Origin: a virus
Strand: one strand, 5' to 3'
Virus record (IMG/VR): IMGVR_UViG_3300020037_004335
Location: 3,445 to 67,444 of that record
DNA length: 64,000 nucleotides
The notes under the pieces are model-generated. The model had not been told where the DNA came from and did no database searches. It was given only the letters and a program-made list of their open reading frames with translations. This document shows positions 1 to 64,000 of this stretch, piece by piece. The first letter of the stretch is position 1. Each line of letters opens with the position of its first letter. A program made the position numbers and the translations under genes.

Positions 1-498
1 AGCGTATTGAACAGTATGAAGATAATGTTTAAGTTCAATTGAGTCATTTTTTCTTAAAATATCAAAAGTATACCTAACTAAATCAACTTTATCTTTTAAT
101 TTCTCAACTTTACTCTTTCTTTTTAATATTTTAGATTGGTAACTCCACTCATCTGTTTTTTTAATACAGTGTTCTGGTATCGAGTCAACATCTTTTAAAT
201 GATTTTCAAGTTTTCCTAATAATATGTGATATACTACTCCTTTATTAATAATTAGTGAAGTCATTCTTCTATGAGAATGATAACCGATTGCTAATTCATT
301 GTTTTCTTCAAAATCATCTGGTTGTTCTAAAAATCCATTATTTAAATCAACATAAAACATTCTTATGATAAATGGTTCTATTACAAAAGCTAAAGAATGC
401 AATCCTTTACAATGACAATTCATATAACTCTTTGAAGCAATTTGCTCTAAAGTTAAACTGTTTTTAAGTAATTCTTTAATTTGATTTAATTCTAACAT
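1..498 (-). CDS. Partial ORF running off the window start, His/Cys-rich, possibly a cupin-like metal-binding phage protein
   Basis: Manual translation from ATG at 498: MLELNQIKELL...NCHCKGLHSL...GYHSHRR...; open to position 1; missing from the ORF track because there is no stop in the window. Confidence 0.55.
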   Translation of the reverse strand, partial: MLELNQIKELLKNSLTLEQIASKSYMNCHCKGLHSLAFVIEPFIIRMFYVDLNNGFLEQPDDFEENNELAIGYHSHRRMTSLIINKGVVYHILLGKLENHLKDVDSIPEHCIKKTDEWSYQSKILKRKSKVEKLKDKVDLVRYTFDILRKNDSIELKHYLHTVQYA

Positions 499-499
499 T

Positions 500-838
500 T
501 TACTTAACATCCTCACTTATTATTTCTAATGACTCTATTATTTGATTATATTTATTTATTGCTTCTCCTAAAAATCTAAATTCTTTTTCATACACAATCT
601 TATAAATATCTCCAAAATTCTTATAAATAAATACATAAAAGCTAGTATTATTAATAAAATCTGGATTATCTATAAGAGTTATCTCTACGTATCTTCTGAA
701 AAAGCCATCATTATAAATCTTACTTCTTTTAAGTAAAGCTCCAACTGAGTCTTTATTTATGTTTAAGATGTTATCAAACTCTTTGTGACTTTCTTTTTCC
801 ATTTTGTTCTCCTTATAATATTTTAATAATTTAATCAA
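500..838 (-). CDS. Hypothetical protein
   Basis: ORF in a tightly packed leftward operon; no recognisable motif. Confidence 0.5.
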
Positions 839-1472
839 CTACTGCGAACCACTTCATATTACCGTTTTCATCTTTTTCAGATTTAAATAAATCTTCTTTA
901 TTACATTCTTCAAGATAAGTTTTAACTGATTTATAATGTGCTTTAATTCTTTTAAAAGTTAAAGAATCTCTTGAGTGATCGAAAATTTCAGTCGAGTTTT
1001 CAAACCAATTTTCCCACTCTTTTATTGTTTTAGTTTTACAACCAATTCTAATAACATCTGGAAGCTCATAAAAAACATTCCATTTTGAAAAAATTGTAAG
1101 TTCAGCTCCACTCAAATCAGCTCCACTCAAATTAGCTCCACTCAAATCAGCTCCACTCAAATTAACTCCACTCAAATCAGCTCCACTCAAATCAGCTCCA
1201 CTCAAATTAACTCCACTCAAATCAGCTCCACTCAAATCAGCTCCACTCAAATTAGCTCTCCTTAAATTAGCTCCACTCAAATTGACTCTCCTCAAATTAA
1301 CTCCACTCAAATTAGCTCTCCTCAAATCAACTCCATTAAGATTTATTTTAGATTTTATTAAAAACAGAATAAACTCATTATTAGAATTTCCAGTAAATTC
1401 TTTATAATCTATTGAATCAAATAAAACATCTAAGTTATATCTTGATTCAATTTTAAAACTTTCTTTTTGCAT
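831..1472 (-). CDS. Pentapeptide-repeat protein
   Basis: About 16 tandem A(D/N)LSG / VNLRR pentapeptides plus a C-terminal IRIGC...EW domain. Confidence 0.9.
1100..1340 (-). repeat. 15-bp coding tandem repeat (agctccactcaaatc variants)
   Basis: Direct inspection; encodes the pentapeptide repeats. Confidence 0.9.
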
Positions 1473-1485
1473 TTTTTTAAATTTT

Positions 1486-1540
1486 TCCTTTATTAAAATT
1501 CTATATAATTAATGTTAGCACTTCTTATAATATAAGTCAA
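1486..1540 (-). promoter_or_regulatory. Sigma70-type early promoter plus conserved leader box
   Basis: Minus strand TTGACT-17-TAACAT followed by ATATAGAATTTTAATAAAGGA. Confidence 0.75.
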
Positions 1541-1545
1541 GATAT

Positions 1546-3084
1546 TTATTCAAAATTAAACATATATTGGATTCCAGAAAAGTTATTACAACTTTTGCCT
1601 TTATCACTATATTTAACATCTCTCGCAATATGAATATAGTAATTATTATCAAAAGGAACTGTTAAATGAATATTTCCAACTAATAGCGAATCTTCTTTAT
1701 AATCTTCTATTATAGTGAATTTATATCCTTTCTTAGAAATACATTTTTTAAGCTTATCACCTTTAAATAATATAACTTCATCATTCTCTCCTAAATCTGG
1801 AACTAACAACTTCAAATCAGTAAATATGTTCTTAAAATACTTAAGTTGAACTATTATTTGATTTAATACTAGATCTTCATTATAAATTATAAAATCATCT
1901 AATCCATATAAAGTCGTTTCAGTCTTAACTTCGTAATGAGTATCAGTTTCTCTATTTAACGTCTCACCTTTCTTAAGTTTCACTACAAGTTTTTTATACT
2001 TTTTAACAAATTGCTTCTCTCTAGTTTCAAAGTCTTCAACTTTTAATGAATTGATGTAATCCTTAACTTCTTGTTTAGTTCCGAATTGCTTAAAATAATC
2101 TATTTCAATTAATATTCTAAGAGTAGTTTTATTTATCTTATGATTTCTACAATAAACTATAAAGCTCTTCAAATCAGTAAACTCTTGATTATTGAGAGTT
2201 GAAGCAATGGTTTTACCAATTCCATGAATAGCGTGTAACGGTAACATAATTGTATTAGAATTAGTAATAGCTTTAGCTTTAGTAAAATTAAAATTAAATA
2301 CTGGTAAAGATACTTTAATATTTAAATTATTACATTCACTGAAGACCGAACTAATTTTATCACTATTTTCAGTATAGTTGTTGATAATTGAAGTCAAATA
2401 GAATAAACTCTTCTTGTCTTCAAAATTAGCCATAAAGAAAGCTGTCTGATAAGTAGAATAACTGTAAAGAACAGCATGAGATAAATTGAATAAATATCCA
2501 GAAACAGATACTAAATATTCCCAAAACTCTTTTAACTGTTCGACTGTATGACTATGTTTCCATTTTTTATAATAAGCTTTCTTAACATCATCTAAATTCT
2601 TATTTTTCTCAAATAATCTTCTAACTGAGTCAGCCTTACCATAACTAATATCTAACAAATCTTTTAAAATATTCATGATTTGTTCTTGATATAAGATCTC
2701 ATAGAAAGTGTTATTACAATGAAGTTTAATGATTCTAGCAAATTCAGTAGATTCGTCAATTACAAGAGGAGTATTTTTACCGATCATTCTATCATAATAT
2801 CTATCTACTGCTCCACTGTGCTGACAAGCTGGACGTATCATAGTAGTAATATCAGATAAACGACTTATAACCATTACTTCATCTCTTTTTTGACTTAAGA
2901 GAGGTCTTATGAATTTTCTTAGATATTGAGCAGATTGAGATGAGTTAGTTTGAAATAGTTGTGAGTTGAACTCGCCAGATGCAAGAAATTGAAGTGTTTT
3001 AGAACACTCATAATCAATATAAACATCTCTTAAGTCAATTAAATTATTATTCTCATCTCTTATATAAACTGAGTTACTTAACAT
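1546..3084 (-). CDS. dnaE: DNA polymerase III alpha (DnaE-type), C-terminal half only (fingers, HhH)
   Basis: Motifs LFQTNS (cf. VFQLES), IRPA, YEILYQEQIM, ADSVRR, YLFNLSHAVLYS (cf. YGFNKSHAAAY), LHAIHGIG; no PHP domain, no PDIDxD and no KxDxLGL. Confidence 0.85.
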   Translation of the reverse strand: MLSNSVYIRDENNNLIDLRDVYIDYECSKTLQFLASGEFNSQLFQTNSSQSAQYLRKFIRPLLSQKRDEVMVISRLSDITTMIRPACQHSGAVDRYYDRMIGKNTPLVIDESTEFARIIKLHCNNTFYEILYQEQIMNILKDLLDISYGKADSVRRLFEKNKNLDDVKKAYYKKWKHSHTVEQLKEFWEYLVSVSGYLFNLSHAVLYSYSTYQTAFFMANFEDKKSLFYLTSIINNYTENSDKISSVFSECNNLNIKVSLPVFNFNFTKAKAITNSNTIMLPLHAIHGIGKTIASTLNNQEFTDLKSFIVYCRNHKINKTTLRILIEIDYFKQFGTKQEVKDYINSLKVEDFETREKQFVKKYKKLVVKLKKGETLNRETDTHYEVKTETTLYGLDDFIIYNEDLVLNQIIVQLKYFKNIFTDLKLLVPDLGENDEVILFKGDKLKKCISKKGYKFTIIEDYKEDSLLVGNIHLTVPFDNNYYIHIARDVKYSDKGKSCNNFSGIQYMFNFE

Positions 3085-3332
3085 TATCTTAATTCTCCAA
3101 TATCAATATCTTTAATAAATTCAACTCTAATATTTAATTCATTACCTTCTATAATAGGATGATCGTAGTTTTTAACTTCGTTATCTGATTGTTTGATTAT
3201 TCTTATGATTCGCTCCATCTCACTTAATAAAGCTTCTTTAAAAGTATTTTGCATTTTATTATTCCTTCCTTTAATAATCTGATTAGCATTTTTAACAGTT
3301 TGAGAATTTAAACATCTTTGATAAAATCTCAT
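3084..3332 (-). CDS. Small hypothetical protein, translationally coupled (TAATG) to the dnaE fragment
   Basis: Own promoter TTGACT-17-TACTAT at about 3368-3396 and an AAGGAG RBS. Confidence 0.5.
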   Translation of the reverse strand: MRFYQRCLNSQTVKNANQIIKGRNNKMQNTFKEALLSEMERIIRIIKQSDNEVKNYDHPIIEGNELNIRVEFIKDIDIGELR

Positions 3333-3401
3333 GCTAATAAAACTCCTTATAATATTTATATAAGATCAATAGTAAATCTTATTTCAATATAAGTCAAGCA
3401 G

Positions 3402-4409
3402 TTATTTTAAATATTTATTTTTATTCTTTGAGATTTCTTTTTGAAAGTTTCTTAAGTTAAATGACTTTTTAAGATTTAATAAGCGTTCTATAGCATCGTT
3501 ATAGTTAAGAGATTTTTCGATTGACTTGTGTTTATAGTTAAACTCCATTGAAGTCTTAATTATGGGTTTGCTATAAGTGTTTAAAGTAGTTAAATCAATA
3601 TCAAACAATTCATCTTCTGAGATTGAGTAATAAGAACTAATAATATAATTTTTTGATTCTTGTTCTTCAAAGATTTTAAAAAGATAATAACTAAACTGTT
3701 CAGAAAAGAGAAATGGTCTTGAGATTGAATCTATATCAAATTTAGTTTTAGCTTTCTCTAGCTTGTCTTGAATAAAGTATCTTAAATTTGTATCGTTCCA
3801 AACATTCGGAATAACAACTCGATAGATTGGAAGCTTTTTAACAAATCTGAGATATTGTAAGAATTGATCAATGAATCTCAAGCGACTCATATAAGCATAA
3901 TCTGATTCTGTATTAGTTGGACTATTTTCATTATAAGTTATATCAGATGGTTGAAAGATTAAATCTGGAATCATGTAATAAATCTTGTGATTGTTCGAGA
4001 TAAGATATTGTATGATTTGTTCTAAATATTTGAGATCATCAAAAGAGCTGACATCTTGTTTATAAAAGAAAGTTCCAATAAAAACACTCTGATAGCCAAT
4101 AATTGAGTTAAGAGTGCTTAAATCGGATTGTTCGTAGTAATTTGTGTAAAAGTTATTATCATTTAAATAATTCAGAAAACCATTCTGATTATTCTTTATG
4201 ATTTCAACTTTATCAAATATAAAAGAGAGATCTTTATAATGAGATCCATTCAAAGACCAACTCTTATTATATTTGAAATATTCTATTATTAAATGATATA
4301 TGATATGGTGAGGGAAGTCTAAAAAACAAGCTTTATTATAAGAACTATCTGAAATAAGTTCTTGAGTCTGAAGTTTACCTTTATATTCGTACTCACCATC
4401 ATATATCAT
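3402..4409 (-). CDS. Degenerate extended-SDR / RmlD-like (NAD-dependent epimerase fold) protein
   Basis: YYMIPDLIF..TYNENSPTNTESDYAYMSR..LPIYRVVIPNVW resembles RmlD ISTDYVF..YxEDDxPxPxSxYGxSK..RxxNVYG; catalytic Lys and Gly-rich NAD loop not evident. Confidence 0.45.
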   Translation of the reverse strand: MIYDGEYEYKGKLQTQELISDSSYNKACFLDFPHHIIYHLIIEYFKYNKSWSLNGSHYKDLSFIFDKVEIIKNNQNGFLNYLNDNNFYTNYYEQSDLSTLNSIIGYQSVFIGTFFYKQDVSSFDDLKYLEQIIQYLISNNHKIYYMIPDLIFQPSDITYNENSPTNTESDYAYMSRLRFIDQFLQYLRFVKKLPIYRVVIPNVWNDTNLRYFIQDKLEKAKTKFDIDSISRPFLFSEQFSYYLFKIFEEQESKNYIISSYYSISEDELFDIDLTTLNTYSKPIIKTSMEFNYKHKSIEKSLNYNDAIERLLNLKKSFNLRNFQKEISKNKNKYLK

Positions 4410-4414
4410 TTAAT

Positions 4415-4945
4415 TTACTTACCAGTGCTTCCAAATCCACTTCTAGAGCCTTCTTGAAGTTCTTCGAGTGATTTTACTATAGTTGCTTCAGATTCAGTAA
4501 ATGGAATGAAATCTATTCTCAATTGACCAATTTTTTGACCTCTTGTAATTGTTACTGGATGAGCAGATTCATTAGTTAATTTAACTAAGATTTCTTTATT
4601 ATAACTATTGTCAATCTGTCCATTGAATACAGTTACAGAATGTTTAAATCCTAAACCACTTCTTGATTTAATCTGTGAGCATGGAATAAATTTAACTGGC
4701 TCTACTTCATCTGATTTAGATTTAGTTGGAATCGGAATTTCTACCATTTCTGGAAGTGTTACATTAAATCCAGTTCCGAATATTTTAGAAGTATTTGGAT
4801 TAATTCTTACTTCTTCCCATTCTAATAAATCTATCTTAAGATTTGAACCATACACAGAATGAGCTTTGAAATCATAACCAGTATCATTAGCGTTAGCTTT
4901 GATTGGAATAAACTCTTCTGATATTGCTTTAAATTGTACTTTCAT
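4415..4945 (-). CDS. dut: Trimeric dUTPase
   Basis: GYDF, KSRSGLG, GQIDNSY, GQKIGQL and RSGFGSTG motifs. Confidence 0.95.
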   Translation of the reverse strand: MKVQFKAISEEFIPIKANANDTGYDFKAHSVYGSNLKIDLLEWEEVRINPNTSKIFGTGFNVTLPEMVEIPIPTKSKSDEVEPVKFIPCSQIKSRSGLGFKHSVTVFNGQIDNSYNKEILVKLTNESAHPVTITRGQKIGQLRIDFIPFTESEATIVKSLEELQEGSRSGFGSTGK

Positions 4946-4946
4946 T

Positions 4947-5855
4947 TTAATTTTCTCCTTTTTTAAATATTTGTTCTAATTCTTTTTCATCTTCAACTTT
5001 TATAAGATCTACTCTCATAAAATCTCTTATATCTAAATCTGGCTCTTTATTGATATGATCTTTAAAACCAATCTGATTTAAGGTTGCATTAACTGTGAAC
5101 TCATCATAATCATAACATTTAAGTCTGCTAACTGCAAAATAGTAATTCTTACCATTTAACTCAATCTTAAACTTATCATTGTTTGTTATTTTATCATGAG
5201 ATTCTATTTCTATACTTGCTCCATAAGTACAAATATCAACTTCTTTTATGATAATCACTATATCTCCTTTAATAAACACAATAATCAAATATATCATATA
5301 TTCTAACTAAATACAAGTTGACTGTCTTATCTTTTTCAACTGATTTAATTAAAACATGAAATTCACTAACATTCAATATCTCTCCAGTGAAGTTACTTTT
5401 TTTGTAAATGTCTGTAGTGTCGTTCCTATAAACACAATTACAAGAGAAATTCAATCCAATACTTTCACTTAATAAGATTCTTAAATTTAAGTTATTCTTG
5501 TTCTTTTCATATATCACTGATTTAGTCCGATCATAAAAAGAATGATTCCAATCTGTATTATTCCTATTCCTTTTATAACATTCAACCCTCTAAACAAGAA
5601 TGAATAAAATATAGTAATCGTTTCTATTGAGAAGAGAAGTAAATATAAACTATCAAATTTAAACACAATTCCTATAAAATAATAGAACAATGTATATAAA
5701 TAGAAGTTTCTAAATATTAAAGCATGATCGTTATAAGATTGAGAGTTTGAAATAATTGTAAATAAGTATCCTAAAATTGAAATAAAAGAAAAAGCAAAAA
5801 ATATCTTTGTTATCATAGTACAACTCCTTAAAATAAGAGATGTGATAAATATCAC
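4947..5855 (-). CDS. Three small hypothetical ORFs (4947-5297, 5269-5517, and 5514-5855, a multi-TM membrane protein)
   Basis: Overlapping start/stop packing; 5514-5855 has 3-4 hydrophobic segments. Confidence 0.5.
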
Positions 5856-5879
5856 ATCTCAATATATTACAATAACTAT

Positions 5880-6860
5880 TTAGAACGGTGGCAAGTCATC
5901 ATCATCAACTGTTACTTCTGAATGATTTGAAGCAAGATTAGATTTCATTAAATTAGCAACTTTATCAGATGGCATTATTTGAGGATTACCAGAATCAGGT
6001 AACTCTAACTTAGTTTCACCATTTTCATAAGCATCTAACCATTCTTGATAAGTTAAAGGATAAAGAGCTTTGAAATGATCTTTCCAATATTCAAGAGTTT
6101 TATTACGACTATCTTGAATCTTAGATAATTCCGCTGGAGATAATTCTTTTATAGCAGTTAAGTCATCTGGTTTATATTCAAACTTCTTACCGTTTAAGAA
6201 GCTTATCCCAGTATCTTCATCTTCCATATTATAGAGATCAATTATTTTTTTACCAAAACCTTTTTGATTTGGAAAAGCTAAATCAGTAACGCTAAAACCA
6301 ACTAAACACTCTTGACCAACTTGAGTTATTTCATATTTATTAGTTTCTGGATTAAGAGATCTGTAAGAAAATACATAAGCTGGAATATATATTTCGATAG
6401 ACTTTCTATATAACTTTTTACCAGAAGGATCATCTTTCCATTGTTTCATAGCAGTAGTAAGCATACAGTCTGATTTTTTGTCATAATAACCAGCTTGTTG
6501 TCCTTTGTATGTATGAATCTTGCCATCTGCTCCTTTCATGTCTTCTTTTGCTATAAAGCTGATTGGTTGGCAATTACTTAAAGCTTTGAACTTGTTTCTA
6601 ACTGGTTTAGGTAAGTTGTGAGTTATCAAAACATCTGATTGACTTCCTTCTGGCATTTCTCCATTTTTCACATATTTATCGATTTGAGTTTGTATTGTTA
6701 ATTCGAGATCAGTGTTAAGAAATGCTATCATTAAACTTTTAGTCTTTGATGGATAAATAACCTTATCAGTCCATGAGAACACTGGCTTACCATTCTCATC
6801 AACTTTTTGTTCTTTTTTAGAAGTATTGTCTTCAGTGTTAATTATTTGTCTTTGTTTCAT
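5880..6860 (-). CDS. Single-stranded DNA-binding protein
   Basis: Acidic C-terminal tail DDDDLPPF; replication cluster context. Confidence 0.75.
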   Translation of the reverse strand: MKQRQIINTEDNTSKKEQKVDENGKPVFSWTDKVIYPSKTKSLMIAFLNTDLELTIQTQIDKYVKNGEMPEGSQSDVLITHNLPKPVRNKFKALSNCQPISFIAKEDMKGADGKIHTYKGQQAGYYDKKSDCMLTTAMKQWKDDPSGKKLYRKSIEIYIPAYVFSYRSLNPETNKYEITQVGQECLVGFSVTDLAFPNQKGFGKKIIDLYNMEDEDTGISFLNGKKFEYKPDDLTAIKELSPAELSKIQDSRNKTLEYWKDHFKALYPLTYQEWLDAYENGETKLELPDSGNPQIMPSDKVANLMKSNLASNHSEVTVDDDDLPPF

Positions 6861-6899
6861 TTTAAATCTCCTTGATTTAATATCTTATATAATTTTACT

Positions 6900-7400
6900 C
6901 TATTTTGTTCTTGAAGTCAAGCTAGAATTTAATATCTCTCTTGCTTTATAGAACGATGTTCCAACTTGTTTAGCAATCTTAGTTAAATTGCTTGAAGTAT
7001 TAAAAGCTTCAATAATTTCTTTTTTTAATTGATCTTCTGTTTTGAAAATTCTCCTAACTTCTCTCTTAAAATGTCTATTCTCTTTACTTACTTCAGATTT
7101 ATGTGATTTAAGTAAATTACAAATAGAAGCTTTAGATAAGCCAGAATTGTCTACAATATCTACTATTTTCATATTGCTGTTGTATGCTTTGAGAATATTA
7201 GACTTGTCAATTATTGTAATGTTCAACGAGTTCATACCAACACAAATATTGATTGGTTTAGATAACTGTTCAAATGATTTATTGAACTCATCTACAGTTT
7301 CTATATTGAATGAATACTTCTCTTGAATATAAGTCTTGAATGATTCAAGATTCCTAAATATTTTCTCATCCGATCCTACTTTCAATTTATAAATTTTCAT
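6900..7400 (-). CDS. Helix-turn-helix DNA-binding protein (two HTH motifs)
   Basis: IVDIVDNSGLSKASICNLL and LTKIAKQVGTSFYKAREIL. Confidence 0.6.
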   Translation of the reverse strand: MKIYKLKVGSDEKIFRNLESFKTYIQEKYSFNIETVDEFNKSFEQLSKPINICVGMNSLNITIIDKSNILKAYNSNMKIVDIVDNSGLSKASICNLLKSHKSEVSKENRHFKREVRRIFKTEDQLKKEIIEAFNTSSNLTKIAKQVGTSFYKAREILNSSLTSRTK

Positions 7401-7412
7401 TTTATCTTGCTC

Positions 7413-7468
7413 TCCTTTATTAAAATTCTATATATGATAATCTTACCACTTCTTAAAATATAAGTCAA
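7413..7468 (-). promoter_or_regulatory. Sigma70-type early promoter plus conserved leader box
   Basis: TTGACT-17-TAAGAT then ATATAGAATTTTAATAAAGGA; near-copy of the 1486-1540 module. Confidence 0.75.
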
Positions 7469-7504
7469 GTAATTTATGACTTATATTCTGTAAACTTATG
7501 TTAA

Positions 7505-8788
7505 TTAGTGATCTTTTAAGAATTTAGTTAAATCAGAAGGGCAAGTCCAACTATTATCATTGAAATCAACTTCATAATTGAAAGCCAAATGTTTACCATT
7601 TCTGTGCTTTTTAGTTTTAGAAAGTATTATCATTTTTTCTGGAGATCCTTCAATTTCAATTCCTTTAAAAGATTGAATAATATCACAATCGTTTTTTAAA
7701 CTTTTAACAAATCCCATCATACTTAGTTCGGGAGGATAATCATATTTACTAGCATCATCATTACATTGAATTGTTTCAACTATACAACAATTATACTTAA
7801 CAGCAATTGAATGTAAATCTCTATTAACTCTACAAGATTGTGGATCGAAGTTCTCATCTAATAGTTGAACGTAATCCAACATTACAATAATCGGCTTTGA
7901 ATCTCCATATTTGTTTCTATAGTATTTAATTAAAGACTCAATCTTATGAACATTGAAAGCACTGCTCTTATCAGTATCTAAACAAGTATAATACCAATGT
8001 GGATACTCTCTTGAAAGTTTTCTTGAAAGTTCATTGATTTGAAAGTCATTTAATTTATCAAACTGAGAGAAGCTAACCCAACCTAACAAACTTACAATTC
8101 TTTTAAAGTAAAGCTTTTGAGGAAACTCTAAAGAGAAGTGTAAAACAACGTAATCGTCTGGATCTAAATCAGTCTGAAGTTTCTCAAGAACTAAACTCTT
8201 ACCAGAACCAGAACCAGCCATTAAACCTTCTAACTCTTGAAGTCTAAACTCAAGATAATTAAACGGTTTCATTGTTCTAAATTTGATTAAACCTAAATTA
8301 GATTTAATATCGTTGAATAGCTGTTTGTTCTTATCAGAATCTTCAAATGAAGCCATTCTAACATCTTGAACTTCAACTAATACATCTCTCAACTCATCTA
8401 TAAGTTGAGTTAGTTCTTTTATATCAGCTTTACTTGATTTAAGTGATTTGATTTTATTAAAGAGAATCTTGTTGAAATTGTTTTTAATATAATCATCTTT
8501 TAATAAATCAGCTAAGTCAAATTGATTCATGGTAGTATCGGATGGTTGAAATAACCACTTTTCATTCAAATATTCTATTGTTGGAGGAGAGTTATCTTTA
8601 AATCTTCTTACAACATCTTCAGCCATTGAAGCATTGTCGCCCATAAATTGAGATTTGAGTAAAAATGAAGTGATTGTTGGGTTTAAATCTTTCTCTTGAA
8701 TAGCTTTAGTAATAGCTTGAGAGATTAACTTATTTTTTTTAAACTTTTGTGCTTGATCTATGTCAGCGATTAATAGTTCTGTATCCAT
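7505..8788 (-). CDS. DnaB-like (SF4) replicative helicase
   Basis: Walker A AGSGSGKS, HFSLE, Walker B LDYVQL, TIQ, KHRNG arginine finger. Confidence 0.9.
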   Translation of the reverse strand: MDTELLIADIDQAQKFKKNKLISQAITKAIQEKDLNPTITSFLLKSQFMGDNASMAEDVVRRFKDNSPPTIEYLNEKWLFQPSDTTMNQFDLADLLKDDYIKNNFNKILFNKIKSLKSSKADIKELTQLIDELRDVLVEVQDVRMASFEDSDKNKQLFNDIKSNLGLIKFRTMKPFNYLEFRLQELEGLMAGSGSGKSLVLEKLQTDLDPDDYVVLHFSLEFPQKLYFKRIVSLLGWVSFSQFDKLNDFQINELSRKLSREYPHWYYTCLDTDKSSAFNVHKIESLIKYYRNKYGDSKPIIVMLDYVQLLDENFDPQSCRVNRDLHSIAVKYNCCIVETIQCNDDASKYDYPPELSMMGFVKSLKNDCDIIQSFKGIEIEGSPEKMIILSKTKKHRNGKHLAFNYEVDFNDNSWTCPSDLTKFLKDH

Positions 8789-8789
8789 T

Positions 8790-9726
8790 TTATTTAATTT
8801 CCTTATTAATTTCTAATAATATGTTATCATATTGAGCTTCTGTTAATTTATCTTGAAACTCAAGAACTTTATGAGATATTCTAGTTACTTTATCTTCTAG
8901 CATCTCATTTTGTTTAATTAATCTTTTTATAGTGCTTTCGCAACCGAATAATTTATCAAGAAGAGATCTATTAGTGTTTTGCAAATTTCCAATATTCTTT
9001 TCTAAATCATAAACCATGTTTGAACAAGATTGTTAAATAACTCAATTTGCTCTCTAGCTTCTTTTAATTCTTTTTCACGATACTCTAAGTTGGATAATTG
9101 ATTTTTAAGTTCTTGATTTTTTTCTATTAAAATATGTTTATCTAATGTAAGATTTTTTACAGTTTTATCATATTCTTCAAGAGCTTTCTCGCTCATTTTA
9201 TTTATATCGTCTTGAACAATACGATTATACCCTACTATTTCATCTCTTAAACCATTTATCAATTTAATTATTTCATCTACTTCTATTATCATTATTTACC
9301 TTCTTTATTTAACTCTAATAATTTCTTATTTAATTCGATATTTTTGATTTTCAACTCTAAAGCTTTATTATTTGACTCGAATGAATTTATATTGCTTTTA
9401 AAATCATTATCATGTGAATTAGTTACAATCATTACAACTAATACGATTATAATAACAAAAGAGAAAACCACTTGTAAAATATGAAATACTTCAATATTCT
9501 CTAATCTTGCTTTAATTTGATTCATTTATTTAACCTCTTTTAACTTTAATATTTTCTTATTTAATTCAATTATTTCTATTTTTTGTTTTAATTCTTTTAT
9601 TTGATTTTCTTGACTTGATTGATTTGGTTTATGAATATCAACAACTAAGAATAAAGTAAGAATTGTTAAAAATACTCCAATAACAATACCAATAATAACA
9701 CTAATAATAAAATCTTCGTCTTCCAT
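8790..9726 (-). CDS. Four small ORFs: two coiled-coil proteins (8790-9017, 9002-9292) and two paralogous single-TM coiled-coil proteins (9292-9525, 9526-9726)
   Basis: Shared ELKxKIxxIELNKKxLxL C-terminus after a TM helix in the last two. Confidence 0.55.
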
Positions 9727-9839
9727 TTCTTAAACTCCTCTTAATAAATAAACAATTGTAATCATTGCTAAAACAGCAATACAAATTTCTAAAAATACTT
9801 CTACATTAACTTGCTTTAATAATTTAAACTTCATCTTCT

Positions 9840-10448
9840 CTAAGCTTCCTTAATATTGAAAGGAATTATATCTGATTGAAGAACTGAAAAGAAAGTATTA
9901 GCATGAGCAATGAAATCTTCTCTTGTTTTAAAATAAGCACACTCTACTTCCATTTTGAATATCTTAACCCATTCATCATAAGAATGTTTTAAGTGATCTA
10001 CTTGCAGATGATTTCTAAAAAACATCATATTAGCTAATCCACTTTTGTTGACTTCCATTACTTCTAAACCAATTACTCTGTAACGATTAGTAAACTTGAA
10101 ATCAGTTTTATAAATAACAGCTTTAGTTAAGTCTGCTTGATGGATATTAGCTCTATACAAGTTAGCTCTTGTTAAGTTAGAACCTCTTAAAGAAGTTCTC
10201 TCAAGATTTGTCTTATAAAGATGAGAGTTACTTAAATCTACTCCATCTAAATTTAAATCACTTAAATCAACTTTCTCTAAATTGACTTGAGATAAACTAT
10301 ATCCTAAATCATATAAGAATTGTACGAATTGTTTAATTGAACTTCCTTCAAATTCTGGAAAATCTTTTGATTGAAATAAGATAACTGACTCATTTGGTTT
10401 ACAATGAAACGGATTTTTATTAATTACTAAATTCATTTGTCTGAACAT
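9840..10448 (-). CDS. Second pentapeptide-repeat protein
   Basis: VNLEK VDLSD LNLDG VDLSN ... ANLYR ANIHQ ADLTK repeats; own promoter TTGACA-17-TAATAT at about 10475-10503. Confidence 0.85.
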   Translation of the reverse strand: MFRQMNLVINKNPFHCKPNESVILFQSKDFPEFEGSSIKQFVQFLYDLGYSLSQVNLEKVDLSDLNLDGVDLSNSHLYKTNLERTSLRGSNLTRANLYRANIHQADLTKAVIYKTDFKFTNRYRVIGLEVMEVNKSGLANMMFFRNHLQVDHLKHSYDEWVKIFKMEVECAYFKTREDFIAHANTFFSVLQSDIIPFNIKEA

Positions 10449-10503
10449 CTCCTTTAAAAATATTGTATTTTATAATATTAGCACTTGTTTATTTAAATGT
10501 CAA

Positions 10504-11310
10504 CTAAGAGATTATATTTAATTCTGGAAAGTGTTTAATTAAAAATTCGTATAAGCTAGTAATTGTCAAATTAGGTGGTTTAGTGAAATTAAACTCTTTT
10601 TCCCAGTTACAATTTTGAAATAATTTCAAAATTGCAACTCTAAGTTCTTCATTTTTAACTTTTATAAAAATTGTCTTAGCATACTCTTCTGGACTAGCAA
10701 CAAATCGCCCAACGCTACCATAAGTACAAATTCCAAAATCATAATCATTTTTTATAAAAGTTTTATTTTTAGTTCTTCTGAACTCTGATATTTCTATATC
10801 TTTTAACTTAAATCTCTTTTTTAGCTTTAAATTTAATAATCCATTTGGAGGTCTTTTATAAATATTAAAACAGCAATGGACATTTACGTTTGAGTATTTT
10901 AATACTGTTAAATCCTCTGAATAAATTAAATCAAAATCATATAAACTAGCGCTATTGTTTAGTTGAGAAATAGGTAATATGAAAGCTACATAATCACTCT
11001 TTTTTACTGCTTTTTTATAAAAAGAAGTAGCTAATCTATTTTTTACTCCAAATGGCGGATTGCCTATAAATAATCTTCCTTTTTTATACTCTAGTTCTAA
11101 TTCTAAAAAATCAGCTTGAATAATATTGTCTGATTCTGGAACTAAATCGTAAGCGATACAGTTATCAATTTGATTAGAGAAACTACCACTTCCAGCAGAA
11201 GGTTCTATTATTTCAGTTATATTTTCAATCCCAATAATTTCATAAGTTTTATCAATTAGTCTTTTTGATAACTCAACTGGAGTATAGTATTTATCGTTTA
11301 ATATTTCCAT
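10504..11310 (-). CDS. Amino-methyltransferase, probably N6-adenine DNA MTase (gamma-class motif order)
   Basis: YYTP, IEPSAGSG (motif I) preceding GNPPF (motif IV), FILP. Confidence 0.85.
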   Translation of the reverse strand: MEILNDKYYTPVELSKRLIDKTYEIIGIENITEIIEPSAGSGSFSNQIDNCIAYDLVPESDNIIQADFLELELEYKKGRLFIGNPPFGVKNRLATSFYKKAVKKSDYVAFILPISQLNNSASLYDFDLIYSEDLTVLKYSNVNVHCCFNIYKRPPNGLLNLKLKKRFKLKDIEISEFRRTKNKTFIKNDYDFGICTYGSVGRFVASPEEYAKTIFIKVKNEELRVAILKLFQNCNWEKEFNFTKPPNLTITSLYEFLIKHFPELNIIS

Positions 11311-11322
11311 CTTGTTTTATTT

Positions 11323-11406
11323 TCCTTTAAATAAAATTCTATATAAATATAATAAAATAAAAAAGATATTAAGTCAATCTTTTTATAAGTCAACTTAATA
11401 TCTTTT
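11323..11406 (-). promoter_or_regulatory. nrdJ terminator hairpin overlapping the MTase promoter and a variant leader box
   Basis: aaaagatattaagt...acttaatatctttt inverted repeat; TTGACT-17-TATTAT; ATATAGAATTTTATTTAAAGGA. Confidence 0.65.
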
Positions 11407-11422
11407 AACAATCCAATCTAAT

Positions 11423-14353
11423 TTACTTGATTGGACAAACTCCGCTTTCACATTCAAAATTCTCTAACATCTTAGTAGAATCAACGCTATCAAGCACTTC
11501 TTTTGATAAAGGAGCTACTTTAGAATTATACTCTAGAAACTCTTCTCTAGTAATCTCTTGATAAGGTTGTTGAGCAAAGTTTCCATTACTGAAGATCATG
11601 AAAGAAATAGTTTTGAAATTGTCATTGTAGTTCTCTTTAAGATATTGTTTAATTATATCAAGATCTTCAAATTGAAATTTAACTGTTTGAGAAATTGACT
11701 GATCTACAAAAGTAGATTGCCAGATCTTATTCAATTCCATTTGTTCAATAGCTGATACATTCTTTTCAGTAAAGTTCTTATTTAAAGCTTCACAAGCAAA
11801 ATAAACTACTTTAGTATTTGGGTTAGTAGTCCAATCAGTAACATTGCCATTTTCATCAAATTTAGTAAAAACTATCGCATCTTCTATTCTATATCCCAAC
11901 GCTTGAAGTTTTGGAAGAAGTTTATCGTTTGCGTCAAATCTAACTGTTCTAAACCAGTAAGGAGAATAAGATAAGTGAATACCAGCATCGATTCCTAATA
12001 ACAATGCAATTGTTCCAGATGGTTTTTGAACTGTTAGTTTAATTGATTCTGGTAAATTGAGTTTCTTAGATAATTTTCTATCATATTTTCTAAGATTCTC
12101 ATAAGCTTTCTTAGCAATATGTTGAAAGTCTGACATTATTCCAGCAATTCCAGAAATATCACCTCCAACTCTGAGATTGGCATTAACTAAATCTTGATTA
12201 TATAGGAACATCTTTGAAGCGATTGTTTTAGAATTTAAGTGCATTAATTGTAGCAAGTCATTTAACTCTGCTTCAGTACATTTAGAACCAGCGATTGTGT
12301 AAAGATTACAATTCTCTCCTGACTCAAGATTAGCTTCTCCACAATTAAATATAATAAACCCATTACACCAGAATAAATGTTCTTCACTATCAACCAATAT
12401 ATCTACAACTTCTTCAGTCGATATATAATCTTCTTTTATTATTTTGAAATCAATAATTTCATAAGGTATGAAAAACGATTGACCTAAAACTACATCTTGA
12501 GAAGATATAAAAGCTGAATTACTGATTTCAAATTTATCTCCATTTGATAAAACTTTATGATTTTGAGTTAAATCAATTGACTTTGAGTTTTGAGCAGTAT
12601 ATCTGTAAACGTCTTTTAAACCTCTTGAAATTATCTTTTTAACTTTAACAAACTTCTTGCCATCCCAAATACTATCTCCTTCTTGTAAATCTTTTATTTG
12701 AATTATTCCTTTATCATGGTGTAAAACATTATTTGTTACACTCGAACATGGGTTGCACATAATCGCATCAGGATCAGCTTTAACTAATACTCTATTCAAG
12801 CCATTATGATAAAACTTCCTATCATTTAAGTATTGCTCTTCGCTTTCATAAAGATCTTCTATTTGTTCAAGTAAGTCTGAAATCTTATCACTGTTTTTAT
12901 CAAGTTTTTCAGAAATCTCATAAAAATCCTCTGCTTCATCGTCTATAGTATCAAAATAATCTTGCAATGAATTATTTTCTTTTTCAAGTTCTTCGATTTT
13001 ATTTTCTTTAAATTTAATAGAGTTTTTAACTTTATTATAAGCTTTAACTTCTTGAATAGTTTTAAAGTACTTCTGATCATTTATTATATTATCGTTTCCT
13101 AAACGTCCGTACTTTTGCATTAAATCTCTATTGAGTAAGCCAATTGCTTCACCTTTATTCTCATAACTTTCCCAAAACTCTTTTGGTAAAAGATTAACAT
13201 CATTACAAACAATAGTAATATTAACATTCTTACGATAAGATGGAATAACGAATTTATCATATCTCTTATAGTTCATGAAATCAATGTCTGTAATATCTGA
13301 AGAAGCGATTAAAGCAGTTCTTCTAACATTTCCAGAAACTACAATATCTCCGATAATACAAACAACATCAGTCCATTGAACTGAATTTAATTGTTTTCCT
13401 CTATTTTGTTCAAATAGATCAATTAATATCTTGAGTCCTTCAATTAAGCTTTCATCTCCAGAAGCAGTTCCACCGAATCCTTCAATATCTTCACCTTTTT
13501 CTCTTATAAGAGTCGTATCTATTTTAAGAGTCATTTCATCGTATGGAGTTTCAAAATAAATCTTAAATATTTCATCAAGTGTTCTAACCCAACCTTCTCT
13601 TGAATCTGGAACAATTAGAACAATGTTTTGAATCTTTTTAATTAAATCTCCTGTTTCCATATTCCATACATTGTTAGCATCATAGAGAATCTTACCATCT
13701 TCTTTATTGAATTTAGTATAATCAACATCTTCAACATTTTTAACAAATTCAACTTTAATATCAGAAGATTTAACAGGAGCTATTTTAGAAATGAATTGCT
13801 TCTCAACACTAAATCCACAACCACCACCTAACATAAGCAAATCAAACATCTTAGTAATATTATTTGCTATTGAATCAACTGAGTCGATATTGAAATAATA
13901 ACAATTGATTAAACTATTCATGATTCCAGAATTAGCAAGTCTTGTGTCAGCTTGCCAGTTGAATCTTCCAGAAAAAGAGTATTTGAGATCCATTGAGTAT
14001 TGAAATAATCTTTCTAGTTGTTTCTTAGTGTAAGGAGTACCAATTTTAATGGATCCTTTCAATGTTCTAGCAGTTGTTTCATGCCATTCTTCTGTTCTCT
14101 CAACAACTTCGCCATCTTTTATAAGTTCTTTAAGCTTCTTAGAATCTACATTGAATTTAAGTTTGAACTCATCTTTATATAACCATTTATTTGATTTATC
14201 ATGAGAACCTTTATAAAGTTTTCTCGCATAAGTTCTTTTATATATTACATAACCTAAACCTTCAAAACCCCATTTAATCGGATAATCTTCAAATTTTGCT
14301 TTCAATTTGTCAATAAATTTAATCTTGCTCTTCTGAGCTTTTGTTAACTCCAT
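11423..14353 (-). CDS. nrdJ: Class II (adenosylcobalamin-dependent) ribonucleotide reductase with intein
   Basis: YKRTYAR, INCY, GGGCGF, PDSREGW, GFGGTASG, VVSGNVRRTA, NP|CGE..L...CNL, TVQKPSGT, C-terminal CESGVCPIK. Confidence 0.93.
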   Translation of the reverse strand: MELTKAQKSKIKFIDKLKAKFEDYPIKWGFEGLGYVIYKRTYARKLYKGSHDKSNKWLYKDEFKLKFNVDSKKLKELIKDGEVVERTEEWHETTARTLKGSIKIGTPYTKKQLERLFQYSMDLKYSFSGRFNWQADTRLANSGIMNSLINCYYFNIDSVDSIANNITKMFDLLMLGGGCGFSVEKQFISKIAPVKSSDIKVEFVKNVEDVDYTKFNKEDGKILYDANNVWNMETGDLIKKIQNIVLIVPDSREGWVRTLDEIFKIYFETPYDEMTLKIDTTLIREKGEDIEGFGGTASGDESLIEGLKILIDLFEQNRGKQLNSVQWTDVVCIIGDIVVSGNVRRTALIASSDITDIDFMNYKRYDKFVIPSYRKNVNITIVCNDVNLLPKEFWESYENKGEAIGLLNRDLMQKYGRLGNDNIINDQKYFKTIQEVKAYNKVKNSIKFKENKIEELEKENNSLQDYFDTIDDEAEDFYEISEKLDKNSDKISDLLEQIEDLYESEEQYLNDRKFYHNGLNRVLVKADPDAIMCNPCSSVTNNVLHHDKGIIQIKDLQEGDSIWDGKKFVKVKKIISRGLKDVYRYTAQNSKSIDLTQNHKVLSNGDKFEISNSAFISSQDVVLGQSFFIPYEIIDFKIIKEDYISTEEVVDILVDSEEHLFWCNGFIIFNCGEANLESGENCNLYTIAGSKCTEAELNDLLQLMHLNSKTIASKMFLYNQDLVNANLRVGGDISGIAGIMSDFQHIAKKAYENLRKYDRKLSKKLNLPESIKLTVQKPSGTIALLLGIDAGIHLSYSPYWFRTVRFDANDKLLPKLQALGYRIEDAIVFTKFDENGNVTDWTTNPNTKVVYFACEALNKNFTEKNVSAIEQMELNKIWQSTFVDQSISQTVKFQFEDLDIIKQYLKENYNDNFKTISFMIFSNGNFAQQPYQEITREEFLEYNSKVAPLSKEVLDSVDSTKMLENFECESGVCPIK
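12344..12748 (-). mobile_element. 135-aa mini-intein in the NrdJ active-site NP|CGE loop
   Basis: Starts at Cys (CSSVT), block B LTQNHK, block F VVDILV, ends NGFIIFN, +1 Cys is the catalytic thiyl Cys; no LAGLIDADG domain. Confidence 0.9.
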
Positions 14354-14486
14354 TTAATAAACCTCTTTATTAAAACTCACATAAATATCTCTTCAATTAA
14401 AGTAAAAAGAGTTACCTTATTAGATAACTCTCATACTCATTAAAGAGGTTAAATATTATTTTACTTCCTATTGTTCAAAAAGTCAA
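14354..14486 (-). promoter_or_regulatory. nrdJ promoter and structured 5' leader
   Basis: TTGACT-17-TAAAAT; the leader begins aacctcttta, complementary to the RBS region taaagaggtt; internal hairpin gagttat/gtaactc followed by a U-run. Confidence 0.6.
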
Positions 14487-14493
14487 GCTATAT

Positions 14494-14775
14494 TTAAAAT
14501 GTTTTATCTTTTCTTGATTGAACTCTTTGCTTTAAGTATTCAGTTGGTATGTTAATTCTAAAAAAGAACGTTTGATGTTCTTGATTAAATTCTATATCAT
14601 TATAATCAATTTTAACAGTAGCTAGCTCATTATTTGAAAGGTCAATTATCTTAATTGATACGAATTGATTATCAATAGTTGGATCGTTTAAATCTGGCTC
14701 ATTTATAGAGTTATCAAAACTGAAAGCACTCAATAAAATAAAGCTTAATCCAGTTAATAGAATCTTTTTAAACAT
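14494..14775 (-). CDS. Secreted/periplasmic protein with signal peptide
   Basis: MFKKILLTGLSFILLSAFS N-terminus; directly downstream of the endolysin. Confidence 0.6.
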   Translation of the reverse strand: MFKKILLTGLSFILLSAFSFDNSINEPDLNDPTIDNQFVSIKIIDLSNNELATVKIDYNDIEFNQEHQTFFFRINIPTEYLKQRVQSRKDKTF

Positions 14776-14801
14776 TTTAGTTCTCCTTATTGTAATTATT
14801 A

Positions 14802-15236
14802 TTAAACCTTATTAAATAAATTCTTTTCAGCAGTTCTTCTATTTGTTAAACCTAATATCACTCTTCCTCCACCTTTATTCCATCTTAAGAATTGCTCTGA
14901 AGCTCCTTTATAATCACTCTTATTTAAAAGCTTTAGTAAAGTAGACTGAAGAAAAGATCCGACTCCAACATTAAAAGCAAAAGAAACTAAAGCATCAAAT
15001 TGATTTTGAGTTAATTTGACTTTAACAGATGAGTTAATAGCATTTTCAAAACCAATTATATCTTTTCTAAATAAATCATATACTTCTTTATCTGTTAGAG
15101 GTTTAGGAAAACTTTCACCTTTTTTTATAAGATGTCCAATTCCTATTGTTGGAAGCCCAACCGCATCAAGATAAGTAGAGTTTCTCTTGCCTTCCCAATT
15201 AGCTATAAATTTTATTCCATTATCACTTATTTTCAT
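14802..15236 (-). CDS. GH24 phage lysozyme (endolysin)
   Basis: WEG..YLDAVGLPTIGIGH catalytic E/D/T triad; QNQFDALVSFAFNVG; GLTNRRTAE. Confidence 0.95.
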   Translation of the reverse strand: MKISDNGIKFIANWEGKRNSTYLDAVGLPTIGIGHLIKKGESFPKPLTDKEVYDLFRKDIIGFENAINSSVKVKLTQNQFDALVSFAFNVGVGSFLQSTLLKLLNKSDYKGASEQFLRWNKGGGRVILGLTNRRTAEKNLFNKV

Positions 15237-15238
15237 TA

Positions 15239-18200
15239 TTATTCCTTTATGTTTTTTAAAAACAACTCTACATCAGCATCTCTAGTCAATCTTGTAATTA
15301 AATTATCAGATAACTCAATATGTTTCTCAAGCTTAAAGATATATTGAAACAAATCAAGAAAACACTCATAATCAATTTTTTTATGAACTTCATGTGATTC
15401 TAAACTAAGTATTTTACTTATGATAGTTTTCTTAATCTCTTCATCATCTAAATTCTTAATTATATTCGGTCTTTCTTGATTCTTATTAAACATATTTTAT
15501 CTTCTTTTTCTTGATTTACTGTAATAATGATTGTGAACTACTACTTTTCTACGCTCTCTTCTTTTAAAGAAGTTATTGCTACGACTATTATTATAATGAT
15601 GATGGTGTCTCTCAATCACTCGAGCTGGTCTACTGTAGCTATCATTATAATCATAAGTATTGTAATCATATCTTGTGTTGCTGTCACAACTTATTGTAAA
15701 AACACTTAAACATATCAACACTATTATTGTTTTAAATCTATTTTCATTATTTTCTTACCTCTAATTCAACTTCGTACCCATAATCAGTTTTATAATATGT
15801 TTTATTGTTAAACCCAATTCTTATTTGATTAGGAATAACTTCTTTAATTCTCTGAAAACAGTTATAAGAACACTCAATATAAGAGATATTATAACCATCT
15901 CTTATAAGCTGAGTCAAATCTTCTTGAATTAAATAAACAAATGATTCAATTCCAATTAAATAATATTTAAGTGAAACTATTTTAGTTTTTTCATTTAATA
16001 AGCAATTAAACGTTATTGACTCAGCTTCATTCTCATTTTTAAAAGACTCATGTGTCTTAAAAAACTCATTAACAATTCTCTCAATTTCTTTATCTCTTTT
16101 CTCTTCATAATCGTCATCTTCAGAATAATTATAAAGATCATCTTCTAAACTAACTTCTCTTATATCATGAGAATATATGTATAAAGATTCTTCAAGAGAA
16201 TTAAAGAAATCAAATAAATTAATATTATGTCCTTCGTCAACTAGCTTACCGTTTAAATAAATCCAACACCAATCTTCAACTTTTACTTTAAGTAGTTTAT
16301 TTCTCATCTTTATTGTAAATTTCCTTAATCCATCTTTTCACTATGTCTTCATTATCATCTGAGTCTAAAAATACTTCGTCTTGAACTTCTATATCGTTAA
16401 TATTTTCTAAAATATTCGTATCATAATCTTTATGAACAAAACCAACTCTAATATCAATATTGTTTTCTATTAAACTTTTTAGAAGTTCTGAAGCTACGTT
16501 AGAAGCACAAGTAGATTCAAGACCAACATAATCAAGTACTTCACCAGTTTCTAAACTAAATATTCCAGTACTCACTCCATTATCAAAATCTACTAGAAGT
16601 ATTTGAGGTTTTAATACACTATTTTCTATTTTCATTTCTTTTAAAACTCCACCAATCTTTAAATAAATCAATCTTAAAATCAATATAAGATCTGATATAA
16701 TTATACCAATTATCTTTCTTATTTTCAAGTTCTTTATTTAATTCTTGACCAGCTTTCTCAACATCTGTTTGTTCTGGTTGTTGTGTATTGGAATGAGCTA
16801 CAATATAGTTATCATACCACTCATACATTTGTTTTTGTAATTCAACTGAAGAAACTATAGCTGGAGTTACAGTAGCTATTACATCATTCATGTTTAGAGA
16901 TAATCTAACAGTTGATAAACTTGCTCCAGAAGCATCAAAACAAAGTAGAACCATTCCAGATTCAAATAATTCTATACAAAATCCAGTTCTAGTAACAAGT
17001 CCATTGATAGGATCGTGCATTTCAACTGTTATTAAATAACCGTTCTCAATACTATATTTGAAGTTACTTATATGTTCTTCAAATCTTGTTTCGTTAAATT
17101 CACTCATTTAAATCACCTCTACTTATTAATGTTACGATAACTCCAATTATAAAGCTTATTAAAGCAGTTCCGAATAAAATGCTTATAATAACTAAAGAAT
17201 TTCCAAATTCAATCACAAGTATACTCCCATTTTAAATATTTAGGAATTTCAGAATCATCTTCAACTTCATCTTCTCTTAATCTTGATGGTATATCAAATA
17301 ATTCATCTAAATTTTTACTTAATTCTATATCTGTTTTTAGTATATCTAATTCAAAAGTTTTAAGAAAAAACAAATAAGATATATAAACTCCAATTATAAG
17401 ACCAAATATAACAGAGCCAAAAACAGTAAATCCAAATTCAACCATAATTACTCACCGTCTTGATATTGAAATTCATAAAAAGCAGAAATAATCATCTCAG
17501 CAATAATTACTCCAATGACTGTAGCGATTATAGTTACAATAAAACTAGTCATATCAATTTCTCCTTATTTTTATATTAAATTCAACATTCTCATCTTTAG
17601 CACTTAACTCAAGCCAATTTTCATTAGATTCAACTTTATCAAAATTCAAATCATAATGTACCATTTTTTTTATCAATAAATCTATAGAACTTATGAAAAT
17701 CATCTGTAGTGAAATCGTTTAAACTTATATCTATTCTCATTTATTTAACCTTTATTATTTTGAATAGTTGCGACTAATTTAGATTTTAATAAAGAAATTC
17801 TATCAAACAAATCTTCTTCGTTATCATCATTATAAATTAACCATTGTTCGGTAGCAGTATCAAATATCTGCTCTAATAAATCTATGTCATATTTATCAAA
17901 TTTTATCATTTATTTTTTTAACTTTTCTACATTATATTTCATCATATTTTCTTGTATTATTCTATTTAAGCATTCTTCAGCTATACCAGTTCCAAATTTA
18001 TTAGTTATTGATATTGTTTCTATATCTCTATATGGTTTCCACCCATTATAACTAAAATTAAATGGTCTTGATTTACCGATAAACATTTTGTTAACCTTAT
18101 AATCAAAATCAGTTATTATAAAAGATGAAAGTAAAACTAGTTGACTATCACAAACTTTATATCTTCGTTGATTTTTTAAATTGAAATAATATTTTCTCTC

Positions 18201-18716
18201 AAACTCTTCCAAATAAACATTCAATATGTTTCTAATTCCAGTATAAGTAACACTAACTGGTTCTTTATAGATTTTAAATACAAGTCTTTTATAATCATCT
18301 ATTTTGATATAAGCTGTTTGATGATCGTAATTATCATATCTTACATCAGAAATTCTATCAAATTTTATCTTATATTCATTAGAAAATGATTGAAAGTTTC
18401 TTATAAACATTTATTTACTGTTTCCTCTAATTAACTTAATAATTATAACATCTTCATGTAACCAATGATTTTCAATAACTATAGTTTCAAATGTTGAATT
18501 ATCTAACCATTCTTTAGCTTTAGAGCTATTTGAACCAACTATTTCAATTAAACAAGATATAATTTGTCTTTTAATATCACGTTCAAGCTCTTGAGTGTAA
18601 GGATTGATAAAAAACTTACTCTTATTTAAAGAATTTGAAAGAAGAAATTTTATAACAGATTCATCATATCTAGTATTATCTTCTATAAAAGACTCTATAT
18701 CAATCTCTAACTTCAC
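15239..18716 (-). CDS. Cluster of small hypothetical ORFs (15239-15493, 15497-15721 lipoprotein-like, 15747-16307, 16297-16728, 16619-17107, 17209-17445 TM, 17910-18410, 18411-18716)
   Basis: Contiguous leftward ORFs with RBSs; further ORFs under 60 aa probably fill 17450-17910. Confidence 0.5.
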
Positions 18717-19372
18717 TATTTACTTCCTTTATCAATATAATAAGTTCCAAAATTCACATCAAACTTATTGTCAATCAAATAAGTCATTATTAAAGCCATT
18801 GCATCATATTCATCTTCTGAGTTGAATTTAACTATCTCAGATAATTTAGGAATAACTTTAATATCAATATATTCTCTAGTAATTCTCTTATATTCTTTTC
18901 GTTCAAGCTTACAGTTATTGAAAAGAATCTTATGCCATGAGTTAGGATAATATAACTTGAACTTACTTATATAATCATCTGTTACTGAAGCAACTCTTAC
19001 AATAGCAAATACATCAGAAATTTTAGAAAACTGTGCTTCAGATACAATTACATCTATCTTATAATCAGTCTTGACACGATTAATGTTTTTTAAAAACTCA
19101 TATAATCTTATATTATTCCAATATTCAGATAATTCATCTTGAATCCTATCTTCTGCTGTTTTAACTTTCTTAACTTTTTTCTCACCTTTAACTTTTTTAA
19201 CTTTCTCTCTTTTTACAAAAGGAATGTTTTTAAAAAGTAACTCTTCTTTTTTATTGATTTGAGAAAGTGAGTTAAATTTATAAGTTTCATTCAATAAGAC
19301 TTTATTCTCATCAGTTGAGAAGAGAACAAGACCGAATGAACTATATGAAACGTCACAAGATAGAATGTTCAT
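18716..19372 (-). CDS. RuvC-like Holliday junction resolvase
   Basis: ILSCDVSYSSFGLV, DVIVSE, PNSWHK, DEYDAMAL RNase H-fold acidic residues. Confidence 0.8.
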   Translation of the reverse strand: MNILSCDVSYSSFGLVLFSTDENKVLLNETYKFNSLSQINKKEELLFKNIPFVKREKVKKVKGEKKVKKVKTAEDRIQDELSEYWNNIRLYEFLKNINRVKTDYKIDVIVSEAQFSKISDVFAIVRVASVTDDYISKFKLYYPNSWHKILFNNCKLERKEYKRITREYIDIKVIPKLSEIVKFNSEDEYDAMALIMTYLIDNKFDVNFGTYYIDKGSK

Positions 19373-19569
19373 TATGCTAAGTTAGCTCTTACAAAACAAT
19401 CTTTAGCTTCAAGTAACTTTCTTAAGCCAGCGGATTTCTCTGCTGAATCTGGAAGTATTTGCTCCATCAAATCAGCTAATTCTCCAACTGGTTTAGATAT
19501 TTTTTGTAAATGTTCTGGTAAGTGATTATAAGCGAAAAACTTAATAATCGGATTTGGTAATTTATTCAT
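19372..19569 (-). CDS. Small helical-hairpin phage protein, candidate Acb2/Tad1-like nucleotide-signal sponge
   Basis: FAYNHLPEHLQ...PDSAEKSAGLRKLLEAKDCFVRA; resembles the RE.S.A.TKLEEA hairpin of Acb2/Tad1-type proteins. Confidence 0.45.
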   Translation of the reverse strand: MNKLPNPIIKFFAYNHLPEHLQKISKPVGELADLMEQILPDSAEKSAGLRKLLEAKDCFVRANLA

Positions 19570-20513
19570 TATCTCTTAACTCCTTTAAAGTCAAATGTTT
19601 TTAAAAAGCTTTTACGTTTACTTTTATCAAGTTTATCTGTATCAGCTTCTAACATTATATCAAATAATCTATCTTTATACAAGTAATTCAGAAAGTTACA
19701 AAATAACTCTTCCTTTGACTCGAAATTGAACTCTAATATGTTTTGATAGTTTCTTTTTAAAAAGTTCTCAAATGACTTGTTATGGTTCTCTAAAGTCAAA
19801 TCTGTGAATGAGTAAGATTCTAAAAAGATATTGAAATAGTAAAGAAGAGATAATATCATTATAACTTTTTCATCTAAATTTATCTTTTTAAATAACTTGA
19901 CTTTATAGAAGAAGTTAGTTTGAGCTATTATATCAATTTCATTAACATCTACTAATTCTGGATCGAAGTTTTCATTCCAACTTTCTTCGATATGTGTTAT
20001 CAAGCTTTCAGTCATCTTGATTTGAGAGAAATTGACCTTCTGAATATCGTATTGATTTAATATTCCATCTTTAGCAGTTATATTAACTAATTTCTTTTTC
20101 TTACGTTCTAGCCATTGTTTAATTTGTTTCTTTTCTTTTAAAGACAGTTTTCTATAAACAATCTTCTGTTCACCTTCCTGTTTGTCATCTTCAAAACCAA
20201 CATTGATTTCATCATAAGAATCTTCTTTATTTAAATCTTCAGTTTCTTCTTCTTGAATGGTTTTAACAGTTGTTAAATCACTTTTATGTCTTTTAGAAAC
20301 AAGATAATCTGAGTTCATCTGTTCATAGAGATTCTGATCTTTAGTCGATTGACCAGATCGGGGCTGAGTTGTTCTATTACGTCTTGAAGCACTTATTCTT
20401 TTACGAGTTTCATTAGATAAAGTTCTCTTTTTAGAGAGTTTAACCTCATCATGTTTTAAGGCTTCTTCTTTTGTATCGAAGCATTTGTTATCTGAACTAT
20501 AGTATTTTATCAC
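19569..20513 (-). CDS. NUMOD3-motif DNA-binding protein
   Basis: KRTLSNETRKRISASRR NUMOD3-like motif; no HNH or GIY-YIG motif seen. Confidence 0.55.
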   Translation of the reverse strand: MIKYYSSDNKCFDTKEEALKHDEVKLSKKRTLSNETRKRISASRRNRTTQPRSGQSTKDQNLYEQMNSDYLVSKRHKSDLTTVKTIQEEETEDLNKEDSYDEINVGFEDDKQEGEQKIVYRKLSLKEKKQIKQWLERKKKKLVNITAKDGILNQYDIQKVNFSQIKMTESLITHIEESWNENFDPELVDVNEIDIIAQTNFFYKVKLFKKINLDEKVIMILSLLYYFNIFLESYSFTDLTLENHNKSFENFLKRNYQNILEFNFESKEELFCNFLNYLYKDRLFDIMLEADTDKLDKSKRKSFLKTFDFKGVKR

Positions 20514-20628
20514 AGGTTTCTCTTAATCTCTTTTTAAAAAAATAACTTAACTAAGTGCTATTATAACACTTCTGTTAAGTTATGTAAAGTTTTGTAAAAT
20601 ACTAAATTGGTTTAATTAAACTAAAACA

Positions 20629-21561
20629 TCAACGATTTAACTCTCTAACTTTAATTGGTTCAACCAATTCACATTTTATAACATTATCATCAATGTAAAC
20701 ATGTTTATAATATGATAAACAATTTCTAAGATTAACAAATCTATCGAGATCGACTAATAAAAATAATAAATCTTCTTTAGAAAATCTTGATATGATTTCA
20801 ACATCTTTAAATTTAAAAAAATCTCCTCTACTTAAATCTTTAAGCTTAAGTTCTTTAGTTTTAGTTTTACTTTTTATTGTTTCAATTTCTATCATTTATT
20901 CATTTCTCTCTCTTTTAAATCATATCTCTTGATAAGTTTATCTAAATAACTTATATCACATAAAATACTTAAATAAACATCATATTCATTTCTAACAGCT
21001 TTTTTACATTGAATAGTTGAGAAAACTATCTCAAGATAATTTGAAACATTTTCACTAACTTCTATTGGAATATAATTAGGTCTGTTAATAATATAAAATT
21101 CAACAGAATTATCTTCAACAAGATATTTCAACATATCTTTTATTGTAAAATCTCTCAATAAATCTCTTCCAAACTCTTCATATTTATTGATTTTAAAACT
21201 ATAAGAATGAATTAAACTGTTCTTAATAATATCTTTCTTATTTTTATTTGATAAAGAACTTGTATCGTAGAACTTGCTTTGAAATTTATCCATCTTATTT
21301 AACTTCTCTAACTTTAATTGATTCAATTTGTTTTAATTTAATAACTTTTCTTCCAATATCATCAGGAAAAAATTCTGTTAAATAATGAAAACCATCCGTG
21401 AGAGAAGTATAACCATCATCTGTTTTAAAATTAAAAATATCACTGTCATTATCGACAAATCTAAACAATTGACCTTTCTCTAAATCTTCAAAATTACTTA
21501 ACTTGCCAATATCTTCTAACTTAAATTCCATAAAATTAATCCTCCATAAAATAAATTTCAT
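20629..21561 (-). CDS. Three small early ORFs; 20629-20895 and 21295-21561 are paralogs
   Basis: DLxxGxxFxFxD...SL...Y...VIK...IKVRE shared; promoter TTGACT-17-TAAGAT at about 21568-21596. Confidence 0.6.
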
Positions 21562-21760
21562 AACTAGATCTTACTACAGTCTTTTTTAAAAGTCAATAGG
21601 TTTATAATAAAATTGTTATATTACTTAATAAATTACTCAATGATTATTCAGAATCTTATAAAACTAATTTGTAGAAGAGTTTATGCTTATTAAAGTCCAA
21701 ACATATTAACTCTATAAAATCTCTTCTGTATGGACTTGCTATGAATGTTAAAAGTTAAAT

Positions 21761-22438
21761 ATGAAACCAATCAAATCTAAAAAAAAGAATAATTCATTTG
21801 AAGAAGATGAAATAAGTTTATCTAACGAATCAAACAATAAAGAAATGATGAAAACTCTAACAATGAGAGATAAAGATTCATTGCATCCATATCTTCAAGA
21901 TAGAATTAATCAACAAATAACCATTGAAACAAAGAAACAACTCGAGTCAATTAGAAAATCTCTTGATAAAGAAGACTTTGAGATCATGAAAGCGATTACG
22001 AAAGGAATGTCTGAAAAAGACATTAAAGAAGCTTATAATGTAGATCATCAATACATTGAGAATCTTTATTTAAATCCAGTGTTCTTAGAAGAATTAAGTA
22101 AATTACAAATGGAAAATACTTTTATATCAAAAGACTTTAGAAATAAAGAACTCTCTAAATTATCTGCTAGATTAATGTATGACTTACTTGAGAATAATGA
22201 AATCAGTTATATTCCAGCTCAAGAAAAGATGAGATTACTTCTTAAAATATCTGAACAATTTGATAAACAAGAAGAAGAAAAGAAAATTAATCTTGACGTT
22301 ACAGTTCAACTCAAACAAATGGGAATTGATGAAAATAGAATTAAACTTGATAACAATGGAGTTCCAATAATTAAAAGTAAATTCAAGACATTTCAAGACG
22401 TAACTATTGATAATGATACTGGTAAAATACTTAAGTAG
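21761..22438 (+). CDS. Probable terminase small subunit (HTH plus helical oligomerisation region)
   Basis: First gene of the rightward arm, upstream of terL-portal; KGMSEKDIKEAYNVDHQYIENL HTH-like; late-promoter motif upstream. Confidence 0.55.
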   Translation: MKPIKSKKKNNSFEEDEISLSNESNNKEMMKTLTMRDKDSLHPYLQDRINQQITIETKKQLESIRKSLDKEDFEIMKAITKGMSEKDIKEAYNVDHQYIENLYLNPVFLEELSKLQMENTFISKDFRNKELSKLSARLMYDLLENNEISYIPAQEKMRLLLKISEQFDKQEEEKKINLDVTVQLKQMGIDENRIKLDNNGVPIIKSKFKTFQDVTIDNDTGKILK

Positions 22439-22463
22439 ACTTCTAATAAAGGGATCGGTCTTA

Positions 22464-23243
22464 TCTTTATTTTTAATTTCTTTATCTAATTAACTTTATT
22501 CAATAAAGAGCTTATAAAAAAAACTTACGTAACCGCTACATATTTTACGTAAGTTTTTCTAAACTCTCATGTTTAAAGGAAATGTATTATTGTTTTCATA
22601 CTTACTATAATATCTAAAAATCAATTCTCTCTTATCTCTTATCAATTTATAGAAGACTTATTTTGTCTTTAATATATTTTATCCTTTTTAAAATAAACTC
22701 TTCTTAAAATCAATTTCTTAAAGAAGTTATTCATCTTTAATTTTCTCTTTTAATCATTTCTAAATTCTTAACTTAAATTTAACTATTTTTACTATTGACT
22801 TTCTTTAATCTATACTGTATTTTTAAGAACTTATATAATATATTATAATAATATATATAATAATATTAACTCTTATAATAATATCTTTATTTAAATAAGA
22901 TCTTTAAGAATATATTATTTATTATAATATTCTTCTTTTAATATTTAACTCTTATAAGATTATATTATTTAAATAAGATCTTAATTTAATATATATTATA
23001 TTTAAATATATTATAATAATATATTCTTCTTATAATAAGATCTTATATAATATATTATATAAGATCTCTTAAAAATACACTATGAGTTATAAAAAGTCAA
23101 ATTAAATTTAGGTTAAAGTAATTACTTCTTTTAGATGAAAGATAAAATCTTATTTACGTAAAATATGTAAAGGTTACGTAAATTTTTTTTATAAGCTCTT
23201 TATTGAAATAATAGAACTGATATAAAGAAATTAAAAATAAAGA
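22464..23243. repeat. Nested inverted-repeat, extremely AT-rich non-coding locus; candidate replication origin or packaging/terminus site
   Basis: About 90-bp arms 22464-22552 / 23154-23243; TTACGTAA at 22525, 22545, 23154, 23174; inner arms with convergent TTGACT-17-TATTTT; perfect 30-bp palindrome 23038-23067. Confidence 0.85.
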
Positions 23244-23406
23244 CTCAAGATATTGAATTGACTTGTAATGCTTATTATTATTTGTTTAAATCGTAAGACA
23301 CTATAAAACTAATTTATAGAGGAGATTTATTAAATATAGTCCAAATATACTCAAGATATAAAAACTCTTCTTAAAATTGAAATTTGATAGGAAAGAATTG
23401 ATTTAA

Positions 23407-25335
23407 ATGAGTGGCGTAATATTAAAAGAGAGATCTCAACAACAACTATTTTTAGAAACAATAAGATATTCTTACGATTTACCTGATGATTGTGCTGGAT
23501 TCATAACTGACTTCACTAACTTATTTCAAGAAATAGATGGAACTACATTTGATCCGTATGGTAAGCAAGTTGAATTTATGAATCTTTTGAATAAAAAAGA
23601 TAGAATAGTAGTTATACTCAAACCACGTCAATGTTTAACTGGAGATAGTTTAATTGATATTGGATCGAAGAAAATTAAAATAAAAGAACTTTATGAGATG
23701 AATTACAGAGATAATTGTATTTCCTTTAATGGTTTTTGTAAAAGTGAAGACAAAGTTGTTGATATATGGGAATCTGGAGTAAAAGAAGTTTATGAAGTAA
23801 TTCTAAGCAATGGAATGAAACTTAAATCAACTTTAGAACACAAGTACAATACTAACAATGGGTTTAAAGAACTTAAATATATTCTAAATACTGATTTAAT
23901 AGTAACTCAAGATGGATTAGCTAAGTTAAAAGACTTAAGATATTTAGGCAATGAAATAACTTATGACTTAGAAACAGAGAAATTTCATAACTATTTTGCA
24001 AATGGAATCAATGTTCATAACAGTGGATTTAGTACAGCAATTGTAGCAAGAGCAGTATTTGAAGCATATTTTAACAAGATTCCAGAAATTATAGTAGTTT
24101 CAGCTACTAGAACTCAAGCAGAGAAAGTATTAGATAGAATTAGAAAAGCTTTCTACTCAATGCCTGACTTCATGATTCCAAAATTTAAACAAGAGAACAA
24201 GTCAATGCTAGAATTGCAGAATGGAATCAAGATTATATCGCTTTCTTCTAATCCAGATTCTATGAGAGGTTGGACTGGAACATTCTACTTAGATGAGTAT
24301 GCTATTATTCCAGAAAACGACTCAATTCAAATCTATGAAGCAGTTTATCCTTCAACTACTAAGACCGGAAGAATTGTAGCAATATCAACTCCAAAAGGCA
24401 AGAAAGGAATGTATTATAGACTCGCTACTCAATCATTTACTGAAGTAACTGGAAAACAGATTAAAAATGATAAAAAGATATTTAGAATTGAATGGAAAGA
24501 TGTTCCACACATTGTAGACGCAGTTGAGAATAAAAGATTGTTTGATGGATTAGATGCTCAAATGTTAGATCAGGAATATAACTTGAACTTTAGAGATGAA
24601 GAAAATGAGCCATATTTATCTGATGATTTCTTAATGGAAAACTTTATTGAGAGAGATGGATATATTCCTTTATTCACTTGCTTTGAAGATATTAAGTTGA
24701 ACGATTATATTGACGATCATGAAAAAATGCTTCCATCTGATTTAAATTACAAGATTTTAAAAGAATCTTATGAAACTGAAACTGGATATATATCTCTTGA
24801 AGAAGTTTATGAAGACTTTATTGGAGGTTGGGATATAGCTTCAGTTAATGATGATTCAATATTTGGAGTTGCTGGAATAAGAAGAGATAATCCATTAAAA
24901 AAAGAGATTATATTTGAGACGGATCTAAAGAAATTGACTCAAGATATTATAAGACAAGCTAACTACGCTAAGAAGTTAATTGACTTTTTCCAATTATCTC
25001 AATTAACTCTTGATTATAGAGGTTTAGGTAGAGGTGTTGGAGATTATATTTTAAACGATGAGAAGTATGATGAAGATATGATTATTAAATTTGAAGCTAC
25101 TCAAGATAATAAAGTTGATGGATTCGTTAACCTTAAATCAGAAATGAGTAAAGGATTACTTAAAAGAAGATTCGATGGAAGTAAACAAGATAAAAATCAT
25201 CTAAATCAATGTCAAAATATGTATATGATTGGTAGCAAAATAATTGGTAAGGGTGGAAAAGATGACTATCCTAATATGTTAATGATGCTAATTCAAGCAT
25301 CTAGCTATACAGAAGGTGGATTTTATGTTATTTAA
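23407..25335 (+). CDS. terL: Terminase large subunit with intein
   Basis: PYGKQ, KPRQ|SGFST Walker A, SMRG, FYLDEYA Walker B, ISTPKG, GWDIA RNase H nuclease, GGKDDY. Confidence 0.93.
   Translation: MSGVILKERSQQQLFLETIRYSYDLPDDCAGFITDFTNLFQEIDGTTFDPYGKQVEFMNLLNKKDRIVVILKPRQCLTGDSLIDIGSKKIKIKELYEMNYRDNCISFNGFCKSEDKVVDIWESGVKEVYEVILSNGMKLKSTLEHKYNTNNGFKELKYILNTDLIVTQDGLAKLKDLRYLGNEITYDLETEKFHNYFANGINVHNSGFSTAIVARAVFEAYFNKIPEIIVVSATRTQAEKVLDRIRKAFYSMPDFMIPKFKQENKSMLELQNGIKIISLSSNPDSMRGWTGTFYLDEYAIIPENDSIQIYEAVYPSTTKTGRIVAISTPKGKKGMYYRLATQSFTEVTGKQIKNDKKIFRIEWKDVPHIVDAVENKRLFDGLDAQMLDQEYNLNFRDEENEPYLSDDFLMENFIERDGYIPLFTCFEDIKLNDYIDDHEKMLPSDLNYKILKESYETETGYISLEEVYEDFIGGWDIASVNDDSIFGVAGIRRDNPLKKEIIFETDLKKLTQDIIRQANYAKKLIDFFQLSQLTLDYRGLGRGVGDYILNDEKYDEDMIIKFEATQDNKVDGFVNLKSEMSKGLLKRRFDGSKQDKNHLNQCQNMYMIGSKIIGKGGKDDYPNMLMMLIQASSYTEGGFYVI
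23632..24021 (+). mobile_element. 130-aa mini-intein in the TerL Walker A motif
   Basis: CLTGDSLI...STLEHK...TYDLETEKFHNYFANGINVHN|S; no endonuclease domain. Confidence 0.93.
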
Positions 25336-26791
25336 CGAAAATGAACTAAATACTCTTGAAAATGAGTTAAAAATAGAAGAAGAGATTAAAAGAAGTGGTA
25401 AATATCCAGATTATGAACAAATGAGTCCTTCCTTCTCAGCAATCGCTCACAATCTTCCGATAACCAATAAGGAAAACATTGGAGGAATATCTGGAGATCC
25501 TTACATAAACAATCTCAATAGAACTACTTATGATACAATTGGAGCTTCATTTTATACTCTCAGACTGTTATATGAGAGAAGTAATTGGGTTAAGTTCTCT
25601 AATGTTGTTATAAGTCAAATGTTTTTATCAGCTAAACCACTTTATAGAATTAAATCAGAATCAAATAAAACTAATTCTGTTAAAGATATGGATGAGTTGT
25701 TGAAATATCCGAATAAGAATACTACAAGACATGAACTGTTTACAAATACAATTCATTCTCTTATCAGTTGTGGTAACTCTTACTGGCAAATCATTAAAAA
25801 GAGAAATGGTAAAATTCACTCAATTCATTATATTACACCAGATTCAATAAGAGTAGTTCCTTTTGTTAATAAAAGAGATGGTCAGATAGATTACGCTTAC
25901 CTTCACATTAATATGCTTCAGAATTCTATTGATAAAGTGTATTTCTCAGATGAAATAATTCATTTTAAAATTCCAAATCCTTTCAATGAGTTGTATGGTT
26001 TAACTGAGTTAAGTCCATTATTGTTAGATTGTACATTCGACTTAGAAGCTAAAAAATACATCTCAAGTTGGTTTCAACAAAGCTTTATGGGTGGAATGAT
26101 ATTTGAAATGAAAAACTCAAATAAAGAAGCTGTTAGAAGGAATAGACAAGAGATGAGAGAGAAGTTTGAAGGAACTAAAAACGCTGGAAGAACTTTAGTA
26201 TTAGAAGGTGATATGACACTTGTAAATGACGGTAACAAGATGAGAGATATTGATTTCACTAAACTCAAACAAGTTTCAAGAGATGATATATTTAATACAT
26301 TCGGAATCCCATTAAGTCAAGCTGGAATAAGATCTGAGAACGGTAATGGCAATGAAGCGATAATTAATGCTGAGATTATATCAGCTTTAAGAAACGTTGT
26401 TTATAGATATACATCAATCATGTACGAGAGAATCAATTTATCTCTTTTCAGAAATATTTTAAAAGATTCTGACTTAACTATAGAATCAGGAACAGATGGA
26501 ACATTCTCTCTTGCTAATGCTTCTAACATTGTAGCAAGTGCTTCTAAATATGCTGGAACTACAATCAATGAAAATAGAGAAATTATGGGATTACCTGTTA
26601 TTGATGATAAAGAGCAAACTCAATACTATGATAAACCACTTGTTTCAACTAATAATGGTATTTTACCTTTACCGACTTTATTTGAAAACTTCGAGTTATC
26701 TTCTAAAATGGGAGCTAATACAAATGCTGGAAACATCAAACAACCTTCATTGAAAGTAAGTACAGAACAATCTAAAATTAAAGTGGATTGA
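25316..26791 (+). CDS. Portal protein (HK97-like family)
   Basis: LLKYPN, GNSYW, DEIIHFK...YGLTEL, NAGRTLVLEG, FGIP, TINENRE..GLP; follows terL. Confidence 0.92.
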   Translation: MDFMLFNENELNTLENELKIEEEIKRSGKYPDYEQMSPSFSAIAHNLPITNKENIGGISGDPYINNLNRTTYDTIGASFYTLRLLYERSNWVKFSNVVISQMFLSAKPLYRIKSESNKTNSVKDMDELLKYPNKNTTRHELFTNTIHSLISCGNSYWQIIKKRNGKIHSIHYITPDSIRVVPFVNKRDGQIDYAYLHINMLQNSIDKVYFSDEIIHFKIPNPFNELYGLTELSPLLLDCTFDLEAKKYISSWFQQSFMGGMIFEMKNSNKEAVRRNRQEMREKFEGTKNAGRTLVLEGDMTLVNDGNKMRDIDFTKLKQVSRDDIFNTFGIPLSQAGIRSENGNGNEAIINAEIISALRNVVYRYTSIMYERINLSLFRNILKDSDLTIESGTDGTFSLANASNIVASASKYAGTTINENREIMGLPVIDDKEQTQYYDKPLVSTNNGILPLPTLFENFELSSKMGANTNAGNIKQPSLKVSTEQSKIKVD

Positions 26792-26910
26792 TGATACTTT
26801 AAAATTATACTTTATAGAGGACTTTATTCATTTAAAGTCCTTTTGTACTATCTTGATATAAACTCTTCTTATTTGACTTGCTATGAGTGCTAGAATTAAT
26901 TTAAATTCAT

Positions 26911-26967
26911 TTGACAAAAGATATTTTAGCAGTTATGATTAACTGTATATAGAATTTTAATAAAGGA
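26911..26967 (+). promoter_or_regulatory. Sigma70-type early promoter plus conserved leader box
   Basis: TTGACA-17-TATGAT then ATATAGAATTTTAATAAAGGA. Confidence 0.75.
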
Positions 26968-26974
26968 GCATTAA

Positions 26975-27679
26975 ATGAACAAAATTGAATTAATTAAATC
27001 ACAAGATCCAGAATACAAGATGTTGAAATACATTAAAGATAATTTTCAAAGCAAGCCATATTCTTTGATAGCTTATGAATTAAATAAGATGGGTTACAAG
27101 AATAAAAACGGTAATGATTTAAGCAGATTTAACATTAAAGATATACTCAAATACAAACTAAAATTAAGTAAAAAAGAAGATTTAAATAAAGAAGCAATAA
27201 AGAAATTTGAATTAAATAAAAACAAAATAAACAATATAGTAAAAGCTACTTTAAATTATTCTGATTCTAAGATTTCTAGTGTTTTAAATACTTTAGAATT
27301 ATTTACTCAAACTGGTAAAGAATGGACTGTTAACTATCTTTGCCAATATCGTCTAAATAATAAAGATTTTAAAAAGTTTGAGTATTTTGGAAGAAACGCT
27401 AATATTTATAAAAAGAGTGAAGAAAAGATAGACTATAAAATTGAAAAAATGATGCTTCAAACAATTAAAGATAATCTAGATAAAGCAGATTACGAGATTG
27501 TTGAAATATTAAATAATGAAAAAATTAAACCATTAAAAGCGTTGAAATGGACTAAAGAAAATTTGTATCACTATAGAATTTCAAGAAACATTCACAGAAC
27601 CTCCATACAAGATAAATCGATTAAATCAAGAGGAGGAACTAAGAAGAAATATTACAATATTAACTATAATAATATGTAG
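26975..27679 (+). CDS. Protein with three tandem recombinase-type DNA-binding repeats and no catalytic domain
   Basis: IAYELNKMGYKNKNGNDLSRFNI, ISSVLNTLELFTQTGKEWTVNYL, IVEILNNEKIKPLKALKWTKENL match IAxxLNxxGxxTxxGxxWxxxxV. Confidence 0.65.
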   Translation: MNKIELIKSQDPEYKMLKYIKDNFQSKPYSLIAYELNKMGYKNKNGNDLSRFNIKDILKYKLKLSKKEDLNKEAIKKFELNKNKINNIVKATLNYSDSKISSVLNTLELFTQTGKEWTVNYLCQYRLNNKDFKKFEYFGRNANIYKKSEEKIDYKIEKMMLQTIKDNLDKADYEIVEILNNEKIKPLKALKWTKENLYHYRISRNIHRTSIQDKSIKSRGGTKKKYYNINYNNM

Positions 27680-27789
27680 CTACTCACTAATTATTGTTTG
27701 CTGAGAATGTTAATTAAGGTTACTGATAACAGTCTTGATCTGATTAAGTTCAAATAACATTCTCTAAAAAAATATTCTAATAAAAATCT

Positions 27790-27818
27790 TGACAAACTCA
27801 AATAAATATGTTTTAATT
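27790..27818 (+). promoter_or_regulatory. Sigma70-type promoter of the tRNA pair
   Basis: TTGACA-17-TTTAAT with extended TG. Confidence 0.55.
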
Positions 27819-27901
27819 AGAATTGACATGTGAAATAGTCCTTATAAGAGTTAAGATAACACAGTTGTTTTTAATAAAACTTTCTTAACTTTTATTTATT
27901 T

Positions 27902-27972
27902 AGCGGAAGAGTGAAACGGTTCACGTGAGGCTCATAACCTCAAAACATTTGGTTCGACTCCAATTTCCGCAT
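27902..27972 (+). tRNA. tRNA-Met (CAT), possibly initiator-like
   Basis: Acceptor GCGGAA/TTCCGC with 1:72 mismatch, D arm GTGA/TCAC, anticodon arm TGAGG-CTCATAA-CCTCA, T loop TTCGACT; CCA not encoded. Confidence 0.85.
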
Positions 27973-27976
27973 TATG

Positions 27977-28047
27977 GCTACTGTAGTTCAACTGGTAGAA
28001 CACTCTAAAGCACATTGAGAGATTAGGTTCGACTCCTATCAGTAGAT
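27977..28047 (+). tRNA. Degenerate tRNA or tRNA-like RNA (nominal GCA/Cys anticodon, non-canonical loop)
   Basis: Intact acceptor CTACTG/CAGTAG, D arm GTTC/GAAC, T arm TAGG-TTCGACT-CCTA; anticodon loop AAGCACA lacks U33 and purine 37. Confidence 0.55.
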
Positions 28048-28077
28048 TTAAATACTCCTTCAATAAATAATTCATTT

Positions 28078-28106
28078 AATCAAGTAGCAATGCTTGATTT
28101 TTTTTT
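28078..28106 (+). terminator. Rho-independent terminator after the tRNAs
   Basis: aatcaagt-agcaat-gcttgatt followed by a T-run. Confidence 0.7.
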
Positions 28107-28153
28107 GCTTTTATGTTATCATTTACTTAGAATCATTTTAAAAGGTTAGAAAA

Positions 28154-29092
28154 TTGAAACAAAGAGCGATTATAGAAGAAACTAAACAAGAGAAAAAAGA
28201 GAAGTTTAAAAACTCATTCTCAGTTAGTAACATGATAAAAGAAGCTTACTTAAATAAACCAGATACTCACAAGAGTAAAGAAGGTTATGTTTCAATCTCT
28301 CAAATATCTGGAAACAGTTGCTTGAGAAAAGCTTATTATAAACTCAACAAAACTCCAATTCAGAACAAAACATTTGAAGGTTCTTTTATTACTGGAGTCG
28401 GTAACTTAGTTCATGATTCTCTTCAAGAAGTTTTATTAAATCTCAATACTTTAAGTACAGTGTTTCCAGAATTTAAAGGAGTTGAAGAATACTTTGAAGA
28501 TCATGATTTAAAGCTTACTGGAAGCACAGATGGATATTTTGAACATAAAGATGGCTCTATAACCGTTAACGACTTTAAAACGTGTGGTTTGAATATGTAT
28601 TTGTATCTAATCAATTCAAATAAACCAAAAAAAGATCATGTAAATCAAGTTCATTGGTATGCTTATCTTTACAAGAAACAACAAAATAAAGTGATAAACG
28701 ATTTAAAAATTACTTATATTTGTAAGAATCAGGGAAAGCCACACTTTATCAATGATGATGTTCTTAAATCATTTAATGAAACTCATTCTTATTTAAAGAA
28801 TCTAGTTGAATGGTATGAGAGTAAAGATAAAGAAACTCCAGAAAATCTAATGAAAGCTTATTATCAAGCTAATTCTCACAAAAATGAATTAGATAAACTT
28901 GCCTTCAATCACGAAGAAGACTTTATGTTTAAAGAATTTACGTTTAAATACGATGAATCTATAATTGAAGCTGAAATAGAGAAATTAAAGCAGTTTTGGG
29001 ATAGATTGAATGAAGGTAAGAAGCTTCCTAATAAAATATCAACTAAGTACATCTGTGATAGTTGTCCTTATTTAAAGACTTGTAGAGGTTAA
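28154..29092 (+). CDS. Cas4-like PD-(D/E)xK exonuclease with Fe-S cysteines
   Basis: SCLRKAYY, GNLVHD, GSTDG, NDFKT, QVHWYAY, C-terminal ICDSCPYLKTC. Confidence 0.85.
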   Translation: MKQRAIIEETKQEKKEKFKNSFSVSNMIKEAYLNKPDTHKSKEGYVSISQISGNSCLRKAYYKLNKTPIQNKTFEGSFITGVGNLVHDSLQEVLLNLNTLSTVFPEFKGVEEYFEDHDLKLTGSTDGYFEHKDGSITVNDFKTCGLNMYLYLINSNKPKKDHVNQVHWYAYLYKKQQNKVINDLKITYICKNQGKPHFINDDVLKSFNETHSYLKNLVEWYESKDKETPENLMKAYYQANSHKNELDKLAFNHEEDFMFKEFTFKYDESIIEAEIEKLKQFWDRLNEGKKLPNKISTKYICDSCPYLKTCRG

Positions 29093-29094
29093 AT

Positions 29095-29331
29095 ATGATA
29101 AGAACTAGAGTCGCTAAAAGTAAAAGAGATGAATATAATTCTGAATATGGTAATGTTAGTGCTATAGATATTCATATTCTATTTGATGCTTCTGAAGATG
29201 ATTTAAATCATTTAAAAAATAAAGAAATAAATAAAAGTTTAAAGAAAATATATGAACATTGTGAAAAGATGAATTTATCATTTTTAAGTTATTTAGATGA
29301 GTTGTTATATGAAGAAGGTAAAATGTTATGA
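29095..29331 (+). CDS. Hypothetical protein
   Basis: Coupled ORF in a rightward operon. Confidence 0.5.
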   Translation: MIRTRVAKSKRDEYNSEYGNVSAIDIHILFDASEDDLNHLKNKEINKSLKKIYEHCEKMNLSFLSYLDELLYEEGKML

Positions 29332-30320
29332 AAAGACCGAATATATTAAGTAAGAAAACAATAATAAAGCATGAGCTTTTAATGTGTAAAGATGATGACA
29401 ATGTTTGTTATTGCATTCAATGTTTTCATAATAAAATTCTTCTAGAATTAATTGATTATACAGAAGAGCTTGAGAGAGAAAATTTAGTTAATCATAGTTT
29501 AAATTCAAGTACTATTCTTGAAAATAAAAAAATTAAACAAGAAATTAAAGAATTGAGAGAAGAAAACTTAATTCTTAAAACTCCTAAACTATATAAAAGT
29601 TCAATAGAAAACGATATAGAGTTAAGTAATGAAAACAAGTATCTTTTAGAGTTAGCAAGTCTTAAATAATATGAACAAGCCAGAAATATTAAATATGAGA
29701 GATGTGTTACAATCTAATATAATTGGTTGTAGTACTCCAGAATGTAATCCACAAAAAGGTTTTTGTGTTTATTGTAGATATGAGAGAGAGATACTTGATA
29801 TAATCCAATATGTTAATCAACTTGAAGCATTAAATAAATCTCTTGAGTCTGAAAAACAATCCTTAACTAATACTAATTCAGTTTATCAAAATCAAATAAC
29901 TAAGTTAGAGAAATATAAAGAAAGACTTCGTGAATTAGAAGATAAAGTTAAAGAAGCTGTAGATATATTAGAAACTGAGAGCGAGATATAATGAATAAGC
30001 AAAAAGCACAAATATTAATAAATAAATACAAATCTAAGTATTTTGACTGTGATACTCCTAAATGTGGAGAAAATGGATTGTGTTGGGATTGCAATAAAAT
30101 TAAACCTCTTATTGATTTATTCGGTTATTTAGAAAGTCTTGAGAAAAAGCTTGAAATAGTTGATACATCCGATATATCAAATCAAACAATAAATATGCTT
30201 AAAGAGAGAATTGATGTTCTTGAAAAAGAAGCAAAAGGTTTGAGATGGATAAAAGATGAATATAATGACTTTCAAGACAAACTTAAACGAGCTTTACTTA
30301 TTCTCGATATAGAAGTATAA
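29328..30320 (+). CDS. Three tandem paralogous Cys4 (putative Zn-binding) coiled-coil proteins (29328-29669, 29671-29991, 29991-30320)
   Basis: C..C..CxxC clusters followed by LxDLxxYxxxLE and heptads; similar N-termini. Confidence 0.65.
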
Positions 30321-30480
30321 TTATAAAAAAGGAATATCGAATAATGAGTGAAAAAGATTGGTTAATTGCATTATGGGTTGGATTGATTGCTATAAGTTTT
30401 AGTTTTGATAGACAATTCAATCAAACAAAAGAGTTAATAAAAGAAGTAAAAATGGATTGTAGTAAAAGGAAATAAGTAAA

Positions 30481-30819
30481 ATGGCTATAAAAGTAGAAAA
30501 TGTGAAATCTGTTAACATATTAGAAGAAGAAGTGACTGCTTCAAGAATAGTTAAATCTAACTCTAACGAAGTTAAAATAAATCAGTTTAGTGTTGATTAT
30601 AACAATCGCTTTATTACAGAAGTTGTTTATCACGATCCTACATTTATTGGAATGTTTAATAGATTATGTAATGAGTATTCTTATGAGATCAAACAAGAAT
30701 ATGAATTTAAACTTCTTAAACTTACTTATGAAGAAGTTAGAAGTAAAACAGGACTGTATCAAGCTTTTCAAAAGAAAATGAAGTCTTTTATTGATAGTGG
30801 TGTTATAGGAGTAAAATAA
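30481..30819 (+). CDS. Hypothetical protein
   Basis: ORF with RBS. Confidence 0.5.
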   Translation: MAIKVENVKSVNILEEEVTASRIVKSNSNEVKINQFSVDYNNRFITEVVYHDPTFIGMFNRLCNEYSYEIKQEYEFKLLKLTYEEVRSKTGLYQAFQKKMKSFIDSGVIGVK

Positions 30820-30958
30820 TGAGTAATTCAGTCCTTGAGAGATTAATTCACAATCTCAACTATATTAATAAGAATGTTAATGATGATAAGATTATTGAGG
30901 GAGTTAAAGAATTAGATTTAGAAGTTTTAAACTATTTAAGAGAAAAGGAATAAATATA

Positions 30959-31750
30959 ATGGGAAGAGGAAGTAAAACAAAAGGAATTAAGAAATTCGAT
31001 AACAATTATGAATTTAATGATAAAGATTTTGATACAGTACCATCTTTTTTCTTCAATACTGACTCAATACCAGATATAAACTTCTATGCTAAGAATCTTA
31101 AACAGCAAGAGTTATTTGAGAATCTTCATAATAAAACAGTTAATTTTGTTATTGGTGAAGTTGGTACTGGTAAAACTACTGTTCCTATTATATATGCTCT
31201 ACAGATGCTTAAACAGAAGAAATATAAGAAAGTCATGTTATTTAGACCAGCTTCAGTCGATGAAGATGAGAATTTAGGTTTCTTGAAAGGAGATATGCAA
31301 GAAAAGATAGCTCCATTAATACTTCCACTGAAATCAGCTATAGAGAAGTTTGCTACAAGACACGTATATGAATCTTTAGTTAAAGCTAATTATATTGAAG
31401 GTTATTCTCTAGCTCACGTAAGAGGAATGGAGTATAGTAACACAATAGTTATTCTTGATGAATTTCAAAATACTAAACCTAAATTACTTAGAATGTTATT
31501 GACTAGAATTAATGATACTTCTAAAGTTATCATTATTGGAGATGGTAATCAAATTGATCTTCAAAATAAGTTAGACTCAGCTTTTCATGATGTTAATAGA
31601 TTTAGAAACAAGAACAAGATTGGATTCACTATTTTTGATAAAAAAGATATTGTTAGAGGTGAGATAACTAAAGTTATTGAATCGTGCTATCCAGAAGAAG
31701 AGAGTGAAGTTTCAGAATTATATAAGGAGTGGTTAAATGAGAGTAATTAA
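30959..31750 (+). CDS. phoH: PhoH-family ATPase
   Basis: GEVGTGKT, RP, LGFLKG, HVRG, ILDEFQN, LTRI, GDGNQIDL, DIVR. Confidence 0.93.
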   Translation: MGRGSKTKGIKKFDNNYEFNDKDFDTVPSFFFNTDSIPDINFYAKNLKQQELFENLHNKTVNFVIGEVGTGKTTVPIIYALQMLKQKKYKKVMLFRPASVDEDENLGFLKGDMQEKIAPLILPLKSAIEKFATRHVYESLVKANYIEGYSLAHVRGMEYSNTIVILDEFQNTKPKLLRMLLTRINDTSKVIIIGDGNQIDLQNKLDSAFHDVNRFRNKNKIGFTIFDKKDIVRGEITKVIESCYPEEESEVSELYKEWLNESN

Positions 31751-32216
31751 ACAAGAAGTAAAATATGAAGATGATAATAGTAATATCAGAATAACTTATT
31801 TTGATAAGAATGATTATAAGATAAGTAAACTAAAGAAAGTTGATTTCATTGGATTTATTAAATCATTAAATTCGTTAACTTCTGATATTCTTAGTTCTCA
31901 TGGAACTTTATCAGATGAACAGATTGATGAAATGGTTGAAGAAGAATTAGCGGTTGCTCAAGCTAGTTTAGATATAGATCAAGTTCTAACTGATTTAAAA
32001 GAATCAAGAAAAAAACCAGAACCAGTTGTATTTAGTGGAGAGATGGTAGAGATAAAGACAGCAGATGGTAGAATCATGAGAGTTAATAAAGAGTTAACTC
32101 AAGTTGAAACTTACAACTCTCCTCCTCCATCTGAGATGAGTGACAGAAGCTTCTTTGATGCTGGAAAATTTGGTTTTATTGATCCAAACTCAATGAAAGC
32201 AACAAGTAGAATTTAA
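31737..32216 (+). CDS. Hypothetical protein
   Basis: ORF coupled to phoH. Confidence 0.5.
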   Translation: MRVIKQEVKYEDDNSNIRITYFDKNDYKISKLKKVDFIGFIKSLNSLTSDILSSHGTLSDEQIDEMVEEELAVAQASLDIDQVLTDLKESRKKPEPVVFSGEMVEIKTADGRIMRVNKELTQVETYNSPPPSEMSDRSFFDAGKFGFIDPNSMKATSRI

Positions 32217-32752
32217 TGATAAGATTAATAATAACTGAAGAAGATCTTCAAGAAGCAAGAGAGTTGAGTGAGGTGTTTGGTTGCAATAATTCTTACTCAA
32301 TGTTTAAAGACAATGAGATCAAATCTAAAGAAGTTAATCTTACTGGAATGTTGGGAGAAGTTTTATTTCAAAAGCTTTTCCCAAATGCTATAAGATCTAA
32401 TAATGTTAACTATGATTTTATTCTAAATGGTCATACAATAGACGTTAAATCTAAAATAGTTAATTCAGTACCACGACCAGATTTCGTAGCTTCTGTGTTC
32501 AAATATAGTTATGAGAAACAACAAAATGATTATTATGTTTTTATGAGAATTGACAAATCATTGAAAGTAGGATACTATTTAGGAATGATTGGTAAGAAAG
32601 ATTTTCTTGATAAAGCTGTTCTATTTAGAAAAGGTGATGATACTACTAATAACAGATTTGTTTATCAGAAAGATACTTATAATGTATTTCTCAACCAATT
32701 ACATATTCCAGAATCAGTTAAATTAAGAGGAAATAAGTTGAATGTACAATAA
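32216..32752 (+). CDS. PD-(D/E)xK restriction-endonuclease-like protein
   Basis: GMLGE..YDF..IDVKS..DYYVF pattern. Confidence 0.65.
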   Translation: MIRLIITEEDLQEARELSEVFGCNNSYSMFKDNEIKSKEVNLTGMLGEVLFQKLFPNAIRSNNVNYDFILNGHTIDVKSKIVNSVPRPDFVASVFKYSYEKQQNDYYVFMRIDKSLKVGYYLGMIGKKDFLDKAVLFRKGDDTTNNRFVYQKDTYNVFLNQLHIPESVKLRGNKLNVQ

Positions 32753-35700
32753 AGAAGATTATATAAACGGTTGGAAAGATTATATAAAAGAAAAGAAGAG
32801 TTATTTAGTTGAAGCTAAACAAAATGTTTTATCTCTTCTTGAAGCTTACGATAATTCAGATAAAAGTGAATATTTTAAGAAATCCAAAAAATATGGATTG
32901 AAAATATTAAAAGAAGAAATTAAAACAAATGAAAAGATAATAAAGATATTAGAAGATTCTTTAGAAGAGGAGAAATAAAATGAGTAATGATTTTAAAAAA
33001 GAAGTTAAAGAAGGAATATTAGAAAAACTTAGAAAAATAAAAAGAGAATTTAGTAAAAATAATTTTGAAACTTCTCAAGCTATAGACCAACTAGAGTATG
33101 CTCTTGATGAAACTACGTTAGAAAAAATAGGTTCACAAGAAATAGTTGACCTTCAAAAAGACTCAATTCAATTCATTATAAGTTTAAATCGTAAGAATAT
33201 CGAATTTAATAATCAAACAATAGAAGATATTAAAATTCAAGAAAAGAAAGTTAAGGAGATGTTTTAATGATATATGATTTCAGTAAACCTCTATTAAGTT
33301 CTAACAATAGAGAACTAGTAGAACAAGATCCAACAATAGCTCAACAAGTCTTGAAAGATGTGAATGATATAATAACATCTTTTAAGACAACTGATATTAA
33401 AACTGAATTATTCACAGTTGCAATGGAGAGTTTCTTTTTAAAAACTCTTGAATCAAGTCTTACTATAATGAAATGGACAGTAGGAAAAGTGTTATTATTT
33501 AACATTGTTGATAAGAATAAATCTACCACTATTCAAGAAATTTCTCTTATTGGAAAACTTAGAGTTAAATTAAATAATGATGAAAACTCAGTTGAACTAG
33601 ACAATAATGAAGTAAAGTTACTTAGAAGCAAGATAGTTCAATCAGAATTGCCAGATAACTTTAAATTTCAGATATTAGAAGTTATTGGAATTGAGTAGAG
33701 ATGTATATTTGTTCAAGCAATACGATCATTTTAAACGATTGTGATGATAAAATTAATGAATGGTTTAGAAAAAGATGTGAAACAAATCTTTCTAAGTTTG
33801 AATTTGTGAAATTTGAGTTTGATGTTGACATTATTTCTAAAAATATCATTAATTTCTTAGAGAACGATATTGATTTTAATAAATCTCTTAAAGTCGTTCT
33901 TGTGTTTTCTAAAAAAGTTACTGAAAGCGAAGAGCTTAAAAACATTATAAGATTTAGATTTGATTTAAACGGAATTAAAACAACTTTTTTAGATTTTAAT
34001 GAAATTAATAAAACTTATATAGAAGACAAACTTAAAGAAATTGAAGAAGTCTTAAATAAACCTTATACTGAAATTAACTTTAAGACTTACTTCGATTCTG
34101 ATTTGATATTAAATGAAGTATTCAAGAAAGATAGAATTTTTAATAATTTTGTAGATGAGTTGGAGTTTGATTAAATGAAAAACATTTTTAAAGCAAATGA
34201 TACAAAAGAAGATATTCTGAATAAAATTTACTCTTTAAGAAATTTAAATACTAATCACAGAACTTTTATGTTTGAGTTAAGTAGATTAAGTTATCCAGAA
34301 TTAAATAACGTAATTAGTAATGCAGATTCTCTTTATCTTGAATCTAAATACAACAAAACTTATATGAAGCCTTTGTGGCTAAGTGATAAGAACGAGTTTT
34401 TCTGTTATGGTTATTTATTCACTGTTTTACATATTTGTGTAACCATCAATAGGTTATCAATTATTGTTGACGATGTTGATAATGGAGAGAATTGTTTTAC
34501 AAAATTCTTTGAAAATAACGAATCAAAAGATAATGAGTTGAATGAGTTTAAAAATATGTTCTTCACAGATATTGTTCTTGATTGTAAACTATTGAGAGAA
34601 TATTTAAACAATAATAAATATGAGAAATTTTAAAGGAAAATAAACAAATGAAAGTGATAGTAAATCTTAAAGATGATAATTTCTTTAAAGTTGTCAATGA
34701 AGCAACTGGTTTTACAGTTCTTGATACAATTTTATCAAGATTGTTTGAAATCTTTAAAAAAAACATAACTGAGTTTGTATTGTTCTATAAATCAGAGCAG
34801 AATCAACTCTTAAATAAATGGACTGGAGATGTCGAAATAAGTGAAATGAATTATATCTCAATTCCTTTAAAATTTGTTAGAGTCAATGAACATTCTAACA
34901 TTCTTCAGAATCTCTTATTACTTGAGAATCATATATGGGATAGCAAAGTTCTTGTTTATGATACAGATCAACTATTAAAGCTAAATCATATTCATAATTT
35001 CGATATTTGGTTTAATAAGTTTATTCAAAGAAACAATTACTCATTTGAATTTGTTGAAGAGCATTTTAATGATAACAAAATGCTTCATACTACTTACATT
35101 AATAACGGTTGTTTTAATAGAGTTAACGGAGTTGATTTTTTAGATGATTTCACATTTAGAAGCTTATATAAGTCATTAAAGATTCAGTTCAATACTGAGA
35201 TTTGTTACTTTGATTCTGGATTCGATTTGGTTGAAACTGCTAGATATATCTTAAATAATAACATTCATTTCAACGGAGAACATCTAATCTCTCAAGTCTA
35301 CAATGACTTAAGAATGAGTTCACATATCTTCAGTTATGAAGTCGATAAAATGATAAAATTGTAAATAAGTTAAGAAATATTACAAGTTTAATTAATTCTC
35401 TTTATTTTATACGTCAACTATGATTTAATTAATAAAGAGAATTTTATTTTATTGAGGAGAACCAGTTATGGATTTAGAAATCGAAACTCACAGTATTACG
35501 ACTAATTATTTAAATAGTAGCGAGTTTTTAAAACCAGTTGTAGAAGCATTATGGTTCGGTTGTGTTATAATAATACTTATATTGCTATTGTTCGGATTTA
35601 TTACAGAGAATTTTGAAATATTATAAGAGGTAAGATGCAAGTAGAAAATAAAGCTTTAATTTTATCTTGTCTAGATGGTCAACATTGGATTTACTATAAC

Positions 35701-36240
35701 GGAGAACTTATAAAAAAATGTTATGGTCAGTTCAGCGTATTAGATATATTTAAGAATGATAGTATTTTAGTTAAAAATATATCTCAACAATATTTACCAA
35801 ATAAGAAGTTTAGATTAAATAGTGAGGTAAAAGGTATTGAAGAATATGTTAATAAAATAGCTAAGAAACATTTTAGTTTTGTTAAAAATGTTAATAATAA
35901 AGGAGATATAATGAAAAAAGAAATTAAATTACCAGTTGATTCAAATGGAGAGATATTAGAATATGATAATGGGTATAGACAAAGTGGTCATATAGATAAC
36001 TTTATTAAAGATGACATACTTCAATACAGTTCATATTCAAGAGGAAGGTCTTCAATAAAAATTAAATTTAAATCTAAAATAGATGGTAAAACTCACTCAA
36101 TGTTTATTTCTGATTTTGATGATTTCATAAGAGAATCGCAAAATTTAAACAAACCAATAAATATGTTAGAACTTAAAGTTAAGATGACTTATGTTAAAAA
36201 AGGTGCTAATTATGGTTGCAAGTTCTTAGAGCTTCTTTAA
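32742..36240 (+). CDS. Cluster of hypothetical ORFs (32742-32978, 32980-33267, 33267-33698, 33701-34174, 34175-34633, 34648-35364, 35635-36240)
   Basis: Contiguous ORFs with RBSs; no recognisable motifs. Confidence 0.5.
35394..35450 (+). terminator. Probable terminator hairpin
   Basis: aattctctttatt...aataaagagaatt followed by ttattttt. Confidence 0.5.
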
Positions 36241-37029
36241 ATATTCTTTAGTTTGATTATATCCACTTTCTATCATTTTCTCTTTATCTTCATAAGACAG
36301 CTTGAAATTAAGTGGATTTTCGTTTGATATTATTTCTATTATATTAACATTTTTAGCGTCTTTAATTGCTTCTAATTCTCTAGTTCTTATAAAGTTATCA
36401 AGAGTTTTCATAATTACATCAAATATGATGTTAACATCATATTTAACTTCATTATTAACTAATCTTATTCCAAATGCTAACTCATTCTCATTTAAGTTTA
36501 CTGGAAAGTTGTTAAAAACCATTCCATCTGACAGATATAGTTCTTGATTAAAGTCTTCTAATTTATACTTATCAGTTTTAAATATTAAAGGAATACTTAT
36601 ACAAGCTCTTAGAGCTTCATAAATGGCAAAATTAGGCGTTGTTTTAGAAGAGCAATGTATTTCTACATTATTTGTAAAATCACTTAATATAAGGCTAATT
36701 TGAGAGTCTATATCTTTAAACTTTAAATCTTTAAATATTTTATAAAGAGTTTGTTTAATTAAATCACCATCTAATAAACCTGTTCCAACAAAAGGAAAGA
36801 GAATATTTCTATCTTGTAACTGTTCTAAGTCAAATGATTTTAATATTCTCTCTATTTTATTGATTGAATATTGTTTTTTAAAAACTGCATGAATTGTACC
36901 AATAAGACCAGAACCAGATGTTAAGATATAATTATTTATATTATAGTTCTCTTGAATTGCTTTAAGAGATCCAAATATATAATAGAATCTAGTTCCAGAT
37001 CCCGATCCAATAAAGGTGCAATTTTGCAT
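36226..37029 (-). CDS. Patatin-like phospholipase (divergent motifs)
   Basis: GSGSGTR oxyanion loop, LTSGS nucleophile elbow, ALRACISIP, SDGMVFNNFP. Confidence 0.8.
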   Translation of the reverse strand: MQNCTFIGSGSGTRFYYIFGSLKAIQENYNINNYILTSGSGLIGTIHAVFKKQYSINKIERILKSFDLEQLQDRNILFPFVGTGLLDGDLIKQTLYKIFKDLKFKDIDSQISLILSDFTNNVEIHCSSKTTPNFAIYEALRACISIPLIFKTDKYKLEDFNQELYLSDGMVFNNFPVNLNENELAFGIRLVNNEVKYDVNIIFDVIMKTLDNFIRTRELEAIKDAKNVNIIEIISNENPLNFKLSYEDKEKMIESGYNQTKEYLKKL

Positions 37030-37032
37030 TAA

Positions 37033-38392
37033 TTAAACACCAAATCCTATTGCGTGTCTATCTACGTCATTACTGTATTGTTTAACTCTGAAAGTTGGAA
37101 CTCCAACAACACAACTTGAGTTAGTGTCTGAAAATATATTAATGTTTAAACAGTTTCCAGTAATTAAGTTTGGAATAGTTTCTTTAAGTTTAATTACGAA
37201 GTTTCTATTACTAGTTCCATAAACAGAACTAGAAGTATTAACATAAGTGTCGTTACCTAAAAAATCAGACTGAAGCTCAACAGCAGTGCTTATTGGAGTG
37301 TCTTTTTTATAAATTGATATAGTTACTTCTTCATTTTTACCACTGTTCATTAAAATAGGAACTTCAATTTCAACTTCATAATTGCCATTCTCTGGAGCTT
37401 CAAAAAATTGAGCTACTTCTATTGGAGTAATACCAACTGTTATCGGAGAAGCAAAGTTCCAATTTGAAGCATATTGAGATGGAGTAGTTGGAGTATTAAT
37501 TACTTCTTCTACTGATGCTTTTAAAGCATTTATCTGATTTAACAAATGTGAATATCTTTGATCCATTTTCTTTATCCTTTTCTATTATTATAATTTAATC
37601 AATTTTAGAAGTTATGAATTGTCTTATCGTGACTCCAGTTATAACTTCTAATTCTAACCAACTGTATGTCGTATCGTCTTCTATTAATTGGTTTAAGTCA
37701 CCATCTCCAGTCTGTATCCAACTGCTAATCTCTTTATTGTAAGTAGTATACATATCACTACCTTTCTTTTGAGCTTGTGCAATCGTTTCTCCCAATGGAA
37801 TAAAATGATTAATTAACACCATGTTAACAGTAGTCATTATGTTTTTAAATACATTTTCTCTTGTTTTAACTGATTCGTCAAACTTTTTACCTAATTGATA
37901 TTCAGTGTTACCATATTCTTCATCAGATATTATATACTCTTCTAATATCTCATCATTAGTATTATAATATCCTAATATCTCTTTACGTCTTGCTATAAAT
38001 CCAATTAAATCAAATTCAAATTCAAATCTAATTCTAGCAATGTTAATATTATCATAAGTATATATTGCTTCAACTGGTCTACCGTTAAGCATTGTTACGT
38101 CTTTATTTTTTAACTGAATGTTTTGCTCTAAATGTTTTCTAAAATCAATCTTAGAGTTATGAAGAGTCTTGTATTCATTTAAGAGAAGTGATTTGATTCT
38201 TAATTCATAATTGATTACAGGAGTTTCTTCAAAAGGAATAATATCGGAAGTTACATTTTCAGCTATCATATAATCGATTGCTTGTTGTTCGGTGTCGAAC
38301 TCTTTTATAAAATGTTGATTGATTATATCTTCTTCAGAAGTGAAATGGTTAAAGATTGTGTTATCTTTATAATATTCTATTCTATATTTCAT
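37033..38392 (-). CDS. Two tail-fiber-associated proteins (37033-37566 beta-rich; 37595-38392 possible fiber assembly chaperone)
   Basis: Position directly downstream of the fiber gene; composition. Confidence 0.45.
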
Positions 38393-38393
38393 T

Positions 38394-40994
38394 TTAAGCT
38401 CCCCACGCTAATGAGTTGGTTCTATAATGCCATTGATACACTGAATCAATATGAAATAATCTTGCAGTTGTTCCAACTGTTTTACGTATTTTAAATAAGT
38501 TACCCATTATAGCAGTTGTTGGAGTTGGTAGATTAGTGTTAATTGAACCAGCAGTAGTTGTATCAATATAAAATGATACAATATCGGTCGTTGTGTCTAC
38601 TACTATTCTTAAATAAGTCCAGTTTGTCGCATTAACTGGTATAGATGTTATTGTTGATGTTCGAGTTCCACCATTTGAACAAACTATTATCCAATTAGCT
38701 GAAACAGTTCTATCATATTTAAAATATATTCCATTCGTTTGATTAGCAGTAGCTCCAGTGTTATCACCTAAACCTAATTCTAGTGTAAATTCTTGAGTTG
38801 CTGTAGATAAAATAGGAACATAACAAGTTACATCAAAATATAATGCTCCATTGTTTCCATAAATGAAGTGAGTTAAACCATTATGGTAACTACATCTACC
38901 AGACGCATTAGTTCCAGTAGATAAAGTCATTACACCATGCCTTCTATCGTCTTGAATTGGTTGAGTTGCTATTGTAACAGCAGATCCAGCCCCACTTACA
39001 ACACTTACCCAATTATTCTGTCCAGCAGTAGTAGCTCCAGTAAAATCTTCATAAAGAAAATATTCTCTTTGAGCTATTATGAGATCTCCTAATGTCATAT
39101 AATTTAATGTGTTTCCTCCAACGGCTGGATAAACACCTAATACTCTCTTTATACCTATTCCAGTCATAACTCGTTCAGTTACAGTAGTTCCGTCATCAGA
39201 AGTTAGAAAACCTCCTCTTGTTAAAAGAGTGTTTCTAGCTAAAGTTATATTTCCTCCTGTTATCTGAGAAGCATCTAAAGCTAATTCGTCTGCTCCACCA
39301 TTTTCATGAGTTGTTTTATGTGAAGGAATCGCTCCACCTTCTAATGTGGTTACTCTACCATCAAGAGAAGTTAATGTAGTGTTAATTGTTCCAATACTTG
39401 TAGTATGTCCAGAAACAGTTGTTGTTAATGATCCTAAATCAGAAGTTAAAGTTCCAATTGAAGTAGTGTGACCTCCAACGACTCCAGATAAAGTACTTAA
39501 GTCACTTGTAAGAGTTCCTATTTGAGAAGTATGAGTTGATAATGTTGTATTAATAGTTCCTATATCAGAAGTGTTTGTATTCGTTTGAGTTAGAGAACCA
39601 TATCTCACATCTCCTCTTCCATTTGTAAGATAATGCAAATGGGTATCTTTATCTAAGTTTGATAAAAGCGAATGATCGCCAACTCCACTTGATATATTTA
39701 AAACAGTAGAAGTTCTAAAATCTACATAATTTTCTCCTAAATCAGTTGAAACAGTTCTAGTTTTATAAAGATTAGTATAAGAATCGGATGTTTGGAATAT
39801 TACAGTTCCTATTGCTACAAATTCTGTAAAAGGTAAACCAGTTAAACTAGCTATTTCAGTATTAGCTCCTTCTCTTGCTTCAGAAACAGGACTATATTCA
39901 TTTATTCCTAATATTCCTATAACTGGATTAGTTATATCATTTGTAACAAAATAGTGAACTAGTACATGATGATTATTTGACGCTTCAGTTAATTGATATG
40001 AACCTAATACAAGCTCATTATAACAAATTCTACCAGTTCCAGTAAAACCTTCTTGACCATCTCCAATGAAAGGATAATTATCAGCAGTCTTTCTTCTCCA
40101 TTCAGTTCCAATTCTATAAAGTATCGGAATTTGAGGACTTGCTATCATGTTATGAACTATATCTTCATCTGAGAATATACCAGCATCAGTAGTTAATTGA
40201 GAATGAGTATTAGAAGTACCATCTCCATTAATACTGAAGTTATTTAAGGCAAAACCAGATTGATAACGTGAACCTTCATAAGTGTGAAGATAATAATGAG
40301 TAGCCCAACTCATACTTGCTTCATGTCGCTCATTACCAACAAACAGTGCTTTTCCCTGAACAGCGTTCCAATAAATAACTGCTACATATACTTTATTCTC
40401 AATAAGAGTTATATCAAATGAACTTAAATATTGAAGAGTGTTATTAGAATCTAAATAGATAAAATAAGGACTTGTAACATTTGGAAGAACTATAGATTTA
40501 GAAGTAGTTATAGAACTCTTAACAGAATCTTGAAATATGTTATAACTTGTTGTAGTTGGTTGAATTGTAAAAGTTATAGTAGCTTCATTAAATAAGTAAG
40601 TGGAATCAACTTGATTTTGAAAACCAGTTGTGTTTAAAGAAACATTGTCTAAAGCAGTTTGTAAATCTGATATATCGGTTGTTATTCCAGAAACAGTAGA
40701 TGATAAAGTAGTTAAATCTGATTGTAATGTTCCAATATCAGAAGTGTTTGTAGCAACGTCACTAGTTAGGTTACTTAAATTTGAACTCAATGTTACTAAA
40801 GTTCCATTGATTGTAGTTATTTGAGTTGTGTGACCGTTTGCAAGAGTATAAGTAGCACTTAAGCCAGTTGTAGGATTATTGACAGCAGTAGATAAACCAG
40901 AAACAGTTCCATTAAGAGTTGTTATAGAACTTTCATTAGTTGTTATTCTAGCTTCATGATCTACATCTGTTATATCAATGTTTGTTACTGGCAT
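38394..40994 (-). CDS. Tail fiber protein: heptad coiled-coil shafts plus a C-terminal lectin-like beta-sandwich
   Basis: HTTSIGTLTSDL heptads, DHSLLSNL..H.HY and HKTTHENGGAD motifs, C-terminal YEDF...SFYID...TNLP domain. Confidence 0.8.
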   Translation of the reverse strand: MPVTNIDITDVDHEARITTNESSITTLNGTVSGLSTAVNNPTTGLSATYTLANGHTTQITTINGTLVTLSSNLSNLTSDVATNTSDIGTLQSDLTTLSSTVSGITTDISDLQTALDNVSLNTTGFQNQVDSTYLFNEATITFTIQPTTTSYNIFQDSVKSSITTSKSIVLPNVTSPYFIYLDSNNTLQYLSSFDITLIENKVYVAVIYWNAVQGKALFVGNERHEASMSWATHYYLHTYEGSRYQSGFALNNFSINGDGTSNTHSQLTTDAGIFSDEDIVHNMIASPQIPILYRIGTEWRRKTADNYPFIGDGQEGFTGTGRICYNELVLGSYQLTEASNNHHVLVHYFVTNDITNPVIGILGINEYSPVSEAREGANTEIASLTGLPFTEFVAIGTVIFQTSDSYTNLYKTRTVSTDLGENYVDFRTSTVLNISSGVGDHSLLSNLDKDTHLHYLTNGRGDVRYGSLTQTNTNTSDIGTINTTLSTHTSQIGTLTSDLSTLSGVVGGHTTSIGTLTSDLGSLTTTVSGHTTSIGTINTTLTSLDGRVTTLEGGAIPSHKTTHENGGADELALDASQITGGNITLARNTLLTRGGFLTSDDGTTVTERVMTGIGIKRVLGVYPAVGGNTLNYMTLGDLIIAQREYFLYEDFTGATTAGQNNWVSVVSGAGSAVTIATQPIQDDRRHGVMTLSTGTNASGRCSYHNGLTHFIYGNNGALYFDVTCYVPILSTATQEFTLELGLGDNTGATANQTNGIYFKYDRTVSANWIIVCSNGGTRTSTITSIPVNATNWTYLRIVVDTTTDIVSFYIDTTTAGSINTNLPTPTTAIMGNLFKIRKTVGTTARLFHIDSVYQWHYRTNSLAWGA

Positions 40995-40998
40995 TATA

Positions 40999-41349
40999 TT
41001 AAGCTACTGTTCCTAATGATTGACTGATTTTAGTAAACTGTGTTGGATTAACTGAGTCAGCATACTGATAACTTGTTATAACAGTTTGATCTCCTGTACC
41101 AGCTCCAGTTACATAAGAAGTTACTTGTTTAACCATTCCAGCGCTTCCAGCAACATATATTAAAGGAAAACTAGATATATCTGAAGCACTTACATAAACC
41201 CAATCTTCTGTAGTTATAGTATCAGCGGTTGCGGTAGCTGGAGTTGCTGGAGTTGATGGTAAGCCAGCACTTGTCACAACTTCTAATTGCTCAGTTGTTG
41301 GATTCCAAACAACCATTAAATTTCTCATATTTATTATTGGATTAGCCAT
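40999..41349 (-). CDS. Small virion/tail-associated protein
   Basis: Thr/Ala/Ser-rich, within the fiber operon. Confidence 0.45.
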   Translation of the reverse strand: MANPIINMRNLMVVWNPTTEQLEVVTSAGLPSTPATPATATADTITTEDWVYVSASDISSFPLIYVAGSAGMVKQVTSYVTGAGTGDQTVITSYQYADSVNPTQFTKISQSLGTVA

Positions 41350-41662
41350 TTCGATTACCTTTTACAAACTTATGATATGCTATTAAGATGATATTATCTA
41401 TTTCTTCTTCTGTTATATGGAGAGAAGTTGGAAGTGATTTCATTACAGCTCTTTTAACTGTTTCTCTTTTATCTTCTTTTGATAAATCTTCATAAATTAC
41501 TTTTGTGGACTCATCTATAGCAACTTCCAATAACTCATTTAATTTAACTTTCTTAGTTTTATCTAAATATTGTTTTATACCAAATAAAACAGATAATACT
41601 AGTCCAATGATTAATTCTCTTATTTCTGGAGTAGTTAGTATAAATATCAATACGTCTCTCAT
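41342..41662 (-). CDS. Putative holin (LL-H family-like)
   Basis: N-terminal TM then ..EDKRETVK..HITEEEIDNIILIAY, typical of LL-H-type holins. Confidence 0.6.
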   Translation of the reverse strand: MRDVLIFILTTPEIRELIIGLVLSVLFGIKQYLDKTKKVKLNELLEVAIDESTKVIYEDLSKEDKRETVKRAVMKSLPTSLHITEEEIDNIILIAYHKFVKGNRNG

Positions 41663-41976
41663 TATTTTACCTTCAAATTCATTATTTCAATCTTTTTAAC
41701 ATAATTCTCAGAGAAGTATCTTACATCTCTCTCTTGTTTGTTTTCAATTTGATTTAATCTATATTCCATCTTTTGATTCTGAAGTTCTATTTTATGATTA
41801 ACTTCACTCAATGACTCCTGTATCTCATTTGTAGCACTAATCATAGAATATGAAGCTGAAGTAACAGCAAAAATAACAGCTATGATAGCTTTACTTAAAT
41901 CAGATGATAGAAGATCTATCAAAACATTATTTCTTGCGTTTGGGTTTGGTGAACCATTTATTGCCATTTTACTCAA
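41662..41976 (-). CDS. Single-TM coiled-coil protein (holin/lysis accessory candidate)
   Basis: AIIAVIFAVTSASY TM followed by a coiled coil; coupled to the holin candidate. Confidence 0.45.
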   Translation of the reverse strand: MSKMAINGSPNPNARNNVLIDLLSSDLSKAIIAVIFAVTSASYSMISATNEIQESLSEVNHKIELQNQKMEYRLNQIENKQERDVRYFSENYVKKIEIMNLKVK

Positions 41977-41985
41977 CTCCTTTTA

Positions 41986-51621: not shown

Positions 51622-53224
51622 TAATCTCCTCCAAATAGTTTAAAAAACTCTTTTTGTGCTTTTACTGTAGCATCAGATATATTTTTACTTATTTGCTGAT
51701 CTGTTAAGTTAAGCTTAAATAAAGGATTATTATCTCTTGTAGCTTTCTCTATAGCTATTTTCTCAGCTTCTCTAGCTTTATGGTATCTTAATTTAACTTC
51801 TCTTTTAATTTGTTCTGGATCTTTATTGTTTGGATTACCAATACCATTGTCTATACCAGTGTTAATTTGCCAAACTCCAGTTATTTCTTTTTGTTCAATT
51901 AATTTAGTTTCTAATATTCCAGCTTCAGTAATTCTATTATAGAGATTAACAGCAGTGTCTACAATTGGTTTAACTAAAATTGGTACAGGAGGTTCTATAA
52001 AGTCATGTGGTTGCAATGTTATATCAAATCCACAACTATTATAATCTTCTGCGATTAATTTGAGTTTAGATATAATTACAATTACTTTAAATCCATCTAT
52101 CCAGAACTTAACTGGTCTACCATTGAGATTTTGTAATTGATCAAATCGTTGTTTAGCTCTTATAGTAGTACTATCTTGATAGTTTACATAATCTCCAAAA
52201 AACTTACCAGAAAAATTTATTAGTTCTAATAAAGTTCCAGTTATTTGAGATGTTTGAAGTGATCCAACAAAAGAATTAACACTCTTTAATGTTTTAGATC
52301 TCAATTCTATTTTATCTGATAATTCATGATCTAAAAACTCAAACAATAATGATTCATTGTTCTTCTCATTCCCAAAACCAGTTTTAGTAAATTTAATAGT
52401 CATTATTTAAATCCGTTCTTTTTTTTCAAACTATCAATAATAGAATCTGCTTTTTTATTATTGTTATCAAGTTTTTGACTGAAGAATCTATCTTCTACTA
52501 AAGTTCCACTTTTATAATCATATCTTTTACCATTTTTAGCATCTTCTAATTTATCTAGCAAGCTTCTTTTCTTATAATCTTCATTAGCTTTCTTTATTTC
52601 ATTATCTACTTGTTTTATAGCTTTTTTTTTGTCTTTTTGAGTCAATTGAGTGTTATCTTTAGTATTTTTAGAACTCACATCATCTCTTGTTATTCTTACT
52701 TCTGTAAGCACTTGACCATTAAGATCTTTTGGAAGATCTTTAGTACTCGTAGCAGTTGTTAAAGCAAATTTAGATTCATCCAACATCTGTTTTGTTAAAG
52801 AAGGTTCAATAGGAAGTTGAATATCATGTGGTTGTATAGTTATAGTATATTCTATTTCATTGATTGAACTATATCCTTTTTTTAATTCATCTATCACTAC
52901 AAGTTGCTTGATTCCTTCAAACCAAAACTTTATTATTCTTTTCTCAAGTCGTTTAAGTTGTTCATATCTTTCATTAGCTCTTATAATTCTTTTCTTAGCT
53001 TCATCTAAATAATCTCCAAACAATTTTCCAGAAAAAGTTATTGGATTTAAGTAAGTTCCAATTATTTGATTTGTTTGAGTATCTCCAGCAAATTTAGATG
53101 TTGCTAAAGCTGTCTCCCATTCTAATTCTAAGTTAGCTGGAATTTCATGATCTAAGAACTCAAATAATAACGACTCATTACCGCTTTCAGCACCGACTCC
53201 AGTTTTAGTAAATTTAAGTGTCAT
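51621..53224 (-). CDS. Two paralogous tube-initiator-like proteins (51621-52403, 52403-53224)
   Basis: Near-identical N-termini MTxKFTKTG..NESLLFEFLDHE, ITFSGK, QPHD; located between tape measure and LysM. Confidence 0.65.
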
Positions 53225-56112
53225 TATAGACCACCACCCAATACTACGTTTCCTCCATTTGCTTTATCGTCTGAAGTGAAGGTATTGTTTGTTCTAAATT
53301 GTAGTTTTTTTCTTTCAATTTGTTCTGCTATACTATTAGCTAAGAATATCATTGAATCTGGATCAACTTTCATAACTTGAATTTCACCAGTTTTAGGGTT
53401 TAATGTTGCTTCAAGACCTCTTAACCATGCAGAATTAGCATCTCCAAACATTCTTGATTGATCTTGTGGAGAAATTTCACCTTTATGAATTGCATCAAGT
53501 AAATTTATAAATGGTTTTCTATCTTTTGGAGCAAGTCTATTTAAGAAGTTTTGAGAACTTTCTAAAGTTCCATCTGCTAACATTGCTCTTGAATCTAAAC
53601 CTTTTTTAACTTCTGAAGCTCCAGAAAATATACCAGCTCCTCTTAAGACTCTTTGAAGTCTTTGTTGGTTATCAGTTGCATTTTTCTCTTCTAAAATCTT
53701 AGCTTCAGCGTCTTGTGCTTCTTTATTATTCCATATACTCATTGTTAGATAACCTAAACCAGTTATCAATGCTCCGATTCCTAACGTCAGTAATCCCAAC
53801 GGAGATAATAACATTGTTATAGCAGTTCCAAATATAGGCATTGACGTAGCTAAACCATAAACTGATATTCCTATTTTTGAAAATAATGGTATGAATCGCA
53901 TAAATAAAGGAGCAGACATACTTATAGCCATTACAACAGAAGCTAAATTGCTAACTTGATTTAGAAAGGCTGGATCGTAAGCACTTAATTTACCAGTTTT
54001 ATGTTTTTCTCTTATACTTTCAACTATTCCTTTATATCCACTTTTTTCAGAAAGTTTTTGCATTAAAGTTTGTTCAGTGTTTTTAGTTTTTCCAAACTTT
54101 GACACTAATGAAGGATCGTTTTGTATTCTACTTATTTCAAGTTCTTTACTCGATATAGAGCCTTTTCTGCTCTCTACGCTTTTTAATAGATCTTTCTTTT
54201 CTTGATTCAACATTTTTATTTGTCTTTTAGCTTCTCTTGTAGATCTTGTATCTACTATTTCTGCTCCGTATGGATCAAATTTACCAGTCGAATAATCACC
54301 TTTTACTCTTTTTAAATAAAGATATTTTTCCCTTCCAATTTCTTTTTCTAAATCTACTAATCTTTTCTTCTCCATTATTTGACTGGTGTTCAATGTATCT
54401 AAATCTCTTTGTGCGTTTGCTTTAACAATATCTTTATATTGAAATTGTTGTCCTAAAACATTCTTAGATGATCTAGCTCTAGCTAATCTTCCTTCTAAAA
54501 CTCTTGTTGACTTGTATCCACCAAAATTCTTAGCTAAGTTTTGACTTTGAACAGCTTCAGCAGTTGCGGTAGCACTTGAAGAACTTCCTAAAACATTACC
54601 AAATTTTCCTCCTTTACCTTTCATCAAAGAAGCAATCATAGCGAAAGTCATAACCCCACTTATTACAGTTCCAGCTTTTTCCCAACCGCTTCCTTCTCCG
54701 CCTAATTGAGTTCCAGCTTGTTTAGGTGCTGATAATCCTTTTGCAATTCCTCCTAAACCAGTAACAGCCATACTTATTGTGTTAATCATTCCTTTTAAGA
54801 ATCCTAACGCACCAGCTCCACCTCCTGTTAAACCACTTAGAGAAGTTCCTAAATAATGAAAAGCTTGACCTAAACCATAAATTGATGGAGTGAGTTCATT
54901 TGATATAAAACTAATCTTCTTACCTAAATTACTGAAACTATTTAAACCACTTAATAATCCATTAATTCCAAAATAACTATCTATCCCAGTTCCAGTTGCT
55001 CCATGAGCAAATGCTCCAAACATTCCGAAAAAGTCTTTAGCTCCAATCAAGTTATTAGCAATTGAGTAAACGAATCCGTCCATTATTTCAAATCTTTTAA
55101 GTAAAGCATCTGATCCCATACCATTTAACACATCAATGAATGGTTGGATTTTATCAGAAATTGTATAAGATAATCTTCCTAATGCTTTACCTATCCAACC
55201 ATCTTCGCTCATATTTTTAGAAATGTATTCTGCGAATTTAGATAAAGGTTCTGTTAAAGCATAGAATCCCTTCTCACCAGCTTTCTGAAAAGCCATTGTA
55301 ACATAAGACTGTAATCTATTGATATTTACCATAAAACTTTCTTTAGTCATTCTAGAAAGTAAGGTATCTGGATCAATACCAATTCTTTTGAACTCAGCTT
55401 TCATAAGTTTAACAAATTCATTCATATTACCTTCTTTAGCCGCTTTAACCATTCCAGTTTTAGCAGACTTACTAAAAGTAACTTCTAATCTTCTTGCAAG
55501 AGAAGTAAAGTCTATCATTCCCTGTCCTTGCATTGTTTCCTTCATAGAATACGCATAATAGCTTAATCCCCTGTTTTCTGTATCCATTGCTGATAAAGCC
55601 ATCGTTATCTTAAGTATTTCTTTAAAATTCTTTGCTTCTGGTTGCCCAATATTTCTCATAACTTGCATGATACCTCTTGATGAAGTCATTACTTCAGACA
55701 TATCATGACCGAATGTACTTGCCATATCTTGCATTACAGAAATGAACTCTTTAGCTTTTCCTCTTGATCCAATAAGCTCTTCTATCATTATCTTACTTGT
55801 TTGTATCTGAGTATTTGTATGTAAGAAGGCTCTAGCAAGCCCATTTACACCAGCTATAAATGCTCCTGTACCAATTGCACCTAAACTGAGAACACCATAC
55901 TTAAAACTCAAATTTAAGCGCTTCAATGAACGATCAATATTATTTAAAGACTTCACTGAAGAACGCTCAAATGAGTTCATGTTACGAGAAGCTTGATTTA
56001 AAGAAATATATGATTGTTGTTGGATTCCTTTTATTTCAGAACGAACAGTTTTAAGCTGGTTTATACCATTTGCTTTGAAATTTATTATAAATCTTGAACT
56101 TACAACACTCAT
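53224..56112 (-). CDS. Tape measure protein
   Basis: 962 aa, Gly/Ala-rich helical with hydrophobic segments; downstream of the chaperone. Confidence 0.85.
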   Translation of the reverse strand: MSVVSSRFIINFKANGINQLKTVRSEIKGIQQQSYISLNQASRNMNSFERSSVKSLNNIDRSLKRLNLSFKYGVLSLGAIGTGAFIAGVNGLARAFLHTNTQIQTSKIMIEELIGSRGKAKEFISVMQDMASTFGHDMSEVMTSSRGIMQVMRNIGQPEAKNFKEILKITMALSAMDTENRGLSYYAYSMKETMQGQGMIDFTSLARRLEVTFSKSAKTGMVKAAKEGNMNEFVKLMKAEFKRIGIDPDTLLSRMTKESFMVNINRLQSYVTMAFQKAGEKGFYALTEPLSKFAEYISKNMSEDGWIGKALGRLSYTISDKIQPFIDVLNGMGSDALLKRFEIMDGFVYSIANNLIGAKDFFGMFGAFAHGATGTGIDSYFGINGLLSGLNSFSNLGKKISFISNELTPSIYGLGQAFHYLGTSLSGLTGGGAGALGFLKGMINTISMAVTGLGGIAKGLSAPKQAGTQLGGEGSGWEKAGTVISGVMTFAMIASLMKGKGGKFGNVLGSSSSATATAEAVQSQNLAKNFGGYKSTRVLEGRLARARSSKNVLGQQFQYKDIVKANAQRDLDTLNTSQIMEKKRLVDLEKEIGREKYLYLKRVKGDYSTGKFDPYGAEIVDTRSTREAKRQIKMLNQEKKDLLKSVESRKGSISSKELEISRIQNDPSLVSKFGKTKNTEQTLMQKLSEKSGYKGIVESIREKHKTGKLSAYDPAFLNQVSNLASVVMAISMSAPLFMRFIPLFSKIGISVYGLATSMPIFGTAITMLLSPLGLLTLGIGALITGLGYLTMSIWNNKEAQDAEAKILEEKNATDNQQRLQRVLRGAGIFSGASEVKKGLDSRAMLADGTLESSQNFLNRLAPKDRKPFINLLDAIHKGEISPQDQSRMFGDANSAWLRGLEATLNPKTGEIQVMKVDPDSMIFLANSIAEQIERKKLQFRTNNTFTSDDKANGGNVVLGGGL

Positions 56113-56358
56113 CTATTTCTTCTTTCTTTTTCTCTCAAAATACTTCTGTTTCTCTGATTCGTATCCAACAAAGTAATTCTCTCTTATCAGAAATTCATCT
56201 CTCTTAAAGTTTGGATTTTCCATTTCTTGCAATTTAATTAAAGTTGCAATAAACTCAGCTTTATCCATTTCTCCAACATCTTTTTTAGAATATCCACTTT
56301 TTCTTAGATATACTATCCATCCGAAATAAGTATCATCTAAGAGTGCTTCTACTTTCCC
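56113..56358 (-). CDS. Minus-1 frame extension of the tail assembly chaperone (gpGT analogue)
   Basis: Slippery GGGAAAG (56358-56352) just before TAG; the -1 frame is open for about 80 codons to TAG at 56115-56113, abutting the tape-measure ATG. Confidence 0.85.
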   Translation of the reverse strand, partial: GKVEALLDDTYFGWIVYLRKSGYSKKDVGEMDKAEFIATLIKLQEMENPNFKRDEFLIRENYFVGYESEKQKYFERKRKKK

Positions 56359-56969
56359 AATAAATGTGGATTAGCTTCATTAAGTTTTAGAACTTCTAAT
56401 AGAAGAATTGTCCAATCACAAGCTGGAAAACATTGTCTTTCCATTAAATCATTTATGTTCTTTATTGGAGCAAACACTTTTTTAATCATTTTTGATGGAT
56501 CTGGAATAAGGTTTTCTGGATAATCAACATCTACTAAATAATTAAATGGATTGGTTTCATCTAAAAGATAGTTAAGTTCTTCTGTTATAATACCTTCAAT
56601 ACTTTTAACTTTCTTAGTTGGTTGTTCTGGATTAACAATTTGATTACCATTATCATCTAGCTTATAGTTATAAGGATTTTCTGGATCTAATACTGGCTTA
56701 CCTTTATTATCTTTTACATAATTTACTGGATTCTCTTTATCTAAAATCATGTATTCAGACTCTTGTAAGTTTGGATTAGGATACTCAACCGATACTAAAC
56801 AGAAAGCTACTAAAGCATTGTTAACAGCTACTTCGTTTGAAACTTCTTCGCCTAAAATTTTACTAATTGTATAGTTATCAACTGGACTTAGCTCTCTTAG
56901 AGTAGCGTAACCTCTTGATAATCTTTTTCTGACAAATCTACTATTAAAGAATGACATATACATCTCCAT
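56349..56969 (-). CDS. Tail assembly chaperone (gpG analogue)
   Basis: Between tube genes and tape measure; ends ...HLLGK* at the slippery site. Confidence 0.75.
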   Translation of the reverse strand: MEMYMSFFNSRFVRKRLSRGYATLRELSPVDNYTISKILGEEVSNEVAVNNALVAFCLVSVEYPNPNLQESEYMILDKENPVNYVKDNKGKPVLDPENPYNYKLDDNGNQIVNPEQPTKKVKSIEGIITEELNYLLDETNPFNYLVDVDYPENLIPDPSKMIKKVFAPIKNINDLMERQCFPACDWTILLLEVLKLNEANPHLLGK

Positions 56970-57021
56970 TTTTAAAATCTTTCAATAATTAGTTTAAACT
57001 TTAAAAATGAGTTAAGAGATT

Positions 57022-59142
57022 TTATTTATATAAGTCTGTATTATCTGGATTGAGTATCATTCTATCATTAGTTGACAGATATTGCTCAGTTGTTTTTAAA
57101 ACAAATTGCTCATAAAGAAGATCCCATGAAAGATCTCTAACATTCTCATTAATTAAGAATATATTGTTTTTAGGTTTGTCTATACTACTAGCAAAACCTT
57201 TCAATGACTCTTCTATATCACTTGAGTTTTGAGAAGTTGATAAAGATGGCTTATACATTTTAAAATTTCTAAAATAAGTTATTTCTTGTTGACCAGTTGT
57301 ATCATCTGTTATCACTTGTTTAAAAGTGAATGTAGGAGTAATATAAGCAACTTCTAAATCGTTTGAATTAGCTGGTTTTTGAAAATTATGATTAACACTT
57401 GATAATCCACCTTTAACTTGATTACTTTCAGTTCTCATTTGAGTACTAGTAAATTTAGTTTGAGAAGAGTTGCTATGAGAATAGATTGTATGATAGTTAT
57501 TATATTGATCTAATAACAAATTCATCATATCAGAAGAGTTCTTAGCCCAACTGAGATCGAAGTCAAATCCTTTTTGAATAACTCTTGAATGTTCAATTTT
57601 AGAAGTACATGGTTTCCATGTTTCTAATTCACTTCTACTATCCCATTTAACTGATTTTAATGAGTATTCACTTAAGTCAATCTCGATATCTTTATTTATT
57701 AAATGAGCTATTAGATAGCAGTTATAGTTATCTGATAAATATCTAGTTTTTTCTATTCTAAGAGAATTGTCTGAGTTCTTTAATGTCATTACTTAGCTTT
57801 ATCCTTAAAATATGATTTGTATTCACTTTCTACAAAAGGTAATGAAATTTGACTCATTATATCTTTTTCTATATATTTTTTAAAGTATTCATTTGAGTAT
57901 CTATTTTCATCAGTTAAGTCAGTTAAAGTAGAACAATATAATATTAATCCTTCTGAACTTATCTCTTTAGATTTGTGAGAATAGTTTTGAAAATTAATAC
58001 TGCAATTTCTATAAACAACTTTTTCTTGAAAATTTGGTTTCTGAGATAATGCTAAAGTATTCTTAATTGCTCCGATTGCTCCATTAACGAATCCAGTAAC
58101 AGGATTATTAGAAGCTAAGTTGGTTAAAGGACTCAAGAAAGATGGTAAGTTAGAAAAAGGATTATTTATAATAGCCTCATTAAACTCAACTTCTGGAATG
58201 AATCCAGTTCCAGAATATGTATGAGTTATCAATTCAGTTACAGTAAATTTAGGAGCAGTTATTCCGTTTTCTAAACAGAAGTCAATAAAGTATTGAATCT
58301 CTCTTAAATAATGATCCATTTTAGGTCTTGTGAGTTTAATCTTGTAACCAGTTGTCTTAGTTTGATTCTGAGATATAGTTTTACCTATACCTCTATATGT
58401 ATCATTGTCTTGTTTTGGCTCAATGTCTATTGAATCAAAGTCTAAAACAAGTGGAATAAGACCATCTTGAGAAGACAGTCTTACAATGACTTGTTCGCCA
58501 GTTACCACTTGTTTTGACATTTATTTTAACTTATCCGATTGAGAGATTCCCAGAATTAGCAAAAGCACTCATAGCATATTCTTCTAATCCAATTTGGTTC
58601 ACGTCAGCTTGCATATTGTTGAAAGCAGAAATTTGTGAATTGAAGAAAGCAATGCCTTCTTGAGCAGATGCTACAGCTTCAGTTCCAACATATTTACTGA
58701 TTCTCTCAGTATATTCAGCTTCAAATGATATAGTAGATTCTGATTGACTTCCACCATTATCTTCTTTATCTGAGTGAAGCTTAACACCTTTATATGTTTT
58801 AGTTGAGAGAGATCCATCAACATAAGTAATGGTTCTAGTAACTGTCATGTAAAAGTCTTGACCTCTTTGACCAGTTACATTACCGCCTCTTCTATGATCG
58901 TCTAACTTTTGTTTAAAAGCTTCAAATTTACTATCCTTAATGTTTGCTTCAAATGATAGAGTTCCACCATTATCTAAGATAGTTATAAGACCTTTACCAG
59001 CTTCGCCTAACACTGTACTTGTCTTAACAACATCATCTTTATTATCTTTGAACGACTTAACAGCAACTAATTGCTCATAAGTTGATCCATTTGCACTGAA
59101 AGCAACAACTACTTGTTGTCCAAACACGTCCTGTTTACTCAT
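57022..59142 (-). CDS. Three tandem tail-tube-like proteins (58531-59142 likely major tube; 57789-58520; 57022-57789)
   Basis: Downstream of sheath; MSKQDVFGQQV / MSKQVVTGEQV N-termini; shared G(G/Y/F)xxxxx..TxTxxIT..Y(K/R)xxx tube-fold pattern. Confidence 0.7.
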
Positions 59143-59154
59143 ATTAACCTCTTA

Positions 59155-60717
59155 TTATACGCTTACTATAGTTTTATTTTGTTGAGCATCAACATATATC
59201 TCAATTACATCTGCTGGAGCAAGTAAACTGATTTGAGCATCAACTCTTACTGTATTATTTTGAACAGTATCATCAGTGTTATTATCAGTATCACATTTCA
59301 CAAGATAAGGAATTTTACCATCGTGTCTTCCAATATGACCAGCACTAGCTTCTATTCTTAAAAGATTTTCTAAAGCTTCTTTAACTTTATTGAAAGTATT
59401 ATCTTTTCCGTTTGCAATGATTGGTTTACTAACAAATGGCTTAATACCAAAATCGAACGCTTTAGCAAAGAAGTCTTTACCTTTTCTAACAACATTTTGT
59501 TTTTCTTTTTCGTTATCAGAACAAGTATAATCAGAAGCCATTATATAGCCTTTATCTTGATCAAATACAATCGGATTGATTTGAACTTCTGTTAAAGAAT
59601 TTATTTCAGTTTGATCTAATTCAAATTCAGTTCCTTTAACGGTTGCTGGAAGCTTAGCTTGAGAAGATGATTGCCAGTAACCTAATACAGAGTCAATACC
59701 AGCAACAAATGTTACAGGATTATTTAACTCCATTGCACTTGTATAAGGATTTTCTACATATAACCAATCATGAACCATCTTAACTCTTGAAGAAGTTATA
59801 GTTGATTTAGCTGTTATAGCAGTGCTTACACTTGAACCAGAAGCATTTGTTATGATAGTTCTGCGTGGACTTATTCCTAATGTATCAACATGAGTGATTA
59901 AGCCAGTGTTAATAGTTGAATCGTTTCTAGCACTTATTACAATGTTAATATCTGAATGGTTAACACCAGTAAATACTTGAAGACCAGTTTTAGTTGGAAC
60001 TGATACTCCTACATAAGAACTTGAAGCTAATCCAGTTCCAGAAGTAGTTCCATTTGCACCAGTAGCAAGAGAGAATGTACCATAATCTGGTTCTGTACCA
60101 TCTGTTACGTTCATTGTAATATTGAAAAATCTTAATGGGTCGTTATCAATTAATGTTTTAATATATCTTGAGTCAGTTGATAATGTAGAAACTTTTGTAT
60201 ATACTCTTTTCTCTTGAGTTACAGTATTCCTGATAGTCATGTTGAAGTACGTAGCAGTTACATTAGCTTCTGTTTGAACTGTAATACTGTTTCCCCATGT
60301 TCCAACTGTATCAGCAGTTATTGAGAAAACGTCTGCTGGAGTTAATTCACCATCGTCTATTGTTACAGTTGCTTTAACTGTTCCAGCGGAATCAGCTATT
60401 CTAACAACTTTAATAACTGAAGCTTGTGCATCAAAAAGATTCTTTAGAGCTAAGTGACCATCTAAAGCTTGATTTGAAGCGTTTAACTTATATCCGCCTA
60501 ATACTTTATATGAAGCTGATAGCGAACCAACTTTATAAACTTTATTTGGTTCTCCTCTCTCGAATTGACCAACTATAGCAACTACGTTAGTAGCTTTGCC
60601 TCTTGCAACTGGAGTAGGAGTAGTTTCTATTACTATTACTTTTGGAGTAGATCTATTGACACTACCTAATTGATTATCTGTGATTATCATCTGATTAACC
60701 TCTTGTATATATTTCAA
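59155..60717 (-). CDS. Tail sheath protein (true start probably MIITDNQ at 60690)
   Basis: AIVGQFERGEPN, GTWGN, INPIV, VKCDTDNNT..V...PADVI sheath C-terminus. Confidence 0.92.
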   Translation of the reverse strand: MKYIQEVNQMIITDNQLGSVNRSTPKVIVIETTPTPVARGKATNVVAIVGQFERGEPNKVYKVGSLSASYKVLGGYKLNASNQALDGHLALKNLFDAQASVIKVVRIADSAGTVKATVTIDDGELTPADVFSITADTVGTWGNSITVQTEANVTATYFNMTIRNTVTQEKRVYTKVSTLSTDSRYIKTLIDNDPLRFFNITMNVTDGTEPDYGTFSLATGANGTTSGTGLASSSYVGVSVPTKTGLQVFTGVNHSDINIVISARNDSTINTGLITHVDTLGISPRRTIITNASGSSVSTAITAKSTITSSRVKMVHDWLYVENPYTSAMELNNPVTFVAGIDSVLGYWQSSSQAKLPATVKGTEFELDQTEINSLTEVQINPIVFDQDKGYIMASDYTCSDNEKEKQNVVRKGKDFFAKAFDFGIKPFVSKPIIANGKDNTFNKVKEALENLLRIEASAGHIGRHDGKIPYLVKCDTDNNTDDTVQNNTVRVDAQISLLAPADVIEIYVDAQQNKTIVSV

Positions 60718-60776
60718 AAATTATTTTAGATTTGAAGAGATTTGTGTTATAATATAAGTATTTTAGAAATATAGAG

Positions 60777-61262
60777 GTGAGAATATTGGATTTACAAAAA
60801 GCTTTAAGTGAAGTTAAGAAAACAATAAAAATAATAGAAGATGTTATTATTGATAAAAATGATATTATTATTGATTTGCCAACTCATAACTTTTATATGA
60901 AAAAACATTTATTAGAATATTTTGAAAGTTTCACAAACGAACTATCAGATAGAACAATTAAATTAAGAGTTTTCAATGAATACCTAAACTCAAGAAATAA
61001 ATTTAAAAATATTAATGCTAGTTTAGATATAAATTTATATAATATTGATGAAGGTTTTATAGAAATAGATATTGGTTTTTATTGTTTATTTTTAAAAAAA
61101 GTAAAAATAGGATATAAATATAAAATAACTAAAAATCATATTGCTTTTATAAATCAAGACTTATTTATTAAATGCTTAAATAACAAAATGTTAAATATAA
61201 TGATAGATATATTTGAAACAATTATAATAGAAATAGACGTAGAGAGAGGAAATAATGTATAA
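60777..61262 (+). CDS. Hypothetical protein, first gene of the inverted accessory cassette
   Basis: Extended -10 TGTTATAAT at about 60745-60753 upstream. Confidence 0.5.
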   Translation: MRILDLQKALSEVKKTIKIIEDVIIDKNDIIIDLPTHNFYMKKHLLEYFESFTNELSDRTIKLRVFNEYLNSRNKFKNINASLDINLYNIDEGFIEIDIGFYCLFLKKVKIGYKYKITKNHIAFINQDLFIKCLNNKMLNIMIDIFETIIIEIDVERGNNV

Positions 61263-61764
61263 ACTTATATTAGCAGTTGACAATAATAATGGAATTTCTA
61301 AAAATGGTAAATTGAATTGGAATCTCAAGAGTGATTTAAAACGCTTTAGAGAGCTTACAACGAACCAGAATGTCATAATGGGTTCTAAGACATTTGAATC
61401 CATCTTAATAGCTTTAAATAAGCCACTTCCATCGAGAACTAACATTGTTCTTACTAGAGATGTTTCGTATAATCTTAAATATAAAGATCATTCTTTTAAA
61501 ACAGTCAACTCAATAGAAGAATGTTTAAGAGATTATAAGAATAGTTGGATTATTGGAGGTAAAGAAATATATGAGCAATTCTTGCCTTATTGCAATGAAG
61601 TATATTTAACTAGAATCTTTAAAGATTATAAATGTGATTTATTCTGTAAGCTTGATTTGAGTGATTTTTATATAAACTCAATGCTTCATTCAAGAGAATT
61701 AGTAAAAGATGGTAATAGTTCAGAATTTGTAGAATTTGATTTTGTAAATTACAAGAGGTTATAA
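61255..61764 (+). CDS. folA: Dihydrofolate reductase
   Basis: AVDNNNGIS..LNW..DLKRFRELT..VIMGSKTFES..PLPSRTNIVLTR..IIGGKEIY..YLTRI..CD. Confidence 0.93.
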   Translation: MYKLILAVDNNNGISKNGKLNWNLKSDLKRFRELTTNQNVIMGSKTFESILIALNKPLPSRTNIVLTRDVSYNLKYKDHSFKTVNSIEECLRDYKNSWIIGGKEIYEQFLPYCNEVYLTRIFKDYKCDLFCKLDLSDFYINSMLHSRELVKDGNSSEFVEFDFVNYKRL

Positions 61765-61768
61765 AAGA

Positions 61769-62365
61769 ATGATATACAATAATATTAAATATGAATTTGA
61801 TAATAATAAAGAATGTTTCATGGTTTATTTTGAGAGTAAACAGATAAGATGTGACTCGATTAAAGAATGTAAAAAAGAAATAGATAATCATTATAGTTCA
61901 ATTGTTTTAGATGTGATAAATTATATTTATAAAAATTCTTTTGAAAAAAAACTAGATTTGGGCGATTACAATCTAGTTTTCTTAGATAATGTTTTTATTG
62001 AAGGGTTCACTAAGTTATATATAGTAAATATATTGGATGTAGAAATAATAAACTCCGCTGGAGGAATAGGCGGAGATATTATTTTTAAAACAAACAGCAA
62101 TGAACAGATTAATCAAAAATGTAATGGGGGCAATATATATCAATATTTTAGAAATAATTGTATAATTATTAAAAAATCAAACAATTCTATAAATGATTTA
62201 AAAACTTCTCTTGAAAAAAGAAATATAGAAATAGATAAGTTAATTGAAAAAATAAATCAAGTAAAATTAGAAGGAGAAGCTCAAGTAAATAAATTCTTTG
62301 ATTTAAATTCTATAGTAGATACTGAATTATATAGTCATATAAAAGGTAAAACCAATGAAACATAA
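61769..62365 (+). CDS. Hypothetical protein
   Basis: ORF in the DHFR cassette. Confidence 0.5.
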   Translation: MIYNNIKYEFDNNKECFMVYFESKQIRCDSIKECKKEIDNHYSSIVLDVINYIYKNSFEKKLDLGDYNLVFLDNVFIEGFTKLYIVNILDVEIINSAGGIGGDIIFKTNSNEQINQKCNGGNIYQYFRNNCIIIKKSNNSINDLKTSLEKRNIEIDKLIEKINQVKLEGEAQVNKFFDLNSIVDTELYSHIKGKTNET

Positions 62366-62810
62366 ATTTCAACTGTTTTTTAAAATAAAGACTCCATTTA
62401 ATGGATCTATTTACTTTTCGATTAATCAAGACGATAAACAGTTTTTAAAATCTTTATTGAAATCTGAGATAAAGAAAATAGTTGAAGATGTATTAGAAGA
62501 AGATGAAAACTTTTATGATATGAAGAACTGTGCTGGTTTATGTTTTTATGGTTGTCATGACATAGTAAGAGTTAGAAATTATGTTAATAACTTAGAATTT
62601 CAAAAAACCTTAATACATGAGATTAACCATTCTGTTTACCATCATTTATCTCAGAAAAATATCTTTCAAAACACTGATAATACTGAAACTTTCTCTTATC
62701 TTTTTGAGTTCTTATATGGTGAAGTCATTGAAGAGATTAACAGAACTTTAAAAAAGATTAAGACAAAAGTTAAAAAGAAGCCCATTGCAGAAACTCAGCA
62801 TCAAGAATAA
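62355..62810 (+). CDS. HExxH zinc-metallopeptidase-like (zincin) protein
   Basis: AGLC...TLIHEINHSV...ETFSY. Confidence 0.65.
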   Translation: MKHKFQLFFKIKTPFNGSIYFSINQDDKQFLKSLLKSEIKKIVEDVLEEDENFYDMKNCAGLCFYGCHDIVRVRNYVNNLEFQKTLIHEINHSVYHHLSQKNIFQNTDNTETFSYLFEFLYGEVIEEINRTLKKIKTKVKKKPIAETQHQE

Positions 62811-63414
62811 TATCATCAACTATTTCAAGTTTCTCTTCAGCTTGAATGTAGCTTTCTTGATGTAAGAGTAAGTAAGCTTGAAACTCTTTAAAGATTCTAT
62901 ATCTAACTTCTACAATAAACGTAGACTCATTTAAATCTTCTTCTTGATTTGAGTCTACTGATTTCAAAATCATATTCATATATTCTGCTTTTTCTGGAAG
63001 TATATCATTTAAGATTTGTATTCCAGTTTTCTTCTCTTCAAAGAAAGTCTTAAAAGCATTGTGCCAATATCTGTAATCCTTCTTAGTTGTTGTAAGAACA
63101 CAAAACTCTAACTGCTCATGAACTACTATATCACTTGTCCAGATTTTAGTTGGAGTAGTAGCAGTATAACTATCTTGTTGAACAACTTGATTATTATTAT
63201 CAAAATTTGTATCATCTTTAATTGAGATTATAGATAATGAAGGAAATCTATCCTGTTCTAATCCATTTGTTGTTTCAGTTCGACTGTTAACATATTGATG
63301 TGCTGGACTCATTAAATAAATACTGTCAAGAGGAAATGCGATAGTATTAAATATTTCTTGTTTAAGAGTTTTATAAACTATTTCTTGTGCTATTCTAGTA
63401 AATTCTAATACCAT
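62770..63414 (-). CDS. Tail terminator / neck protein
   Basis: FPSLSI motif; position between neck gene and sheath. Confidence 0.55.
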   Translation of the reverse strand: MVLEFTRIAQEIVYKTLKQEIFNTIAFPLDSIYLMSPAHQYVNSRTETTNGLEQDRFPSLSIISIKDDTNFDNNNQVVQQDSYTATTPTKIWTSDIVVHEQLEFCVLTTTKKDYRYWHNAFKTFFEEKKTGIQILNDILPEKAEYMNMILKSVDSNQEEDLNESTFIVEVRYRIFKEFQAYLLLHQESYIQAEEKLEIVDDIILDAEFLQWASF

Positions 63415-63998
63415 TATCTATATATATCCTTCTTCGTTTGTTCTAATATTTCTTGAACTGCTTTCTCAATTAATAATTTATTTCTATCAAGCCATAACTT
63501 AGTTGGAGCTAACATAACTCTTTTCGGAGATTCAATTCCAGCTTCATGATAATCTAATTTCTTACTGTTAGAACCAATCGCTACAATTGCTTCATCTTTA
63601 TCATGATAACCATAAACTACTCTAAATGAATTGTATAATTCACCAGTGTCATATAAAGCCAATTGACCAGCAACAGGTCTTCTTCTAACTTTCCTTCTTA
63701 AATAAGATTTAGGATGAATTGGATATTTAGTTCTAACTTTCCCACTCCAGTTTCCAGTGAAACTTTTACCTTTTCTACCTCCAATATAGTTCCACCCACC
63801 TTTTCTCTTTTGCCAGTACCCCCAACTGAATTGAGGAATATTGCTTCCACCTTTCATTATGAGTTCTCTGATATGATGAATTACTTCTCTTGCTAAATAT
63901 GTACTCATTACAAACTCAGCATTTCTAAAGAAGTACTCATCTGCTTTAACGACTCCAGAAAACTTTATATGGATATCTGTATTATAAGTTATAGCCAT
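63414..63998 (-). CDS. Neck / tail-completion (virion morphogenesis) protein
   Basis: LYDTGELYNS..IGSN..YHEAG..PKR motif. Confidence 0.75.
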   Translation of the reverse strand: MAITYNTDIHIKFSGVVKADEYFFRNAEFVMSTYLAREVIHHIRELIMKGGSNIPQFSWGYWQKRKGGWNYIGGRKGKSFTGNWSGKVRTKYPIHPKSYLRRKVRRRPVAGQLALYDTGELYNSFRVVYGYHDKDEAIVAIGSNSKKLDYHEAGIESPKRVMLAPTKLWLDRNKLLIEKAVQEILEQTKKDIYR

Positions 63999-64000
63999 TA

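Follow-up and report, generated by a model that had tools for sequence, protein, structure and literature searches.

Between the probable gene for the small terminase subunit (terS) and the gene for the large subunit (terL) of an uncultured, AT-rich tailed phage lies a non-coding element of 780 nt (positions 22464–23243) which, judged from predicted promoters and terminator-like hairpins, appears to be an insulated, ORF-free, convergently transcribed cassette. Comparison with relatives indicates that this cassette is a lineage-specific insertion. Its anatomy would suit a replication origin that is activated by transcripts (R-loop type), and this reading, the best of those considered, is put forward here as a tentative one. 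All positions refer to the window, i.e., the whole 64-kb stretch of DNA analyzed, which is part of a source record of 67,444 nt that is approximately 48% complete.

Genomic Setting of the Element

The gap that holds the element measures 968 nt and is the largest of the 19 non-coding gaps of at least 60 nt in the window. There is no ORF of at least 40 aa in this gap before terL, the smaller ORFs in it (21–36 aa) show no convincing signals, and a search of the gap against Rfam found no match; when E values up to 1 were admitted, a miRNA match was obtained alone and was dismissed as chance.

The gene downstream of the gap (23407–25335, plus strand) encodes a large terminase (TerL) with a mini-intein, as indicated by its match to PHROG 2 (E = 2.5e-26), by a Terminase_6N domain and by an Intein_splicing domain at aa 87–167. 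The assignment of the upstream gene is softer. The ORF of 225 aa at 21761–22438 (plus strand) has no Pfam or PHROG match and is considered to be a probable TerS because of its position, because of HTH-type matches in its positional homologues and because of a language-model match (ESM Atlas feature score 0.94, 170 shared features, versus T5_Terminase_small clusters). The positional homologues in two relatives (L047 and L045) gave HTH and weak TerS matches, and the sole near relative of the ORF itself is P0016, which is 89% identical. A profile of the TerS-like alignment found only generic HTH response-regulator matches among PDB sequences (E at least 0.009).

Directly upstream of terL is a module (23302–23404, plus strand) that is also present 5′ of the TerS ORF (21657–21727) and 5′ of an ORF of 234 aa at 26975–27679 (module at approximately 26810–26880), for which there are only sub-threshold matches to Recombinase (E = 0.0012) and HTH_62 (E = 0.004). 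The module copies are 79% identical over 72 nt (E = 2.4e-11) and have in common a TAAA..CTCTTCT core, located at 21715, 23359, and 26859. The element itself contains this module from upstream of terL in degenerate, inverted form (22618–22716, minus strand): positions 22618–22679 match 23404–23343 with 77% identity over 62 nt (E = 3.6e-9) in an alignment that can be lengthened to approximately 100 nt, and the exact 16-mer AAACTCTTCTTAAAAT is found at 22695 and at 23362.

The element had also been described as lying close to where the gene orientation diverges. Such a switch is indeed nearby, but approximately 0.9 kb separate it (21561/21761) from the left side of the element. The replication genes are located 13–21 kb from it. 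Among sequencing runs, 20 rows from 11 studies hold part of the stretch, and two rows, both from one sample, possibly the source, hold at least half of its words.

Facing Promoters and Candidate Terminators

Two predicted sigma70-like promoters of the form TTGACT-17-TATTTT, one at 22795–22823 on the plus strand and one at 23072–23100 on the minus strand, read rightward and leftward, respectively, into the core of the element. They face each other, at the coordinates that had been annotated, with 250 bp between them, and are the only two sites of this form in the whole record. The facing promoters resemble the TTGAC(T/A)-17-TAnnAT sites found 5′ of the early genes of this phage; those, however, are followed by a ribosome-binding site and a start codon, both of which are absent after the two facing promoters. 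Between the two inner arms the −35, −10, and initial transcribed blocks do not differ: the −35 block is identical, as are the TGTATTTTTAAGA / CTTATATAATATATTATA blocks, and it is the spacer that has diverged.

The promoters are enclosed by outer inverted-repeat arms of approximately 90 bp (22464–22552 and 23154–23243). Aligned as 22464–22552 versus 23243–23154, the arms are 87.8% identical over 90 columns (BLAST E = 4e-27), and their inner 54 nt are 94% complementary. Each arm carries two copies of the palindromic octamer TTACGTAA, at 22525 and 22545 in the left arm and at 23154 and 23174 in the right arm, so that within each pair the octamers are 20 bp, i.e., two helical turns, apart. All four sites of the window are inside the element, a number that was reached in none of 100 shuffles (0/100 with at least four), and they are the only ones in the 67,444-nt record. 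Although the arms and the spacing of the octamers agree with what the initial annotation had described, its view of the octamers as phased initiator boxes does not fare as well. The octamer pairs are more economically read as hairpin stems, one octamer for each half, that precede a run of eight T (T8), i.e., as outward-facing candidate terminators.

In the left arm the hairpin (22516–22558, minus strand) has its stems on the two octamers, a 12-nt loop and T8 after it, which makes it terminator-like for leftward transcripts and weaker (T5) for rightward ones. The predicted RNA fold has a free energy of −23.0 kcal/mol on the minus strand (z = −5.8) and of −15.2 kcal/mol on the plus strand (z = −5.25). 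The hairpin of the right arm (23152–23190, plus strand) is likewise followed by T8 and is terminator-like for rightward transcripts (−10.1 kcal/mol, z = −2.1). In a relaxed scan for hairpins followed by T-runs both were recovered with a 9-bp stem and T8; they are among the eight candidates in the 64-kb window, and in both of them the T8 is on the outward-reading strand. A strict terminator scan returned no sites (0), the arm hairpins having 9–10-bp stems, 12-nt loops, and 2–3 G-C pairs. As single-stranded DNA they are predicted to fold with −9 to −15 kcal/mol. Since the hairpins are oriented to stop outgoing transcripts, the cassette would be insulated as well as convergently transcribed; and since in the mirrored arms each hairpin and its T8 are on the transcript's own strand, neither antisense readthrough into terS nor forward readthrough into terL is predicted. 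The RNAs would extend from approximately 22830 to approximately 23190 on the plus strand and from approximately 23065 to approximately 22516 on the minus strand.

AT-rich Core and Nested Symmetry

The core between the promoters (22812–23061) has a GC content of 8.4%, which is the lowest of all 250-nt segments in the record (mean 27.7%, SD 4.2), and it contains approximately 2.6 copies of a 79-nt tandem unit (22822–23022). It is the least stable duplex of the record and includes the two least stable 100-bp segments. There are four GATC sites in the core, each within AGATCT, and the word AATAAGATCTT occurs three times, only in the element. The nearly G/C-free core of approximately 250 bp with repeated words, as given in the initial annotation, has thus been confirmed.

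Around the core there is an imperfect inner palindrome of 340 nt (22778–23117; center 22947.5), which is self-complementary to 73% over 350 columns (E = 6e-38) and which as single-stranded DNA is predicted to fold with −45.4 kcal/mol, compared with −28.0 ± 3.1 kcal/mol for shuffled sequences (z = −5.6). The 30-nt palindrome at 23038–23067, which had been called perfect, is so (100%); it is composed of the initial transcribed block of the leftward promoter and the inverted copy of this block. A nested, two-fold symmetry had been proposed for the locus, of which the nesting is correct. The two symmetry systems are, however, not concentric, their centers at 22853.5 (outer) and 22947.5 (inner) being 94 nt apart.

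Comparison with Relatives

Of nine informative relatives, eight have no spacer, the ORF upstream abutting or overlapping terL, and the remaining one has a 245-nt spacer without similarity to the element. The element is thus absent at this site in all nine (9/9), which points to a recent insertion and means that the ancestral origin must lie elsewhere. No target-site duplication was found, the flanks being TTA (left) and CTC (right), and the 67-kb record, approximately half of the genome, holds no second copy of the element, with self-matches only.

The search for related DNA was extended to larger collections. Against 50,697 phage records the element DNA gave no match, and the portal protein gave only matches of at most 23% identity and no annotated relative. 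Three scans of IMG/VR were made with exact words and thus covered undiverged copies only: TTACGTAA-N12-TTACGTAA was found at 33 loci, none of them related by blastn; a 22-mer from the arm had one match, in a giant-virus contig, which was put down to chance; and the promoter together with its initial transcribed block had no match (0). Two of the loci with the word pair (L013 and L022) gave weak terL matches by tblastn (26% over 167 aa, E approximately 4e-4), and were rejected because they have the word pair by chance and do not resemble the element. With TerL or portal as the single query protein, locus searches yielded no relatives (0), a metagenome scan with the TerL alignment yielded only three distant loci, and the best match in a genome-contig scan with the portal alignment was 35% identical, on a 3.4-kb MAG contig without the junction. 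At the protein level there are two near relatives, a portal (P0001, 90% identical) encoded on an 18.8-kb contig and the TerS-like P0016 (89%), encoded on a 2.6-kb contig.

Some further candidates were considered and set aside. A clustering of the contig ends of relatives just 5′ of terL, which would have hinted at a terminus, did not hold, as only one contig (L042) starts in the spacer; another (L144) starts in the upstream ORF and a third (L143) inside terL. AT-rich similarity at L042:3186–3363 is compositional, this gap having a tRNA-like sequence and a reverse ORF and no symmetric element, and L042:13859–14491 is coding.

A Possible Transcript-activated Origin

The element may be a transcript-activated origin of the R-loop type. 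As in the phage T4 origins oriF and oriG, a promoter is located directly 5′ of an A+T-rich unwinding element, here on both sides. The following sequence of events can be envisaged. Early in infection host RNA polymerase would fire both facing promoters. The RNAs would remain hybridized within the AT-rich core, as at oriF and oriG of T4, would thereby keep the core open and would be trimmed to primers, one for the leading strand in each direction. The phage's DnaB-type helicase could then load on the displaced strands, and the outer arms would cap the length of the RNAs and insulate the packaging genes. In the initial annotation transcription from the convergent promoters was thought to drive melting or priming of the core. 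According to the twin-domain model, DNA between converging polymerases is overwound rather than melted. Convergent transcription should therefore overwind the core, and we infer that priming or R-loop formation fits better than transcription-driven melting.

With respect to a bidirectional origin, as had been proposed, the arrangement of the promoters, which face the core, is in favor, and the composition of the neighboring genes agrees weakly. The coding-strand GC3 skew is +0.151 in the 22 minus-strand genes left of the locus, +0.120 in the 24 plus-strand genes and −0.004 in the 23 minus-strand genes right of the locus (Mann-Whitney p = 0.026 and 0.063 for the comparisons), and thus higher in genes transcribed away from the area of the element than in those transcribed towards it, although the skew is confounded with gene class and does not separate the element from the divergent promoter region at 21562–21760. 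This fits, weakly, replication forks that leave the area of the element. The cumulative GC skew, which had been suggested as a check, does have its minimum at the locus; this is uninformative because the skew follows the gene strand and flips at every gene-strand switch. On the other side of the balance, the element has no iteron array (only two octamers per arm, and a core repeat with a period of 79 nt) and no DnaA box, and no initiator gene or family match was found in the neighboring ORFs. The stretch of 8% GC could also be no more than what an AT-biased genome makes of DNA under no constraint, which we have counted against an origin.

A more elaborate version of the origin reading, which we regard as quite unlikely, is that of a mirror-symmetric double R-loop origin. 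Here the two transcripts would cross the shared core, each would prime one leading strand, and both forks would be set up at once; the arms would stop the primers in their RNA form and, as displaced single-stranded DNA, would form hairpins on which helicase-primase is loaded for the lagging strands. The whole would be a portable cassette gained by insertion.

Other Interpretations

Phage morons are inserted between conserved neighbors with their own promoter and terminator and carry a protein-coding gene. The element shares the predicted layout, with its own promoters and terminators between two conserved adjacent genes, but has no ORF of at least 40 aa, and it is conceivable, although somewhat doubtful, that it is a non-coding moron, an acquired transcription unit that makes a pair of antisense RNAs or AU-rich hairpin RNAs without a role in replication. 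Such RNAs would act in trans, e.g., on host or phage factors or as substrates of RNase III. The conservation of the promoter and initial transcribed blocks between the arms would be accounted for in this way, and the 340-nt palindrome would fold each RNA into a long hairpin. The RNAs would, however, be approximately 92% A+U over their overlap and would pair with little specificity, while in AT-rich genomes the G+C content of functional RNAs usually exceeds that of the DNA around them; also, there is no Rfam match, and searches for homologues that could show covariation found none. It is unlikely that the element is a selfish or neutral foldback insertion without a function for the phage, either MITE-like or a recombination scar of duplicated local promoter and terminator modules, with mutational decay and slippage behind the extreme AT content and the tandem repeats. 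In favor of it are the restriction of the insertion to one lineage, its 90-nt terminal inverted repeats, its 79-nt tandem repeats and the module from upstream of terL that it carries as a degenerate, inverted copy, and the differing symmetry centers suggest several rearrangement events. MITE and foldback elements, such as the Correia elements and the MPMEs of mycobacteriophages, are non-autonomous, have terminal inverted repeats and in some cases show promoter or terminator activity. The element, with its 780 nt and 90-nt arms, has the terminal inverted repeats but differs in that it lacks a target-site duplication and is present as a single copy in the 67-kb record; a transposase is not present, and the exact arm and promoter words have no related match in IMG/VR. 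In addition, the hexamers and the arms (identical blocks; 88–94%) are far better kept than the rest (73%), which argues for constraint.

That the locus is a pac region, in which TerS would bind the four TTACGTAA octamers in mirrored pairs and loop the DNA so that TerL cuts the AT-rich DNA in between, is improbable in our judgment, even though the element directly follows the probable terS and precedes terL, the record has no palindromic octamers of this kind other than the four, which are paired two helical turns apart, and the positional homologues of TerS have HTH matches. The pac site of phage P1 contains GATC-containing hexamers, and words with GATC are clustered in the core of the element. 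For the lytic myovirus ICP1 a large intergenic pac of 489 bp is described (10.1101/2024.04.22.590561). In P1 and ICP1 repeated short words flank the cleavage region next to the terminase genes, as they would in the element. As is expected of pac and cos sites, the element adjoins the terminase genes, but it is not conserved at the same place in relatives; eight of the nine have no spacer at this site, and the pac of the relatives has to be sought at another place, which is commonly inside terS. Furthermore, the predicted promoters and terminators have no role in pac sites, and hairpin stems between runs of A and T account for the octamer pairs just as well. Rearrangement, finally, is highly improbable, whether by inversion of the 600-nt segment between the 90-nt arms or with the palindrome as a resolution site for hairpin telomeres, the latter having been an alternative in the initial annotation. 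Inverted repeats do flank a promoter-bearing segment, a perfect 30-nt palindrome is there, and the 234-aa ORF has the sub-threshold Recombinase and HTH_62 matches. But the promoters face inward, so that inversion would switch nothing outside the segment, the perfect palindrome is off-center in both symmetry systems, and among the ORFs scanned none matched a resolvase, invertase, integrase, or protelomerase above threshold. The element also differs from a protelomerase target of the telRL type, in which the perfect palindrome is at the center of the symmetric site, and no protelomerase family was found among the scanned ORFs of the partial record.

Known Systems and Implications

To our knowledge, replication origins and packaging sites have been identified in hardly any uncultured phage, and the number of phage origins studied in detail is small. 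The closest counterparts of the putative origin are those of phage T4, which, as outlined in PMC3016281 (priming by ColE1 transcripts is mentioned there also), are active near switches of the transcribed strand and shifts in composition bias. According to the same text, oriF (in uvsY) and oriG (in gene 34) have, like the element, a promoter with a sigma70-type −10 hexamer followed by an A+T-rich unwinding element, and are described as needing neither a sequence-specific initiator nor iterons, as is proposed for the element (PMC3016281). The T4 origins are approximately 100 bp long, have one MotA-dependent promoter and start one leading strand first. The element differs from them in having two predicted facing promoters with a host-type −35 hexamer, a core of 250 bp and mirrored terminator-like arms.

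In PMC7150918 the origins of Ceduovirus are described as ORF-free regions with early promoters; the origin of Lactococcus phage c2 is, like the element, non-coding and has an early promoter with no ribosome-binding site or ORF behind it. The element is different in that one gene separates it from the divergence, to the right of which it lies, and in that relatives lack it. An early transcript is reportedly essential for the c2 origin (Schiemann et al., 2004, going by its title). At origins of the ColE1 type there are overlapping convergent transcripts, one of which primes DNA synthesis. Whereas ColE1 is asymmetric, its primer being long and its antisense RNA short, and replicates unidirectionally, the element consists of two units that are nearly mirror images of each other.

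If the element is an origin, two promoters, an unwinding core and two terminators would suffice for a complete origin, in the form of a small and portable module which can be inserted between essential genes and which starts replication bidirectionally by way of a mirrored R-loop origin of the T4 type. Should it turn out to make RNAs or to be selfish DNA, it would exemplify, respectively, a gene-free moron or a foldback element in a lytic phage. Under either reading, the anatomy of the cassette gives exact predicted starts and ends of the transcripts and exact boundaries of the element.

The Phage and Its Genome

The record is a linear IMG/VR virus of 67,444 nt, of which the window comprises bases 3445–67444; its completeness is about 48% (CheckV) and the GC content of the genome about 27%. 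Judging by PHROG and Pfam matches, the phage is a lytic-type myovirus, with tail sheath and baseplate proteins, a DnaB-like helicase, a Pol III alpha-like polymerase fragment, ribonucleotide reductase, PhoH, DHFR, an HK97-type portal and a T4-type TerL N-domain. No close isolated phage was found, portal identity being at best about 23% and a DNA search giving no match. The genes are on the minus strand left of 21561 and on the plus strand across 21761–36240.

Of bacterial Pol III alpha, the finger and HHH domains alone are matched by the polymerase ORF (1546–3084, minus), which also matches a PHROG DNA polymerase; the 335-aa ORF upstream of it (3402–4409, minus) has no match. The polymerase could be split, or else strongly diverged. 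The early region also encodes two pentapeptide-repeat proteins (831–1472 and 9840–10448, both minus; Pfam PF00805, E = 5.7e-36 and 2.4e-21). At 27902–28047 (plus) Rfam gives two tRNA matches and ARAGORN tRNA-Met alone, and a candidate terminator of the hairpin-T9 kind comes after them (28080–28106); in the related contig L042 the stretch from terL to the portal gene instead contains tRNA-like sequence. A PD-(D/E)XK/Cas4-like nuclease (28154–29092, plus) closely follows the portal gene and is kept there in the two closest relatives (L042:5169–6167 and L043:5240–6202).

A Symmetric Cassette Upstream of terL

The non-coding element at 22464–23243 is real, well beyond chance, and is an unusual yet interpretable cassette; all parts named in the initial annotation were found where it had placed them. 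Over 90 columns the outer arms (22464–22552 and 23154–23243) show 87.8% complementarity (E = 4e-27), and their inner 54 nt 94%. All four copies of TTACGTAA in the window fall in the element, a number reached in none of 100 shuffles, and the whole record has no further copy. TTGACT-17-TATTTT occurs face to face at 22795–22823 (plus) and 23100–23072 (minus), the only two occurrences in the record. The AT-rich core (22812–23061) is, with 8.4% GC, the lowest 250-nt window (mean 27.7%, SD 4.2) and contains the two 100-bp windows with the lowest duplex stability in the record. The perfect 30-nt palindrome (23038–23067) is present, and the repeated word AATAAGATCTT has three copies, confined to the element. 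The inner inverted repeat is a 340-nt imperfect palindrome (22778–23117; 73%, E = 6e-38), and the core can also be read as a 79-nt unit repeated in tandem about 2.6 times. The symmetry is thus nested, as had been proposed, but not concentric, with an outer centre at 22853.5 and an inner one at 22947.5. That assembly created the inverted duplication is unlikely, because an assembly copy would be expected to be identical, and about 12% of positions are mismatched between the arms. TTACGTAA also occurs in each of the tandem 20-nt repeats of an unrelated large AT-rich phage (L028:3001–3090; IMGVR_UViG_3300049793_000301, a 176-kb contig), and several other contigs have two or three close copies, resembling operator or iteron arrays.

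The gene to the left, a 225-aa ORF (21761–22438, plus), probably encodes TerS. It has no Pfam or PHROG match and only one near relative, but it sits directly before terL, its positional homologues in the related contigs L047 (phrog_2538, E = 4.5e-5) and L045 have weak TerS and HTH matches, and its ESM Atlas feature score is 0.94, with 170 features common to T5_Terminase_small clusters. TerL (23407–25335) holds a mini-intein at aa 87–167 (Intein_splicing, E = 4.3e-10). In the TerL alignment L043 and L047 carry an insert at this position, that of L042 (L042:87–2636) is far longer, with about 340 extra residues that possibly include an endonuclease domain, and L045 (L045:8549–9979) has none.

Promoters, Hairpin Arms, and Predicted Transcripts

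By their sequence, the two promoters of the element belong to the class used for the phage's early genes. Canonical promoter-like TTGAC(T/A)-17-TAnnAT sites precede several early genes on the minus strand (6920, 10503, 11377, 14486, 20588, and 21596) and, on the plus strand (26911), the 234-aa ORF downstream of terL, which suggests a host using standard sigma70 −35/−10 promoters. At all of these genes a ribosome site of the AGGAG type and then the start codon come next; downstream of the two sites in the element there is nothing but AT-rich DNA. Both arms carry identical copies of the −35 block TTGACTTT, of the block TGTATTTTTAAGA and of the first 18 bases transcribed from the predicted start, whereas the 17-nt spacer shows several differences, the pattern expected if promoter function were retained.

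The octamer pairs, initially read as phased initiator boxes, are predicted to pair as the two stem halves of one hairpin per arm, with a loop of 12 nt. A8 outside and T5 inside lengthen the stem of the left arm; the right arm has T8 outside. The left arm folds better as minus-strand RNA (−23.0 kcal/mol, z −5.8; plus strand −15.2) and the right arm as plus-strand RNA (−10.1 kcal/mol, z −2.1; minus strand −8.2). A strict scan of 21000–24000 gave no terminator, the loops being long and the stems having just 2–3 G-C pairs. A relaxed scan (stem at least 6, loop 3–12, T run at least 6) gave eight candidates in the 64-kb window, both arms included, each with a 9-bp stem and with its T8 on the strand that reads outward from the element. 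The arms would be candidate terminators.

The predicted plus-strand RNA starts near 22830 and ends near 23190, and its predicted minus-strand counterpart starts near 23065 and ends near 22516. Some 235 nt of the two would be complementary, with neither RNA extending into terS or terL. The gap between the 225-aa ORF and terL contains no ORF of at least 40 aa and no Rfam match. The cassette appears to be self-contained, its predicted transcripts starting and ending within it and coding for nothing, so that any function would be in cis on the DNA or via the RNAs.

A Lineage-Specific Insertion

The gap before terL (968 nt) is the largest among the 19 gaps of at least 60 nt in the window. Portal and TerL alignment searches retrieved relatives with 25–48% protein identity, nine of which show DNA before terL. 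In eight of them (L047, L045, L145, L146, L124, L122, L144, and L046) a mechanically called same-strand ORF of 157–246 aa abuts or overlaps terL (in L122 and L144 the ORF runs off the start of the contig), and in L043, the closest relative with the region (TerL 48%), a 245-nt spacer has no similarity to the element. On this comparison the gap is a derived, lineage-specific insertion. L042, which begins 86 nt before terL, and L143, which begins inside it, were excluded as uninformative; L048 and the second copies L123/L147, L139, L140, and L141 were left out of the count. Identities of the upstream ORFs to the 225-aa ORF are 17% (L047), 14% (L045), and 34% (L043) for the three that were aligned. 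Nothing like the element was found in the DNA of the retrieved relatives, elsewhere in the record or in exact-word scans of IMG/VR, and no target-site duplication was found at its flanks.

The left spacer (22553–22777) contains a degenerate inverted copy of the terL upstream module (22618–22679 versus 23404–23343; 77%, E = 3.6e-9), which indicates that the region was partly assembled from local regulatory repeats. The module also stands upstream of the 225-aa ORF (21657–21727; 79%, E = 2.4e-11) and, judged by eye, of the 234-aa ORF at 26975–27679 (about 26810–26880); all copies share a TAAA..CTCTTCT core. Its parts are a short hairpin and, after it, TATAAA(A)NCTCTTCT; it lies before terL at 23302–23404 and inverted at 22618–22716. 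The module may be the late promoter of the phage or a leader cassette, and recombination in the area may be driven by it.

Possible Functions

The initial annotation favored a bidirectional origin. A transcript-activated replication origin is indeed the best single explanation, although we rate it below even odds. It is ranked first for its likeness to known systems. The minimal T4 oriF/oriG is a promoter reading into an easily unwound A+T-rich element, for which heterologous unwinding elements can substitute; the transcript makes a persistent R-loop and primes the leading strand, and active T4 origins are near strand-switch regions (PMC3016281). Ceduovirus origins have no ORF, carry early promoters and sustain plasmid replication (PMC7150918). 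The element shares with the former a promoter directed into easily unwound A+T-rich DNA and with the latter the early-type promoters in ORF-free DNA. It is also near an orientation switch, as had been noted, but the switch sits one gene to its left.

The sequence-level support consists of the unique early-type promoters, the least stable core, the outward hairpin-T8 arms, and a weak skew. The minimum of the cumulative GC skew does fall at the locus, but alone it says nothing since the sign flips at every gene-strand switch along the window. At third codon positions on the coding strand (ORFs of at least 300 nt), the skew is +0.151 in 22 minus-strand genes left of the locus, +0.120 in 24 plus-strand genes, and −0.004 in 23 minus-strand genes right of it (Mann-Whitney p = 0.026 for left-minus versus right-minus, 0.063 for plus versus right-minus, and 0.64 for left-minus versus plus). 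Genes read away from about 21.5–23.4 kb thus have more coding-strand G than those read towards it, as expected for forks departing there. It should be noted, however, that this signal does not discriminate the element from the divergent region 21562–21760 and is confounded with gene class, the right-hand minus-strand genes being those for tail and baseplate. Also against an origin are the recent insertion, missing in relatives, the failure to find iterons, a DnaA box or an initiator gene, and the possibility that 8% GC is simply the composition of unconstrained DNA.

Insertion and a promoter/terminator frame would suit a gene-free moron producing RNAs, a reading we consider rather unlikely, RNAs with 92% A+U suiting it poorly. 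A selfish or neutral foldback would explain why there is an insertion, why its terminal inverted repeats are long and why local sequence is duplicated, but it would be one without target duplication or other copies, and the conservation of hexamers and arms points to constraint; we regard it as improbable. Still less probable is a pac region: it would leave the promoters and the absence from relatives unexplained, even though the location and four unique palindromic sites are suitable and ICP1 offers a precedent with a 489-bp intergenic pac. An inversion switch or telomere resolution site is very improbable, neither a recombinase nor a protelomerase having been found among the scanned ORFs and the orientation of the promoters and the position of the palindrome both being unsuited.

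By the twin-domain model, polymerases that converge should overwind the DNA lying between the two, so that priming or R-loop formation is a better description than the transcription-driven melting proposed initially. In the origin reading the promoters would fire, R-loops would form at the element, its RNAs would prime DNA synthesis and the outer arms would stop transcription. So understood, the element would be a mirrored promoter-plus-unwinding-element unit.
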